Part shown: positions 1-64,000 of the stretch, piece after piece | Numbering within the stretch: the first letter of the stretch is position 1 | Layout of the letters: each line of letters starts with the position of its first letter | Assembly: GCF_964204645.1 (NCBI RefSeq) | Contig: NC_134036.1 | Span: 5,672,600 to 5,736,599, forward strand | Source: Tubulanus polymorphus | Taxonomy: Eukaryota; Animalia; Nemertea | Direction: 5' to 3' | Length of the DNA: 64,000 bases | Made by a program: the position numbers and the translations under genes | The notes under the pieces: model-generated | Databases searched by the model: none | Seen by the model: only the letters and a program-made list of their open reading frames with translations | Told to the model about the DNA's origin: nothing

Positions 1-3000
1 GACACTAAAATACATTCAAATCAAATGTAAGCTTTTAGTACAGTTGTACAAATTATCGGATTGGAACGTCTCTAATCCGTTGATTCAGATCTCTAATAAC
101 GAGTCGGGAGTGCTCATTCCCGATGACAACAGTTTACACGTAATAACTCGATCAAAACACTTACACTGCTGGTCTATCACAGTGCAAGTGTTACAGTACG
201 TCGTCTTCAACTGGACACGTGATCTCGTCACGTCCGGTGACGTCATCGGTGTATATAAACAAGAAGGGTTACGCGTTGTAGGAACTGATATTTTACTCGG
301 ATACAACTACCTGGAATCACTGAGTGTTAAATCTGACGGCTTTCTCGTCATTCTGTGCGTGTTGGTGAACAGAGAACTTACGAGGTCACGAATAGAAATG
401 AACTTTAAAGTGGGATCACTATCGATAAAAGATGTACACGTCACTTATCATTGGAAATCGGTGAGTATAAATTCAAATGGTCGTTTGTTGGAATGAATGT
501 TACTTGTAAATTCTAAATCTAAATATCAACTGACATCATAGATTTTATATTTACAGATTCCAAATTTAAAATCCCGCGAGATCTTCCCGTCATCGAAGAA
601 AACGATACCAACGTATCGCATAAATACAATAGTATCTAAAAGGAAAGTTGATATTTCTGAAGAAAATATGGAACTGACTGTTTTATCAGAGAACTGCGAG
701 CGAGCTGGATTTTATATATTTGATGGTGGTAATTTCAAAGCTAGACGATACGGTCCGTACTGTCCTCGTTTGAAGACATACGACCGTAACGTCGTCAGTC
801 TGATTACATCAGGTGGATCGGTTACTGTAGTAGGATACGCTTATAACTGGGACGGTCAGTTAACAGTCGATAAGAAATCATATCTCAGATTTCGTCCTAC
901 CGACTGTGACGGGTATGTTTTAAAGGAAGGAGAACGTCGGATCCATAAGAGGTCACGCTGTCTCGTGATTACACCCGAAAACCGACGCCTTCCTATAAGG
1001 ACCATCAATATATTATCAGATCAAGAATATCGAATTGATCGATGCTATCCTGGTCGGTTGCGATCGTGTCCGTGGAAATTAAGACTCATTAGTAAATCAC
1101 TCACTGAAAACATCGTGTTAACCACGGTGATCATGGGATTCAGTAGTTTCAGAGTTGTCCCACTTATCATAAAACTACGTCATAAATGTTTTGGATTGAA
1201 CAACCCTGTTGACACATTTTTGTATTCTGAATTCAGCAAAAATAATGTAAATTCATTTGATGATACATGCGGACTGATTGAGTCACCTAACTTTCCAGCA
1301 AGGGCAGGATACTCATCGGTGTCTTCATACTATAATTTTATAAACATAATTAAACGGGTACAAAAATTTCAATATTATAGATTTATCATCAAATCTATAG
1401 AATCGATCAGTTGCACCGAAGATGACAAAACGGAAAAAAGCCCGATACTTTTCATTCAAGAGATATTTCTGCAAAAAATTGGAACGTCCAGTCATCGTCT
1501 GAAAATTTGTGGAAATATGGCAACGAAAGGACTCGCATTTCATAGTTTAACGCATAATCATATATATTTTGAAATAAGTAATAAAATTGCTAGATTTCAA
1601 ATACAATACATTTTACGCCAGACGTTAGCGATCGAATATTCCAATGGTGATCGCTGTCAACGAGGATTTTTAGATTCGGGAATTTCGTGCGTGAAATACA
1701 TCAAAGATGAACGTCTGAATTGGGAGAATGCTGAATTGTATTGTAGACAGAAGTACGCGGTACATCTACTCAGTATCAACTCCGAACAGGAAATGATTTC
1801 TATTAAAACATTATTCGCTACAGAACTTCTGCGACAGGCCTATTCAAAGCAATTACTCATAATGATGATTGGATTAAAACAGCAGGCAAGTTTATGACTG
1901 TTTCTGTTCAAATCTACCTGATTTGTTCTACAAATATGTGCTTCTTTTTATGATTTCCAGCCTACAAAAGATGATTATTCATGGACTGATGGGAAACCAT
2001 TGAGCTACACAGAGTGGTATAAACCTACAAATAACGACACGATACCAGAAGTTATTCGAGGATTGATATCTCCTCTCAGAAAACAACCGATTAATGACGT
2101 CAATATGCCGTGTACAGCGCTGATACTGAATAATCCACGAGGATCAGCGAACTGGGTTCGATTCCCCTGCGAAATCGAACACGTTCACACGAGCTTCATT
2201 TGTGAACTACCAATAATCGGTATCAATGATGTGAATCATGTAGAAAATACAACAGTTGAAACATCGTATCCAACAATTAATGCCACAATTACTATACGAA
2301 GAAATATGTTTCATGACGCACATATCAATGATTCGAAATGCACGATTGGTTGGGTAAGCATAGATGAACACTGCTTTCAAATACTGACTGCCTGGAACAA
2401 ACATCGAGGTTTAGACAGAATAACCGGCAAAGAGATGTGTCATAACATACATGGTGAAATAGGTAAAATGAAAACCAGCCACAGAGGAAACGAAACAATG
2501 AACTTGATAAACACATTTCACTATCAGCATCAGTATAGTCCTATATTAGCAATGGATTCTTATGACAACCCCCTATTAATAACCCCAATAATCACAAGAG
2601 ATGAAATTACTTATATTCAATCAGTTAAATGGACGATGAAACAGTTTGATAATGCGACAGATACAGCGCGTTCTGTTTTGTGTTCATACAATGTTACTGA
2701 TGAAGAGTTAGCTTCTATAAGCGGTTGTAAATCGTGGCAGTTTAAATGTAACGATCAAAGATGTATCAGTGACCATCGCGTATGTGATACCAGACACGAC
2801 TGTCAACACGGTGAAGATGAACTCAATTGTACGGATATCAATTTACACAGTCAGTTTCAATGCAATGATGGTCAAATTATATCAATAAGTGGTTTCTGTG
2901 ATTTCATACAGGATTGTGTGGATGGTTCTGATGAGAACTCATGTTTTCATCCTGCGTGTTTGTCCGATAAATTTCGCTGCCGAAGTGGTCATTGTGTCGG

Positions 3001-5236
3001 TAGGTCTTACAGATGTGATGGAGTCACTAACTGTAAAGACGGTTCCGATGAAAAAGGATGCACTGCTAAATTGTGCCAGGGGTTCCTGTGTAACAGTGGC
3101 GACTGTATCAGTTCTCAGTTGTATCAGGATGGTGTCGTGGATTGTAGTGGAAGCCTGGAAGAAGATGAATTAGTAACAACTACTAATGTTACAGTGAATC
3201 CTACTGTTTATTGCAACAATGAGATCCACTGTACGACTAACTTCACTAATTTCTGCATTGAATCTGACGAACAAAGATGTTCTTTCAATTCTCCTCATTG
3301 TTATTCAAGACGTCACAGATGTATTCTAGAAAGAATGAAAAATGGATTCCCAGTTTGTAGAAATCTCGAGCACGTATTAAGATGTGAAAAATTTGAATGT
3401 CCAGCTGGTACTGTAAAATGTCCTGCATCGTACTGTATACCGATCAGACAAGTGTGCGACGGTCAATCAGATTGTCCGAATTCAGAAGATGAACAAAACT
3501 GCGAGACATTTTCATGTCCAGGAATGTTTAAATGTGGTCAGGAAAATCGGTGTATTCCACAATCTGAAGTTTGTGATGGTTTCGTAAATTGCAAATATAC
3601 AACTGATGACGAGGCTTTCTGTAACGTCACGTGTTCTAGAGGTTGTAAGTGTCAAGGCTTTTTGATCGACTGTGGAAATACTGGTTTAACAAATATTAGT
3701 GGTCTGTTCTTGCCTTCAATTCGAGTTTTAACTCTACCAAATAACCAAATACATTTCAACAAATCGACATTTTATTTACTTAACTATCTGTACGTTCTCA
3801 ACATCTCCTTCAATGAAATGTCTCATATTTTCCCAAATTCGTTCTCAAACCTACATAATCTACACGCACTGGACCTGACACACAACAACATAACATCATT
3901 ATCCACAAATACATTCACTGGTCTTTACAGTTTGAAAGAGTTATTGATAACTGAAAATCCAATACGTCATTTAGAGGACGATACATTCCAAGATTTGAAA
4001 TCACTTAAAGTTCTTGATCTTCATGGACTTTTCTTACTTGGGCTTGGCAAAAATGGATTTCAGGGTTTATCTAAATTACGGCTACTGAACGTCAGCAGTA
4101 ACAGAATTCATCATGTTTCCAGATATGCCTTTTCAGGATTGAATGAACTTAGAATTCTCGATATAACCAATAACTCTGTATTCATTTCCACAGAGCGAGA
4201 CGTTTTCAAAAATCTGACATCTTTAGTTTTCCTAGCGTCCGATGCTTACAAATTTTGCTGCATGGCTCCGAATGTTGACACGTGCCTTCCTGAAGCTGAT
4301 CAATTTTCCTCCTGTGCTGATCTGATGGGTAACACCGTCCTCAGAGCTATCATCTGGGTAATCGCTGCGTTCAGTTTCTTTCTGAACAGTTGCGTCATTT
4401 TAATTCGTATTCGTTCTAATCGACTTTCATCCTCCGAAAATCGGAACACATCTTCTGACATCCTCATTATCAATATCGCTGCTTGTGATTTTCTCATGTC
4501 GATATATTTGTTTTTGATCGCGGGAGCAGATTACTTTTTTAAAGGAGTTTATTTCCTGAATTCTGAAACTTGGTCGGACAGTTCATTATGTAGTTTCGCT
4601 GGGGTTATGGTGACTATTTCTTGTGAAGGCTCATTGACGTTTCTGTTCATTCTAACACGCCATAGATTTTCAAATATTGTGGATCCATTTTCTGGAAGCC
4701 CGATTACATCTCCAAGATATGTGTCCATCATGTGTTGTATTTGTTGGTTATCAATAGGTACGATTTCTATCATACCACTTTCAAAATCATCTTATTTCGG
4801 GAACAAATTCTACGGTACTACTGGAGTTTGTTTACCAATAAATTTCATTTCAATCGATGTCAACGCCTGGCAATATTCATTCGCTATTTTTGCTGTGTTT
4901 AACTCTGGCATACTGACAACCATAATGGTGACTTATATGCAAATGTACAGAATCGTATCTGGAAGCAGGTCTGGTTCGGGTAGAATCGATCCTACCGAAC
5001 TGGTCTTAGCGCGCAGGAGTTTGGTGATAAATCTGTGTAATTTATTTTGCTGGCTGCCGTTAATTATCGTTCAGTTTTGCGCGGCATTACGGGTAGAAAT
5101 ACCGAATCAGGTGGCGGCTTGGCTAGCGGTTCTTTTCTTACCGATCAACTCGTCCCTCAATCCCCTTCTATATACAATACTGACTATCGATATGAAATCT
5201 GTACGAGCAAAAACTAAACGCGGATACAAGAAATAG
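1..5236 (+). CDS. GRL101-like LGR-type GPCR (CUB-like/C-type lectin/LDLa/LRR/7TM), copy 1, 5'-truncated by the window edge
   Basis: Exons <1-460, 557-1885, 1961-5236. Intron 461-556 (GTGAGT..TTACAG) and intron 1886-1960 (GCAAGT..TTCCAG) are both phase 0 and join ORFs 44, 668 and 2000 in frame. Motifs: CTLD LNWENAELYC, LDLa CDGVTNCKDGSDE, LRR LDLTHNNI, hinge FCC..FSSCADLM, TM7 LPINSSLNPLLY. Confidence 0.9.
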
Positions 5237-7375
5237 AATACTTACATAAACAACTATCTGCGCTTCATTTTGTTATTCAAATGACAATGAAGGTGTATTA
5301 AACTGAATCACATTGAATGATTTCCTCCGCCTCCAGTGTAGAATTGTTTAAAGATACTATTCGACTGTTCTGGATGCGAGTTTTTTTCCACTCAGCCCTT
5401 GAGTTTGCCTTTGCAGAGTTTCTCGCAAAGGACTTGTCCATGCATTGCCAATGCGCGTCGAATATTATATCTAAAACTGTCTGACGTGATTGAATTGACA
5501 TGGAGATAACAAGAAAATTAATTTTTAATAAATTCTTTAACGCCTGCGAAAAAAATGTAGAATTTTTGGGATAGGCTAACGTGGGATTGCAAATTTGAAA
5601 TCGAAGTTCTAAGACATTTGGGGAATGACGAGATTTGGCGACAGGGTAGCAGGTCGACCGGGCTAAATCCCGGGGCTGCCACTAGATCCTCTTGAGTCAG
5701 GGTTGAAGTACACGTTGTCATTTGAAATAGCAAGGGCTGGTTTATGTTATGCTGTATGAAATACGCATGTGTTTAGTATGTTGTGTTTCCTTATTTCAAT
5801 TGTAACTTTATTGAATTTGGGAATCTTATATGTAATGTTCAACATAAGGATCAATAAAGAATTGAATTGAATTGTCACCTGAAACACATGCCATCAGAGG
5901 ACGCGGAGCCGTAGGCGTAAGGCGTCAAAAAGTGACTTTTAAAGGACATAACGTTCAGCTTTTTGCAAACACTTGTCTTTACGTACTCTACTTTATTCGA
6001 CAAAGCCTTAGTCCTAATACGAAACGCAGTTCGGATGATACAGTGATTAACAAGAAATACATTATATGCGGAGTAGTACAGTTCATACCACTCCAAGGGG
6101 TATTATATCTGTTTCAGTAGATATTGCTTTGATGTTTGAATATCGTAGTTAGTTTTTTGCTAGGTCATTTGCAGTTAAGGAAACGCGTAAGTGTGGACTT
6201 TTCCTAATTCGAAACGAATGCAACTAGTCATTTTTACCAGTCAACGTCTCTTTAAACCTAATAAATCTTCGCAGGTTTTGTATATTTCATGTATCTCCGA
6301 TGCCCTACACACTGAATGTTTTTTTTTTGTTGTTGAAAATTCCGAGATCTAATGGCTAGATAAATATTTAGCAACTCCCCAAACCTTGTAAGTAGTTTGT
6401 ACGTAAACGTCCTGGGCACATATCTATTAAATTAATTTTTGAGGTACATTCCGAGTGTTGTAACTCTTAACTGGTTTTCTTAGTTCAAAGCGATTTTTCA
6501 AGGTTAATTCCGAGCTACAAACTCGATATAAACTAGTTTTCGAAAAAATCTCGAAAAATCACCTTGAACTGAGAAATTAGTTTATTCCGGGTTACAAACT
6601 AGGAATAAACCTCCAAAAGTCCGGTCCGGCTCTGCTTCATTGTTTGGAGGTTTGAGATTTCGTTGCTTTTGTTGAAAGTATTGGAAATGAAATGAAACAA
6701 AATAAGCTCGATTCTAGGGTCAGACTTGGAATGTGATTCTTCGGGTCGGTTTTGTGGACCGGGTGAAATTTAGCCCGGGAGGGGGGGGGGGTAACTCAAT
6801 CGGTGTATAGTTGAGTGAAGCCTGACAACTCAGGCTTTTACCACATTCAAGACATTCCCTAGTTGGACATTTCTAGACATATTTGCTGACGTCTAAGAAC
6901 TTCTCAATCATTCGACTTTTGCGTGGACATTATGACCTAGCTATTGCCAGTGCGTTACTAGTCGAGATGATGTGTTCTATACGCACACGCAATACTTCGG
7001 CAAGCATATTAATATATCACACGAAGAGCTAATGTTAAAAAAACAGCTTAACGTAAGGAAAATGATTGGAACATTTTTAAAATATAATTGGCCATGGATA
7101 TTAACGACGCGTGGTGAAATTAAACGGGCAATTCTCGCTCGGCGATGGTAATTACTGGGATTTTAAACGATTATATATCAGAGCGAAAACTACTGGAAAA
7201 GCGGATGAAAATCCATTTGAAAAAAGTGGATTTCAAACGTTGCTGAGCGAAGCAAATAATTCATTTCGTGTAAGAAATCTAGAATTCTGCAAAATGTATG
7301 AATAGAATTTGAAGGCGTATGGACAACAGGGCAGAATTTAGGTAGTGTAGGAATTTCGTTCATTCTATCGCAGTG
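5237..7375. repeat. Duplicated intergenic spacer (3' UTR plus upstream region of the next copy)
   Basis: Near-identical to 23075-25217, and to 13410-14785 plus 16561-17211. Confidence 0.92.
6437..6618. mobile_element. Imperfect palindromic (MITE-like) element in spacer 1
   Basis: TTTTGAGGTACATTCCGAGTGTTGTAAC..TTTCTTAGTTCAA on the left is the reverse complement of TTGAACTGAGAAA..GTTACAAACTAGGAATAAACCTCCAAAA on the right. Co-duplicated at ~14591-14774 and ~24281-24468. Confidence 0.55.
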
Positions 7376-10300
7376 ATGTTGTTCGGTATGGAACAGCGAC
7401 TGAGAGCGCTGTTTATAGCGTCGCTGATCGTCTGTCAAGTTCGCATAGCGCGCGCTGATCGCGCAGACTCTATCGAGGAATCGTCTGTGACGGTAAGTTC
7501 GTCTTGTAACAACACGTGGTACGCGCTAGATTCTACGTCCGGTTACATCGTTTCACCGAATTACCCGTCGTTTACGCGCGGTGTTGAATGTCGTTGGTTC
7601 GTCAACGGCTCTTTGCCGGGAACTTTTCACATCCAAGTTTACCACGAGATCGAGCTGTCAATATTCTGTGGTGATAACTACCTTATCGTCCACGAGTCTG
7701 ATATCAGATTGTGCGGTGATGGAAAACATGAATTTCGCCGTAACGATTCGATCCCGTTGATGTTTAGAAGTAACGTCGACGGTGCGCGAGGTAGTCGGAT
7801 TTATATCATATATCGTTATGAACGAAGTCAATGTCGAATCACTCACAACTGTAGATACAACCCCGATTTAAAAAGACTACACTCCTCAACTGGTTATAAA
7901 TTTTACATGGCCATTAATAATCGTTGCAAAGTGTTTGTGGAATGGATCGGAATATTACACGATTATGGGATGAATCTCACATTTAGTCAGATCATGTTCG
8001 AATACAATCGAAGACCTCAATCAGCGACCATTGAAATCCACGACGGATGGAGCAACAGCAGTAAGCCTATAGCTCTTATACGAGAACAAGCGGGACATCC
8101 GCCTTCATCGTTTTATACTAAAACAAATAATGCATTCATCTTTCCGACACTAAAATACATTCAAATCAAATGTAAGCTTTTAGTACAGTTGTACAAATTA
8201 TCGGATTGGAACGTCTCTAATCCGTTGATTCAGATTTCTAATAACGAGTCGGGAGTGCTCATTCCCGATGACAACAGTTTACACGTAATAACTCGATCAA
8301 AACACTTACACTGCTGGTCTATCACAGTGCAAGTGTTACAGTACGTCGTCTTCAACTGGACACGTGATCTCGTCACGTCCGGTGACGTCATCGGTGTATA
8401 TAAACAAGAAGGGTTACGCGTTGTAGGAACTGATATTTTACTCGGATACAACTACCTGGAATCACTGAGTGTTAAATCTGACGGTTTTCTCGTCATTCTG
8501 TGCGTGTTGGTGAACAGAGAACTTACGAGGTCACGAATAGAAATGAACTTTAAAGTGGGATCACTATCGATAAAAGATGTACACGTCACTTATCATTGGA
8601 AATCGGTGAGTATAAATTCAAATGGTCGTTTGTTGGAATGAATGTTACTTGTAAATTCTAAATCTAAATATCAACTGACATCATAGATTTTATATTTACA
8701 GATTCCAAATTTAAAATCCCGCGAGATCTTCCCGTCATCGAAGAAAACGATACCAACGTATCGCATGAATACAATAGTATCTAAAAGGAAAGTTGATATT
8801 TCTGAAGAAAATATGGAACTGACTGTTTTATCAGAGAACTGCGAGCGAGCTGGATTTTATATATTTGATGGTGGCAATTTCAAAGCTAGACGATACGGTC
8901 CGTATTGTCCTCGTTTAAAGACATACGACCGTAACGTCGTCAGTCTGATTACATCAGGTGGATCGGTTACTGTAGTAGGATACGCTTATAACTGGGACGG
9001 TCAGTTAACAGTCGGTAAGAAATCATATCTCAGATTTCGTCCTACCGACTGTGACGGGGAACTTTTAAAGGAGGGAGAACGTCAGATCAATATGACGTCA
9101 CACTGTCTCGTGATTACACCCGAACACCGACGGCTTCGCTTGAAAGTAATGTACATATTATCAGAACATGAATATCGAATTGACCGATGCTATGCTGATC
9201 AGTCGCGATCGTGTCCGTGGGGATTCAGAATAGTCAGTAAATATATCACTGACAGCATCGTGTTCACCACAGTATTCATGGGCAGTGGACGTTTGTTCCG
9301 GACGTCTCCACTAATGGTTAAACTACGTCATAAATGTCTCGGATCGAAAAAACCTGTCGATTCATTTTTTGATTTTCAGATGGGCAAAGACCGGGCAAAT
9401 TCAATTGACGATGCATGCGGACTGGTTGAATCACCGGACTACCCGGCAAGGGCACAACGTATATACTATCAACCTTCATTCTACAAATTTACAAACGTTA
9501 TTGAGCGCGAACAAAAATTTTATCATTACAGATTTATAATCAAATCTATAGAATCGATCAGTTGCGAAGCAAGTCTGCTTAAAGATAACAGCCCGATACT
9601 TTTCATTCAAGAGATTGATTTTCCGGTGATAGTTATTCATCGTATCGCAATATGCGGAAATATGGCAACGAATGAACTCGTATTTTATAGTTTATCTGAA
9701 AAACATTTTTATTTTGAAATAAAATACAAAATTCCAAAATTTCAAATACAATACGTCTTACGCCAGTCGTCAGCGATCGAGTATTCCGATGGCGTGCAAT
9801 GTGATACCGGATTTCTAGATTCGAGATTTTCATGCGTAAAATACATCAGAGATGAACGTCTGAATTGGGAGAATGCTGAATTGTACTGTAGACAGAAGTA
9901 CGCGGGACATCTACTCAGTATCAACTCAGAACAGGAAATGATTTCTATCAAAGCATTATTCGCAACAGAACTTTTACGACAGGCGTATTCACAGAAAGCG
10001 CTCATAATGATGATTGGGTTAAAACTGCAGGTAAATAAATACAATGTATAAATGTAAATACACTTATATAACTACCGTAAATTTTTGGTTTTTTGTAATT
10101 TTGTATAAATATATTCATATTTTCAATCATTTCAAGCCTACAACAAGCCATTACACGTGGACTGACGGGAAACCATTGAGTTACGCAGAGTGGTATAAAC
10201 CTACAAATAACGACACGATACCAGAAGTTATTCAAGGATTGATATCTTCTATTAGAAGACAACCGATAAATGACGGGAATATGCCGTGTACGGCGATGAT

Positions 10301-13300
10301 ACTGAATAATCCACGCGGATCAGCGAACTGGGTTCGATTCCCGTGTGAAGTGGTTGAAGTTCATACGGGCTTCATGTGTGAATCGAACAGAGACGATATC
10401 GATGATTTGCAGAATTCAATTGAAAATAAAACAGTTAAAACATCAGATTCATTAAACAAAGACACATATTTTATACGAAGAAATATATTGCAAGATGCGG
10501 CTTTCTACAACTCGAGCTGTACGATTGGTTGGGTAAGCATAGATAAACAGTGCTATCAGATACTGACAGATTGGAACAAACATCGAGGTTTAGATATAAA
10601 AGCTGCAACAGAGATGTGTCATAGCATCCGTAGTGAAAAAGGCGAAATAACCGGTTACACAGAAAATGAAACAATGAACCTAATAAGAACATTTCACTAT
10701 GAACATCAATATGGCTCTATACTGACAGTGACTAATGTCAGACTGCTCGTTATAAACCCAATAATCACTAGAGATGAAATAACTTATATTCAATCAGTTA
10801 AATGGACGATGAAACAGTTTGATAATGCGACAGATACAGCGCATTCTGTTTTGTGTTCATACAATGTAACTGATGAAGAGTTAGCTTCTATAAGCGGTTG
10901 TAAATCGTGGCAGTTTAAATGTAACGATCGAAGATGTATCAGCGACCATCGCGTATGTGATACCAGACACGACTGTCAACACGGTGAAGATGAACTCAAT
11001 TGTACGGATATCAATTTACACAGCCAGTTTAAATGCAATGATGGTCAGATTATATCAATTAGTGGTTTCTGTGATTTCATACAGGATTGTGTGGATGGAT
11101 CTGATGAGAAATCTTGCATTCATCCCACGTGTTTGTCCGCACAATTTCGCTGTATCAGCGGGCAGTGCGTCAGTAGGACTGACAGATGTGACGGATTGAC
11201 TAACTGTAAAGACGGTTCTGATGAAATGGGATGCACCACCCAACTGTGTCAGGGGTTCCTGTGTATCAATGGGGACTGTATCAGTTCTCAGTTATATCAG
11301 GATGGTGTCGTGGATTGTAGTGGAAGCCTCGAAGAAGATGAATTAGTAACAAATACTAATGTTACAGTGAATCCTACGGTTCATTGCAATGATGAAAACC
11401 ACTGCACAACTAACTTCACAAATCTCTGTACGAAATCTTATGAACAAAGATGTTCTTTTAATTCTCCTCATTGTTATTCAAGACGTCACAGATGTATTCT
11501 AGAAAGAATGTCAAATGGTTTCCCAGTTTGTAGAAATCTTGAGCACGTATTGAGATGTGAAGAATTTGAATGTCCAGCTGGTACAGTAAAATGTCCTGCA
11601 TCGTACTGTATACCGATCAGACAGGTGTGCGACGGTCAATCAGATTGTCCTAATTCGGAGGATGAACAAAATTGCGATACAATATTATGTCCCGGGATGT
11701 TTAAATGTGGTCAGGAAAATCGGTGCATTCCACAATCTGACGTTTGTGACGGTTTCAAAAATTGTAAACATACAACTGATGACGAGGCTTTCTGTAACAT
11801 CACGTGTCCTATAGGCTGTGGGTGCCAAGGTCATTTGGTCAATTGTGAAAATATTGGCTTCACAAATATTACTGGTCTTTTCTCGGCATCAACTCGAGTT
11901 TTGCTTTTGTCGAGCAACCAAATTCTTTTTAACAAGTCGACATTCCATTTACTCAACTATGTCTACGTTCTCAACATCTCCTCCAATGAATTGTTTCATA
12001 TTTTACCCGAGTCGTTCTCATCCCTGCATAATTTACATACATTAGACCTTAGAAATAACAACATCCCACTCTTGTACACGGATACTTTTATCGGTTTGTA
12101 TAGTTTGAAAGAGTTATTCATAACTGAAAATCCAATACGTCATTTAGCGGACGATGCATTCCAAGGATTGAACTCGCTGAATGTTCTTAATCTTCATGGA
12201 TTTTCCTTATTTTTGCTTGGTAAAAATGTATTTCGAGGTTTATCTACATTACAGTCATTGAATATCAGCAACAACGGAATCAATCATATTTCACGATATG
12301 CTTTTTCGGGATTAAGAGAACTTAAAGTTCTCGATATGACCAAAAACTCTAAATTCATTTTCAAAGAAAGAGGCGTTTTCGACGATATGACATCATTAGT
12401 CTTCTTAGCGTCTGATGCCTACACATTTTGCTGCATGGCTCCGAATGTTGACCAATGCCTTCCCGAAGCTGATCAATTTTCCTCCTGTTCTGATCTAATG
12501 GGTAACACAGTCCTCAGAGCTATCATTTGGGTGATCGTTGCGTTCAGTTTCTTCGCAAACAGTATTGTCATTTTATTTCGTCTTCGATCAATTCGACTTT
12601 CATCCTCCGAAAAACGCAACACATCTTCTGACATCATAATTATCAATATCGCAGCTTGTGATTTTCTGATGTCGATTTATTTGTTTTTGATCGCTGGAGC
12701 TGATTACGTTTTGAAAGGAGTTTATTACCTAAATTCTGAAACTTGGACGGACAGTTCATTGTGTCGTCTGGCTGGAGTTACGGTCACTATTTCCTGTGAA
12801 GGCTCATTGACATTTCTCTTTATTCTAACGCGTCATAGGTTCTCAAATATCGTTAATCCATTTTCTGGAAGCCCGATTACATCTCCGAGATATGTATCCA
12901 TTATTTGCTGTATATGCTGGTTATCTGTTGGTACTATTTCTATAATACCACTGTCAACATTATCTTATTTCGGGAACAACTTTTACGGTACTACTGGAGT
13001 TTGTTTACCTATGAATTTGATTTCAATCGATGTTAAAGCCTGGCAATATTCATTCGCTATTTTCGCCATGTTTAACTCAGGGATTCTTGCCGCGATAATG
13101 GCGACTTATGCGCAAATGTACATACTCGTTTCCGGAAGCAGGTCTGGTTCGGGTAGAGTTGATCCTACCGAACTAATTTTGGCACGTCGGAGTTTGGTGA
13201 TAAATCTGTGCAATCTATTTTGCTGGCTGCCGTTAATCACCGTTCAGTTTTGCGCGGTATTACGGATAGAAATACCGAATCAGGTGGCGGCTTGGCTGGC

Positions 13301-13409
13301 GGTTCTTTTCTTACCGATCAACTCGTCCCTCAATCCCCTTCTTTATACAATACTGACAATCGATATGAAATCCGTACGAGCAAAAATTAAACGCGGACAC
13401 AAGAAATAG
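7376..13409 (+). CDS. GRL101-like LGR-type GPCR, copy 2 (~1943 aa)
   Basis: Exons 7376-8605, 8702-10030, 10137-13409 with phase-0 GT-AG introns. Signal peptide MLFGMEQRLRALFIASLIVCQVRIARA, CUB motif SGYIVSPNYP..C.W, then CTLD, LDLa, LRR and 7TM. Acceptor-like TCGCAG just before the ATG suggests an unseen 5' UTR exon. Confidence 0.92.
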
Positions 13410-16400
13410 AATACTTACATAAACAACTATCTGCGCTTCATTTTGTTATTCAAATGACAATGAAGGTGTATTAAACTGAATCACATTGAATGATTTCCTC
13501 CGCCTCCAGTGTAGAATTGTTTAAAGATACTATTCGACTGTTCTGGATGCGAGTTTTTTCCACTCAGCCCTTGAGTTTGCCTTTGCAGAGTTTCTAGCAA
13601 AGGACTTGTCCATGCATTGGCAATGCGCGTCGAATATTATATCTAAAACTGTTTGATGTGATTGAATTGACATGGAGATAACAAGAAAATTAATTTTTAA
13701 TAAATTTTCTAACGCCTGCGAAAAAAATGTAGAATTGTTGGGATAAGCTAACGTGGGATTGCAAATTGGAAATCGAAGTTCTAAGACATTTGGGGAAAGA
13801 CGAGATTTAGCGACAGGGTAGCAGGTCGACCGCCACTAGATCCTCTTGAGTCAGGGTTGAAGTACACATTGTCATTTGAAATAGCAAGGGCTTGTTTATG
13901 TTATGCTGTATGAATTACGCATATTTTTAGTATGTTGTGTTTCCTTATTTCAATTGTAACTTTATTGCATTTGGGAATCTTATATGTAATGTCCAACATA
14001 AGGTTCAATAAAGAATTGAATTGAATTGTCACCTGAAACACATGCCATCTGAGGACGCGGAGCCGTAGGCGTTAGGCGTCAAAAAGTGACTTTTTAAGGA
14101 CATAACGTTCAGCTTTTTGCAAACACTTGTCTTTACGTACTCTACTTTATTCGACAAAGCCTTAGTCCTAATACGAAACGCAATTCGGATGATACGGTGA
14201 ATAACAAGAAATACATTATATGCGGAGTAGTACAGTTCATACCACTCCAAGGGGTATTATATCTGTTTCAGTAGATATTGCTTTGATGTTTGAATATCGT
14301 AGTTAGTTTTTTTGCCAGGTCATTTGCAGTTAAGGCAACGCGTAAGTGTAGACTTTTCCTAATTCGAAACAAATGAAACTAGACGTTTTTACCAGTCATC
14401 GTCTCTTTAAACCTAATAAATCTTCGCAGGTTTTGTATATTTCATGTATCTCCGATGCCCAACACAGTGAATGTTTTTTTTTGTTGTTGAAAATTCCGAG
14501 ATCTAATGGCTAGATAAATATTTAGCAACTCCCCAAACCTTGTAAGTAGTTTGTACGTAAACGTCCTGGGCACATATCTATTAAATTAATTTTTTGAGGT
14601 ACATTCCGAGTGTTGTAACTCTTAACTGGTTTTCTTAGTTCAAAGCGAATTTTCAAGGACAATTCCGAGCTACAAACTCGAAATAAACTATTTTTCGAAA
14701 AAATCTTGAAAAATCACCTTTAACTGAGAAATTAGTTTATTCCGGTTTAAAAACTAGGAATAAACATCCAAAAGTCCGGCCCGGCGTTTTAAAATTCCCT
14801 CCGTGGTCAAACTCGAAGATGGCCGAATCCGATTAGATATTTGAAGAGAAAACGTCCAGGATGCGAGTTCAATCGTGAATCAAGACGAGGTAAAACTTCG
14901 CTACGCGTCGCACCAGAAGAGTAAACATGTAAATCCCGCATTAAAAGAGCCGAAAAGCACAAAATATCGCCAGGTTGAGATCTATCAAAAATCCGAATCA
15001 ATCATTGCTGACGATTGATTTTAGCGGAACCGAAAATGCGGATATTCAATAAATTTTAACTTCACGATATTGAAAAGCTTTTCGGCTTTGTGATTGTGTG
15101 ATCTCCATTTTTAATTATGAATCATGATCCGCTTCGTCGTACTTGGTTAAGATTCCATTGGGTTTTATTAAAAATAATATATCGAAAATGAAATGGAATA
15201 ATTTTTGAGTATAAGACTCACGCGATGAAAGGGAATGTACTTCTTCGGCCAATTTTTTTTTATCGGCATCACATTTGACCCAGGGGGTAATTCGCCTAAT
15301 AAATGTATAGTTAAGTGAACCGTATTCACCCCGGAATAATTCCAATTCAAGTCAACGACAACTTAGATTTAGCAATTTCAGAAAAGCATTCTTAAGGGTG
15401 TATCCGACGAATAAGGAAAATACAGTTAATTTCCCTGTTTTCGGCTTAAATTTGAAGTAGACGAAAACTTGTTTTCTTTGAATTGAAGCCACGGGAATCA
15501 CTTTACCTGATTTTCAAGCAGGCTTAGAATTTGTGTATCAATCTACTTTGGAACTTTTCTTTTAATCCACATTTGCAGACATTATGAACGAACTACTTAC
15601 TGCTGGTGCGTTACTAGTCAGAATTTAGTGCGAGGATTTTACGATATCTCGCGTAAGAATGATATCCGGAAATGCCTGAACATATAAGAAATTAATTCTA
15701 GCCTGTTTGAAATATAATTGCCATAGATATTACCAACCCGCGGACAGATTTTAATGAACAATTTTGTTTTTTGCTCGGAGATGGTCATTAATGGGAGATT
15801 AATCGTTTTTTAGTCAGAATGAAAACTAACGACACAACGGAGAAAAATATCTATTTCACTATCGGAACAACGAGATGCTCTGATATTCAAATTCGAACAC
15901 AAACTGATGGAAATAACTGCCTTTACCTTTAGGTTCATCTTCCATTTCTGTCGATGTGAGTAGCAGTTGTACCTGTCGAGAGAGCCCGATTACTGTACTA
16001 CGTATTGCGACGGCATTGCTTCACTTTTCTTCTTTTCGGTCAGTACCTGGATAGAAATAGCAAAAAAACACGATCTTAGACATTAATGTGTGGTAGTTGT
16101 TAAGGGGAACATGACAAAGTCGTAGCTTACTAAAGCAAAGTTAAATTCTACTCTATAAAGTTGAATCATTAAACTGACTTTTTAGGATATGGGTCAAACA
16201 GCCAGAGTTCAGCAGTTTTGAGAAAAAAAGAGTCACACGGCGGAGTCTAATCATTGTAAATCGACCGTTTTTTTTTACTGCGACACATTTCTATCGTCAG
16301 TAGAGCTGGGTTCCAAAGCGATTTAACGTACTCAACTGAATGGTTGAAGAAATTCAATCCATTTCCAACCGATTTTTGAGAAACCGGGCCCAGGGCAGTT

Positions 16401-17211
16401 TTCAAAACTTCATCCGAAATTAATAAGGTCAATTCTGAATATTAGATAACTAAAAACTTCATATCTATATGTCTCGGGGTGGGGGTTAGTAATGTATTAG
16501 GTGGAGTTAGTTTCTCAAGATGTTTGAAAAAAATAATTGAAAATAAAAATAACCGGATGCGCTCTGCTTCATTGTTTGGAGGTTTGAGATTTCGTTGCTT
16601 TTGTCGAAAGTATTGGAAATGAAATGAAACAAAATAAGCTCGATTCTAGGGTTAGACTTGGAATGTGATTCTTGACAACTGAGGCTTTTACCACATTCAG
16701 ATCATTCCCTAGTAGAACATTTCTCGACATATTTGCTGACGTCTAAGAACTTCTCAATCATTCGACTTTTGTGGACATTATGACCTTGCTATTGCCAGTG
16801 CGTTACTAGTCGAGATGATGTGTTCTATACACACACGCAGTACATCGGCAAGCATGTTAATATATCACATGAAGAGCTAATATTAAAAAAACAGCTTAAC
16901 GTAAAGAAAATGATTGGAACATTTTTGAAATATAATTGGACATGGATATTAACGACGCGTGGTGAAATTAAACGGGCAATTCTCGCTCGGCGATTGTAAT
17001 TACTGGGAATTTAAACGATTTTAAATCAGAGCGAAAACTACTGGAAAAGCGGATGAAAATCCATTTGAAAAAATGGATTTCTAATGTTGCTGAGCGAAGC
17101 AAATAATTCATTTCGTGTAAGAAATCTAGAATTCTGCAACATTTATGAATAGAATTTGAAGGCGTGTGGACAACAGAGCAGAATTTAGGTAGCGTTCATT
17201 CTACCGCAGTG

Positions 17212-20200
17212 ATGTTGTTCGGTATAGAGCAGCGACTGAGAGCGCTGTTTATAGCGTCGCTGATCGTCTGTCAAGTTCGCATCGCGCGCGCTGATCGCGC
17301 AGACTCTATCGAGGAATGGTCTGTGACGGTAAATTCGTCTTGTAACAGTACGTGGTACCCGCTAGATTCTACGTCCGGTTACATCGTTTCACCGAATTAC
17401 CCTTCGTTAACGCGCGGTGTTGAATGTCGTTGGATCGTCAACGGCTCTTTGCCGGGAACTTTTCACATCCAAGTTTACCACGAGATCGAGCTGTCAATAT
17501 TCTGTGGTGATAACTACCTTCTCGTCCACGAGTCTGATATCAGGTTGTGCGGTGATGGAAAACATGAATTTCGCCGTAACGATTCGATCCCGTTGATGTT
17601 TAGAAGTAACGTCGACGGTGCGCGAGGTAGTCGGATTTATATCATATATCGTTATGAACGAAGTCAATGTCGAATCACTCACAACTGTAGATACAACCCC
17701 GATTTAAAAAGACTACACTCCTCAACTGGTTATAAATTTTACATGGCCATTAATAATCGTTGCAAAGTGTTTGTGGAATGGATCGGAATATTACACGATT
17801 ATGGGATGAATCTCACATTTAGTCAGATCATGTTCGAATACAATCGAAGACCTCAATCAGCGACCATTGAAATCCTCGACAGATGGAGCAACAGCAGTAA
17901 GCCTATAGCTCTTATACGAGAACAAGCGGGTCATCCGCCTTCATCGTTTTATACTAAAACAAATAATGCAATCATCTTTCCGACACTAAAATACATTCCA
18001 CTTAAATGTAAGCTTTTAGTACAGTTGTACAAAATATCAGATTGGAATGTCTCTAATCCGTTGATTCAGATCTCTAATAACGAGTCGGGAGTGCTCATTC
18101 CCGATGATAACAGTTTACACGTAATAACTCGATCGAAACACTTACACTGCTGGTCTATCACAGTGCAGGTGTTACAGTACGTCGTCTTCAACTGGTCACG
18201 AATAGAAATGAACTTTAAAGTGGGATCACTATCGATAAAAGATGTACACGTCACTTATCATTGGAAATCGGTGAGTATAAATTCAAATGGTCGTTTGTTG
18301 GAATGAATGTTACTTGTAAATTCTAAATCTAAATATCAACTGACATCATAGATTTTATATTTACAGATTCCAAATTTAAAATCCCGCGAGATCTTCCCGT
18401 CATCGAAGAAAACGATACCAACGTATCGCATAAATATAATAGTATTTAAAAGGAAAGTTGATATTTCTGAAGAAAATATGGAACTGACTGTTTTATCAGA
18501 GAACTGCGAGCGAGCTGGATTTTATATATTTGATGGTGGCAATTTCAAAGCTAGACGATACGGTCCGTATTGTCCTCGTTTAAAGACATACGACCGTAAC
18601 GTCGTCAGTCTGATTACATCAGGTGGATCGGTTACTGTAGTAGGATACGCTTATAACTGGGACGGTCAGTTAACAGTCGGTAAGAAATCATATCTCAGAT
18701 TTCGTCCTACCGACTGTGACGGGGAACTTTTAAAGGAGGGAGAACGTCAGATCAATATGACGTCACACTGTCTCGTGATTACACCCGAAAACCGACGGCT
18801 TCGCTTGAAAGTAATGTACATATTATCAGAACATGAATATCGAATTGACCGATGCTATGCTGATCAGTCGCGATCGTGTCCGTGGGGATTCAGAATAGTC
18901 AGTAAATATATCACTGACAGCATCGTGTTCACCACAGTATTCATGGGCAGTGGACGTTTGTTCCGGACGTCTCCACTAATGGTTAAACTACGTCATAAAT
19001 GTCTCGGATCGAAAAAACCTGTCGATTCATTTTTTGATTTTCAGATGGGCAAAGACCGGGCAAATTCAATTGACGATGCATGCGGACTGGTTGAATCACC
19101 GGACTACCCGGCAAGGGCACAACGTATATACTATCAACCTTCATTCTACAAATTTACAAACGTTATTGAGCGCGAACAAAAATTTTATCATTACAGATTT
19201 ATAATCAAATCTATAGAATCGATCAGTTGCGAAGCAAGTCTGCTTAAAGATAACAGCCCGATACTTTTCATTCAAGAGATTGATTTTCCGGTGATAGTTA
19301 TTCATCGTATCACAATATGCGGAAATATGGCAACGAATGAACTCGTATTTTATAGTTTATCTGAAAAACATTTTTATTTTGAAATAAAATACAAAATTCC
19401 AAAATTTCAAATACAATACGTCTTACGCCAGTCGTCAGCGATCGAGTATTCCGATGGCGTGCAATGTGATACCGGATTTCTAGATTCGAGATTTTCATGC
19501 GTAAAATACATCAGAGATGAACGTCTGAATTGGGAGAATGCTGAATTGTACTGTAGACAGAAGTACGCGGGACATCTACTCAGTATCAACTCAGAACAGG
19601 AAATGATTTCTGTCAAAGCATTATTCGCAACAGAACTTTTACGACAGGCGTATTCACAGAAAGCGCTCATAATGATGATTGGGTTAAAACTGCAGGTAAA
19701 TAAATACAATGTATAAATGTAAATACACTTATATAACTACCGTAAATTTTTGGTTTTTTGTAATTTTGTATAAATATATTCATATTTTCAATCATTTCAA
19801 GCCTACAACTAGCCATTACACGTGGACTGACGGGAAACCATTGAGTTACGCAGAGTGGTATAAACCTACAAATAACGACACGATACCAGAAGTTATTCAA
19901 GGATTGATATCTTCTATTAGAAGACAACCGATAAATGACGGGAATATGCCGTGTACGGCGATGATACTGAATAATCCTCGTGGATCAGCGAACTGGGTTC
20001 GATTCCCGTGTGAAGTGGTTGAAGTTCATACGGGCTTCATGTGTGAATCGAACAGAGACGATATCGATGATTTGCAGAATTCAATTGAAAATAAAACAGT
20101 TAAAACATCAGATTCATTAAACAAAGACACATATTTTATACGAAGAAATATATTGCAAGATGCGGCTTTCTACAACTCGAGCTGTACGATTGGTTGGGTA

Positions 20201-23074
20201 AGCATAGATAAACAGTGCTATCAGATACTGACAGATTGGAACAAACATCGAGGTTTAGATATAAAAGCTGCAACAGAGATGTGTCATAGCATCCGTAGTG
20301 AAAAAGGCGAAATAACCGGTTACACAGAAAATGAAACAATGAACCTAATAAGAACATTTCACTATGAACATCAATATGGCTCTATACTGACAGTGACTAA
20401 TGTCAGACTGCTCGTTATAAACCCAATAATCACTAGAGATGAAATAACTTATATTCAATCAGTTAAATGGACGATGAAACAGTTTGATAATGCGACAGAT
20501 ACAGCGCATTCTGTTTTGTGTTCATACAATGTAACTGATGAAGAGTTAGCTTCTATAAGCGGTTGTAAATCGTGGCAGTTTAAATGTAACGATCAAAGAT
20601 GTATCAGCGACCATCGCGTATGTGATACCAGACACGACTGTCAACACGGTGAAGATGAACTCAATTGTACGGATATCAATTTACACAGCCAGTTTAAATG
20701 CAATGATGGTCAGATTATATCAATTAGTGGTTTCTGTGATTTCATACAGGATTGTGTGGATGGATCTGATGAGAAATCTTGCATTCATCCCACGTGTTTG
20801 TCCGCACAATTTCGCTGTATCAGCGGGCAGTGCGTCAGTAGGACTGACAGATGTGACGGATTGACTAACTGTAAAGACGGTTCTGATGAAATGGGATGCA
20901 CCACCCAACTGTGTCAGGGGTTCCTGTGTATCAATGGGGACTGTATCAGTTCTCAGTTATATCAGGATGGTGTCGTGGATTGTAGTGGAAGCCTCGAAGA
21001 AGATGAATTAGTAACAAATACTAATGTTACAGTGAATCCTACGGTTCATTGCAATGATGAAAACCACTGCACAACTAACTTCACAAATCTCTGTACGAAA
21101 TCTTATGAACAAAGATGTTCTTTTAATTCTCCTAATTGTTATTCAAGACGTCACAGATGTATTCTAGAAAGAATGTCAAATGGTTTCCCAGTTTGTAGAA
21201 ATCTTGAGCACGTATTGAGATGTGAAGAATTTGAATGTCCAGCTGGTACTGTAAAATGTCCTGCATCGTACTGTATACCGATCAGACAGGTGTGCGACGG
21301 TCAATCAGATTGTCCTAATTCGGAGGATGAACAAAATTGCGATACAATATTATGTCCCGGGATGTTTAAATGTGGTCAGGAAAATCGGTGCATTCCACAA
21401 TCTGACGTTTGTGACGGTTTCAAAAATTGTAAACATACAACTGATGACGAGGCTTTCTGTAACATCACGTGTCCTATAGGCTGTGGGTGCCAAGGTCATT
21501 TGGTCAATTGTGAAAATATTGGCTTCACAAATATTACTGGTCTTTTCTCGGCATCAACTCGAGTTTTGCTTTTGTCGAGCAACCAAATTCTTTTTAACAA
21601 GTCGACATTCCATTTACTCAACTATGTCTACGTTCTCAACATCTCCTCCAATGAATTGTTTCATATTTTACCCGAGTCGTTCTCATCCCTGCATAATTTA
21701 CATACATTAGACCTTAGAAATAACAACATCCCACTCTTGTACACGGATACTTTTATCGGTTTGTATAGTTTGAAAGAGTTATTCATAACTGAAAATCCAA
21801 TACGTCATTTAGCGGACGATGCATTCCAAGGATTGAACTCGCTGAATGTTCTTAATCTTCATGGATTTTCCTTATTTTTGCTTGGTAAAAATGTATTTCG
21901 AGGTTTATCTACATTACAGTCATTGAATATCAGCAACAACGGAATCAATCATATTTCACGATATGCTTTTTCGGGATTAAGAGAACTTAAAGTTCTCGAT
22001 ATGACCAAAAACTCTAAATTCATTTTCAAAGAAAGAGGCGTTTTCGACAATATGACATCATTAGTCTTCTTAGCGTCTGATGCCTACACATTTTGCTGCA
22101 TGGCTCCGAATGTTGACCAATGCCTTCCCGAAGCTGATCAATTTTCCTCCTGTTCTGATCTGATGGGTAACACAGTCCTCAGAGCTATCATTTGGGTGAT
22201 CGCTGCGTTCAGTTTCTTCGCAAACAGTATTGTCATTTTATTTCGTCTTCGATCAATTCGACTTTCATCCTCCGAAAAACGCAACACATCCTCTGACATC
22301 ATAATTATCAATATCGCAGCTTGTGATTTTCTGATGTCGATTTATTTGTTTTTGATCGCTGGAGCTGATTACGTTTTTACAGGAGTTTATTACCTAAATT
22401 CTGAAACTTGGACGGACAGTTCATTGTGTCGTCTGGCTGGAGTTACGGTCACTTTTTCCTGTGAAGGCTCATTGACATTTCTCTTTATTCTAACGCGTCA
22501 TAGGTTCTCAAATATCGTTAATCCATTTTCTGGAAGCCCGATTACATCTCCGAGATATGTATCCATTATTTGCTGTATATGCTGGTTATCTGTTGGTACT
22601 ATTTCTATAATACCACTGTCAACATTATCTTATTTCGGGAACAACTTTTACGGTACTACTGGAGTTTGTTTACCTATGAATTTGATTTCAATCGATGTTA
22701 AAGCCTGGCAATATTCATTCGCTATTTTCGCCATGTTTAACTCAGGGATTCTTGCTGCGATAATGGCGACTTATGCGCAAATGTACAGACTCGTTTCCGG
22801 AAGCAGGTCTGGTTCGGGTAGAGTTGATCCTACCGAACTAATTTTGGCACGTCGGAGTTTGGTGATAAATCTTTGCAATCTATTTTGCTGGCTGCCGTTG
22901 ATCATCGTTCAGTTTTGCGCGGTATTACGGGTAGAAATACCGAATCAGGTGGCGGCTTGGCTGGCGGTTCTTTTCTTACCGATCAACTCGTCCCTCAATC
23001 CCCTTCTTTACACAATACTGACCATTGATATGAAATCCGTACGAGCACAAATTAAACGCGGACACAAGAAATAG
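17212..23074 (+). CDS. GRL101-like LGR-type GPCR, copy 3 (~1886 aa; 57-aa in-frame deletion in exon 1)
   Basis: Exons 17212-18270, 18367-19695, 19802-23074. Near-identical to copy 2 except for a 171-bp deletion (junction near 18195) and scattered substitutions. Confidence 0.9.
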
Positions 23075-25217
23075 AACACTTACATAATCAACTATCTGCG
23101 CTTCATTTTGTTATTCAAATGACAATGAAGGTGTATTAAACTGAATCACATTGAATGATTTCCTCCGCCTCCAGTGTAGAATTGTTTAAAGATACTATTC
23201 GACTGTTCTGGATGCGAGTTTTTTCCACTCAGCCCTTGAGTTTGCCTTTGCAGAGTTTCTAGCAAAGGACTTGTCCATGCATTGGCAATGCGCGTCGAAT
23301 ATTATATCTAAAACTGTTTGATGTGATTGAATTGACATGGAGATAACAAGAAAAATAATTTTTAATAAATTTTCTAACGCCTGCGAAAAAAATGTAGAAT
23401 TGTTGGGATAAGCTAACGTGGGATTGCAAATTGGAAATCGAAGTTCTTAGACATTTGGGGAATGACGAGATTTGGCGACAGGGTAGCAGGTCGACCGGGC
23501 TAAATCCCGGGGCTGCCACTAGATCCTCTTGAGTCAGGGTTGAAGTACACATTGTCATTTGAAATAGCAAGGGCTTGTTTATGTTATGCTGTATGAATTA
23601 CGCATATGTCTAGTATGTTGTGTTTCCTTATTTCAATTGTAACTTTATTGAATTTGGGAATCTTATATGTAATGTCCAACATAAGGTTCAATAAAGAATT
23701 GAATTGAATTGTCACCTGAAACACATGCCATCAGAGGACGCGGAGCCGTAGGCGTAAGGCGTCAAAAAGTGACTTTTAAAGGACATAACGTTCAGCTTTT
23801 TGCAAACACTTGTCTTTACGTACTCTACTTTATTCGACAAAGCCTTAGTGCTAATAGGAAATACGAAACCACAATTCGGATGATACGGTGAATAACAAGA
23901 AATACATTATATGCGAAGTAGTACAGTTCATACCACTCCAAGGGGTATTATATCTGTTTCAGTAGATATTGCTTTGATGTTTGAATATCGTAGTTAGTTT
24001 TTTGCTAGGTTATTTGCAGTTAAGGAAACGCGTAAGTGTGGACTTTTCCTAATTCGAAACAAATGCAACTAGACATTTTTACCAGTCATCGTCTCTTTAA
24101 ACCTAATAAATCTTCGCAGGTTTTGTATATTTCATGTATCTCCGATGCCCAACACACTGAATGTTTTTTTTTGTTGTTGAAAATTCCGAGATCTAATGGC
24201 TAGATAAATATTTAGCGACTCCCCTAACCTTGTAAGTAGTTTGTACGGAAACGTCCTGGGGACATATCTATTTGATTAATTTTTCGAGGTACATTCCGGG
24301 TGTTGTAACTCGGAATTAACTGGTTTTCTTAGTTCAAACTGATTTTTTAAGGTTAAATCCGAGCTACAAACTCGATATAAACTAGTTTTCGAAAAAATCT
24401 TGAAAAATCACCTTGAACTGAGAAATTAGTTTATTCCGGGTTACAAACTAGGAATAAACCTCCAAAAGTCCGGTCCGGCTCTGCTTCATTGGAGGTTTGA
24501 GATTTCGTTGCTTTTGTTGAAAGTATTGGAAATGAAATGAAACAAAATAAGCTCGATTCTAGGGTCAGACTTGGAATGTGATTCTTCGGGTCGGTTTTGT
24601 GGACCGGGTGAAATTTAGCCCGGGAGGGGGGGGGGTAACTCAATCGGTGTATAGTTGAGTGAAGCCTGACAACTCAGGCTTTTACCACATTCAAGACATT
24701 CCCTAGTTGGACATTTCTAGACATATTTGCTGACGTCTAAGAACTTCTCAATCATTCGACTTTTGCGTGGACATTATGACCTAGCTATTGCCAGTGCGTT
24801 ACTAGTCGAGATGATGTGTTCTATACGCACACGCAATACTTCGGCAAGCATATTAATATATCACACGAAGAGCTAATGTTAAAAAACAGCTTAACGTAAG
24901 GAAAATGATTGGAACATTTTTAAAATATAATTGGACATGGATATTAACGACGCGTGGTGAAATTAAACGGGCAATTCTCGCTCGGCGATGGAAATTACTG
25001 GGAATTTAAACGATTATATATCAGAGCGAAAACTACTGGAAAAGCGGATGAAAATCCATTTGAAAAAAGTGGATTTCAAACGTTGCTGAGCGAAGCAAAT
25101 AATTCATTTCGTGTAAGAAATCTAGAATTCTGCAACATGTATGAATAGAATTTGAAGCGTGTGGACAACAGAGCAGAATTTAGGTAGGGTAGGAATTGCG
25201 TTCATTCTGTCGCAGTG

Positions 25218-28200
25218 ATGTTGTTCGGTATGGAGCAGCGACTGAGAGCGCTGTTTATAGCGTCGCTGATCGTCTGTCAAGTTCGCATCGCGCGCGCTGA
25301 TGGCGCAGACTCTATCGAGGGATCGTCTGTGACGGTAAGTTCGTCTTGTAACAACACGTGGTACCCGCTAGATTCTACGTCCGGTTACATCGTTTCACCG
25401 AATTACCCGTCGTTAACGCGCGGTGTTGAATGTCGTTGGTTCGTCAACGGCTCTTTACCGGGAACTTTTCGCGTCCAAGTTCACTACGATATTGAGTTAT
25501 CAATATTCTGTAGTGATAACTACTTTCTCATCCGCGATTCTGATAACAGATTCTGTGGCGATGGAAAACATGAAATCCGCCGTAACAGCTCGATCTCGTT
25601 GATGTTTAGGAGTAACGTCGACGGTGCGCGAGGTAGTCGGGTTTATGTCACATATCGTTATGAACTTAGCCGATTGAGAATCACTCACAACTGCGGTAAA
25701 AAAAAATTGATGCTAATCAAACTACACACTTCGACTGGTTATAAATTCTTCACTAGAGCAGAACCTGATTGTCAGATGTTCATCAAATGGGTCGGAATTT
25801 CGCGTGGTTATGCGTTGAATCTCACATTTATTCAGATGATTTTTAAATCAAGACGCAATCCCCCAAAACCTATTCAAATCAATGAAGGTTGGAACAGAAA
25901 CAATGAACCGATAGCTGTTATACGAGAACAATCCGGACATCCAGCTTTATCGTTTTATACCAAAACAAACAAAGCCGTCATCTCTTTGCTAAATCCGTTA
26001 TTTACACTTCAATTCATGCTTTTAGTCCAGACGTACAAAATATCAGATTGGAACGTCTCTAATCCGTTGATTCAGATCTCTAATAACGAGTCGGGAGTGC
26101 TCATTCCCGATGACAACAGTTTACACGTAATAACTCGATCAAAACACTTACACTGCTGGTCTATCACAGTGCAGGTGTTACAGTACGTCGTCTTCAACTG
26201 GACACGTGATCTCGCCATATCCGGTGACGTCATTGGTATATATAAACAAGAAGGGTTACGCGTTGTAGGAACTGATATTCTACTCGGTTACAACTACCTG
26301 GAATCGCTGAGTGTCAAATCTGAAGGTTTTCTTGTCATACTGTGCGTCTTAATAAACAGGGAACTAACAGAATCACCGATAGATATGCACTTCAATGTGA
26401 GATCACTATCTGCAAAAGATGTATACGTCGCTTATCATTGGAATCTGGTGAGTAGGAAGTCAAATCGTTTTTTCAAATCCATCAGTAATAATCCTGAATT
26501 ATAATTTGACATGTAGACAATATATTTACAGGAAAAATTTCAACACTCCTGGATCGTATCTCCGGGATTGATTTTCCCACCATCGAAGACAGGGATATTC
26601 AGGTACAGTGTGAATACAATAATATTCGAACAGAAAGTTGATATTTATGAAGATAATATGGAACTAACAGTTTTATCAGAGAACTGCGAGCGAGCTGGAT
26701 TTTACATATTTGACGGTGGTAATTTCACGGCTAGACGATACGGTCCGTACTGTCCTCGCATGAAGACCCCATACGACCGTAACGTCGTCGGTCTGATTGC
26801 ATCAGGTGGATCGGTTACTGTTGTAGGATACGCTTATAACTGGAATCGCAAGTCAGTATTCAATGGTGGACTTTTAAGGTTTCGCCCTACGGACTGTGAC
26901 GGGTATGTTTTAAAGGAAGGAGAACGTCAGATCAATGTGACGTCTCACTGTCTGGTGATTACACCCGAAAACCGACGCCTTCCTTCGAGAAACGTTTATA
27001 TATTATCAGAACACGAATATCGAATTGACCGATGTTTTTTCGATGCGCCAACAACTTGCTTCAAAAAGTTGAAAATGAGCACTAAAGTTCTCAGTCAGGG
27101 CGTCGTGTTAAACACGGTATTTGTAATTAAAGGGAAGCCGTTTCGCACGTCACCGCTTATTGTAAGACTGCGTCATAAATGTCTAGCATCGAAAAGACCT
27201 GTCGAAACATTACAACCAAAAAGGGGCAAAGATCGTAATCTATCAGTAGATGAATGCGGATTGGTTCAATCACCCAACTACCCAGCATGGACAGAAAAAA
27301 CCAAAGTCACTTTATACTATACATTTAAAAACATGCGGAGACCAGGAAAGGAATTCGAATATTACAGATTCATCATCAAATTCATTGAATATGTTAGTTG
27401 CACAAAAAGCCTAGCTCATCAAAAAGATTCAGTAATTTTTATTCAACGAATGCTTTCCACAGGCATTTTGATTCGACGCGAAATATGCGGAAATATGGCA
27501 ACGATAGGACTTGTATTTCATAGTGTACACAATAATGATATGTATTTTGAAATAAAAAATTATGTTGCTATATTTCGAATTCAATACATTTTACGCCAGT
27601 CGTTCTCGATGGAGTATTCCAAGGGTGCTCACTGTCATCGAGGATTTCTATATTCGGGTATTTCATGCGTAATATACATCAGAGATCAACGTCTGAATTG
27701 GGAGAATGCTGAATTGTATTGTAGACAGAAGTACGCGGGACATCTACTCAGTATCAACTCAGAACAGGAGATGATTTCAATAAAAACATTATTCGCTACT
27801 AAACTTCGTAAACAAGCATATTCACAGAAGGAGCACATAACAATTATTGGGTTGAAATTGCAGGCAAGTTCATAACACTATTTTCAAGTTTCCAAAATTG
27901 ATATGGCATATTTTTCTTTTTCAATTTGTTTTATTTCCAGATCACAACAGGTCATTATATGTGGACAGATGGGAAACCATTGAGCTACACAGAGTGGTAT
28001 AAACCTACAAACAACGACACGATACCAGAAGTTATTCAAGGATTGATATCTCCTCTCAGAAAACAACCGATAAATGACGTCAATATGCCGTGTACGGCGA
28101 TGATACTGAATAATCCACGAGGATCAGCGAACTGGGTTCGATTCCCCTGCGAAATCGAAGAGGCTCACACGAGTTTCATGTGTGAAACTGAAAGAATCGA

Positions 28201-31200
28201 CATCGTGCATTGGCAGAATGCGATTGGAAATACATCAGTCGAAACATCCAATATAACAAACAACGAATCAGTTTTGCTTCACCAAAACGCATTTCAAAAG
28301 TTTGTTTCTAGCGAATCGAACTGTACGATTGGTTGGATAAGCATAGATAAACAATGCTATCAAATACTGACAGACTGGAACAACTATCGAGGTTTAGATA
28401 TAAAAACAGCGACAGAGATGTGTCGTAGCATCCGTGGGGAAATAACAAGAAGCAATTATACAAAAAATCAAATAATGAACCTATTAAATATATTTCACTA
28501 TCAACATCAATATAGCTCTATACTGACGTTGACATCCGATGACAAACTGCAAGTAATAAACCCAATTATCACTAGAGATGAAATTACTGATATTCAATCA
28601 GTTAAATGGATGATGAAACAGTTTGATAATGCAACCGATACAGCGCATTCTGTTTTGTGTTCGTACAATGTAACTGATGAAGAGATAGCTTCTATAAGCG
28701 GTTGTAAATCGTGGCAGTTTAAATGTGACGATCAAAGATGCATCAGTGACCATCGCGTATGTGATACCACACACGACTGTCAGCACGGTGAAGATGAACT
28801 CAACTGTACGGATATCAATTTACACAGTCAGTTTCAATGCAATGATGGTCAGGCCATATCAATAAGTGGTTTCTGTGATTTCATACGGGATTGTGTGGAT
28901 GGTTCAGATGAGAACTCGTGTTTTCATCCCCCGTGTTTGTCCGAACAATTTCGCTGCCAAAGTGGTCAATGTATCAGTAGCGCTAACAGATGTAATGGAG
29001 TCACTAATTGTGAAGACGGCTCTGATGAAGTGGGATGTACTGCTCAATTGTGTCAAGGGTTCCAGTGTAACAGTGGAGACTGTATCAGTTCTCAGTTGTA
29101 TCAGGATGGTGTCGTGGATTGTAGTGGAAGCCTCGAAGAAGATGAATCAGCAACAACTGCTAATATTAACCCTATTGAACTTTGCAATAAGGAGAACCAC
29201 TGTACTAGTAACTTCACAAACCTCTGCACGGTACCGGATGAACAGAGATGTTCTTTCAATTCTCCTCATTGTTATTCAAGACGTCACAGATGTATTCTAG
29301 AAAGAAAGAAAAGTGGTTTCCCAGTCTGTAGAAATCTTGAGCACGTATTGAGATGTGAAGAATTTGAATGTCCAGCTGGTACTGTAAAATGCCCAGCATC
29401 GTACTGTATACCGATCAGACAGGTGTGCGATGGTCAATCAGATTGCCCAAATTCAGAGGATGAACAAAGCTGCGAAAAATTGTCATGCCCAGGAATGTTT
29501 AAATGTGGTCTGGAGAGTAGATGTATTCCACAATCTAGGGTTTGTGACGGTGTCGTTAATTGTAAACATACAACTGATGACGAGGTTTTTTGTGACGTCA
29601 AGTGTCCCAGGCGTTGTAAATGTCAAGGTAGTTTGGTCGATTGTGGAAAAACGGGTGCAAAAAATATAACCGGTCTTTTCTCGACATCAACTCGAGTTTT
29701 GATTTTGCCGAATAACCAAATTCATGTCCATACATCAACATTTCGTTCACTAAATTATCTCTACGTTCTCAACATCTCCTCCAATAGATTGTCTTATATT
29801 TTACCGAAGTCCTTTTCAAACCTGCATAATTTATGTATATTAGACCTTACACATAACAACATTACATCCTTATCGACAAATACATTCTCCGGTTTGTATA
29901 GTTTGAAACAGTTATTCATAACTGAAAATCCAATACGTCATTTCGAAGACGATACCTTTCAAGATTTGAAATCACTAAAAGTTCTCGATCTTCACGGGCT
30001 TCTCTTATTGGTGCTAGGTAGAAATATATTTCGAGGTTTATCTACATTGCGGTTGTTGAATATCAGCAGTAACAGGATGCGTCATATTTCACGTTATGCT
30101 TTTTCGGGATTGAGAGAGCTTAGAATTCTTGATATAACCAAAAACTCCAAAATGATTTCGACAGAAAGAGACGTTTTCGAAAATCTGACATCTTTAGTCT
30201 TCTTAGCGTCTGATGCTTACAAATTTTGCTGCATTGCTCCGAATGTTGACCGATGCCTTCCCGAAGCTGATCAATTTTCCTCCTGTTTTGATCTGATGGG
30301 TAACACAGTCCTCAGAGCTATCATCTGGGTCATCGCTTCATTCAGTAGTTTTGTGAACGGTGGCGTCATCTTATTTCGTCTTCGATCTATTCGACTTACA
30401 TCCTCCAAAAACCGAAACACATCCGCTGATATCATCATTATCAATATCGCAGCTTGTGATTTCCTTATGTCAATTTATTTGTTTTTGATCGCAGTAGCAG
30501 ATTACGTTTATAAAGGAGTTTATTTCCTGAATTCTGAAACTTGGACGGAAAGTTCTTTGTGTAGTTTCGCTGGGGTTTTGGTGACTATTTCAAGCGAAGG
30601 CTCATTGACGTTTCTTTGTATCCTAACCCGTTATAGATTTTCAAATATAGTTGATCCATTTTCTGAAAGCCGGATTACATCTCCGATGCATGTGGCGGTT
30701 TTTTGCTGCTCATGTTGGTTAACTGTAGGTATGTTTTCTATAATACCGCTGTCACGGTTATCTTATTTCGGTAATAATTTCTACGGTTCCACTGGTGTTT
30801 GTTTACCTATGAATTTAATTTCTATTGATGTCAACGCCTGGCAATATTCTTTCGCTATTTTTGCCCTCCTCAACTCTGGCATACTAGCTACGATAATGGC
30901 AACTTACGTGCAAATATACAAACTCGTATCAGGAAGCAGGACGGGTTCGGGCAGAATCGACCCTACCGAACTGGTTTTAGCGCGCAGGAGTTTGGTGATA
31001 AATCTTTGTAATCTATTTTGCTGGTTGCCGTTAATTATCGTTCAGTTTTGCGCGGTATTACGGGTAGAAATACCGAATCAGGTGGCGGCTTGGCTGGCGG
31101 TTCTTTTCCTTCCGATCAACTCGTCCCTCAATCCCCTTCTTTACACAATACTGACTATCGATATGAAATCCATACGAGCAAAAACTAAACGCAGACAACA

Positions 31201-31204
31201 ATAA
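25218..31204 (+). CDS. GRL101-like LGR-type GPCR, copy 4 (~1941 aa)
   Basis: Exons 25218-26447, 26532-27863, 27941-31204. Intron 2 is GC-AG (CAG|GCAAGT at 27864). Same domain order as the other copies. Confidence 0.9.
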
Positions 31205-32663
31205 GATAAAACAATATTCTTCGATGTTGTCGATGGATTATTTGCCGCCTTTGAAGCTGGAAGTATTGGGTCTAATTAGGGTCGATAGATTAATTTTGTT
31301 ATAAATTCATTTCCGCACTTCTAATTTGATATTCGTAACATGTGTATATTTTAATACGAAGATAGAAATGAAATGAGAAACTACAACACAAATAACGTCG
31401 TCGTCATCATTACGCAACCGAGCCTGGTGACTGCTGTTTTGAAACTGGCATAGCGTTAGCTCTTCGACAAGGGTCTCAATGCCATATAAAGATTGAATCA
31501 ATAAAGTTGTAGCATTTAACTCATAATCAGCTTACTAATAACCATCAAACACAAACTGATAACTAACCGACTTCTGAAAAATCCTTCAGTTTATATAATA
31601 CGTAGAAGAATGAACGAGGCTCATTCGTGTTGTAAGATACAATTTATCGTGAACAAATCAATGACGGATTTGATTCGAGCTAATTTCAGGTTGTGAGAAA
31701 AATATTTACATAATTAAAAGTCGTCCAAAAATGAAATTTCATCTTGCACATACCCTATATAGTTTTGTATATAGACGCGGTTGAAGTTTAGCCTCAGGGA
31801 CGAAACAGGGGGGTTTAATTTGAAATCTGTCGAATGAGGTTATTTCACTTTTCATCAAAATCGAAGCACTTGATTGAAAATTTCGCTCGAAAGGTTTCAG
31901 AACGCCTGAGAAGTGTGGCATTTATAAAACGTGGAATGAATGACGGTTCATTTTTTTTCCACGGTACGTTTTAAGGTCACCAGAATATAAGGTCACCTGG
32001 AGTTAATGGAGCTAGTTGATATAGATGGCGCTCTGTGGTTTGTTGCATTAATCAACCATTACTGGTTTTATAGTTCCTCAGTTTCCTAGCCACACATTGT
32101 GCCAACGACGCTATCTGAAAATGTTTACAGATTAAAGGTACGATTTCTTGGTTTAATACTTCGTCATTAATTAAAGGTTAGAAAGATTCCGATATCCTGA
32201 GTCGTATTAGCGCGCTATGGTCTACGTTATCGGCAATACCCTAAGATTATTCGGGATAATGGTCGAATAAACGCTCGTTAAAGCAATAATTCAAAAAATG
32301 GGAAAAAAGAAAGACGCTTTAGCGATGAAATGGTGTTTTTAAACTATTGACTAAACTCAATGTCCGCACGTTGTTAAGATTATATCAAATGCATAGTTAT
32401 TATAGGTAGAACTATTTATAATCAGTTCCATGAACCTCGATCGGTCAGGCCGAAAAAAAGGAATACTTATTATTGAAGAACAACATATATTCTCTAATGC
32501 AACGCCACTCGAGTGTTATGGTCAAACCGTCTTTGGTTTACGAAAATAGACGATCGTTTGATAAACGTTTTTGATAAATCCGGTGACCGCGGGTCGATTT
32601 CTGTAACGCGCCCTCGGGGCAGGTTTGACCCGGGCGCGTGCCAAGTCGCGGCGGCGGCGGCGC

Positions 32664-32693
32664 GTGACGTTAAAGTTCCCGGCTTATTTATAA
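32664..32693 (+). promoter_or_regulatory. Putative core promoter of the Kunitz gene (CRE-like TGACGT and TATA box)
   Basis: TGACGT at ~32665 and TATTTATAA at 32685-32693, in a CpG-rich patch ~75 bp upstream of the ATG. Confidence 0.5.
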
Positions 32694-32766
32694 GCGGTCG
32701 AAATCGACTAACGCCTATAATTGTCAAACGGTCGGCCTAAGTGAAATAGACGACAGACGATCGAAA

Positions 32767-35700
32767 ATGAAATTCACGCGAATGTTCATCGCGGTAAGTA
32801 CGATTCGATTATTTGTATCGAGATCTATCGTTAGATCAGTTTGAGCGAACGCTCGAGGGACAACAAACAGCATGTTCACTGGCCTTCTGGCTAAAGCTAT
32901 CTGGTATGATAAGCACTTGGGTCGATACTGTTAAGAATCTAATTTAGATTATTCATCATTAGAAACATTATTTCAAATTGGGAATTGATTGTATGTCGGA
33001 TTTATCAATTTGGATCGATGAAATATTGATACAAGCGCAGCAAGTTACGATAAGGACATCTTGCGTTCAAAGCTTCACCCGAGACAATCTTAATGAAAAA
33101 AGAATGCGGGTCAACTGAACGAAAATAGTTAGGTAACACAAATTCCGTCGAACAAAAACCATATTTTCAAGCAATCACTCAATGGCTTTGTAGCACCTGA
33201 GTTTGTGTAGCCCGTACATAACGCGATAGCAAAAGCGTAATAATCGAATCTACTGAGCTGGATAAGAAAACAAACTGCGCAAGACTTGTTCATGTTTTCC
33301 CAACTCTTTTAAGTGAGTCCTAGTTGCGAATTTTATTCGTTTATCCCAGACTGAGATCGGAATAGGAAACACGGTTTTTTAGAAAAAAAATCTCTGACTA
33401 AGACATTCATGAAATTCGATTGATATCGATGAAACACTATATCCGTGTCGTGGAGAAAATTAAAAGAGAGAATGTCACAATGATAAAATAAATTCCGAAG
33501 AGAAATTGTTTCCTAGAGCAAGTTATTCGACGTTTCGACGACATTCTAATGAATTTATGTATAAATCACCCGGCTGAAAACCCCAACGAGGCAAAAATCC
33601 CCCAGTAAGAATCCCCCTTGTATTTTAGGAAATTGACCACTGCTAGTGGTCACTTTCATTGTGACCTGGTCGCTTACAATACAATCCCACCGGGAGATAT
33701 GACTATCGGTACGCTTTCGAAAACGGTCCACAATTCGTATGCGTTCAGAAACTTCACCTGAGACATTTTTAACGGTAGCTCAACAACAAACACCGGACAT
33801 ATAACATTCTCACAGCGCGTGTATTTACAGAACGCTGTTCAACGCATACGGTCACCTGCCAAAACGTATTAAGGTTATTTACTAGAACGACTGTTTATTT
33901 TCTCACGGTTTCGCAGCCGGGACCGCGCATTGACTTCGAGACGTGAATTCCTATTTTCGCGTCGAGAGGTTCACGCACTGTGCCCCGATAAAAAGGAAAG
34001 AGGGCGTTTTCGCCGTATTGAAATTGAAGTCAGTATTGACGCGCTACGAAAGCGCTGAATAAACAGAAAATGATAATCGAGCGAAGTGTTTATAACACCT
34101 GACCTTATCAGTGTTTCATAAAAACGCCAATACATTCGTAAAGACTGGTCTTTACGAATTACCGATAATCGAATTTACTTGAGATAGAAAAAATCTTTCG
34201 ATGGCTCCCGGCATAGATGTGAAGCCCTAAATTTTGCTCGATATCTCGCGTCACGCGTAACTGACCTAATTTTCCACTAGATGGCGCACTAGTCGAAACT
34301 GGCTCCTCAAACTGAACAAGCGTGCTCGGGAGCTGTCTCACAGTCGTTTAAATACCCAAACACTGATAGGTGGCGGCAGTGTCGGTAATTTTTAAGATGA
34401 AAAATTGACGTAAAAACTGGATGTTAAACTGTAAAAAGATTATTTTCCACATGCCGTAAACGTGGTAATCCCGAACGAAAGCGTTTTTAAAGATTTCTAG
34501 AGATTGAGATTGGTTTCGATAATCATAATATGAATTATGGTGATTATAATACTATTATGAAGTTGAAATTACACATTTTTGCCCACAGGTGGCGCTGATA
34601 GCGGTCATCGCCGCGGCGAAGATAGGATCAGACGATGGCGGTAAAGCCAAGCGCGGTGCAACGCGTCTTCACGGCTTCATTAAACGGTTAGTTGATAAGG
34701 CACATACTACCAAATCGCGAAACAGCGAAATCTAACGAGTAAAAACCTTCTGAAATCGCTATTCTTTTATTTATTTTTATTTTCTTCATCATGTTTTGCT
34801 TTATTTGCTCAAAACCTTTCGTCTGCATTGCATGATTTCAGTAAATGCGAGTCTGCTAAATTCGAAGGTACCGCCGACTCGTGCGCGAAACCAAAACCCG
34901 GGGATAGATATTACTTCGACTCGGCTACTGGCGAATGCGAGCTGTTCCAGTACAAAGGATGCGGCAAACCGGAACGAAACGACAACGTTTTCCCCAGTTT
35001 AGGAGTGTGCAAGTCTTTCTGTATCGAGTAAGTAGAGTCGTTGGCTCGAGTAAGGTCGGGTTCATTCTGCGCACTGGGGCCATACAAGTGGGTTTTTATG
35101 CGGTTGCGGGTCTCGAGATGCAAGCAGGTTCGAATCCTTGCGAAGGAGAGACGTGGCAGAGTTTCACGATGCCATCAGGTTCAGAGCCCTGTGAGGGAGG
35201 AACGTGGCAGAGTCTCGCGCCAGCTATGCTGAGCTTAAATCCCCGTCTTTATTGCACGGTAAAGGGCCGGTTTTTTCTAAGCGTGCGTATCAACATCTTG
35301 CAGATTGCCGAAGAAGGTCGAAGCTTGCCGAATCGAAATGCCGGATGACACCGAAGATGACGTGGAAGCGGGAAACGATGACGTCACAGTTGGATCATGT
35401 GAGTATCGAAAGTACTGACGACCCCGCAAGAAATTGACTCGCCAGTGATTTCCAACCAATGTATAAAAAAACTTCCCCTATTCCGGGCCAATTTTTGGCG
35501 CTTTCTCCCGAGAAGGAAGATAAGCCATGAGCGTTCTTCCAAAATTATAACAGAAACAACAGGAGCTCGAGCTCAAATTCAAGATCAAGATTTTTTCTCA
35601 GAGGTGTTTTTTTTTCGCCGTACGTTGATGCGTCTATTTTTCGACAGGCGACCAGATGAGGGCCGCTTTGAAGGCACATCGCGACAAGGTTCGAGCCGAA

Positions 35701-38700
35701 CGCCTCGGACGTATGCACGGATTCATCAAAGCGTATGTATCGGTGGTTTTCTAGGGGATTCGAACTTAAGTTTGTGTTTTAAGATTTGTAAGGCAAATTC
35801 ATCGGCGGATCAATTTTTGCAGTATATTTCGCGTATTTCGCACATCGTATATTTTCAGGGCCGACCTTAAGAGTAGTATAGGCCTACGCTGGCCTGTATG
35901 AAGGAATCGGACTTTAGGCTATTATCAAAATCGAATTAGGCCTCTCTTATAACGACCTGCTCGTCGATATATTTCAGGAGATGTCAGTCGGTTAAATACG
36001 AAGGTCCCGACTCGTGCGCCAAACCGAAACCGGGCGACCGATTCTACTTCGACTCGGCTACCGGTCAGTGTTCATCGTTCCAGTACAACGGATGCGGCAA
36101 ACCGAAACGACGCGATAATATCTTCCACAGTTTAGAATTGTGCCAGTCATTCTGTATCGAGTAAGTGGAGTCTTTTTCGAAGCCTCGAGTGAAGAAGTGT
36201 AAGATTCTTAGTTAATACGAGGTTATATGCTCAGAGAAAGTGTCACACCACGGCTAACGCGGAAGAGCCTTGGAACCTATAGCGTGTATTACGTCATCAG
36301 TTTTTGCGTAGTAATTATTGACCCTTTTGGGCTAGGTAACGGTCGTTATACACACGATGGTGGCCGTCTTGCAACAGTTTTTCAAAGGCGTCTAATATCT
36401 TCTTGATTCATACCATCTTGTTTCGCGTACTATTAAAACATGCCTTTGTCATATTTAAAGATTTTAAAAAATGCATTTTTTTATTTTATTTCGCGTGCCC
36501 TGAGAGCATTGTCATATCGAAACAAAAATAGCGGGGAAAAATCAACTTATATCCTATCAAAAAATTTATTTCGGGTATTCCTTAAGGAATTCCCTAACAT
36601 AATTAGTTCCCTCGAAATCCAATGACGTGATACCAAACAGATCGACTGGACAAAAACAATCGTCCGATTATTTAAGCATGTAATGAAATGAGAAGCTAAA
36701 TGTTAATTTCCATTCATCTAAGTTTGCCGGCGAAGATCGGAGCTTGTAAAATCGAACTGGAAGACGACCCCGAAGACGACGTCGAGGTGGACGGCGATAA
36801 TGACGTCACCGTCGGATCGTGTAAGTAGTGACATGACGCAATCGGTTCCGTTACAATATTGGTTCCATATATTGAATGAGATACAGTGAATTCGGGAAAA
36901 AATCGAAACGAAATATATTTATAACGAAATAAGCGCCGATATTCACAACTGTTATCGTTGTTTTTACACGTCACTATTTTTTGACGGAAAATTCCATCGG
37001 AATATCGTACGATTTGAAAACCTATCTTACGATCTTTACAAGACAATTATTGTTTTGTATCTATAATGCTCATTTCTAGGTGAACAGATGAAGCAAAGCT
37101 TGAAGGAACACAGGAAAAAAGTCGCCGAAATGCGTCGAACTAACCGTCTGAAACGCATGCACGGATTCATCAAAACGTATGTGTTAGCTTTTTTTAATAC
37201 ACATTATCTATGAACCCTCTCTCCACGAACGAGAGAACCCCTCTCCTCACAGCTGTAGCGGGAGAGCAGCGAGTAGAACAGTCACAATAGGTTCTCGGTG
37301 AACCCTCTCTCCTCACAGCTGTAGCGGGAGAGCAGCGAGTGGAACAAACGCAATAGGTTCTCGGTGAACCTCTCTCCTCACAGCTGTGGCGGGAGAGCAG
37401 CGAGTACAACAGCCGCAATAAGTTCCCGATGAACCCCCTCTCCGTACAGCTGTAGCTAGAGAACAGCGAGTAGAACAGACGCAATAGGTTGTCGGTGAAC
37501 CCCTCTCCTCACAGCTGTAGCGGGAGAGCAGCGAGTAGAACAGGCACAATATGTTCTCAATGAAGCTCTCCACACAGCTGTAGCGAAAGAACGGCGAGTA
37601 GAACAGACGCAATAGGTTCTCGGAGAACCCCTCTCTTCACAGCTGTAGCGGGAGAGCAGCGAGAAGAACAGACCCAAAAGGTTCTCGGTGAACCGCCTCT
37701 TATCACAGCTGTAGCGGGCGAGCAGCGAGCACAACAGGGGACACAATCAGTTCCCATGTTCGTGCAAATTACGCCAAGGTTAAAACCTATTTTCTTTTTG
37801 TTTCTATCAGGAGATGCGAGGCTGATAAATTCGAAGGTACCGCCGACTCGTGCGCGAAACCGAAACCCGGCGACCGATTCCACTTCGACTCGGCTACCGG
37901 TCAGTGTTCTTCGTTCCAGTACAAAGGATGCGGCAAACCGAAACGAAACGACAACATTTTCCCTGATATGGAATTATGCAAATCTTTCTGTATCGAGTAA
38001 GTCCTTTCTCATAAGGCCATTTTACGTAGACTCAATTCATTCGCTATAAACAATGATTCCTAGATTCCAGCTGCGATTATTTCGTCACCACTAATTATTT
38101 TCTAAAGGTTGCCGGAGAAGATCGAAGCTTGCCACCTCGAATTAACCGACGATCCCGAAAACGACGTCGATGATGGCGACAATGACGTCACCGTCGGATC
38201 GTGTAAGTACATCAACGACATCTACAAAACCTTTTTTATGAACTTTGCAAAGTGGATCGAAGGATATTTTGAATATCAAGATTTGCCAAAAGAGTGTTCA
38301 TTCAAAATGTTTACTTGACTATCATCCACTTAGAAAAAAATGTCTTCCTATCAATGATAGGACATTTGTTAAACTACTGGTTAAGAGCTCTAGAGCGTGC
38401 TTGTGCAGTTTGTACAGCCACCGTCGACTAGTTCGCCATCTATCGGAAAATTAGGTCATAAGGTCAGTCATCTGAGAGTTGACCAAGACGTAACCTATCG
38501 GCTTTCTTCGTCACACCCACGTGACAAATATGGTGAAATCAACACAAATGGCAAATCTTCTCACAACCGCAAAACTAGACCGTATATTTATGTTCGTTTT
38601 ATCTAGATAAATTTCGTATTTATGTTTTCTTACTTCTATTTTGAAGGCGACGAAATGCGCAAAAGCTTGCAGGAACACTACAAGAAACTGCGGGAAAGAC

Positions 38701-38807
38701 GGCGCGCTAACCGACGAAACGGCAAACGCGGAGCGAACGTCGGCAAATCTGACGACGAACGTCGCGGAAAAGGAAAAGGCAAAGGCAATGGCAAACGCAG
38801 GGAATAG
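32767..38807 (+). CDS. Secreted three-Kunitz(BPTI)-domain protein with repeated acidic and basic linkers (~436 aa)
   Basis: 11 GT-AG exons: 32767-32793, 34589-34686, 34842-35027, 35304-35398, 35648-35732, 35978-36160, 36723-36820, 37080-37176, 37811-37996, 38108-38202, 38647-38807. They total 1311 nt with an open frame. Signal peptide MKFTRMFIAVALIAVIAAA; Kunitz motifs RYYFD..C..FQYKGC..N.F..C..FC. Confidence 0.88.
37212..37740. repeat. Minisatellite, ~8 copies of a 63-66 bp unit, in intron 8 of the Kunitz gene
   Basis: AGCTGT recurs at 37251, 37317, 37382, 37448, 37513, 37576, 37641 and 37707. Unit ~AACCCTCTCTCCTCACAGCTGTAGCGGGAGAGCAGCGAGTAGAACAGACGCAATAGGTTCTCGGTG. Confidence 0.95.
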
Positions 38808-39095
38808 AGCGATGAACGTTTTTTTTTTCAAATATCTTTAGGGTTAAGATGATAATACCACCTTTTGACGCGATTACTTTCTCAACGATAGATCATCCGA
38901 ATACTTTGAAAATCTACGTGGAGTTTTACACCGTAGAATAGCCTCGACAAATAATGGCTAATTATACGCACATGTTATCGCTTAATCTTCTTAAATTGTG
39001 TCCAAAAGCGCGCGTAATGTTTTAGTCCAAAACTAACAGACCCAATATCTGTTACATATGCTCTACGTAATTTCGCACGCACATTATCAGGTTCT

Positions 39096-39260
39096 TAAGA
39101 TAAAAACCCACTATCTACAGATAAAAAGAATTTAAAAACCAGAATTTATTTATTCGATCTAGAATATATAGAATACACGACGTTTCGATCTTACCCTAGA
39201 GATCATCGTCGTTCTGTTTTTTAAATTATTTTTATCTGTAGATAGTGGGTTTTTATCTTA
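39096..39260. mobile_element. Penelope-like element remnant: ~48-bp inverted repeat around a truncated hammerhead-ribozyme-like motif
   Basis: Arms 39096-39144 and 39212-39260 are near-perfect reverse complements. The loop on the - strand reads CGACGATGATCTCTAGGGTAAGATCGAAACGTC. Confidence 0.55.
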
Positions 39261-39389
39261 TCATCCGTTCACCACGTTTGAGTGTGGTTATCGTTCTATC
39301 GGCTTCTTCCTTACGTATCTATTTGTTTCGCAAGGTTTTGCATTTTACATATAAACAGCGATTTTTCCTAAAATAGTTATTCCTTTACA

Positions 39390-39705
39390 TTCGGCGATAG
39401 TTTTTACTCGTTATACGCACGCGAATGGTAAAACGAAACACAATACGCGGCGCCACATTACGGGCCGGAAAAAAATTGATAAACAGCTTTTCAGCATTAC
39501 GAGATCGTATATGCTATGTTTACCTTCGGCGATAGACGAAAACGTAAACAGGTTTAATTGCCAATTCATGATTTAAAAATGTTTATGAATTTAAATTCCT
39601 CACTGAACAAAATGATGCATAATGAAGGTAGATATATTCATTATTACCGAATTAACGGGTCAAAACGTCGCACGGAGAGCATGTGTGTGTGTGTGACACT
39701 AATAG
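39390..39705. mobile_element. Diverged partial copy of the 48.5-kb MITE family
   Basis: Shares TTTTCAGCATTACG, AAATTCCT..CAAAATGATGCATAAT and CAAAACGTCGCACGGAGAGCA with 48690-48880. Confidence 0.65.
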
Positions 39706-42053
39706 GGTCCAATGACGCATCTAGGGAGATTATTGAAACCCGTTCAAGTCCATCCAATTAATTGAGGAGTGCCTTTTTTATTTTGAAACTAGCTAAAATT
39801 GGTCTATTTCAGCGCTCCCTACATCTATCGTTGAGTAGAAAATACGCCAAATTACTGGATCACTTCTTATAAAACAACCGAAATTCAAACTTTACGTAGA
39901 AACAATATAGTAATTCTTATTTATTCCAAGCGCCAGTGACGAACTTATACGAATTCGTTCATCGAATTTAACGTTTTATCTCCTGAACTTACCTGTAATC
40001 TTTCGGTTTCGTCCCGATAAGAGGCACGAATTCTATCGGGCATCCATTTTGAATTATCGCCATCTGCAATGTAAAAAAAATTACGTAAAATTAAAGTTGT
40101 CTGATTTAGAGCTTAGATACCCATTTTAACCCTCGAGTGCTTCACCCCTGGAAATGTAAAACACATTTTATTTGTCTACGTCTATAGCTGTATACAGCGC
40201 TGATTCAGTATCAATTTCGAATGATTTGATTTGAGAAAAAAAAAATATATGTGTACATCAGGTTATAGATGATTGGTTAAAATGCTCAATTTATGGCCAC
40301 ATATACCTGTCGCCATCTATCATGAAAACTATGTGCTAAGTGTCAACCTATGTGGACATTCGAAAACCCCTGATAATTTTGTCACAAAACTGTCACAATT
40401 CTATACGGCCACGTCGCAAAAATATGAAAACATCTCACAAATGGTGATGAATAAACGGGTTGACGGATTGATAAACCTTGAGATAACGGTGTTGTCTATT
40501 CTAGAGAAAAAATCTAGGAAGTGCGTTACATGTTTGTACATTGTTTCAAGGGCTATCCTAGTATCACGGAAATAAGTAATTTTCTTATTTTTGTTCCACT
40601 ATTTCAAGGATCTGATTTACCAATTTCTTGTCCACTATGAATTTTGGCGTTAAACCACAATTGTATTAACGACATGTTTAAAGTTCATTACGGTATCGAC
40701 ACGGAAGTCACGGGCAGAGCATGACTTTCAAAATGCAGTACGAAACAAGTTCTTCGTGTACAAAGGCGTAGACTGTAATAAATATGCACAAATCAATTAC
40801 CGCTGTTGTGTCTTTTATGAATTGAGTTCAGGTTATGGGTTGCCGCTGTCATATGACCAGGGTGCCTCCGATGTCAGACAGCCCCCTACCTCACCCCCCC
40901 CCCTCCTCCGACTATAGATAGATAAAGTAGAGAGTCGTTAAGTGGTTGCTGACTCTACTCCTAACTTACAAGGTCTTCCGCTGTACGTACATCGGTTGGG
41001 TGCCTCTGCCTTAATTAGGCGTGTAATGAATGATCACGAGCCCCCAGACCTCTATCTCTGACCCGAACCCTGAGAACGATTTGTTTCATTGTCGTCGGTT
41101 GAGAAGTTGAAGAGCTCCCGACATCTTCGATTTCGGGGACGTCGTTGCCTATACGCAATACGTGCTGAACGCAGACTGTTATCCGTTTGTCGTCTAGAGG
41201 AATCAGCTTCTCAACAGAACTGAGATTTGTGCTATATTTTTCGAAGATAACAAGTTTGCCATCGGCTATACCATGATGAAAAGCATAAGCCCGGAAAACA
41301 AAATCTTTTGCCACGTACCACATTTTCGAAGTACCCTGCAAGTAAGTCGGGATGCATTTATGTGGGTCAAAAGGTGACGATCTTAGCGGCCCATCTCCTC
41401 AAAACTTTGAAAGCGCTGTGATTTTACTACAAAAGAACTTGAACTTATCATCCGTGAAAACCCCATAGTTCGGAATTAAAAACATATGAGCATTCTGTAT
41501 GATAAACATAAGCACGAAGGAGGATTTCCCAGGAAATTCCCAGGATTTCTGAGGCGAAATATACACCGGAATTCCTCGGTGCTAACGGGTCAAGAATACT
41601 AGCTGACCTGCTTCGTGTTCATGAGATACATTTTCTAATCTTTCTACATTTCTACAGACGTTTTGAATTATTATATTATGGCTCGTGCGTTACTAGCCGG
41701 AACGACGTGTTCTATGTAAGCGCGGTACATTAGCAAAATGATAAAAAACATCATATGATATGTGATATCAGGCGAACTCGAACGTTGCGAATTAATTTGA
41801 ACATTTTTAAAACATAATTGGACGTGGATATTTTCGACCGTTGGAAACATAAAACTGAAAATTCCAGCACAGATCCACGTTCGAGACAGAGCGAACACTC
41901 ATTAGAGCTAGAAAAAATAGTTGCATTCTAAAACTGATGAGTGAAGCAAACAATAAACTTCATGAGTAAGATATGTATTATTTATTTGAACTCGCGTATA
42001 GCAGTCTAAGATCTGTGGCCAACAGAACGAATGTCATTCCTCGCATCGTGTTG

Positions 42054-45000
42054 ATGTTGTTCGGTATGGAACAGCGACTGAGAGCGATGTTTATAGCGTC
42101 GCTGATCGTCTGTCAAGTTCGCATCGCGCGCGCTGATCGCGCAGACTCTATCGAGGAATCGTCTGTGACGGTAAGTTCGTCTTGTAACAACACGTGGTAC
42201 CCGCTAGATTCTACGTCCGGTTACATCGTTTCACCGAATTACCCTTCGTTAACGCGCGGTGTTGAATGTCGTTGGTTCCTCAACAGCTCTTTACCGGGAA
42301 CTTTTCACGTTCGAATTTACCACGACATCGAGCTTTCAATATTCTGTACGGACAGCTACATTCTCATCGACGAGTCTGATAACCGATTGTGCGGCGATGG
42401 AAAACATGAAATCCGCCGTAACGATTCGATCCCGTTGATTTTTAGGAGTAACGTCGATGGTGCGCGAGGTAGTCGGGTTTATGTCGTATATCGCCACGAA
42501 CGAAGCCGATTGAGAATCAGCCACGACTGTTCACGAAATCTTCGATTGAATAAACTCTACTCGTCAAACGGATATAAATTCCAAATAACAATATTACGTA
42601 ATTGCGGGCTTTTTTTCGAATGGACAGGATTATCACATAATTATGGGATGAATCTCACATTTATTCAGCTGATTTTACAATCATACCCTGCATATCAACC
42701 TGCGACCATTGTAATCCATGGCGGATGGAACAGCAGCAGTGAACCTATAGCTCTTATACGGGAACAAACCGGACATCCACCATCGTCATTTTATACTTAT
42801 ACAAATAAAGCCATTATCTCCTCGCTCCATCGCTCAATGGGCTTTCGATCACAACTTCTAATTCAAACGTACAAAATATCAGATTGGAACGTCTCTAATC
42901 CGTTGATTCAGATCTCTAATAACGAGTCGGGAGTGCTCATTCCCGATGACAACAGTTTACACGTAATAACTCGATCGAAACACTTACACTGCTGGTCTAT
43001 CACAGTGCAAGTGTTACAGTACGTCGTCTTCAACTGGACACGTGATCTCGCCATATCTGGTGACGTCATTGGTATATATAAACAAGAAGGGTTACGCGTT
43101 GTAGGAACTGATATTTTACGCGCTTACAACTACCTGGAATCACTGAGTGTCGAATCTGACGGCTTTCAAGTCGTAATGTGCGTCTTATTGACTGGAGCCC
43201 GAGCAAATTCCCTATTCGAAATAAACCTCGCAGTGAGATCATTATCGATAAAAGATGTACACGTCACAAATCATCGGGTGAGTATTAAAGTATTGCAATT
43301 CCAATTTACAACGCAAAAAACTGAACATACGCCACGCATAGACATTGATTTTATAGATACGAAATGAAGAAAGCTGGTTCATGCAAGCTCGCTGGATCTT
43401 TCCGTCATCAAAGAAGAAAACATTAACCTACAAGACAAGTCAATCAATATTCACGTGGAAAGTCGATATTCACGAAGTGAATTTGGAACTGACGGTTTTA
43501 TCAGAGAACTGCGAGCGAGCTGGATTTTACATATTCGACGGTGGTAATTTCACGGCTAGACGATACGGTCCGTATTGTCCCGGCAATTACTACGGACGGT
43601 CTGTCGTCAGTCTGATTACATCAGGCGGATCGGTCACTGTTGTAGGATACGCTTATAACTGGGATGATCAGTTAACAGTCGGCGAGACATCATATCTCAG
43701 ATTTCGTCCTACCGACTGTGACGGGTACGTTTTAAAAGAGGGAGAACGTCAGATCAATATGACGTCACACTGTCTCGTGATTACACCCGAAAACCGGCGC
43801 CTTCCTTTGAGAAACGTTTACATATTATCAGAACACGAATATCGAATTGATAGTTGTTTTCGTGACAGGAAACGACCTTGTCCTCGAGCATTAACGATTT
43901 CTAGTAAACTTCTCGCTGAAAGCATCGTGTTAAGCACGGTAGTCACGGGCGGTCGAAGATATTTCCTGACAACCCAACTTATGGTCAAACTTCGTCATAA
44001 ATGTCTAGGTTCGAAGAATCATGTTGACAAATTGGTGTTCACGGTAAGCAGAGTTCCGATAACAGCCAAGGACGAATGCGGACTGGTTGAATCACCGAAC
44101 TATCCGGCAAGGGCAGGACGTACATCGATGTCTTTATACTACACTTTTACCAACGCCCGACCACGCAATGCATTCCGATATTACAGATTTATCATTAAAT
44201 CTATAGAATCGATTAGTTGCACCGCAAATATCTTTATGGAAAAAAGCCCGATACTTTTCATTCAGGAGATATCCTGGGCGAAAATTCGAACCTATCGTCG
44301 TGTCACGATATGCGGAAATATGGCGACGATAGCAGTTGTATTTCACAGTTTATACGAAAATCAATTGTATTTTGAAATAAAAAATATTATTGCAAAATTT
44401 CGAATACAATACATTTTACGCCAGTCGTTGGCGATCGAGTATTCCGATAAGGTTCGTTGTGAAAGTGGATTTTCGGATTCGGGAATTTCATGTGTAAAAT
44501 ACATCAGAGATGAACGTCTGAATTGGGAGAATGCTGAATTGTACTGTAGACAGAAGTACGCGGGACATCTACTCAGTATCAACTCAGAACAGGAAATGAT
44601 TTCTGTTAAAAGGTTATTTGCTACAGAACTTCGTAAAGAGGCATATTCAAAGAAAGCCCTCGTAATGATGATTGGATTAAAACTGCTGGTAAGTTCACGG
44701 TGTTCCTAGACCTTTTTTTCCGAACGGGGTTCCACACCACTACTGCCAGTTCAAAGTTCATTGAAAATGAATCAAGTTTCACTACGTATAACTGAGTGTA
44801 TTGTAACGCCATCTGGTTTATGCCGATACACCATTGATTCAGTAGATATTTGTTTCTATTCATCATTTTTAGCCCAAAACCGGTCATTACACGTGGACTG
44901 ACGGGAAACCATTGAGCTACACAGAGTGGTATAAACCTACAAATAACGACACGATACCAGAGGTTATTCAAGGATTGATATCTCCTCTCAGAAAACAACC

Positions 45001-48000
45001 GATAAATGACGTCAATATGCCGTGTACAGCGATGATACTGAATAATCCACGCGGATCAGCGAACTGGGTTCGATTCCCCTGCGAAATCGCAGAGGTTCAC
45101 ACGAGTTTCATTTGCGAAACAAAAAGAATCGGAAAATTCGCAAATTGGAAAAATTACATTCGAAACATAACAGTTGAAACATTAAATTCCTCAAAAAACG
45201 ACGCAATTTTGGCCCATGAAAACACATTTCACCACAATGTTCTTGATGATTCGAGCTGTACGATTGGTTGGATAAGTATAGATAAACAATGCTATCAAAT
45301 ACTCACAGACTGGAACGAACATCGGGGTTTAGATATTAAAACTGCGACGGAGATGTGTCATGACATCCGTGCTGAAATAGGTGAAGTGAAAGCCCGTTTT
45401 ACGGAAAAGGATACTATGAGCTTGATAAAAACATTTCACTATCAACATCAATATAGCTCTATACTAACGATGACTTCTAATGACAAACTGCAGGTTATAA
45501 ATCCAATAATTACTAGAGATGAAATTACATATGTTCAATCAGTTAAATGGACGATGAAACAGTTTGATAATGCAACAGATACAGCGCATTCCGTTTTGTG
45601 TTCATACAATGTAACTGATGAAGAGTTAGCTTCTATAAGCGGTTGTAAATCGTGGCAGTTTGAATGTAACGATCAAAAATGTATCAGCGACCATCGCGTA
45701 TGTGACACCAGACACGACTGTCAACACGGTGGAGATGAACTCAATTGTACGGATATAAATCAACACAGTCAGTTTCACTGCTATGATGGTCATGCGATAT
45801 CAATTAGTGGTCTCTGTGACTTCCTACAGGATTGCGTGGATGGTTCTGATGAAGAATATTGTTTTCATCCCCTGTGTTTATCTGAACAATTTCGCTGTAA
45901 AAGTGGTCAATGTATCAGTAGGTCTAATAGATGTGATGGAGTCACTAATTGTAAAGACGGCTCTGATGAAAAGAAATGCACTGTTAAACAGTGTCAGGGA
46001 TTCCTGTGTAACAGTGGAGACTGTATCAGTTCTCAGTTGTATCAGGATGGTGTCGTGGATTGCAGTGGAAGCGTTGAAGAAGATGAATTAGTAACAACTA
46101 CTAACGTTACAGTGAATCCTCCGATTGAGTGCAATAATAAGAACCTCTGTTCGACTAACTTCACAAATATCTGTGCAAAACCTGATGAACAAAGATGTTC
46201 TTTTAATTCTCCTCATTGTTATTCAAGACGTCACAGATGTATTCTAGATAGAATGACGAATGGTTTTGCAGTTTGTAGAAATCTCGAGCACGTACTGAGA
46301 TGTGAAGAATTTGAATGTCCAGCTGGTACTGTAAAATGTCCAGCATCGTACTGTATACCGATCAGACAGGTATGCGATGGTCAATCAGATTGTCCTAGTT
46401 CAGAAGATGAACAAAACTGCGAGACATTTTCATGTCCAGGAATGTTTAAATGTGGTCAGGAAAATCGATGCATTTTACAATCCGAAGTTTGTGACGGTGT
46501 GGTAAATTGTAAATACACAACTGATGACGAGGCTTTCTGTGAGGTCACGTGTCCTATGGGTTGTAGGTGTCAAGGTCTTCTGGCCGATTGTGGAAATACC
46601 GGTCTTACTGATATTACTGGACTTATATCGGTATCAACTCGAGTTTTAATCATGTCGAATAATCAAATTAATTTCAACAAGTCGACATTTAATTCACTCG
46701 CTTATCTCTACGTTCTCAACATCTCGTCCAATGGATTGTATCGTATTTCACCAAACTCGTTCACAAACCTGCATAATCTACATACGTTAGATCTAACACA
46801 CAATAACTTAACATCGTTATCCGTAAACACCTTCGCCGGTTTGTACAGTTTGAAAGGGTTATTCTTAACCGGAAATCCGCTGCGATATTTAGAAGAAGGC
46901 TGTTTTCAAGATCTGCAGTCCCTTCTAAGTCTTGATCTTCACGGACTTTTTCTTGTCGCCTTAGCTGAACATGTTTTTAAAGGTCTATTCTCATTGAAAT
47001 CTTTAAACATCAGCGGCAACAACATTTTGTATATCTCAATATACGCTTTTTCAGGGTTAAATGAACTCACAATACTTGATATTACGAAAAATTCGAAAGT
47101 TATCTCAGTCAAGCGAAACGTCTTCGACAATCTGACGTCATTAGTCTCCCTCACGTCTGATGCTTACAAATTTTGCTGCATGGCTCCGAATGTTGACCGG
47201 TGCCTTCCCGAAGCTGATCAGTTTTCCTCCTGTTCCGATCTGATGGGTAACAAAGTCCTCAGAGCTGTCATCTGGGTAATTTCCGCGTTCACCTTCGTTT
47301 CGAATAACGTCGTCGTTTTCTTTCGTTTTCGATCTATTCGAATTTCGTCGGGTGAATCGCGTAGCACATCGTCCAACATCCTCATTATCAATATCGCGGC
47401 TTGTGATTTTCTGATGTCGATTTATTTGTTTTTGATCGCGGGAGCGGATTACGTTTATAAAGGAGTTTATTTCCTGAATTCAGAAACCTGGACGAACAGT
47501 TCACTCTGTCGCTTCGCTGGTGTAATTGTGACTATTTCTTGTGAAGGCTCGTTGACGTTTCTTTGTATTCTAACACGGCATAGATTCTCGAATATCGTTA
47601 ATCCATTTTCCTCGAATCCGCTTACATCTCCCAGATACGTGTCGATTATTTGTTCGCTTAATTGGTTAATCATAGCAACATTTTCATTAGTGCCACTGGT
47701 AGGGTCTTCTTATTTCGGAGAGAAATTCTACGGAACTACTGGAGTCTGTTTACCTATGAATTTAATTTCAATCGATGTCAAAGCCTGGCAATATTCGTTC
47801 GCTATTTTTGCCGTGTTTAACTGTGGCATACTCGCTACGATAATGTCGACTTATGCCCAAATGTACAGATACGCATCCGGAAGCAGGGCAGGTTCAGGTA
47901 GAGTCGAACCCACCGAACTGGTCTTAGCGCGCAGGAGTTTGGTGATAAATCTGTGTAATTTATTTTGCTGGCTGCCGTTAATTACCGTTCAGTTTAGCGC

Positions 48001-48163
48001 GGTATTACGAGTAGAAATACCGAATCAGGTGGCGGCTTGGCTGGCGGTTCTTTTCTTACCGATCAACTCGTCGCTCAATCCCCTTCTTTACACCATTCTG
48101 ACTATCGATATGGAATCCATTCGAGCAAAAACTAAACGCAGACAACATCGAACAGACAAATGA
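42054..48163 (+). CDS. GRL101-like LGR-type GPCR, copy 5 (~1948 aa)
   Basis: Exons 42054-43277, 43357-44688, 44873-48163 with phase-0 GT-AG introns. Same signal peptide and domain order. Confidence 0.9.
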
Positions 48164-48484
48164 AATAGCACTGAGTGTTTGGTATATATCGCCAGTTAAA
48201 CTGATGTATTTTCGATTAAATTTTCTGGCGGGGAAATTTTATGATAAATCAACATTCTATACATTGGACATCCCCAATGCCTTTGCGTTGTTTTCACCGT
48301 TTTAATTAACATAGTCTAAAATGCTGTTTTCAGAAAAAGCTCAAAACATAAATTCGAATATCATACCAATTGCTACACATAGCCTGCTATCCTATTCTGC
48401 AGTTTGAATTCTGCTACTGATGATTCTGATGATGTGATGATAGCAATTCCCATATATGAAAATAATATGGCTGTTTTATTGTAG

Positions 48485-48891
48485 CTACTGTCTGTCACAC
48501 CTGCTCTCCGTGCGACGTTTTGGTCCGTAATTTCGTTAATAAACAGTTCATCTACCTTTATAACGCATCAATTTGTTCAGTGAGGACTTTGCATTCAGAA
48601 ATAAACAACAATTTTTACTAAAGTTGTAAGTTGTTTCATTTATGAGCGATAGTTTACAGCAACGCTCGCGTAATGCTGAAAAATCAGCCGTTTTTCAGCA
48701 TTACGCGAGCGTATGCTAGGTAAACTTTTGCTGATAGATTAAAATACAAACAAATCTATGCTGCTTTATGATTTATTTCTGAATGCAAATTCCTTACTTA
48801 ACAAATTGATGCATAATATTTAGAGATAAACCGATTATCAACAAAATTACGGACCAAACGTCGCACGGAGAGCAGGTGAGACAGACAATAG
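48485..48891. mobile_element. Palindromic MITE/foldback element (~407 bp) with GTAG target-site duplication
   Basis: Ends CTACTGTCTGTCACACCTGCTCTCCGTGCGACGTTT / AAACGTCGCACGGAGAGCAGGTGAGACAGACAATAG. Inverted similarity runs almost to the centre; GTAG at 48481-48484 and 48892-48895. Confidence 0.8.
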
Positions 48892-48961
48892 GTAGCCTGC
48901 GCAATTAGAGAAATATACCAATTAATATTGATCGGCAAAATATCTTTCGAAACGACTGTTG

Positions 48962-49097
48962 GCGCATAATTGCGACCTACGCACAAATGTACAGACTCGT
49001 ATCTGGAAGCAGGTCGTTTTCGGGTAGAATTGACCCTACCGAACTAGTTTTGTCAAGCGGCAGTTTGGTGATTAATCTTTGTAATCTATTTTGCTTG
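48962..49097 (+). pseudogene. Isolated fragment of the GRL101-like TM5-TM6 coding region
   Basis: CAAATGTACAGACTCGTATCTGGAAGCAGG...GACCCTACCGAACTAGTTTTG...CTTTGTAATCTATTTTGC matches 22778-22890 etc. It ends in TGA and has no flanking gene sequence. Confidence 0.8.
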
Positions 49098-50089
49098 TGA
49101 CAGATTCAATGATCTACCAACAACAAAAAATACAGCAATCGTCTCTAAATTAAAAAAAAAACCTAGATGGTGATCTGATATATTGAAACGAAAGAACAAA
49201 TGGTTTTCCTATACGATAAAAAAATTATTCACAAATCGGAATTTCAAAAGAATCAGTACGAGTAAAATCGTTTATCGAATTGGTTTGATAAATGAAAGAA
49301 ACTGGCAAAATGAAGAAGCAAATAGGCAAAAGGACAATTTGCCACCGTTCCATAAGGCAGCCGTGCTGAGCTTAATCTGGACGATGATGATAATTATTTC
49401 TTCCGCTTTTTAATTCTGCGCATCGAATTCAATATCCAACTCAGATATACAGTTATAATTTTAACATCAAAATGAAAAATGACAACATTTTTGCACCAAC
49501 CGCATGTAAACACCACCTCCGATGAAAGCGGTTTCACAAACTGTCAAAGCCTTGACTCCTAACTGTGCGACGCCAATGCCGTATAAATCACGTTCATTAA
49601 GTTGTAGTAATATCAACTTGTGTTCCTTTTTGAAATACGTGGTCCTATATGGGCATCATGCCCGGCAGGGATTAGAATCCGATGGCACCGAGACCCACCG
49701 CGATAGGAAACCTTGCCGCACTAGTTTGCTTTTTGAAACCGATATTTTTTTCTTTTGGAGTTTGGATACCTTTTCGAGAATCCACCTTAGATTTTAATGA
49801 AGCCCTTTTTCTGAATTCGGGTTCCCAGGCGATTGTTGAACGGGTGATTCATGATTTGAATAAATACATTCTAAGCTGCGCCGTGAAATAGCCTTCGATC
49901 CGGAAACCATGTCATTTAAATTCGCTCCATTCGTACAGCAGTAGGCTCAGCTAACTGATGGAAACCTTTTCCGATGGGCTAAACTTACCACCGGCCTCGA
50001 TTGAAGTATAAATAAATCGATCAACAAGATCATTTTCAAGGAATTTTAATTGATACTCTCAGTAAACGAACATCGAATATGTTGCATAA

Positions 50090-52331
50090 CTAATAATCGG
50101 AAGTTGCGTATACGGAATTCCTCCAGGGGCTTCCACATATTTCTTTCGGGTTTCCAGCGCACTTCATCCGGCATTGAGATTTCGGCACTGGACCGTACTT
50201 GCCGACACGATTGCCGCAGAAACATTCCGCACTATACTGAAGTCCGGCGAACATAAATTCTGGATGAAAAAAAATCTTCAAAGATAATAGTGCGAGTATG
50301 CTTTTGTTGGGAATCGGGTAACGATATTCACGGGAGTTATCAACACAGGCTGAACGGGAGAGGGGGCTCAAGTTAAGACGATTTGGATGGCACCCACAGA
50401 ATCTGACACAGCTCCCTGGTAGATCATGAAAACTGCGAGCGCGTCCTTACCTTTTTTCTTACAAATACCGATACACTTCCCGATTGTCATAGATTTGTCT
50501 GAGTTTGCAGCATAGGTCGTCAAATCTCTGATTTTGCGGTCTTCAAAACATCCGACGTAAGTCCGACATCCCGATGTCATATTTCCGTTGTCTGGAATTC
50601 GAATGTTTGATCGTTGATTAATGTATTCATAATGAGCTACGTTTTCGAGCGTTTACTGCTACGTGTGACTCATAGGTGTCTGGGGCCATCGGTCACGGTT
50701 ATTAGAACAAAACATATCTAATATATTCTTCTCTTATCCCCTCTTATAGCCCTTTTTTGATATTATTTCATTGACATTTAAATATATGTGTTTATCCATT
50801 CATCGCGTATAAACTTAACATGAAAATGAATCATATCATATCATTACGTAACATGGGTTACATTGCGTGATCGCGCTAAAAACCAAAGTTATCTTTGAAA
50901 AAAGCCATGCGAAATATTGAAATACGCGTGTATTTGCCGGTTAGGACATTTCTTGGTTATTTCATTCGGTTTCGAAATTTTAGACGAATCTAAATAGGCT
51001 AATCGGGGATGAAGATAGAAACTAATGATATCTGTCATGAAAATTATTCATAACAATAAAATGCTAAAATGAAAAAAAAAGAATGGAAAACAGTGATTAG
51101 AAACTGCTTGTGGAACGTATCGAATTAAAACGTTAACTATGCAAAATTAAGGGGTTCGGAAACTATCAATTCTAATATCATTCTTTCGTGTGCGTCAGCA
51201 AGAAGGAACCGTCGAGTTGGAAAAGCACGCACACTGCAACCGGCTCTCCGAAGTAATCAATGAATGTTTTATTCAGTTTGGTGATCAGTGAATGTTTAAG
51301 GTGCTGGAACCAATTGAAGCCATGCAGGCAAATGGTTAAAAAATCGTTGAAAGCCCAATTCAATCCTAACAATTATTTGCCGAATAACAACGGAAACCAC
51401 TTTACCACTCGAAACTGGTGAATACATTTTCTATTAGGTAGCTACAACAAATCACATTTATATTTGCATATCTTCGATTATAATATACATTTAATCCTCT
51501 TTTCTGGCTAGAGACAAAGTACGATGCTGAAATAATTTGCAACGTGTCACTTTAAAGTTTGAGATAATTTTGAAAACGCCTACGATGTTACAGAGAAAGA
51601 AAATGTTTCCTTGAATAGAATCGCGATATTTCGATGATTGGGGCTGAAATAGGAAAAATCGGTGGTCGATTGTCTGAAAATTGAATGTATCTATAATTGC
51701 TATCATTTCCCCAACTCGTTACATGTGTACAATGTATTTCGAGATACCAATCAAGCGATGATTAACTTTTTAAATTTCAAATTCTCTCCATTGCTGTTCA
51801 GGAACAGCGTCATATCGCTACCACATGTAGATCCACATTCAAAATAGATTACATAAAACTGCAGACAAAGAAGCCCAGCCAATCGGAAAAAAAAATTAAT
51901 TTGATTTAGTGTAGCCCCAAGAATCCTGAATACCATAACTGACATAGAATAATGCGATGATTAAAAGTAAAATCATAACTCTGACGCATGATGAGATATT
52001 CGATGGCTAAACCTTATTGAGAATCCCAGTAGATTGCATTTTATTGACATTTTCCAAATGTACTATATCGTATTGAAATTCATCAATTAGAAATTTATAA
52101 AGTAATGAAGTAGAAGATATATTAGTACGATTAAAGTAAACACAACGGTCGTTTATTCAAGCACACTTAAACTCGAACTAAACTAATATCACATTTGAAC
52201 TTACCGTCGTTAGCCGGCGTTGTCGTGGTGCATAACAATTCAGGAACTCGCGTTCGAACCGGTTCTGAACGTGACGTCACGTATGACGCCATCATCAGCA
52301 GCACGGCTCCCAGTGTTAGTAAATAACTCAT
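50090..52331 (-). CDS. Small secreted WSC-domain protein (~145 aa)
   Basis: Exons 52331-52205, 50591-50451, 50259-50090 with phase-1 GT-AG introns (438 nt). Signal [16 protein letters not shown]; WSC motifs [47 protein letters not shown]. Confidence 0.88.
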
Positions 52332-53449
52332 CTGCAATGAAAGACGAGACATGAGAGTATTTTTCTGCTCACGAAAAATCTTACTCACTCTGGACACCGA
52401 ACTGAACGGACGTACGTCAACATGGCTCCTATACGTAAAAAGAAAATCTACTGCACGCTATTGCAGTAGAGCTTCCATATTCGACTAGTTCGCCATCTAG
52501 CGGACAAATAGGTCAGTAGGAGAGTCAACTTTGAAGTGAATAATAATACCTCAAGGTTTCCATTGTCACTCCCCACGTGACATTGCCGGTTGACCGGTTT
52601 TAAACCTAGCGTAACTTTAGTCGGTTTTCTGATCGATTTAAACTGGAATTCTAGGCCCCCGAAATGCAATCGAATCTCATCGACTTTCCCATTTTAGGAT
52701 TCTGGGAAGTGAAGCGAAAACCATTCACTTCGAAATTGAGAAAAGATAATTGAATTGAAATTAAAGCGCGTATATGCGATTTGTAGCTAACGAAGTTGGC
52801 GAATTTTCGATGAATCATCCCTAGCCACGGAAAAATAAAACGACCGTCGGACTGGAAATTCATAATAAATAATTTCGGAAGTTCTTATAGTCTCGGCTGC
52901 TGGATATAAATCTATATAATCACCAGGAAGACCAATGAAGGGTCCGAGTCGTTAACCAAATCGTTGATTCAGAATTTGACTCGACTTCAAGAGGCCACGG
53001 TATTCATTTCGAGTCCCGCCCAGGTTTCATGTTTAAACTATTCAGCTATAGCTAGTTGGAATCCGATGCTTCCTGAGTCAAGTTTAGACCTATTAACGTT
53101 CTCACTCAAAAACTTGCGGACGAAATATTGCCCGAATCACAACATGCCTATACACGAAAAACATCGAACTGTATTTGTTCTATCGTGGATTTTGAACTAT
53201 CGAGTGAGAATTTACCTTCCGCAATGAACAAAGTTAGAAATTGATTGAATTGGCTTCGTCTCATTCTTGCAACTTTCTCGTGCGCTGATAACGAAAACGA
53301 AGAATTTCACTATACATAAATACCTTGTTCCTGGTGTTACGGGTTTTCTGCGGTTTGCGCCGTCGGAGTTGCGTCGACCTCGAAATTTAATCGCGCTAAA
53401 AGCAGCTGACAAAATGCGAATAGTTCTCGCTTAATATATAGAACGCTAT

Positions 53450-54140
53450 GGGAACAAGAGGTGTTTCGTTTGACAATGTTAACAGTGCTGAAGAGCAGCG
53501 ATGTATAGTAAGTACGTTTAAAGTGTCTCATCTCTCAGACTGTACGGCTTCAACCTTGACGATCGCCATCTAGAATCGAAGTAGTTTTTTTTTCGAACAT
53601 GGGATCGACTTTACATCTCAAACGCGGTACGATCACGATCTTATTCGATATTCAGACGCAGCAAAAAAAAAAAACGTTGAAATTAGAATTCGTAAATAGC
53701 CATCGTCGATAGAGGAATTATATCTAAAAACGGTTGACAAAAACGAAACGCGAACTAAGTATGATCAGCGCCGAAAACAGGTGTCGGGAACAAGAGGTAT
53801 CGCGCTTGAAGAGAAATGTGAATTGCTTTAAGTTACATCGATAGGTTCTGTTGAGAGTTTTGAAGAGCTAGTTTGAGTATGTCTGAAGTTTACCAATCCA
53901 TTGTACGGCTTCAGCCTTGGCAACTGCTGCCTCGATTGATTCAGTCGTTCCAGACGAACAGCTGTTCTTCGCGTTTATTTCCGAATACGAATAGACTCGA
54001 TTTCTAAAACGATGTATAGTTTTCAATATTCGTACGTCTAATTCGGTATGAAGACACAGCGAAAAACGATGGAACTCGAATTTTGAAATAACCCAACGCG
54101 TATTGAAGAATTATAGCTAAGAGTTGATAGAAACGAAAGT
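53450..54140. repeat. Old direct tandem duplication (~340-390 bp unit)
   Basis: GGGAACAAGAGGT, TGTACGGCTTCA.CCTTG and GAATTATA.CTAA..GTTGA each occur twice in the same order. Confidence 0.6.
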
Positions 54141-55332
54141 ATACGTTTTTACGCTGTCAAATCTTAGCGAAATCTAAGATTCAATTTTCGCCACTGTGTC
54201 GTCTACGTCCGTGCGCGGACTGCTTAACGCACACGGCGTGAGGAAATATAAAAATCCGTCCGTTTACGTCCTTATCGTGCTCGGTCGCGAGATCGCGGTG
54301 GAACAATGCTCAGTTGCGCGGCGAAGAAGTTTTTCCTTTAGAAACCATCCGTCAAAATTCACTGCCGGAAGGGGCGTAGATTTGACTAAAATCCCGTTTA
54401 CTGAGAAATAGAAATCGATCACTGCGCTAAATCGATTACCGCGATTCCGATAGAATAAAAAAGATTAAAACGCGCTACCACCGGTAAACAGTTAAAGGTT
54501 CAAAACCACTAGAAATATTTCTTATATTATGCGTTCGCGCTATCTTATCCCAATTTTCATAGTCAAGACTTAATATAATGTGAAATCATTACGAAAGCGA
54601 TCGATCGTTCAATTTCGAATCGATCACGATTTGAATCTGAAATTGACGTCAGGAAAAAATGCGCAAAACATTTTCGAGAACATCGAATAAAATTGACATT
54701 TCAATAACTCACCTCTACGTCTTTGTATCGCTTCGTTTCGGTCGTAACCCATAAACAACCCATCGGTCGCTGGACTACTCACGCTTTATGACGAAGATAT
54801 CCACATTCTCAAGAAACATATCCACTTCACAATCCTCGTAATATATGCGAATCCTCCAAAAATCCGATTTTATCATATAAGTGCGCTTCGATTAAAAAAG
54901 GAACGCGACGACGCATTCGATACGTCGTTTAATCGTTTTCGAAAGTTCCCTTTTTTGTATGTATATCTCAAGTGGTGTCCGGCACTCGGTAAAACGGCTA
55001 CTTGTGGCCGTACGGTTTATATGGCCGGTGTACAACTAGATTCGATTCACGCACACCAATGCGGATTTAGGGCAGCGACCTCGATAATTCTCAAATTTCT
55101 ATTGTATGTCGTGGAATATCAACGGAAACGTATGAATTGCCGCTCAACGATCAAGAAGTGTAGCCCATAAAAGGCTTCGTGTTAAATGAAAGAAAATGTT
55201 ATATTGATGTCATGATAATCATTATTGAGAAAATTGTAGCTATTGGAATGATTGAAAATTGTTGATTTGAAGGAATTCTCGCGTCGCGTAGTTCATCTGA
55301 CACCCGCATAGATGGCGCTGATGATAACATTA

Positions 55333-55500
55333 GCGGCCTCGGTAGCTCAGTGAGATAAGGCGTGATGCTGTGGGCTGAGTGTGTTCGACTCCCGCTGGCT
55401 GCTTACAATGTGCCGGCAACACTTCAAAGGCCGTCCCGTCGTGAGGTTAAATGCATAATCCAATAGGGTTAGTTTTTGGGGCGGGGGCTCTGTGTGAGTC
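55333..55500 (+). mobile_element. tRNA-derived SINE-like element
   Basis: A-box-like TAGCTCAGTG (55343) and B-box-like GTTCGACTCC (55383), without a complete cloverleaf. Confidence 0.45.
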
Positions 55501-56078
55501 GATGAGCACTGCGTCATCGATATTGGTGTTTCAAAACAGCGATTGCATTTATTTTGTAACTCAATTTATTTCATAACTCTTATTTTATTTTTGATAAATT
55601 TTTATGATTATTTTTGTGCTACGTCATTAAACTATCGGGGTTAGACTGGTTACCGGCCAATTCAATTATTGATATATTCAAATCTGAAATGATTTTGATA
55701 CTTGATCTTTTTTCAAGCAATTAAGTGTGTTGTTTTTCAAGGCGTCGATAAACTTTAAAGTTAGTTTTCTTGTTACTGTCGATTTGGATCTTGTTTCAAA
55801 GCCACTTCATACCGCTAACGATGCTTTAACATAATCAGACGTGTTTTAAATGCAAAGTTTTGTCGTCTATGAACTTCTGTGGATTTTTAAGTATTTGACC
55901 TCCCTGCCGAGCATCTATACATTATCAGAACACAACACGAATATCAATTTTACCGATTTTATAGACGAATATTATATTTTCATCAGATCATGTACATATG
56001 AGCTGTACGATATTGACTAGTCACTTCCACGGTCATTGCCAAATTCTGGTCTTGGCAAACGAGGTGAACGGTTTATTT

Positions 56079-59000
56079 CTACATCTGAGGCTCTGAAATT
56101 CAAAATGCAGTCACAGAAATAGATGATAGAAATTATTGAAATCTTTCGCTATTACGCAACGAAGTACCGCCGCACACCGCTAGATGCCGATACATTTTGA
56201 ATGACAAACTCCACTAGGTGACCCAACCAGAAGTTGTAGGTCGGTTCTGCCACCTCAGAAGTTGTAGAGATATGCTGTCAAAAAAACGGTCTATCGGGGT
56301 GGGCACCTCGGTACCAATTTCCTTTGTCAGTTATTTGAATATACCGCGCGGACGGGATCATGAAAACTTGTGTCAATCCGGTAAAACTTTCGACCATTTC
56401 GCCAATTTTAGAATTAGATTTAAATTAGATTACCTAGTTTGATGTTATCGATTGCGATAAGCGCTGTCGCATTTAAGTTCGTTCGCAAGGCGACTATCGT
56501 GATCTGAAAAAAAAAATGAATCGAGGCACCTTAGATTCAAAACAGGCGAGTAAAGCACTGTATCTATGCACTTGAAACGGTATGTCCGCGGTACGCGTAG
56601 TCTTATAGACCACTCGAAAATGAATGCGATATCGTGCGTAAAACATGTATAGTAATTGGCAGGCGCGGACGCAGAAAGGATTTGAGGGATCGTGACAGCC
56701 CCCCCCCCCCACACCTGCCTGCTCAGCTACCATAACAAAAAATTCTTATCGTTTTCTCGGAGGAATGTATTCAAGACAAAGTGGGCGGACAGTATTACCT
56801 CATAATCGGTACCATTTCGTCTTATGTTAGGCAAAACAATATGTTGTGTTGGCCCCCTGTTATTAGAGATTTTAGTCGTTGGTTTATCATAAACATTATT
56901 TCGTCAACCCCCTCCAGGAATAAATCCTGGATCCGGGCCTGAATCAGTCTGGTAAATTAGGAATTATCAGTAATGCCTAAAAGGCCGGATAATGGCTTAT
57001 TTTCGTGCGAGTCGTCGATATAACCCGTGATCTCGACTGGGTTCTTACCGCTATATCGTTGTCCGCAGCTATGTTTATGTGTAGAGAATCCCACTGAGAA
57101 CTAATGCTGGTTTGCTGCCAATTCCATGCGGCGAGATGGGTGGTGGCAGAGAAGGCTTCAACGCCGAGATATACATTCTCGTCGAAGACGACATAGTAGT
57201 TAAAACTGAGCGTCATGTTACTGGTAAAGTTCAGCTCTTTTCGATATAACGCGGCGGCTATGCACGTCGTGCTATTATCCATCAACACGTACGCGTATGA
57301 ACCTGCAATAGATGACGTATCGAAGATATTTTCACGAACGCGGCGGTATCAACGAAATCCTCGGATAAAGTTATATCTTCAGAGAACAATTCTAAATTGT
57401 ATCTCAAAAATGAAACAGTCACAGCCAATGACACGAAATTTCCATTATTGTTTTACGCGCCTTCCTTAAAGTGACGTGTCTTTATCAAACTGTAACTGTG
57501 TTTGATTGTTGCAGCCTAGATAAATTAAGTTAACACCATAAAAACAGAAATTTTCACCATTCTAACTATTCATTCGTTTAAATTTTGTGCCAAAAGAGGG
57601 GTGGACGATATTTAACGGCACTAGAGGTTTTAGTTTTAAAAACGTTTAAATCCGTCCAAAAAGGGGACGTCCAAAAGACAGCCTCAAAATGGCGCCTGGT
57701 AATTGGAAACTTCCCTATTGCGCTGGCTTCAATAACCGATTCTCTATTTTTCTATGTTCTTTCCGATTTCTTTTTTCTTTTTTTATCGTTTTGTAACATT
57801 CAATAATGATGATAATGATGATAATAATGATAAAATCGATATAAAAGTCATGGTCTTTATCCGGTCGAAACGGGGCACTCTTTCTGCAGAATGCAGAGGG
57901 AGGGCAGTTTTAAATTATAAGGTTCCGCCTCGCGTTACCAGATGATAATGATAGTGACAGTCTCAGATTTGACACTACCGGTGCCACTCAAGTCAAGGAG
58001 TGCTCCTACTGATCTCGGCTGGTTGCGGTCTGCGCCACGCGTGCTGTTAACGCGCGTAATTATACCATTCTATGGTAACCGATTTATAACGGTTGGCTGC
58101 GCGATGACGTCACGCACATAAGGTCTACGAGAATCTTTCTATTAGAGTGATGAATGGGTTTTTCCGTCATTTGTTATACTTGCATTTTAGTTAGTCAATC
58201 CTCGCGACTCGCTACCAGGCGAGTGTGTGATACCGTTTCACTTACCTTCTCCATCGAGAGGACCATTTGGTCCTACATTCGAGTTCGGTACAGCGCCCGA
58301 GCTGAACATCCATTTACAGTACGGATAGTCAAGAACGGTTAACCACGTCCCAATCGTTTTGTCGTTGAAATCCACCAAATCTAAAAACAAGGAAGTAAAT
58401 ATCTGGGCCACTTATCGAAATGCATCTATCGTGACTAATAAAGATGATCGCATCTTGAATAACTCGTCGTGTTACGCGTACTCGACAAGCTGAATAACCA
58501 CTGACCAAGCGGACTATATTGGCTCACTGCTAAGCGCGCTTACTTGCTACGTGCGAGACCCGGGTTCGATCCCCGGTAAGTGCGCGTAATTTCGCTGTCA
58601 CTTCTCTTAGACGTTACATTGGCGGCGAACACATTACTTACCGGTAACCGTGTCTTCTAAATACAAAGAAGTAGAAAAGTCGTAACACAAATAAAAGGAA
58701 CGATTTAAACAAGGTCATACGGGCGCGTGTTGCAAGTATTCCCTTTCCGCATGTCGCGGGATTTCTTAATGACGTCACTAAGCGACCGTGCGAAGTTACA
58801 AAAGACGTTTCGGCGAATTTGACCGCGTCACATAATCGATCGTATTGAAATATTGAATTGAATTGAAGATGTCAAAATGAATCAAATATTGAATAAATGT
58901 GAATTGAATTTAGAATGAATCTAGACCTGCGCCGTGGGGGCTAAAGGGCCCGTTGCTCAAGGAGGCTCAATTTAAGTATCATCTATATGAAGAATTACAA

Positions 59001-59417
59001 TGTATGATTTAGCTACGTCTAAAGCCTCATTGTTGCCGTAACGCATTGGATGTTCTTGAACAAATGGAGTGTATGGCAGAACCCCAGTACATAAAATCTT
59101 ACCAGGCTCGGTTCTAGAGGGAGGGTTCAGGGCTCAGTTACGAACACAATTTCTAAATCGTTTCCTTGAGGGATGTACTTAAGCCAAAGCGGACGGACAG
59201 TACCACATAATCGAAACCATATCATCTTATGTTTGGCCAAATATGCCATGTATAGGCCCCCTACCATATTAAACATTTTAGTCGGCAGTATAACTTTGAA
59301 ATTTTTCATGAATCTCTCCTGGAAGAAATTCTGGATCGGCGACTGCTTACCGCTGTTATCAGCTGCGCATGGCGTCATCAACAGCAACATGGCTCCCAGT
59401 GTTAGGAAATAGTACAT
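56079..59417 (-). CDS. Small secreted single-MAM-domain protein (~180 aa; last exon uncertain)
   Basis: Exons 59417-59351, 58380-58246, 57302-57049, 56503-56434, then probably 56092-56079 (EPQM*). Signal MYYFLTLGAMLLLMTPCAA; MAM-like VDFND..W..SGAVPNSNVGP..GSYAYV..LSFNYY..W..W..IAIDNIKL. Confidence 0.75.
56660..56941. mobile_element. Short non-autonomous DNA-transposon-like element
   Basis: Termini CAGGCGCGGA / TCCGGGCCTG (imperfect TIR) with internal poly-C tracts; no clear TSD. Confidence 0.4.
58509..58590 (+). mobile_element. tRNA-like SINE head or tRNA pseudogene in a MAM-gene intron
   Basis: A-box-like TGGCTCACTGCT and T-arm CCGGG-TTCGATC-CCCGG; acceptor and anticodon stems poorly paired. 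Confidence 0.45.
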
Positions 59418-59734
59418 CTGAAATAATAGACACAATACAGATTCTTATAGACAGATTCATACAGATTCTTATATCTTAACAAGCATTCAACATTGCGTTT
59501 GCTAGCAATTACTAGTCAAATTCGGCAGCATTCGTTTGTCATAATAAACAATCGTACCCGGTACCTATACAAGCAAAGGGGCAGAAAATCCGAATTATTA
59601 GCTGATTACCTTTATCTGATAGCTGCGGAACTTTTCAGATTATTTGCGTTGTCGTCTAAGTTGTATCCAGCAACTGCAATCACAGGTGGTAACGAGATGC
59701 GAATATATAGCTGAGTTTGAATTATACTTGAAAA

Positions 59735-60370
59735 CAGCTGGTGGAATCCTGCTATTGTGTCAGTAAAAAAATGCTGATAGGACCATAGAGTTGTAGATTT
59801 AAGAGATTACTATTTCACGTTGCGTAACAAAACAAACGCATTCGCGTTAAAAGTAGCCAGAGAAAACGCGAAGAATTGATGAATGCAAATAATGATACAA
59901 TGATGCACAGATGGTGGGATCCAGTCATTGTGTTTGTGGAGAATGCTGATAGGACCTGTACGCCCGAGAATTTTACTGACAATTGACACCTTTATCTGTA
60001 TGTGTCAGCACGACCTGCAACGCCATTAAAAGTAGCCAGACGAGACCTGAAGAATTAATGAATAGAAACAATGCAAAGCTATTGTTTGGAACTAGACATT
60101 GTGTTAACGAAGAATGTCGATAGAACCTGCATTGCTTATTTGCTGATTTTACGGATTATTCGCACTATTGTCAGTCTGTGTCTCTGAACCGAACGCACCA
60201 ACGTTGAAAGAAGTCATACAAAACGCGAAAAATTGACGAATACGAACATTGATAAACAGACGGTGACAACTAGTCATTGTGTTTGCGAACAATGCCAATA
60301 GAACTGCACGTCTGAGAATTGCAAAAATTTGGACAGTTGATGAATAAAAAGTAAAGAATACTGACAGGAC
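59735..60370. repeat. Degenerate ~175-bp tandem repeat (~4 units)
   Basis: CATTGTGT..AATGCTGATAGGAC-like motif recurs at ~59777, 59948, 60119 and 60298. Confidence 0.6.
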
Positions 60371-60539
60371 TTGCATTTCTTGGAGTTGCAAAGAGTGCAA
60401 TTGGTGGTGGGCATAGGCTTTGAGAAGCGATTTGATCAATGATTTGAGAACCATTCATTTTTATGAGATCATGTACATAACACGTGTATGAATTCAAGTA
60501 GTCGTTTACTTTTCAAAACTTATATGTAAGAAATAGAAA

Positions 60540-61140
60540 GAAATCATCTTCTTTCTGTTTCTAAAGTTTCTTCTGTATGCCCCTGGCACTAATTCGTAAG
60601 CTTTGATTATGATTGGTTTTACAGTATCGTAATCAGCACTTGGCTCCGTTGACAGAACTGAGCAACAGTGCTTTTGCCAATTCTAAGTAGCAGCCACTTT
60701 CTCGAAATGAAGAAAATACTTATCCGCATCTTTTTCGATGATCTTCGGAACCATTCGTATCCGTCTGGGGACATCAAATACCGGTTGAAGAACGACGTGT
60801 TGATAATAATCGAATTCCATCTCTTGTTGTAGCTCAATCTCACGAATTCTTAGTTGAAATTGTCGTGCTTGTCTGAAATTGTTGTTCTAGACGTCTAACT
60901 TCTAGAGATGTGCCTTCAGCTCGTTCCGAACATTTCACAGAGGAAATAATTTCGTTAGCGGCAATATATTCAGACACCGCAATCGGGATTTCTTGCTCTT
61001 TAAAGTTTGACTCAATATTCGGACGTTCGAATCGGTTTTTTTTCGATTTGATAATTGTAATAGATCAGTTTTGAGCGTACGCTCAAACAAATCCAACGAC
61101 GGGCGGACGAAAGAGGGATGTACTATATCAGCCGACAAAT
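60540..61140 (-). mobile_element. Decayed Gypsy (Gmr1-like) LTR retrotransposon gag fragment
   Basis: - strand frames give FDVPRRIRMVPKIIEKDADKYFLHFEKVA and IIKAYELVPGAYRRNFRNRKK, recalled hallmark motifs of this gag family, broken by stops and frameshifts. Confidence 0.75.
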
Positions 61141-61723
61141 CAGCTATGGTTGTAATACAAAAAGTCTGACGGGGACCAAGGTAATAGATAGCGCAGTACC
61201 TTTGGCTCGGGAGTTCATTCGAACCAGTACAAAACTGATTCAGTTTCCCGGGCGAACACTCAATTTCTGTTACGGTCAGAAAGAACCACGACGAAACCAG
61301 CTACAAGACAACTCGTGGCATTTCACGATACAATCACGTAGTATATTTTCAAGTACTAACTTTAATGAACTCCCGACAGAACAAGACGTCCTGGTAATAT
61401 TGCAGATCGATGACATGCGCAGATATCCATGAAACAGGAACGGCCAATACTGCCCAGAACAATTCATGCAATACAATATTGAATGTGCGAATAACAAATA
61501 TTTATTTACACTTTTTATCTATAACAAGTACGTTACAAAGGGTCGGTCTAATGTTTAGTATTCCAAAGACAGGCTATACGAATCTAGGACAAAAACAGGT
61601 GGGAGTGTAACCTAAAGGTCACCTATAGGTCATGATCTCACATTTTGGAGGCCGGAAGGGCAACAGCCACGCAAATTTATTGTTATCAACTATTTATTTC
61701 TTATAAATTTCACTGGACACTTT

Positions 61724-63344
61724 TTAAGGAACATAGGTTGAATGGTTTAATCGAATATTTGGAGTAGTTAGGGACGGCTGAGAACTATCATATAGTTGGT
61801 CCCCATCCACCGCCACCAGATGAAGCCACGATTTACGGTTGGTTTCCCCGTCGGTTGTCTCCGGCAGAACTCGACGCCTATCGTCGACGTCACCGTCACC
61901 CTTTGCTCGTGGAAATCCCGGGTTTTCTTCGACTTCGACGACGATTGCTGCCGGCACGAGCCCCCCGCTATCGTCCACGACGAATCTTCGACCGGTGCGA
62001 GGACAGACGAGGTCGGTGGATAGTTTATCGCATTTTTCGTTGACCCAGCCACGCTGTACGGCTGGGTTACCGTACACGAGCGCGTACGCTTTCACGTCCT
62101 TGGTGACGACGGCGCCGGCTCCGATCATCGCGTACCGGCCGATGCGCACGCCGCACACGACCGTTGCGTTGGCGCCGATCGTCGCGCCGCGCTCTACGAC
62201 TGTCGATTCGGGTTTCCAGTCTCTTTTTTCGGCACGGGGATGGCGATTATTGGTGAATGTGCACGACGGGCCGCAGAATACTCCGTCCGCTAGCGTCACG
62301 TAGCGGCAGACGCTGACGTTATTCTGCAGTTTGCAACCGCGCCCGATTGTGACGCCCGCATCGATGTACACGTTCTGACCTAGTTGACAGTCGGGACCAA
62401 TAACAGCGCCGGACCTTACTTGCGAATACAGCCAGATTTTTGTGCCCGATCCGATTTTACAGCCTGGTTCCAATACGGACGTCTCGTGCACGAAGTAATC
62501 GTGTTTGCTTTCCATTCGTAAATCCTGGACTCGAACCCGATGACGGAAAACATCTCGTCTTTCATAACAAGTGACGTTATCGAAGTTACCTTCGTCGAAT
62601 TGGGCCCGATTCAAATATTCGTCGATTAGGCGCCAAGAACCGTCCGATTCGAGAGACTCGTGCGCCAGTTCCAAGAGGCACAATACATCGATGCCGAGAT
62701 CGTCCGGCGCACACGACTCCGTGCTTCCGTCGCCATAAGACACGATCGCCTTCGCGAAAGCGGAGTGCTCCGATTTCAAAGGCTCCTCTACGCAGCAGGG
62801 GACGAAAAAACCACCATCGCTAGCGTCTGGAGTACCGGTCAACGAAAATCTCACAGCGTCTACGTCGGAGTCGGTCGGGTAGAATTTTAGTTTTTTGCTC
62901 CAAGGCTGCCCGTCGTCAAACACAAACGCGCCTGCCTTACCGTTGACCACGATTTTGTGTCCCTTGACTGGATAATCCCAAATCATCGTCGACGTGGTTT
63001 TCAGGCCGGTGCCGTCGCCGAACTCCATACGAATATCGACCTCTTGCGAGAGGCCCCTTGTCGTTTGACCGACCGCTCTGAGTCGCAGGGGCATGCGACC
63101 GCCGGCTACGGCCAGTATGACGTCGATATCGTGCGGTTCCATACGCCAGTCAACACGATCGGTCGTGTCCGAGCGGTACCAGTAGGTTCGCACGGTCGTC
63201 ACGTCACCGATCGCGCCGCTCGAGATCGACCGCAACATCGCCTGTACGGCGTTGTGGTGTAGCATCTGATGCCCAGTCGTTACCAGCAGACGGCGTGAGT
63301 CGGCTCGACGCACCAGTCTCCTCGCTTGCGCGTACGACAGAGTC

Positions 63345-63376
<32 letters not shown>

Positions 63377-63622
63377 TCGTAACGCCTGTTCGGCCAGGTC
63401 GTAATGGCTGCGGTCAGGCGTGGCGATGACCACAGCGTCGACGGAATCATCGGCGAGCATCTCGTCCAGGCTGTAAACGGCGACGCCCGGGTGTGTTCGG
63501 CGAAATGACGCGACGGTCGCAACGTCCCCGTCGCATACGCCGGCCAGCGAGCCGCGCTCGATCAAAACCCGCACGTGGTTCTTACCACAGTAGCCGCAAC
63601 CTATCACTCCTATTCTCAACAT
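61724..63622 (-). CDS. Bifunctional Gfo/Idh/MocA NAD-dependent sugar-nucleotide dehydrogenase + left-handed beta-helix N-acetyltransferase (WlbA/WbpB + WlbB/WbpD-like fusion), ~632 aa
   Basis: Uninterrupted ORF. N-terminal domain: Rossmann GVIGCGYCG, VVIATP, HVLVEKPM, PHDID. C-terminal domain: YFVHETS..IGSGTKIW..CQLGQNV..CKLQNNVSV..VFCGPSCTFTN..PR..GATIGANATVVCG..IGRYAMIGAGAVVTKDV..GNPA. Likely start is M at 63622, just after an acceptor TTTCAG; AATAAA at 61698-61693 and 61681-61676 on the - strand. Confidence 0.88.
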
Positions 63623-64000
63623 TTCGCTTCTTTGCCTGAAATAGTACGATGATGAAATATACAATATCCGCATGTCATGGATTTTCCTCGTAGAATTAAA
63701 ACGGGCTCATTATCTAGTGAGTGGGATACGGCGCCGACGACGTTCTTTTCGCGCGCAGTGCTGAGCGACGAACAAAGTTCGCACGAATCGAGTTGGCCGC
63801 TAACGCTGCGCGGGTAACACTCCAAATCCCGTCTTGAGATTGAGCGAACTCGCAGTTAGGCTGGGTATCGACGATGCGAAAGACATAAAGCGAAATGAAA
63901 CGGGATGTTACAAATTAGCCTGAAATGTACCCCTGTTTTTACTATTTCGACGTTTACTTACATATCCTCGAACTAGACGATCAATGCCTGTGTACGATGC

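Follow-up and report, generated by a model that had tools for sequence, protein, structure and literature searches.

WlbB of Bordetella and WbpD of Pseudomonas aeruginosa are UDP-GlcNAc3NA N-acetyltransferases of the UDP-ManNAc3NAcA pathway (PMC10622841). The acetyltransferase described here aligns over the whole WlbB chain of PDB entry 3mqg, but it is fused to a dehydrogenase. WlbA and WbpB are UDP-GlcNAcA 3-dehydrogenases (PDB 3q2k and 3q2i), which share the superfamily and the kind of reaction with that dehydrogenase, although the match is partial. Its best relative of solved structure is GnnA from Acidithiobacillus ferrooxidans (PDB 7bvj/7bvk), which is nevertheless only 22–24% identical. 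GnnA supplies lipid A GlcN3N synthesis and carries no acetyltransferase fusion.

Bacterial proteins in which the two activities are joined, for example those from Holospora obtusa (P0070), Candidatus Odyssella thessalonicensis (L036), Azospirillum spp. and metagenome-assembled Alphaproteobacteria, have the same domains in the same order as the gene analyzed here. The latter differs from them in having a spliceosomal intron, a longer interdomain linker, a 60-residue linker stump at its end, and a diverged dehydrogenase. There are also prokaryotic fusions of 890–955 residues (from Acidimicrobiales and Actinomycetota MAGs) that combine GFO, Hexapep and DegT domains, in the order that is seen in two close paralogues of our gene; these and a fungal protein of the same type (P0151, from Alternaria tenuissima) belong to clades other than that of the worm.

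To our knowledge, there are few well-supported cases in which an animal has acquired a bacterial metabolic gene, and still fewer in which it has acquired a whole multi-step module. The tunicate cellulose synthase is an established example (PMC13390645). As in that case, the gene described here is a bacterial carbohydrate-metabolism gene that has become established in an animal genome, where it has acquired introns and been duplicated; unlike that case, a multi-step nucleotide-sugar module has been transferred, fused, and diversified by reciprocal domain loss. We found no paper in the literature on this transfer or on the analysis of a Tubulanus genome.

We analyzed a stretch of 64,000 nucleotides (the window) from the nemertean Tubulanus polymorphus. 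It belongs to a contig of 11.5 Mb, on which the gene sits next to an array of GPCR genes. We find that the gene is a genuine nuclear gene of the worm of bacterial descent, a truncated paralogue which is predicted to carry out two steps of diacetamido-sugar synthesis together with its neighbours.

Gene structure and splicing

The coordinates of the gene and its surroundings are listed in Table 1. The minus-strand open reading frame at 61724..63673 is 649 residues long from its first ATG and 632 residues long from the ATG at 63622. The original prediction described an intronless fusion gene of 632 residues. The reading frame (63622–61724, minus strand) is as described, but the gene is not intronless: it has a 326-nucleotide intron at its 5′ end. 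The splice joint was identified using sequencing run X1, the type of which is not on record but which has an RNA-like profile. An X1 contig joins positions 2534 and 2861 of region L015 (window position = L015 position + 61100), skipping 326 nucleotides bounded by CT..AC on the plus strand, which is GT..AG on the strand of the gene. There is only one such spliced contig, with 29 letters on the shorter side of the 63635/63962 joint. It places the intron exactly at the acceptor that had been anticipated from the sequence (...TACTATTTCAG, 13 nt upstream of the ATG), and thus shows this acceptor in use at 63635/63636 and the gain of a 5′ intron by the gene. The start codon itself is interrupted (...GAGGAT AT/GTAAGT, with the slash at the exon boundary), in agreement with database model P0001, which has 637 residues and begins MQRSEM. 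The coding region is further covered by mismatch-free X1 contigs at L015 441–1015, 1235–1566, 1551–1899 and 1870–2310; run X5, from 2015, has no contig here.

Two AATAAA hexamers follow the stop codon, as had been noted. An X1 contig extends beyond both of them to 61541, and they are therefore not the sole 3′ end used. Beyond this point the contig has unlike letters that map to C1:9551300. We considered a downstream exon junction at 61541 but rejected it: the break falls right at the boundary of a dispersed repeat, and we therefore read the contig as an assembly-graph chimera.

Table 1. Positions of the gene, its parts and neighbouring features in the window.
Feature	Coordinates	Strand	Description
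LDLa+LRR+7TM receptor	44912-48163		Animal neighbour gene
WSC-domain exon	50093-50371		Animal neighbour
Low-copy dispersed repeat	60904..61537	.	Immediately downstream of the gene; from DNA search of own genome
Two AATAAA hexamers, 3′ UTR	61698-61693 and 61681-61676	-	26-48 nt past stop
Exon 2, coding part	61724..63635	-	G of split ATG, QRSE, 632-codon ORF, stop 61726-61724
Private C-terminal codons	61727..61772	-	Last 15 codons, read from sequence past truncation breakpoint
Linker remnant	61773..61954	-	Residues 557 to ~617; homologous to cp2/cp3 linker before DegT domain
WlbB/WbpD-type left-handed β-helix N-acetyltransferase domain	61955..62500	-	Residues 375-556
Interdomain linker	62501..62587	-	Residues 346-374; most bacterial fusions have a shorter one (alignment)
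Gfo/Idh/MocA sugar 3-dehydrogenase domain, predicted NAD-dependent	62588..63622	-	Residues 1-345; Pfam and PDB matches
Intron	63636..63961	-	326 nt, GT..AG, spliceosomal; acceptor TACTATTTCAG pyrimidine-rich
Exon 1, 3′ end	63962..64000	-	5′ UTR and AT of start codon; exon continues past window end

A truncated member of a tandem family

Our searches used single-exon references (window:61727-63622:- and L011:3490-5925:-) or the database proteins P0001–P0003. The worm has four copies of the gene, on two chromosome-scale contigs. Two near-identical tandem neighbours, cp2 and cp3, lie 1.4 and 7.7 kb beyond the end of the window, and in both of these the dehydrogenase, the acetyltransferase and a DegT aminotransferase are encoded by one spliced gene. 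The DegT part of cp3 contains two canonical introns, which occur at the same positions in the copy on contig C3. In this last copy the acetyltransferase is deleted and the aminotransferase is intact; the EKP lysine has been lost, and its dehydrogenase is probably dead. The aminotransferase partner (WlbC/WbpE), named in the original prediction as one to look for, is thus present in the genome, fused within cp2 and cp3 and also in the C3 copy.

The window gene is the third member of the tandem group and is truncated at its 3′ end, having lost everything after 61773. Its homology to cp2, at 88% nucleotide identity, ends at 61773; past this position there is no homology to cp2 or cp3, and no DegT remnant was found anywhere in the window. 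The C-terminal tail of about 70 residues was not gained, as had been thought: over roughly the first 60 of these it is homologous to the linker that in cp2 and cp3 leads into the DegT domain. The remnant is predicted to be disordered (pLDDT <50) and has a dN/dS of 0.63. At the other end of the gene, the 3′ 130 nt of the intron are homologous to cp2 (the homology starts at window position 63765), and the first exon has no homology to the region upstream of cp2.

A cut of this kind, a makeshift end of 15 codons, a dispersed repeat just downstream, the dN/dS of the tail and the non-homologous first exon are also what would be expected if the window copy were a partial duplicate that is transcribed but has no function and is degenerating into a pseudogene, with cp2 and cp3 as the real enzymes and the aminotransferase end lost as the tandem array grew or as the downstream repeat arrived. 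Changes private to the window copy point in the same direction: W12C (in the glycine-rich loop), R148W and H401Q alter residues that do not vary across the 54 prokaryote and fungal rows compared, E221G is at a near-invariant position, and a further two residues are missing from the loop that precedes the catalytic histidine. We nevertheless regard this explanation as unlikely. The frame of 632 codons is intact at a dS of 0.26 from cp2, the splice site works, and the X1 contigs over the coding region are free of mismatches. In pairwise comparison, dN/dS is 0.37 overall, 0.32 in the dehydrogenase and 0.28 in the acetyltransferase. On the branch specific to the window copy we counted 25 nonsynonymous against 20 synonymous changes. 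The resulting ratio is 0.40 (p = 0.0025 against neutrality), which is no higher than the 0.43 on the stem of cp2 and cp3. The window copy has been under purifying selection, with a dN/dS of about 0.4. It also retains 109 of the 160 positions that are near-invariant in bacteria (68%), the same as in the intact copies cp2 and cp3; the positions lost are concentrated in the dehydrogenase loop 146–168.

The dehydrogenase and acetyltransferase halves

The N-terminal half matches the Pfam families GFO_IDH_MocA (PF01408; residues 2–118, E 1e-28) and GFO_IDH_MocA_C3 (residues 127–233). The GxGxxG (as GCGYCG), EKP and PHD motifs are all present, as had been noted from the sequence, and K91, H164 and D165 are in invariant columns of the alignment. 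The resemblance to WlbA/WbpB that was proposed for this half is the weaker one, and it is more like GnnA: by sequence the top solved relative is GnnA (PDB 7bvj, E 6e-21), and by fold comparison 7bvj is again the best, with a target TM of 0.85–0.86 and an rmsd of about 3 Å. The WlbA/WbpB-type entry 3q2k matches only the Rossmann part (residues 2–160, E 1.6e-17), the match to 3q2i is weaker, and WbpB is absent among the PDB matches listed for the window protein. A bacterial fusion, P0005, used as a query, matched GnnA (7bvj) at E 2e-29 and had no WlbA or WbpB entry listed at the cut-off of E <= 1e-10. Among the NCBIfam models the best is NF040723 (UDP-GlcNAc 3-dehydrogenase), with 85.8 bits for the window protein and 142 bits for P0005 against a cut-off of 450; the window protein scores far below the NCBIfam equivalog cut-offs.

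The loop 146–162 of the dehydrogenase is strongly diverged. The loop stretch YWYRSDTTDRVDWRMEPHD lacks 2 residues relative to the paralogues and 3 relative to bacteria, so that the shortened substrate loop of the original prediction is real. The predicted structure has pLDDT of 85–97 up to residue 150 and <50 at 152–160.

The C-terminal half matches Hexapep (E 4e-20) and Hexapep_2 (E 3e-12) in Pfam, over residues 375–530. Its proposed likeness to WlbB is borne out by the match to 3mqg (E 9e-48, residues 376–551 against residues 4–186 of the chain). It shares 55–63% identity with bacterial enzymes of about 190 residues that stand alone and are named as wbpD-type in the sources. The FTN and PRA..R stretches are retained, as are most of the near-invariant positions, including N458, R463, R467 and the GANAT stretch. 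The replacement of the bacterial KIWHFSH by KIWLYSQ is also real: the WHxxH of WlbB and WbpD becomes WLYSQ in the window copy, in which the loss of the first histidine (H398L) is common to all the worm copies and the loss of the second (H401Q) is found only here. The linker between the two halves is predicted to be disordered, with pLDDT <50 at residues 341–381.

It could also be that only the acetyltransferase still works, with the dehydrogenase serving as a scaffold or acting on a new substrate, and that the diacetamido sugar of the bacterial route is no longer made. The acetyltransferase is inside the bacterial range of identity, whereas the worm dehydrogenase halves have a median identity of 33%, below the minimum of 39% among prokaryotes (for which the median is 53%). 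Seven positions that are invariant in bacteria, in the loop before the catalytic histidine, are changed in most of the worm copies, and variously among them, and the C3 copy lacks the EKP lysine. The sequence suggests that the dehydrogenase half may have a changed substrate or a waning activity. The catalytic residues Lys91 (of EKP) and His164 and Asp165 (of PHD) are however retained in cp2 and cp3 as well as in the window copy, the model of the Rossmann half has good pLDDT, and the dN/dS of the dehydrogenase was judged to be no higher than that of the acetyltransferase. We give only a small chance to this alternative.

Bacterial origin

The closest proteins from outside Tubulanus are bacterial dehydrogenase–acetyltransferase fusions, with 38–41% identity. 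More than 100 collinear bacterial two-domain fusions, of about 520 residues, match the window protein and cover 86–90% of it. The fusion is therefore not an animal invention but a widespread bacterial architecture, present in hundreds of bacteria. At 73 of 80 bacterial fusion loci there is a DegT gene within the 6-kb flanks, mostly starting no more than about 100 nt from the end of the fusion gene. A UDP-sugar 6-dehydrogenase is encoded nearby at roughly half of the loci, and in every one of the closest relatives, which suggests that the ancestral pathway was probably a uronate pathway.

In the phylogeny, the four worm copies form one clade (support 100), which joins metagenome-assembled Alphaproteobacteria L034 and L035 (SH-aLRT 96–97). 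The stem branch of the worm is very long, at about 2.6–3.5 changes per site. The worm DegT domains are nested among the DegT proteins that adjoin bacterial fusions, although the DegT tree gives a polytomy. Three database protein searches found no match in other animals, neither full length nor as a fragment, and among the proteins listed the only one from a eukaryote other than Tubulanus was A. tenuissima P0151. The bacterial origin that was originally proposed is thus supported. Since it is two-domain genes of Alphaproteobacteria with which the worm copies cluster, the three-domain fusion of the worm appears to be independent of the others.

The long stem, and the occurrence of the three-domain architecture in P0151, might suggest an ancient eukaryotic gene that came down by vertical descent and disappeared from almost every other animal lineage. 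This is highly improbable: neither tree places P0151 as sister to the worm clade, no further eukaryote was found among the database proteins listed, the worm clade is inside bacterial diversity, and the composition of the exons is foreign. The GC content of the window gene is 52–62% (57% overall, with a GC3 of 64%) as against about 40% in the flanks, and in the family as a whole the introns are AT-rich while the exons retain the foreign composition.

Such a composition, and the absence of any contig on the window gene in the 2015 run X5 (which carries the same species label), might be attributed to bacterial contamination or to a chimeric assembly, but this is contradicted by the spliceosomal intron that splits the start codon, by four paralogues with AT-rich introns on two chromosome-scale contigs, by the nearest bacterial protein being only 41% identical, and by contigs from two samples that bridge the gene to worm DNA. 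These contigs, from the DNA-like runs X2 (L015 57–765) and X3 (L015 1–765), cross the 3′ edge of the gene (the stop codon is at L015 624) into the worm repeat and unique flank. The repeat has copies on C4, C3, C1 and C2, with 73–88% identity. The gene had been described as lying beside animal genes and a Gypsy relic; the animal genes are present (the receptor and the WSC exon in Table 1), but the relic was not confirmed, as the nine ORFs that we examined from the interval 49.5–61.4 kb had no match to a retroelement family.

Proposed pathway

The history of the family would begin with a donor bacterium, probably a proteobacterium, from which the worm lineage acquired a segment carrying the fused dehydrogenase/acetyltransferase gene and the DegT gene that follows it, as the phylogeny and the gene order suggest. 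The two reading frames would then have merged into one gene of three domains, which acquired the 5′ intron and the two introns of the aminotransferase part and was duplicated afterwards.

The window protein is predicted to be cytosolic. From what is known of the family, its N-terminal half would use NAD to oxidize C3 of UDP-GlcNAc or, less likely, of UDP-GlcNAcA. The PLP-dependent domain that the neighbouring paralogues carry would aminate the resulting 3-keto sugar in trans, and the C-terminal β-helix half of the window protein would then acetylate the 3-amine with acetyl-CoA. The expected end product is UDP-2,3-diacetamido-2,3-dideoxy-glucose or its uronate.

Of the diacetamido-uronate pathway in the original prediction, the WlbB-like acetyltransferase step stands, but the uronate product is doubtful, given that the dehydrogenase is nearer to GnnA than to WlbA/WbpB. 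The WbpA partner expected for that pathway was not found: a 6-dehydrogenase from a bacterial operon, used as the query, had no match in the genome, and a search with PF03721 gave one multi-exon UDP-sugar 6-dehydrogenase gene only, on C5. No 2-epimerase was found in the genome with PF02350. The linker and the gene cluster of the worm contain no remnant of a bacterial 6-dehydrogenase, the best hits being at E 0.09 or worse and in unrelated places. These negatives hold for the queries used, and a blank is not proof of absence. With neither a WbpA-type 6-dehydrogenase nor a 2-epimerase found, the product is at least as likely to be the non-uronate sugar UDP-GlcNAc3NAc. The dehydrogenase may have been adapted to use plain UDP-GlcNAc in place of the uronate, since the module arrived without a 6-dehydrogenase.

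It is possible, and we suggest it tentatively, that the worm makes 2,3-diacetamido-2,3-dideoxy sugars by means of this bacterial module, with the work divided among paralogues by reciprocal domain loss. In such a division of labour the window copy may act as dehydrogenase and acetyltransferase, the C3 copy as aminotransferase, and the tandem neighbours as all three. Mucus or secreted products could be decorated with the sugar. Should the enzymes prove active, a nemertean would be making sugars so far known from bacterial O-antigens and archaeal glycans.

Genes for what are predicted to be three successive steps in the making of a bacterial nucleotide sugar are now in an animal chromosome, and the welding of operon neighbours into a single spliced gene represents a way in which a eukaryote can express an operon. 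The family has subsequently diversified, different domains having been lost from different copies. It also provides a natural experiment on how the substrate loop of a dehydrogenase evolves after the upstream enzyme goes missing.

Structure and setting of the window gene

The minus-strand gene at the window end contains the features anticipated from its sequence: a single long ORF, the dehydrogenase–acetyltransferase domain pair identified by Pfam, a pyrimidine-rich acceptor 13 nt upstream of the ATG at 63622, and two AATAAA hexamers 26–48 nt 3′ of the stop (Table). An AlphaFold model shows two folded domains separated by a disordered linker (341–381) and followed by a disordered tail (561–632). 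The GC content of the gene is 52–62% vs 40% in the surrounding landscape. The Gypsy relic reported beside it in the original prediction was not found among nine ORFs examined between 49.5 and 61.4 kb.

Tubulanus polymorphus is a palaeonemertean ribbon worm. A protein search matched the window product P0001, on an 11.5-Mb contig, and two further proteins named by NCBI as T. polymorphus, P0003 on the same contig and P0002 on a 27.8-Mb contig. Together with a tandem array of receptor genes and a WSC-domain exon, these matches identify the window as animal DNA. The one array member tested, at 44912–48163, combines four LDLa repeats with LRRs and a 7TM domain of rhodopsin type, a set resembling that of an LGR or relaxin receptor. 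Each array gene is preceded by ORFs of 410–460 aa; the one tested (41973–43364) had no Pfam match.

Coordinates of the window gene, its paralogues, neighbouring features and comparison loci (C12 is the contig of the window)
Feature	Location	Strand	Description
Window gene ORF	window 61724..63673	-	single long ORF; 632 codons when counted from ATG at 63622
Gfo/Idh/MocA NAD-binding domain	residues 2-118		Pfam, E 1e-28
Gfo/Idh/MocA C-terminal domain	residues 127-233		Pfam
Hexapeptide repeats	residues 375-530		Pfam
Intron of window gene	window 63636-63961	-	326 nt, GT..AG; splits start codon
Window copy	C12, window 63622-61724	-	dehydrogenase and acetyltransferase present; aminotransferase lost after 61773
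cp2	C12, 1.4 kb past window end	-	dehydrogenase, acetyltransferase and aminotransferase all present
cp3	C12, 7.7 kb past window end	-	dehydrogenase, acetyltransferase and aminotransferase all present
C3 copy (P0002)	own genome (G000), C3:21951718-21955922	+	dehydrogenase present, EKP lysine lost; acetyltransferase deleted save last ~30 residues; aminotransferase intact
Five tandem single-ORF receptor genes	window 2000-5236, 10044-13409, 19709-23074, 27926-31204, 44912-48163	+	~1080-1120 aa each
WSC carbohydrate-binding domain, exon-sized ORF	window 50093-50371	-	E 1e-12; downstream of transferred gene, same strand
Low-copy dispersed repeat	window 60904-61537		directly downstream of truncated window gene; copies on contigs C4, C3, C1 and C2, 73-88% identity
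Alphaproteobacteria MAG locus L017	RFOF01000001.1, 10001-14094		order fusion gene, UDP-sugar 6-dehydrogenase, DegT
P0151	Alternaria tenuissima AA0119_g8852		909 aa; dehydrogenase + hexapeptide acetyltransferase + DegT

A family of four paralogues with reciprocal domain loss

Searches of the worm genome found exactly four copies of the gene; spliced genes were represented by single-exon references or database proteins. The paralogues cp2 and cp3 form 6.3-kb tandem units, 97% identical and oriented like the window gene. Their first exon, of 812 codons, encodes the dehydrogenase, the acetyltransferase, a ~100-aa linker and the beginning of a DegT/PLP aminotransferase, which is completed by two more exons across canonical phase-1 introns of ~310 and 430 nt. 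Intron positions are common to the C12 and C3 copies, and the introns are therefore older than that duplication.

The window copy shares 88% DNA identity with cp2 from 63765, within the intron, to 61773, where homology ends 46 nt before the stop. The original prediction proposed that the gene had gained a C-terminal tail of ~70 aa. Because this "extra tail" aligns to the first ~60 residues of the cp2 and cp3 linker and homology stops at 61773, it is evidently a leftover after loss of the aminotransferase end and not a gain; no DegT remnant was found in the 64-kb window. Domain loss in the C3 copy is complementary, and its dehydrogenase has EKP replaced by ETP and has lost several other invariant residues.

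The exons of all paralogues keep a GC of 57–59% and a GC3 of 64–67% (window 61727–63622, and 3490–5925 and 5719–7443 of loci L011 and L013), while composition looks host-like in the paralogue introns, at 32–35% GC, and in one neighbouring gene, whose GC3 is 38%. The exons show no amelioration, despite a dS of 0.75 between the C3 and C12 copies (the oldest).

Splicing, transcription and read continuity

The database model of P0001 (637 aa) starts MQRSEMLRIGV, so that an upstream exon must supply "AT" and the post-acceptor exon "G CAA AGA AGC GAA ATG". Contigs of four public sequencing runs were placed on C12:5733700–5739600 (L015; window = L015 + 61100). The depth of run X1, whose type is unrecorded, is RNA-like: it is high over the exon, low across intron and spacer, and nil past the 3′ end of the gene. 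The coding region is matched by four X1 contigs with zero mismatches. One X1 contig jumps 326 nt, from L015 2534/5 to 2861/2. The skipped stretch has CT..AC ends in the plus orientation and hence GT..AG on the gene strand; the shorter side of the joint is only 29 letters long. The sites read ...GAGGATAT/GTAAGT ... TACTATTTCAG/GCAAAG. Joint and sites together place the intron at 63636–63961 with a split start codon. Since contig, canonical splice sites and database model agree, the splice is credible; the acceptor was correctly predicted, and the full gene, unlike the ORF as first described, contains an intron. The older run X5 of this species gave no contig matching this region.

Runs X2 and X3, DNA-like and from two samples, give contigs that cross from the gene's 3′ end into the flank, which argues against a chimera. 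One X1 contig extends 135 nt beyond the second AATAAA to 61541 and continues with letters from another chromosome. The break coincides with the edge of the dispersed repeat, and we read the continuation as a graph artefact.

Bacterial origin and gene order

Outside Tubulanus, the best matches were collinear two-domain proteins of ~520 aa, more than 100 in number and 38–41% identical; their sources include Alphaproteobacteria MAGs, Azospirillum, Holospora and an Acanthamoeba endosymbiont. Given so many collinear bacterial proteins, the dehydrogenase–acetyltransferase fusion is a bacterial invention. Among 80 species-representative bacterial loci, 73 have a DegT gene inside the 6-kb flanks, mostly starting ~100 nt or less from the fusion end, and the three-domain worm gene thus mirrors bacterial gene order. 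About half also have a UDP-sugar 6-dehydrogenase nearby, which in the closest bacterial relatives is placed between the fusion gene and DegT. In one of these, L017, the three genes belong to a polysaccharide locus that also holds Wzy, flippase, glycosyltransferase and Bac_transf genes.

A maximum-likelihood tree built on the first two domains groups the four worm copies as a single clade (support 100), which joins the two-domain genes from a pair of Alphaproteobacteria MAGs (SH-aLRT 96–97) and neither the three-domain clades nor the fungus; the bacterial origin proposed originally is upheld. In the DegT tree the worm domain is nested among bacterial DegT neighbours of such fusions, its exact position being left polytomous. 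The identity of the donor is uncertain because the worm stem branch is very long, at ~2.6–3.5 changes per site.

Three-domain fusions were also found in some prokaryotes and in the fungus Alternaria tenuissima (P0151). Although P0151 has the same three domains as the worm paralogues, it is sister to the worm clade in neither tree, and may represent a second, independent eukaryotic acquisition. No further eukaryote appeared among the proteins listed in three database searches (full-length proteins, 348–1106 aa; proteins of three-domain length; fragments, 103–327 aa).

Constraint on the window copy

The window copy is probably a working enzyme. Against cp2 (dS 0.26), pairwise dN/dS is 0.37 overall, 0.32 in the dehydrogenase, 0.28 in the acetyltransferase and 0.63 in the tail. 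It could instead be a decaying duplicate, as it alone has lost another 2 aa from the loop ahead of the catalytic histidine and has four private substitutions: R148W, E221G, H401Q and, within the glycine-rich loop, W12C. However, when changes in the dehydrogenase domain are polarised by the C3 copy as outgroup, 25 nonsynonymous and 20 synonymous ones fall on the window branch, a ratio of 0.40 (p = 0.0025 vs neutrality) that is not above that of the cp2/cp3 stem (0.43). Of the 160 positions with a conservation of 90% or more in prokaryotes, the window copy also retains 109, as many as cp2 and cp3 do; the EKP lysine and PHD histidine are among them. We therefore consider decay unlikely.

Predicted activity and substrate

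The acetyltransferase half is clearly a WlbB/WbpD relative by homology, as originally proposed: it matches 3mqg (E 9e-48) and is 55–63% identical to stand-alone bacterial enzymes. The dehydrogenase half, contrary to the original suggestion, is not specifically WlbA/WbpB-like. Its best solved relative, by sequence and predicted fold (target TM 0.85–0.86), is GnnA, a UDP-GlcNAc 3-dehydrogenase (7bvj/7bvk), which is likewise the best solved relative of the bacterial fusions. The best NCBIfam model is an archaeal UDP-GlcNAc 3-dehydrogenase, with a score far under its cut-off.

The bacterial pathway has five steps (PMC10622841). Of the partner enzymes sought, the WlbC/WbpE-type DegT aminotransferase is present, fused within cp2 and cp3 and also in the C3 copy. 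Searches of the worm genome gave no WbpA-like match and no 2-epimerase; the only UDP-sugar 6-dehydrogenase found was one multi-exon gene. In every worm copy the dehydrogenase has diverged well beyond any pair of prokaryotic fusions, with a median identity of 33% as against a median of 53% and a minimum of 39% for those pairs; the worm acetyltransferase falls within the bacterial range. Losses of conserved positions cluster in the dehydrogenase loop 146–168, where seven bacterial-invariant positions are altered in most worm copies, differing between copies. We infer that the module, lacking its 6-dehydrogenase, acts on UDP-GlcNAc with a remodelled substrate loop. The window protein would oxidise carbon C3 and later acetylate the 3-amine, with transamination supplied by the DegT domains of neighbouring paralogues.

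The protein families involved are already known, transfer from bacterium to animal is a known type of event, and RefSeq gives one paralogue the automatic name "aminotransferase-like"; our literature search found no paper on this transfer. What is new is that a whole three-step nucleotide-sugar module sits inside an animal, has been merged into one spliced gene, and has diversified through reciprocal domain loss.

Positionally unrelated to the cluster, an AT-rich ORF of 352 aa on contig C1 (near 15338704–15339186; L033:1123–2178, minus strand) matches DegT_DnrJ_EryC1 (E 1e-24), which makes it a possible further foreign gene for a sugar aminotransferase-like protein.
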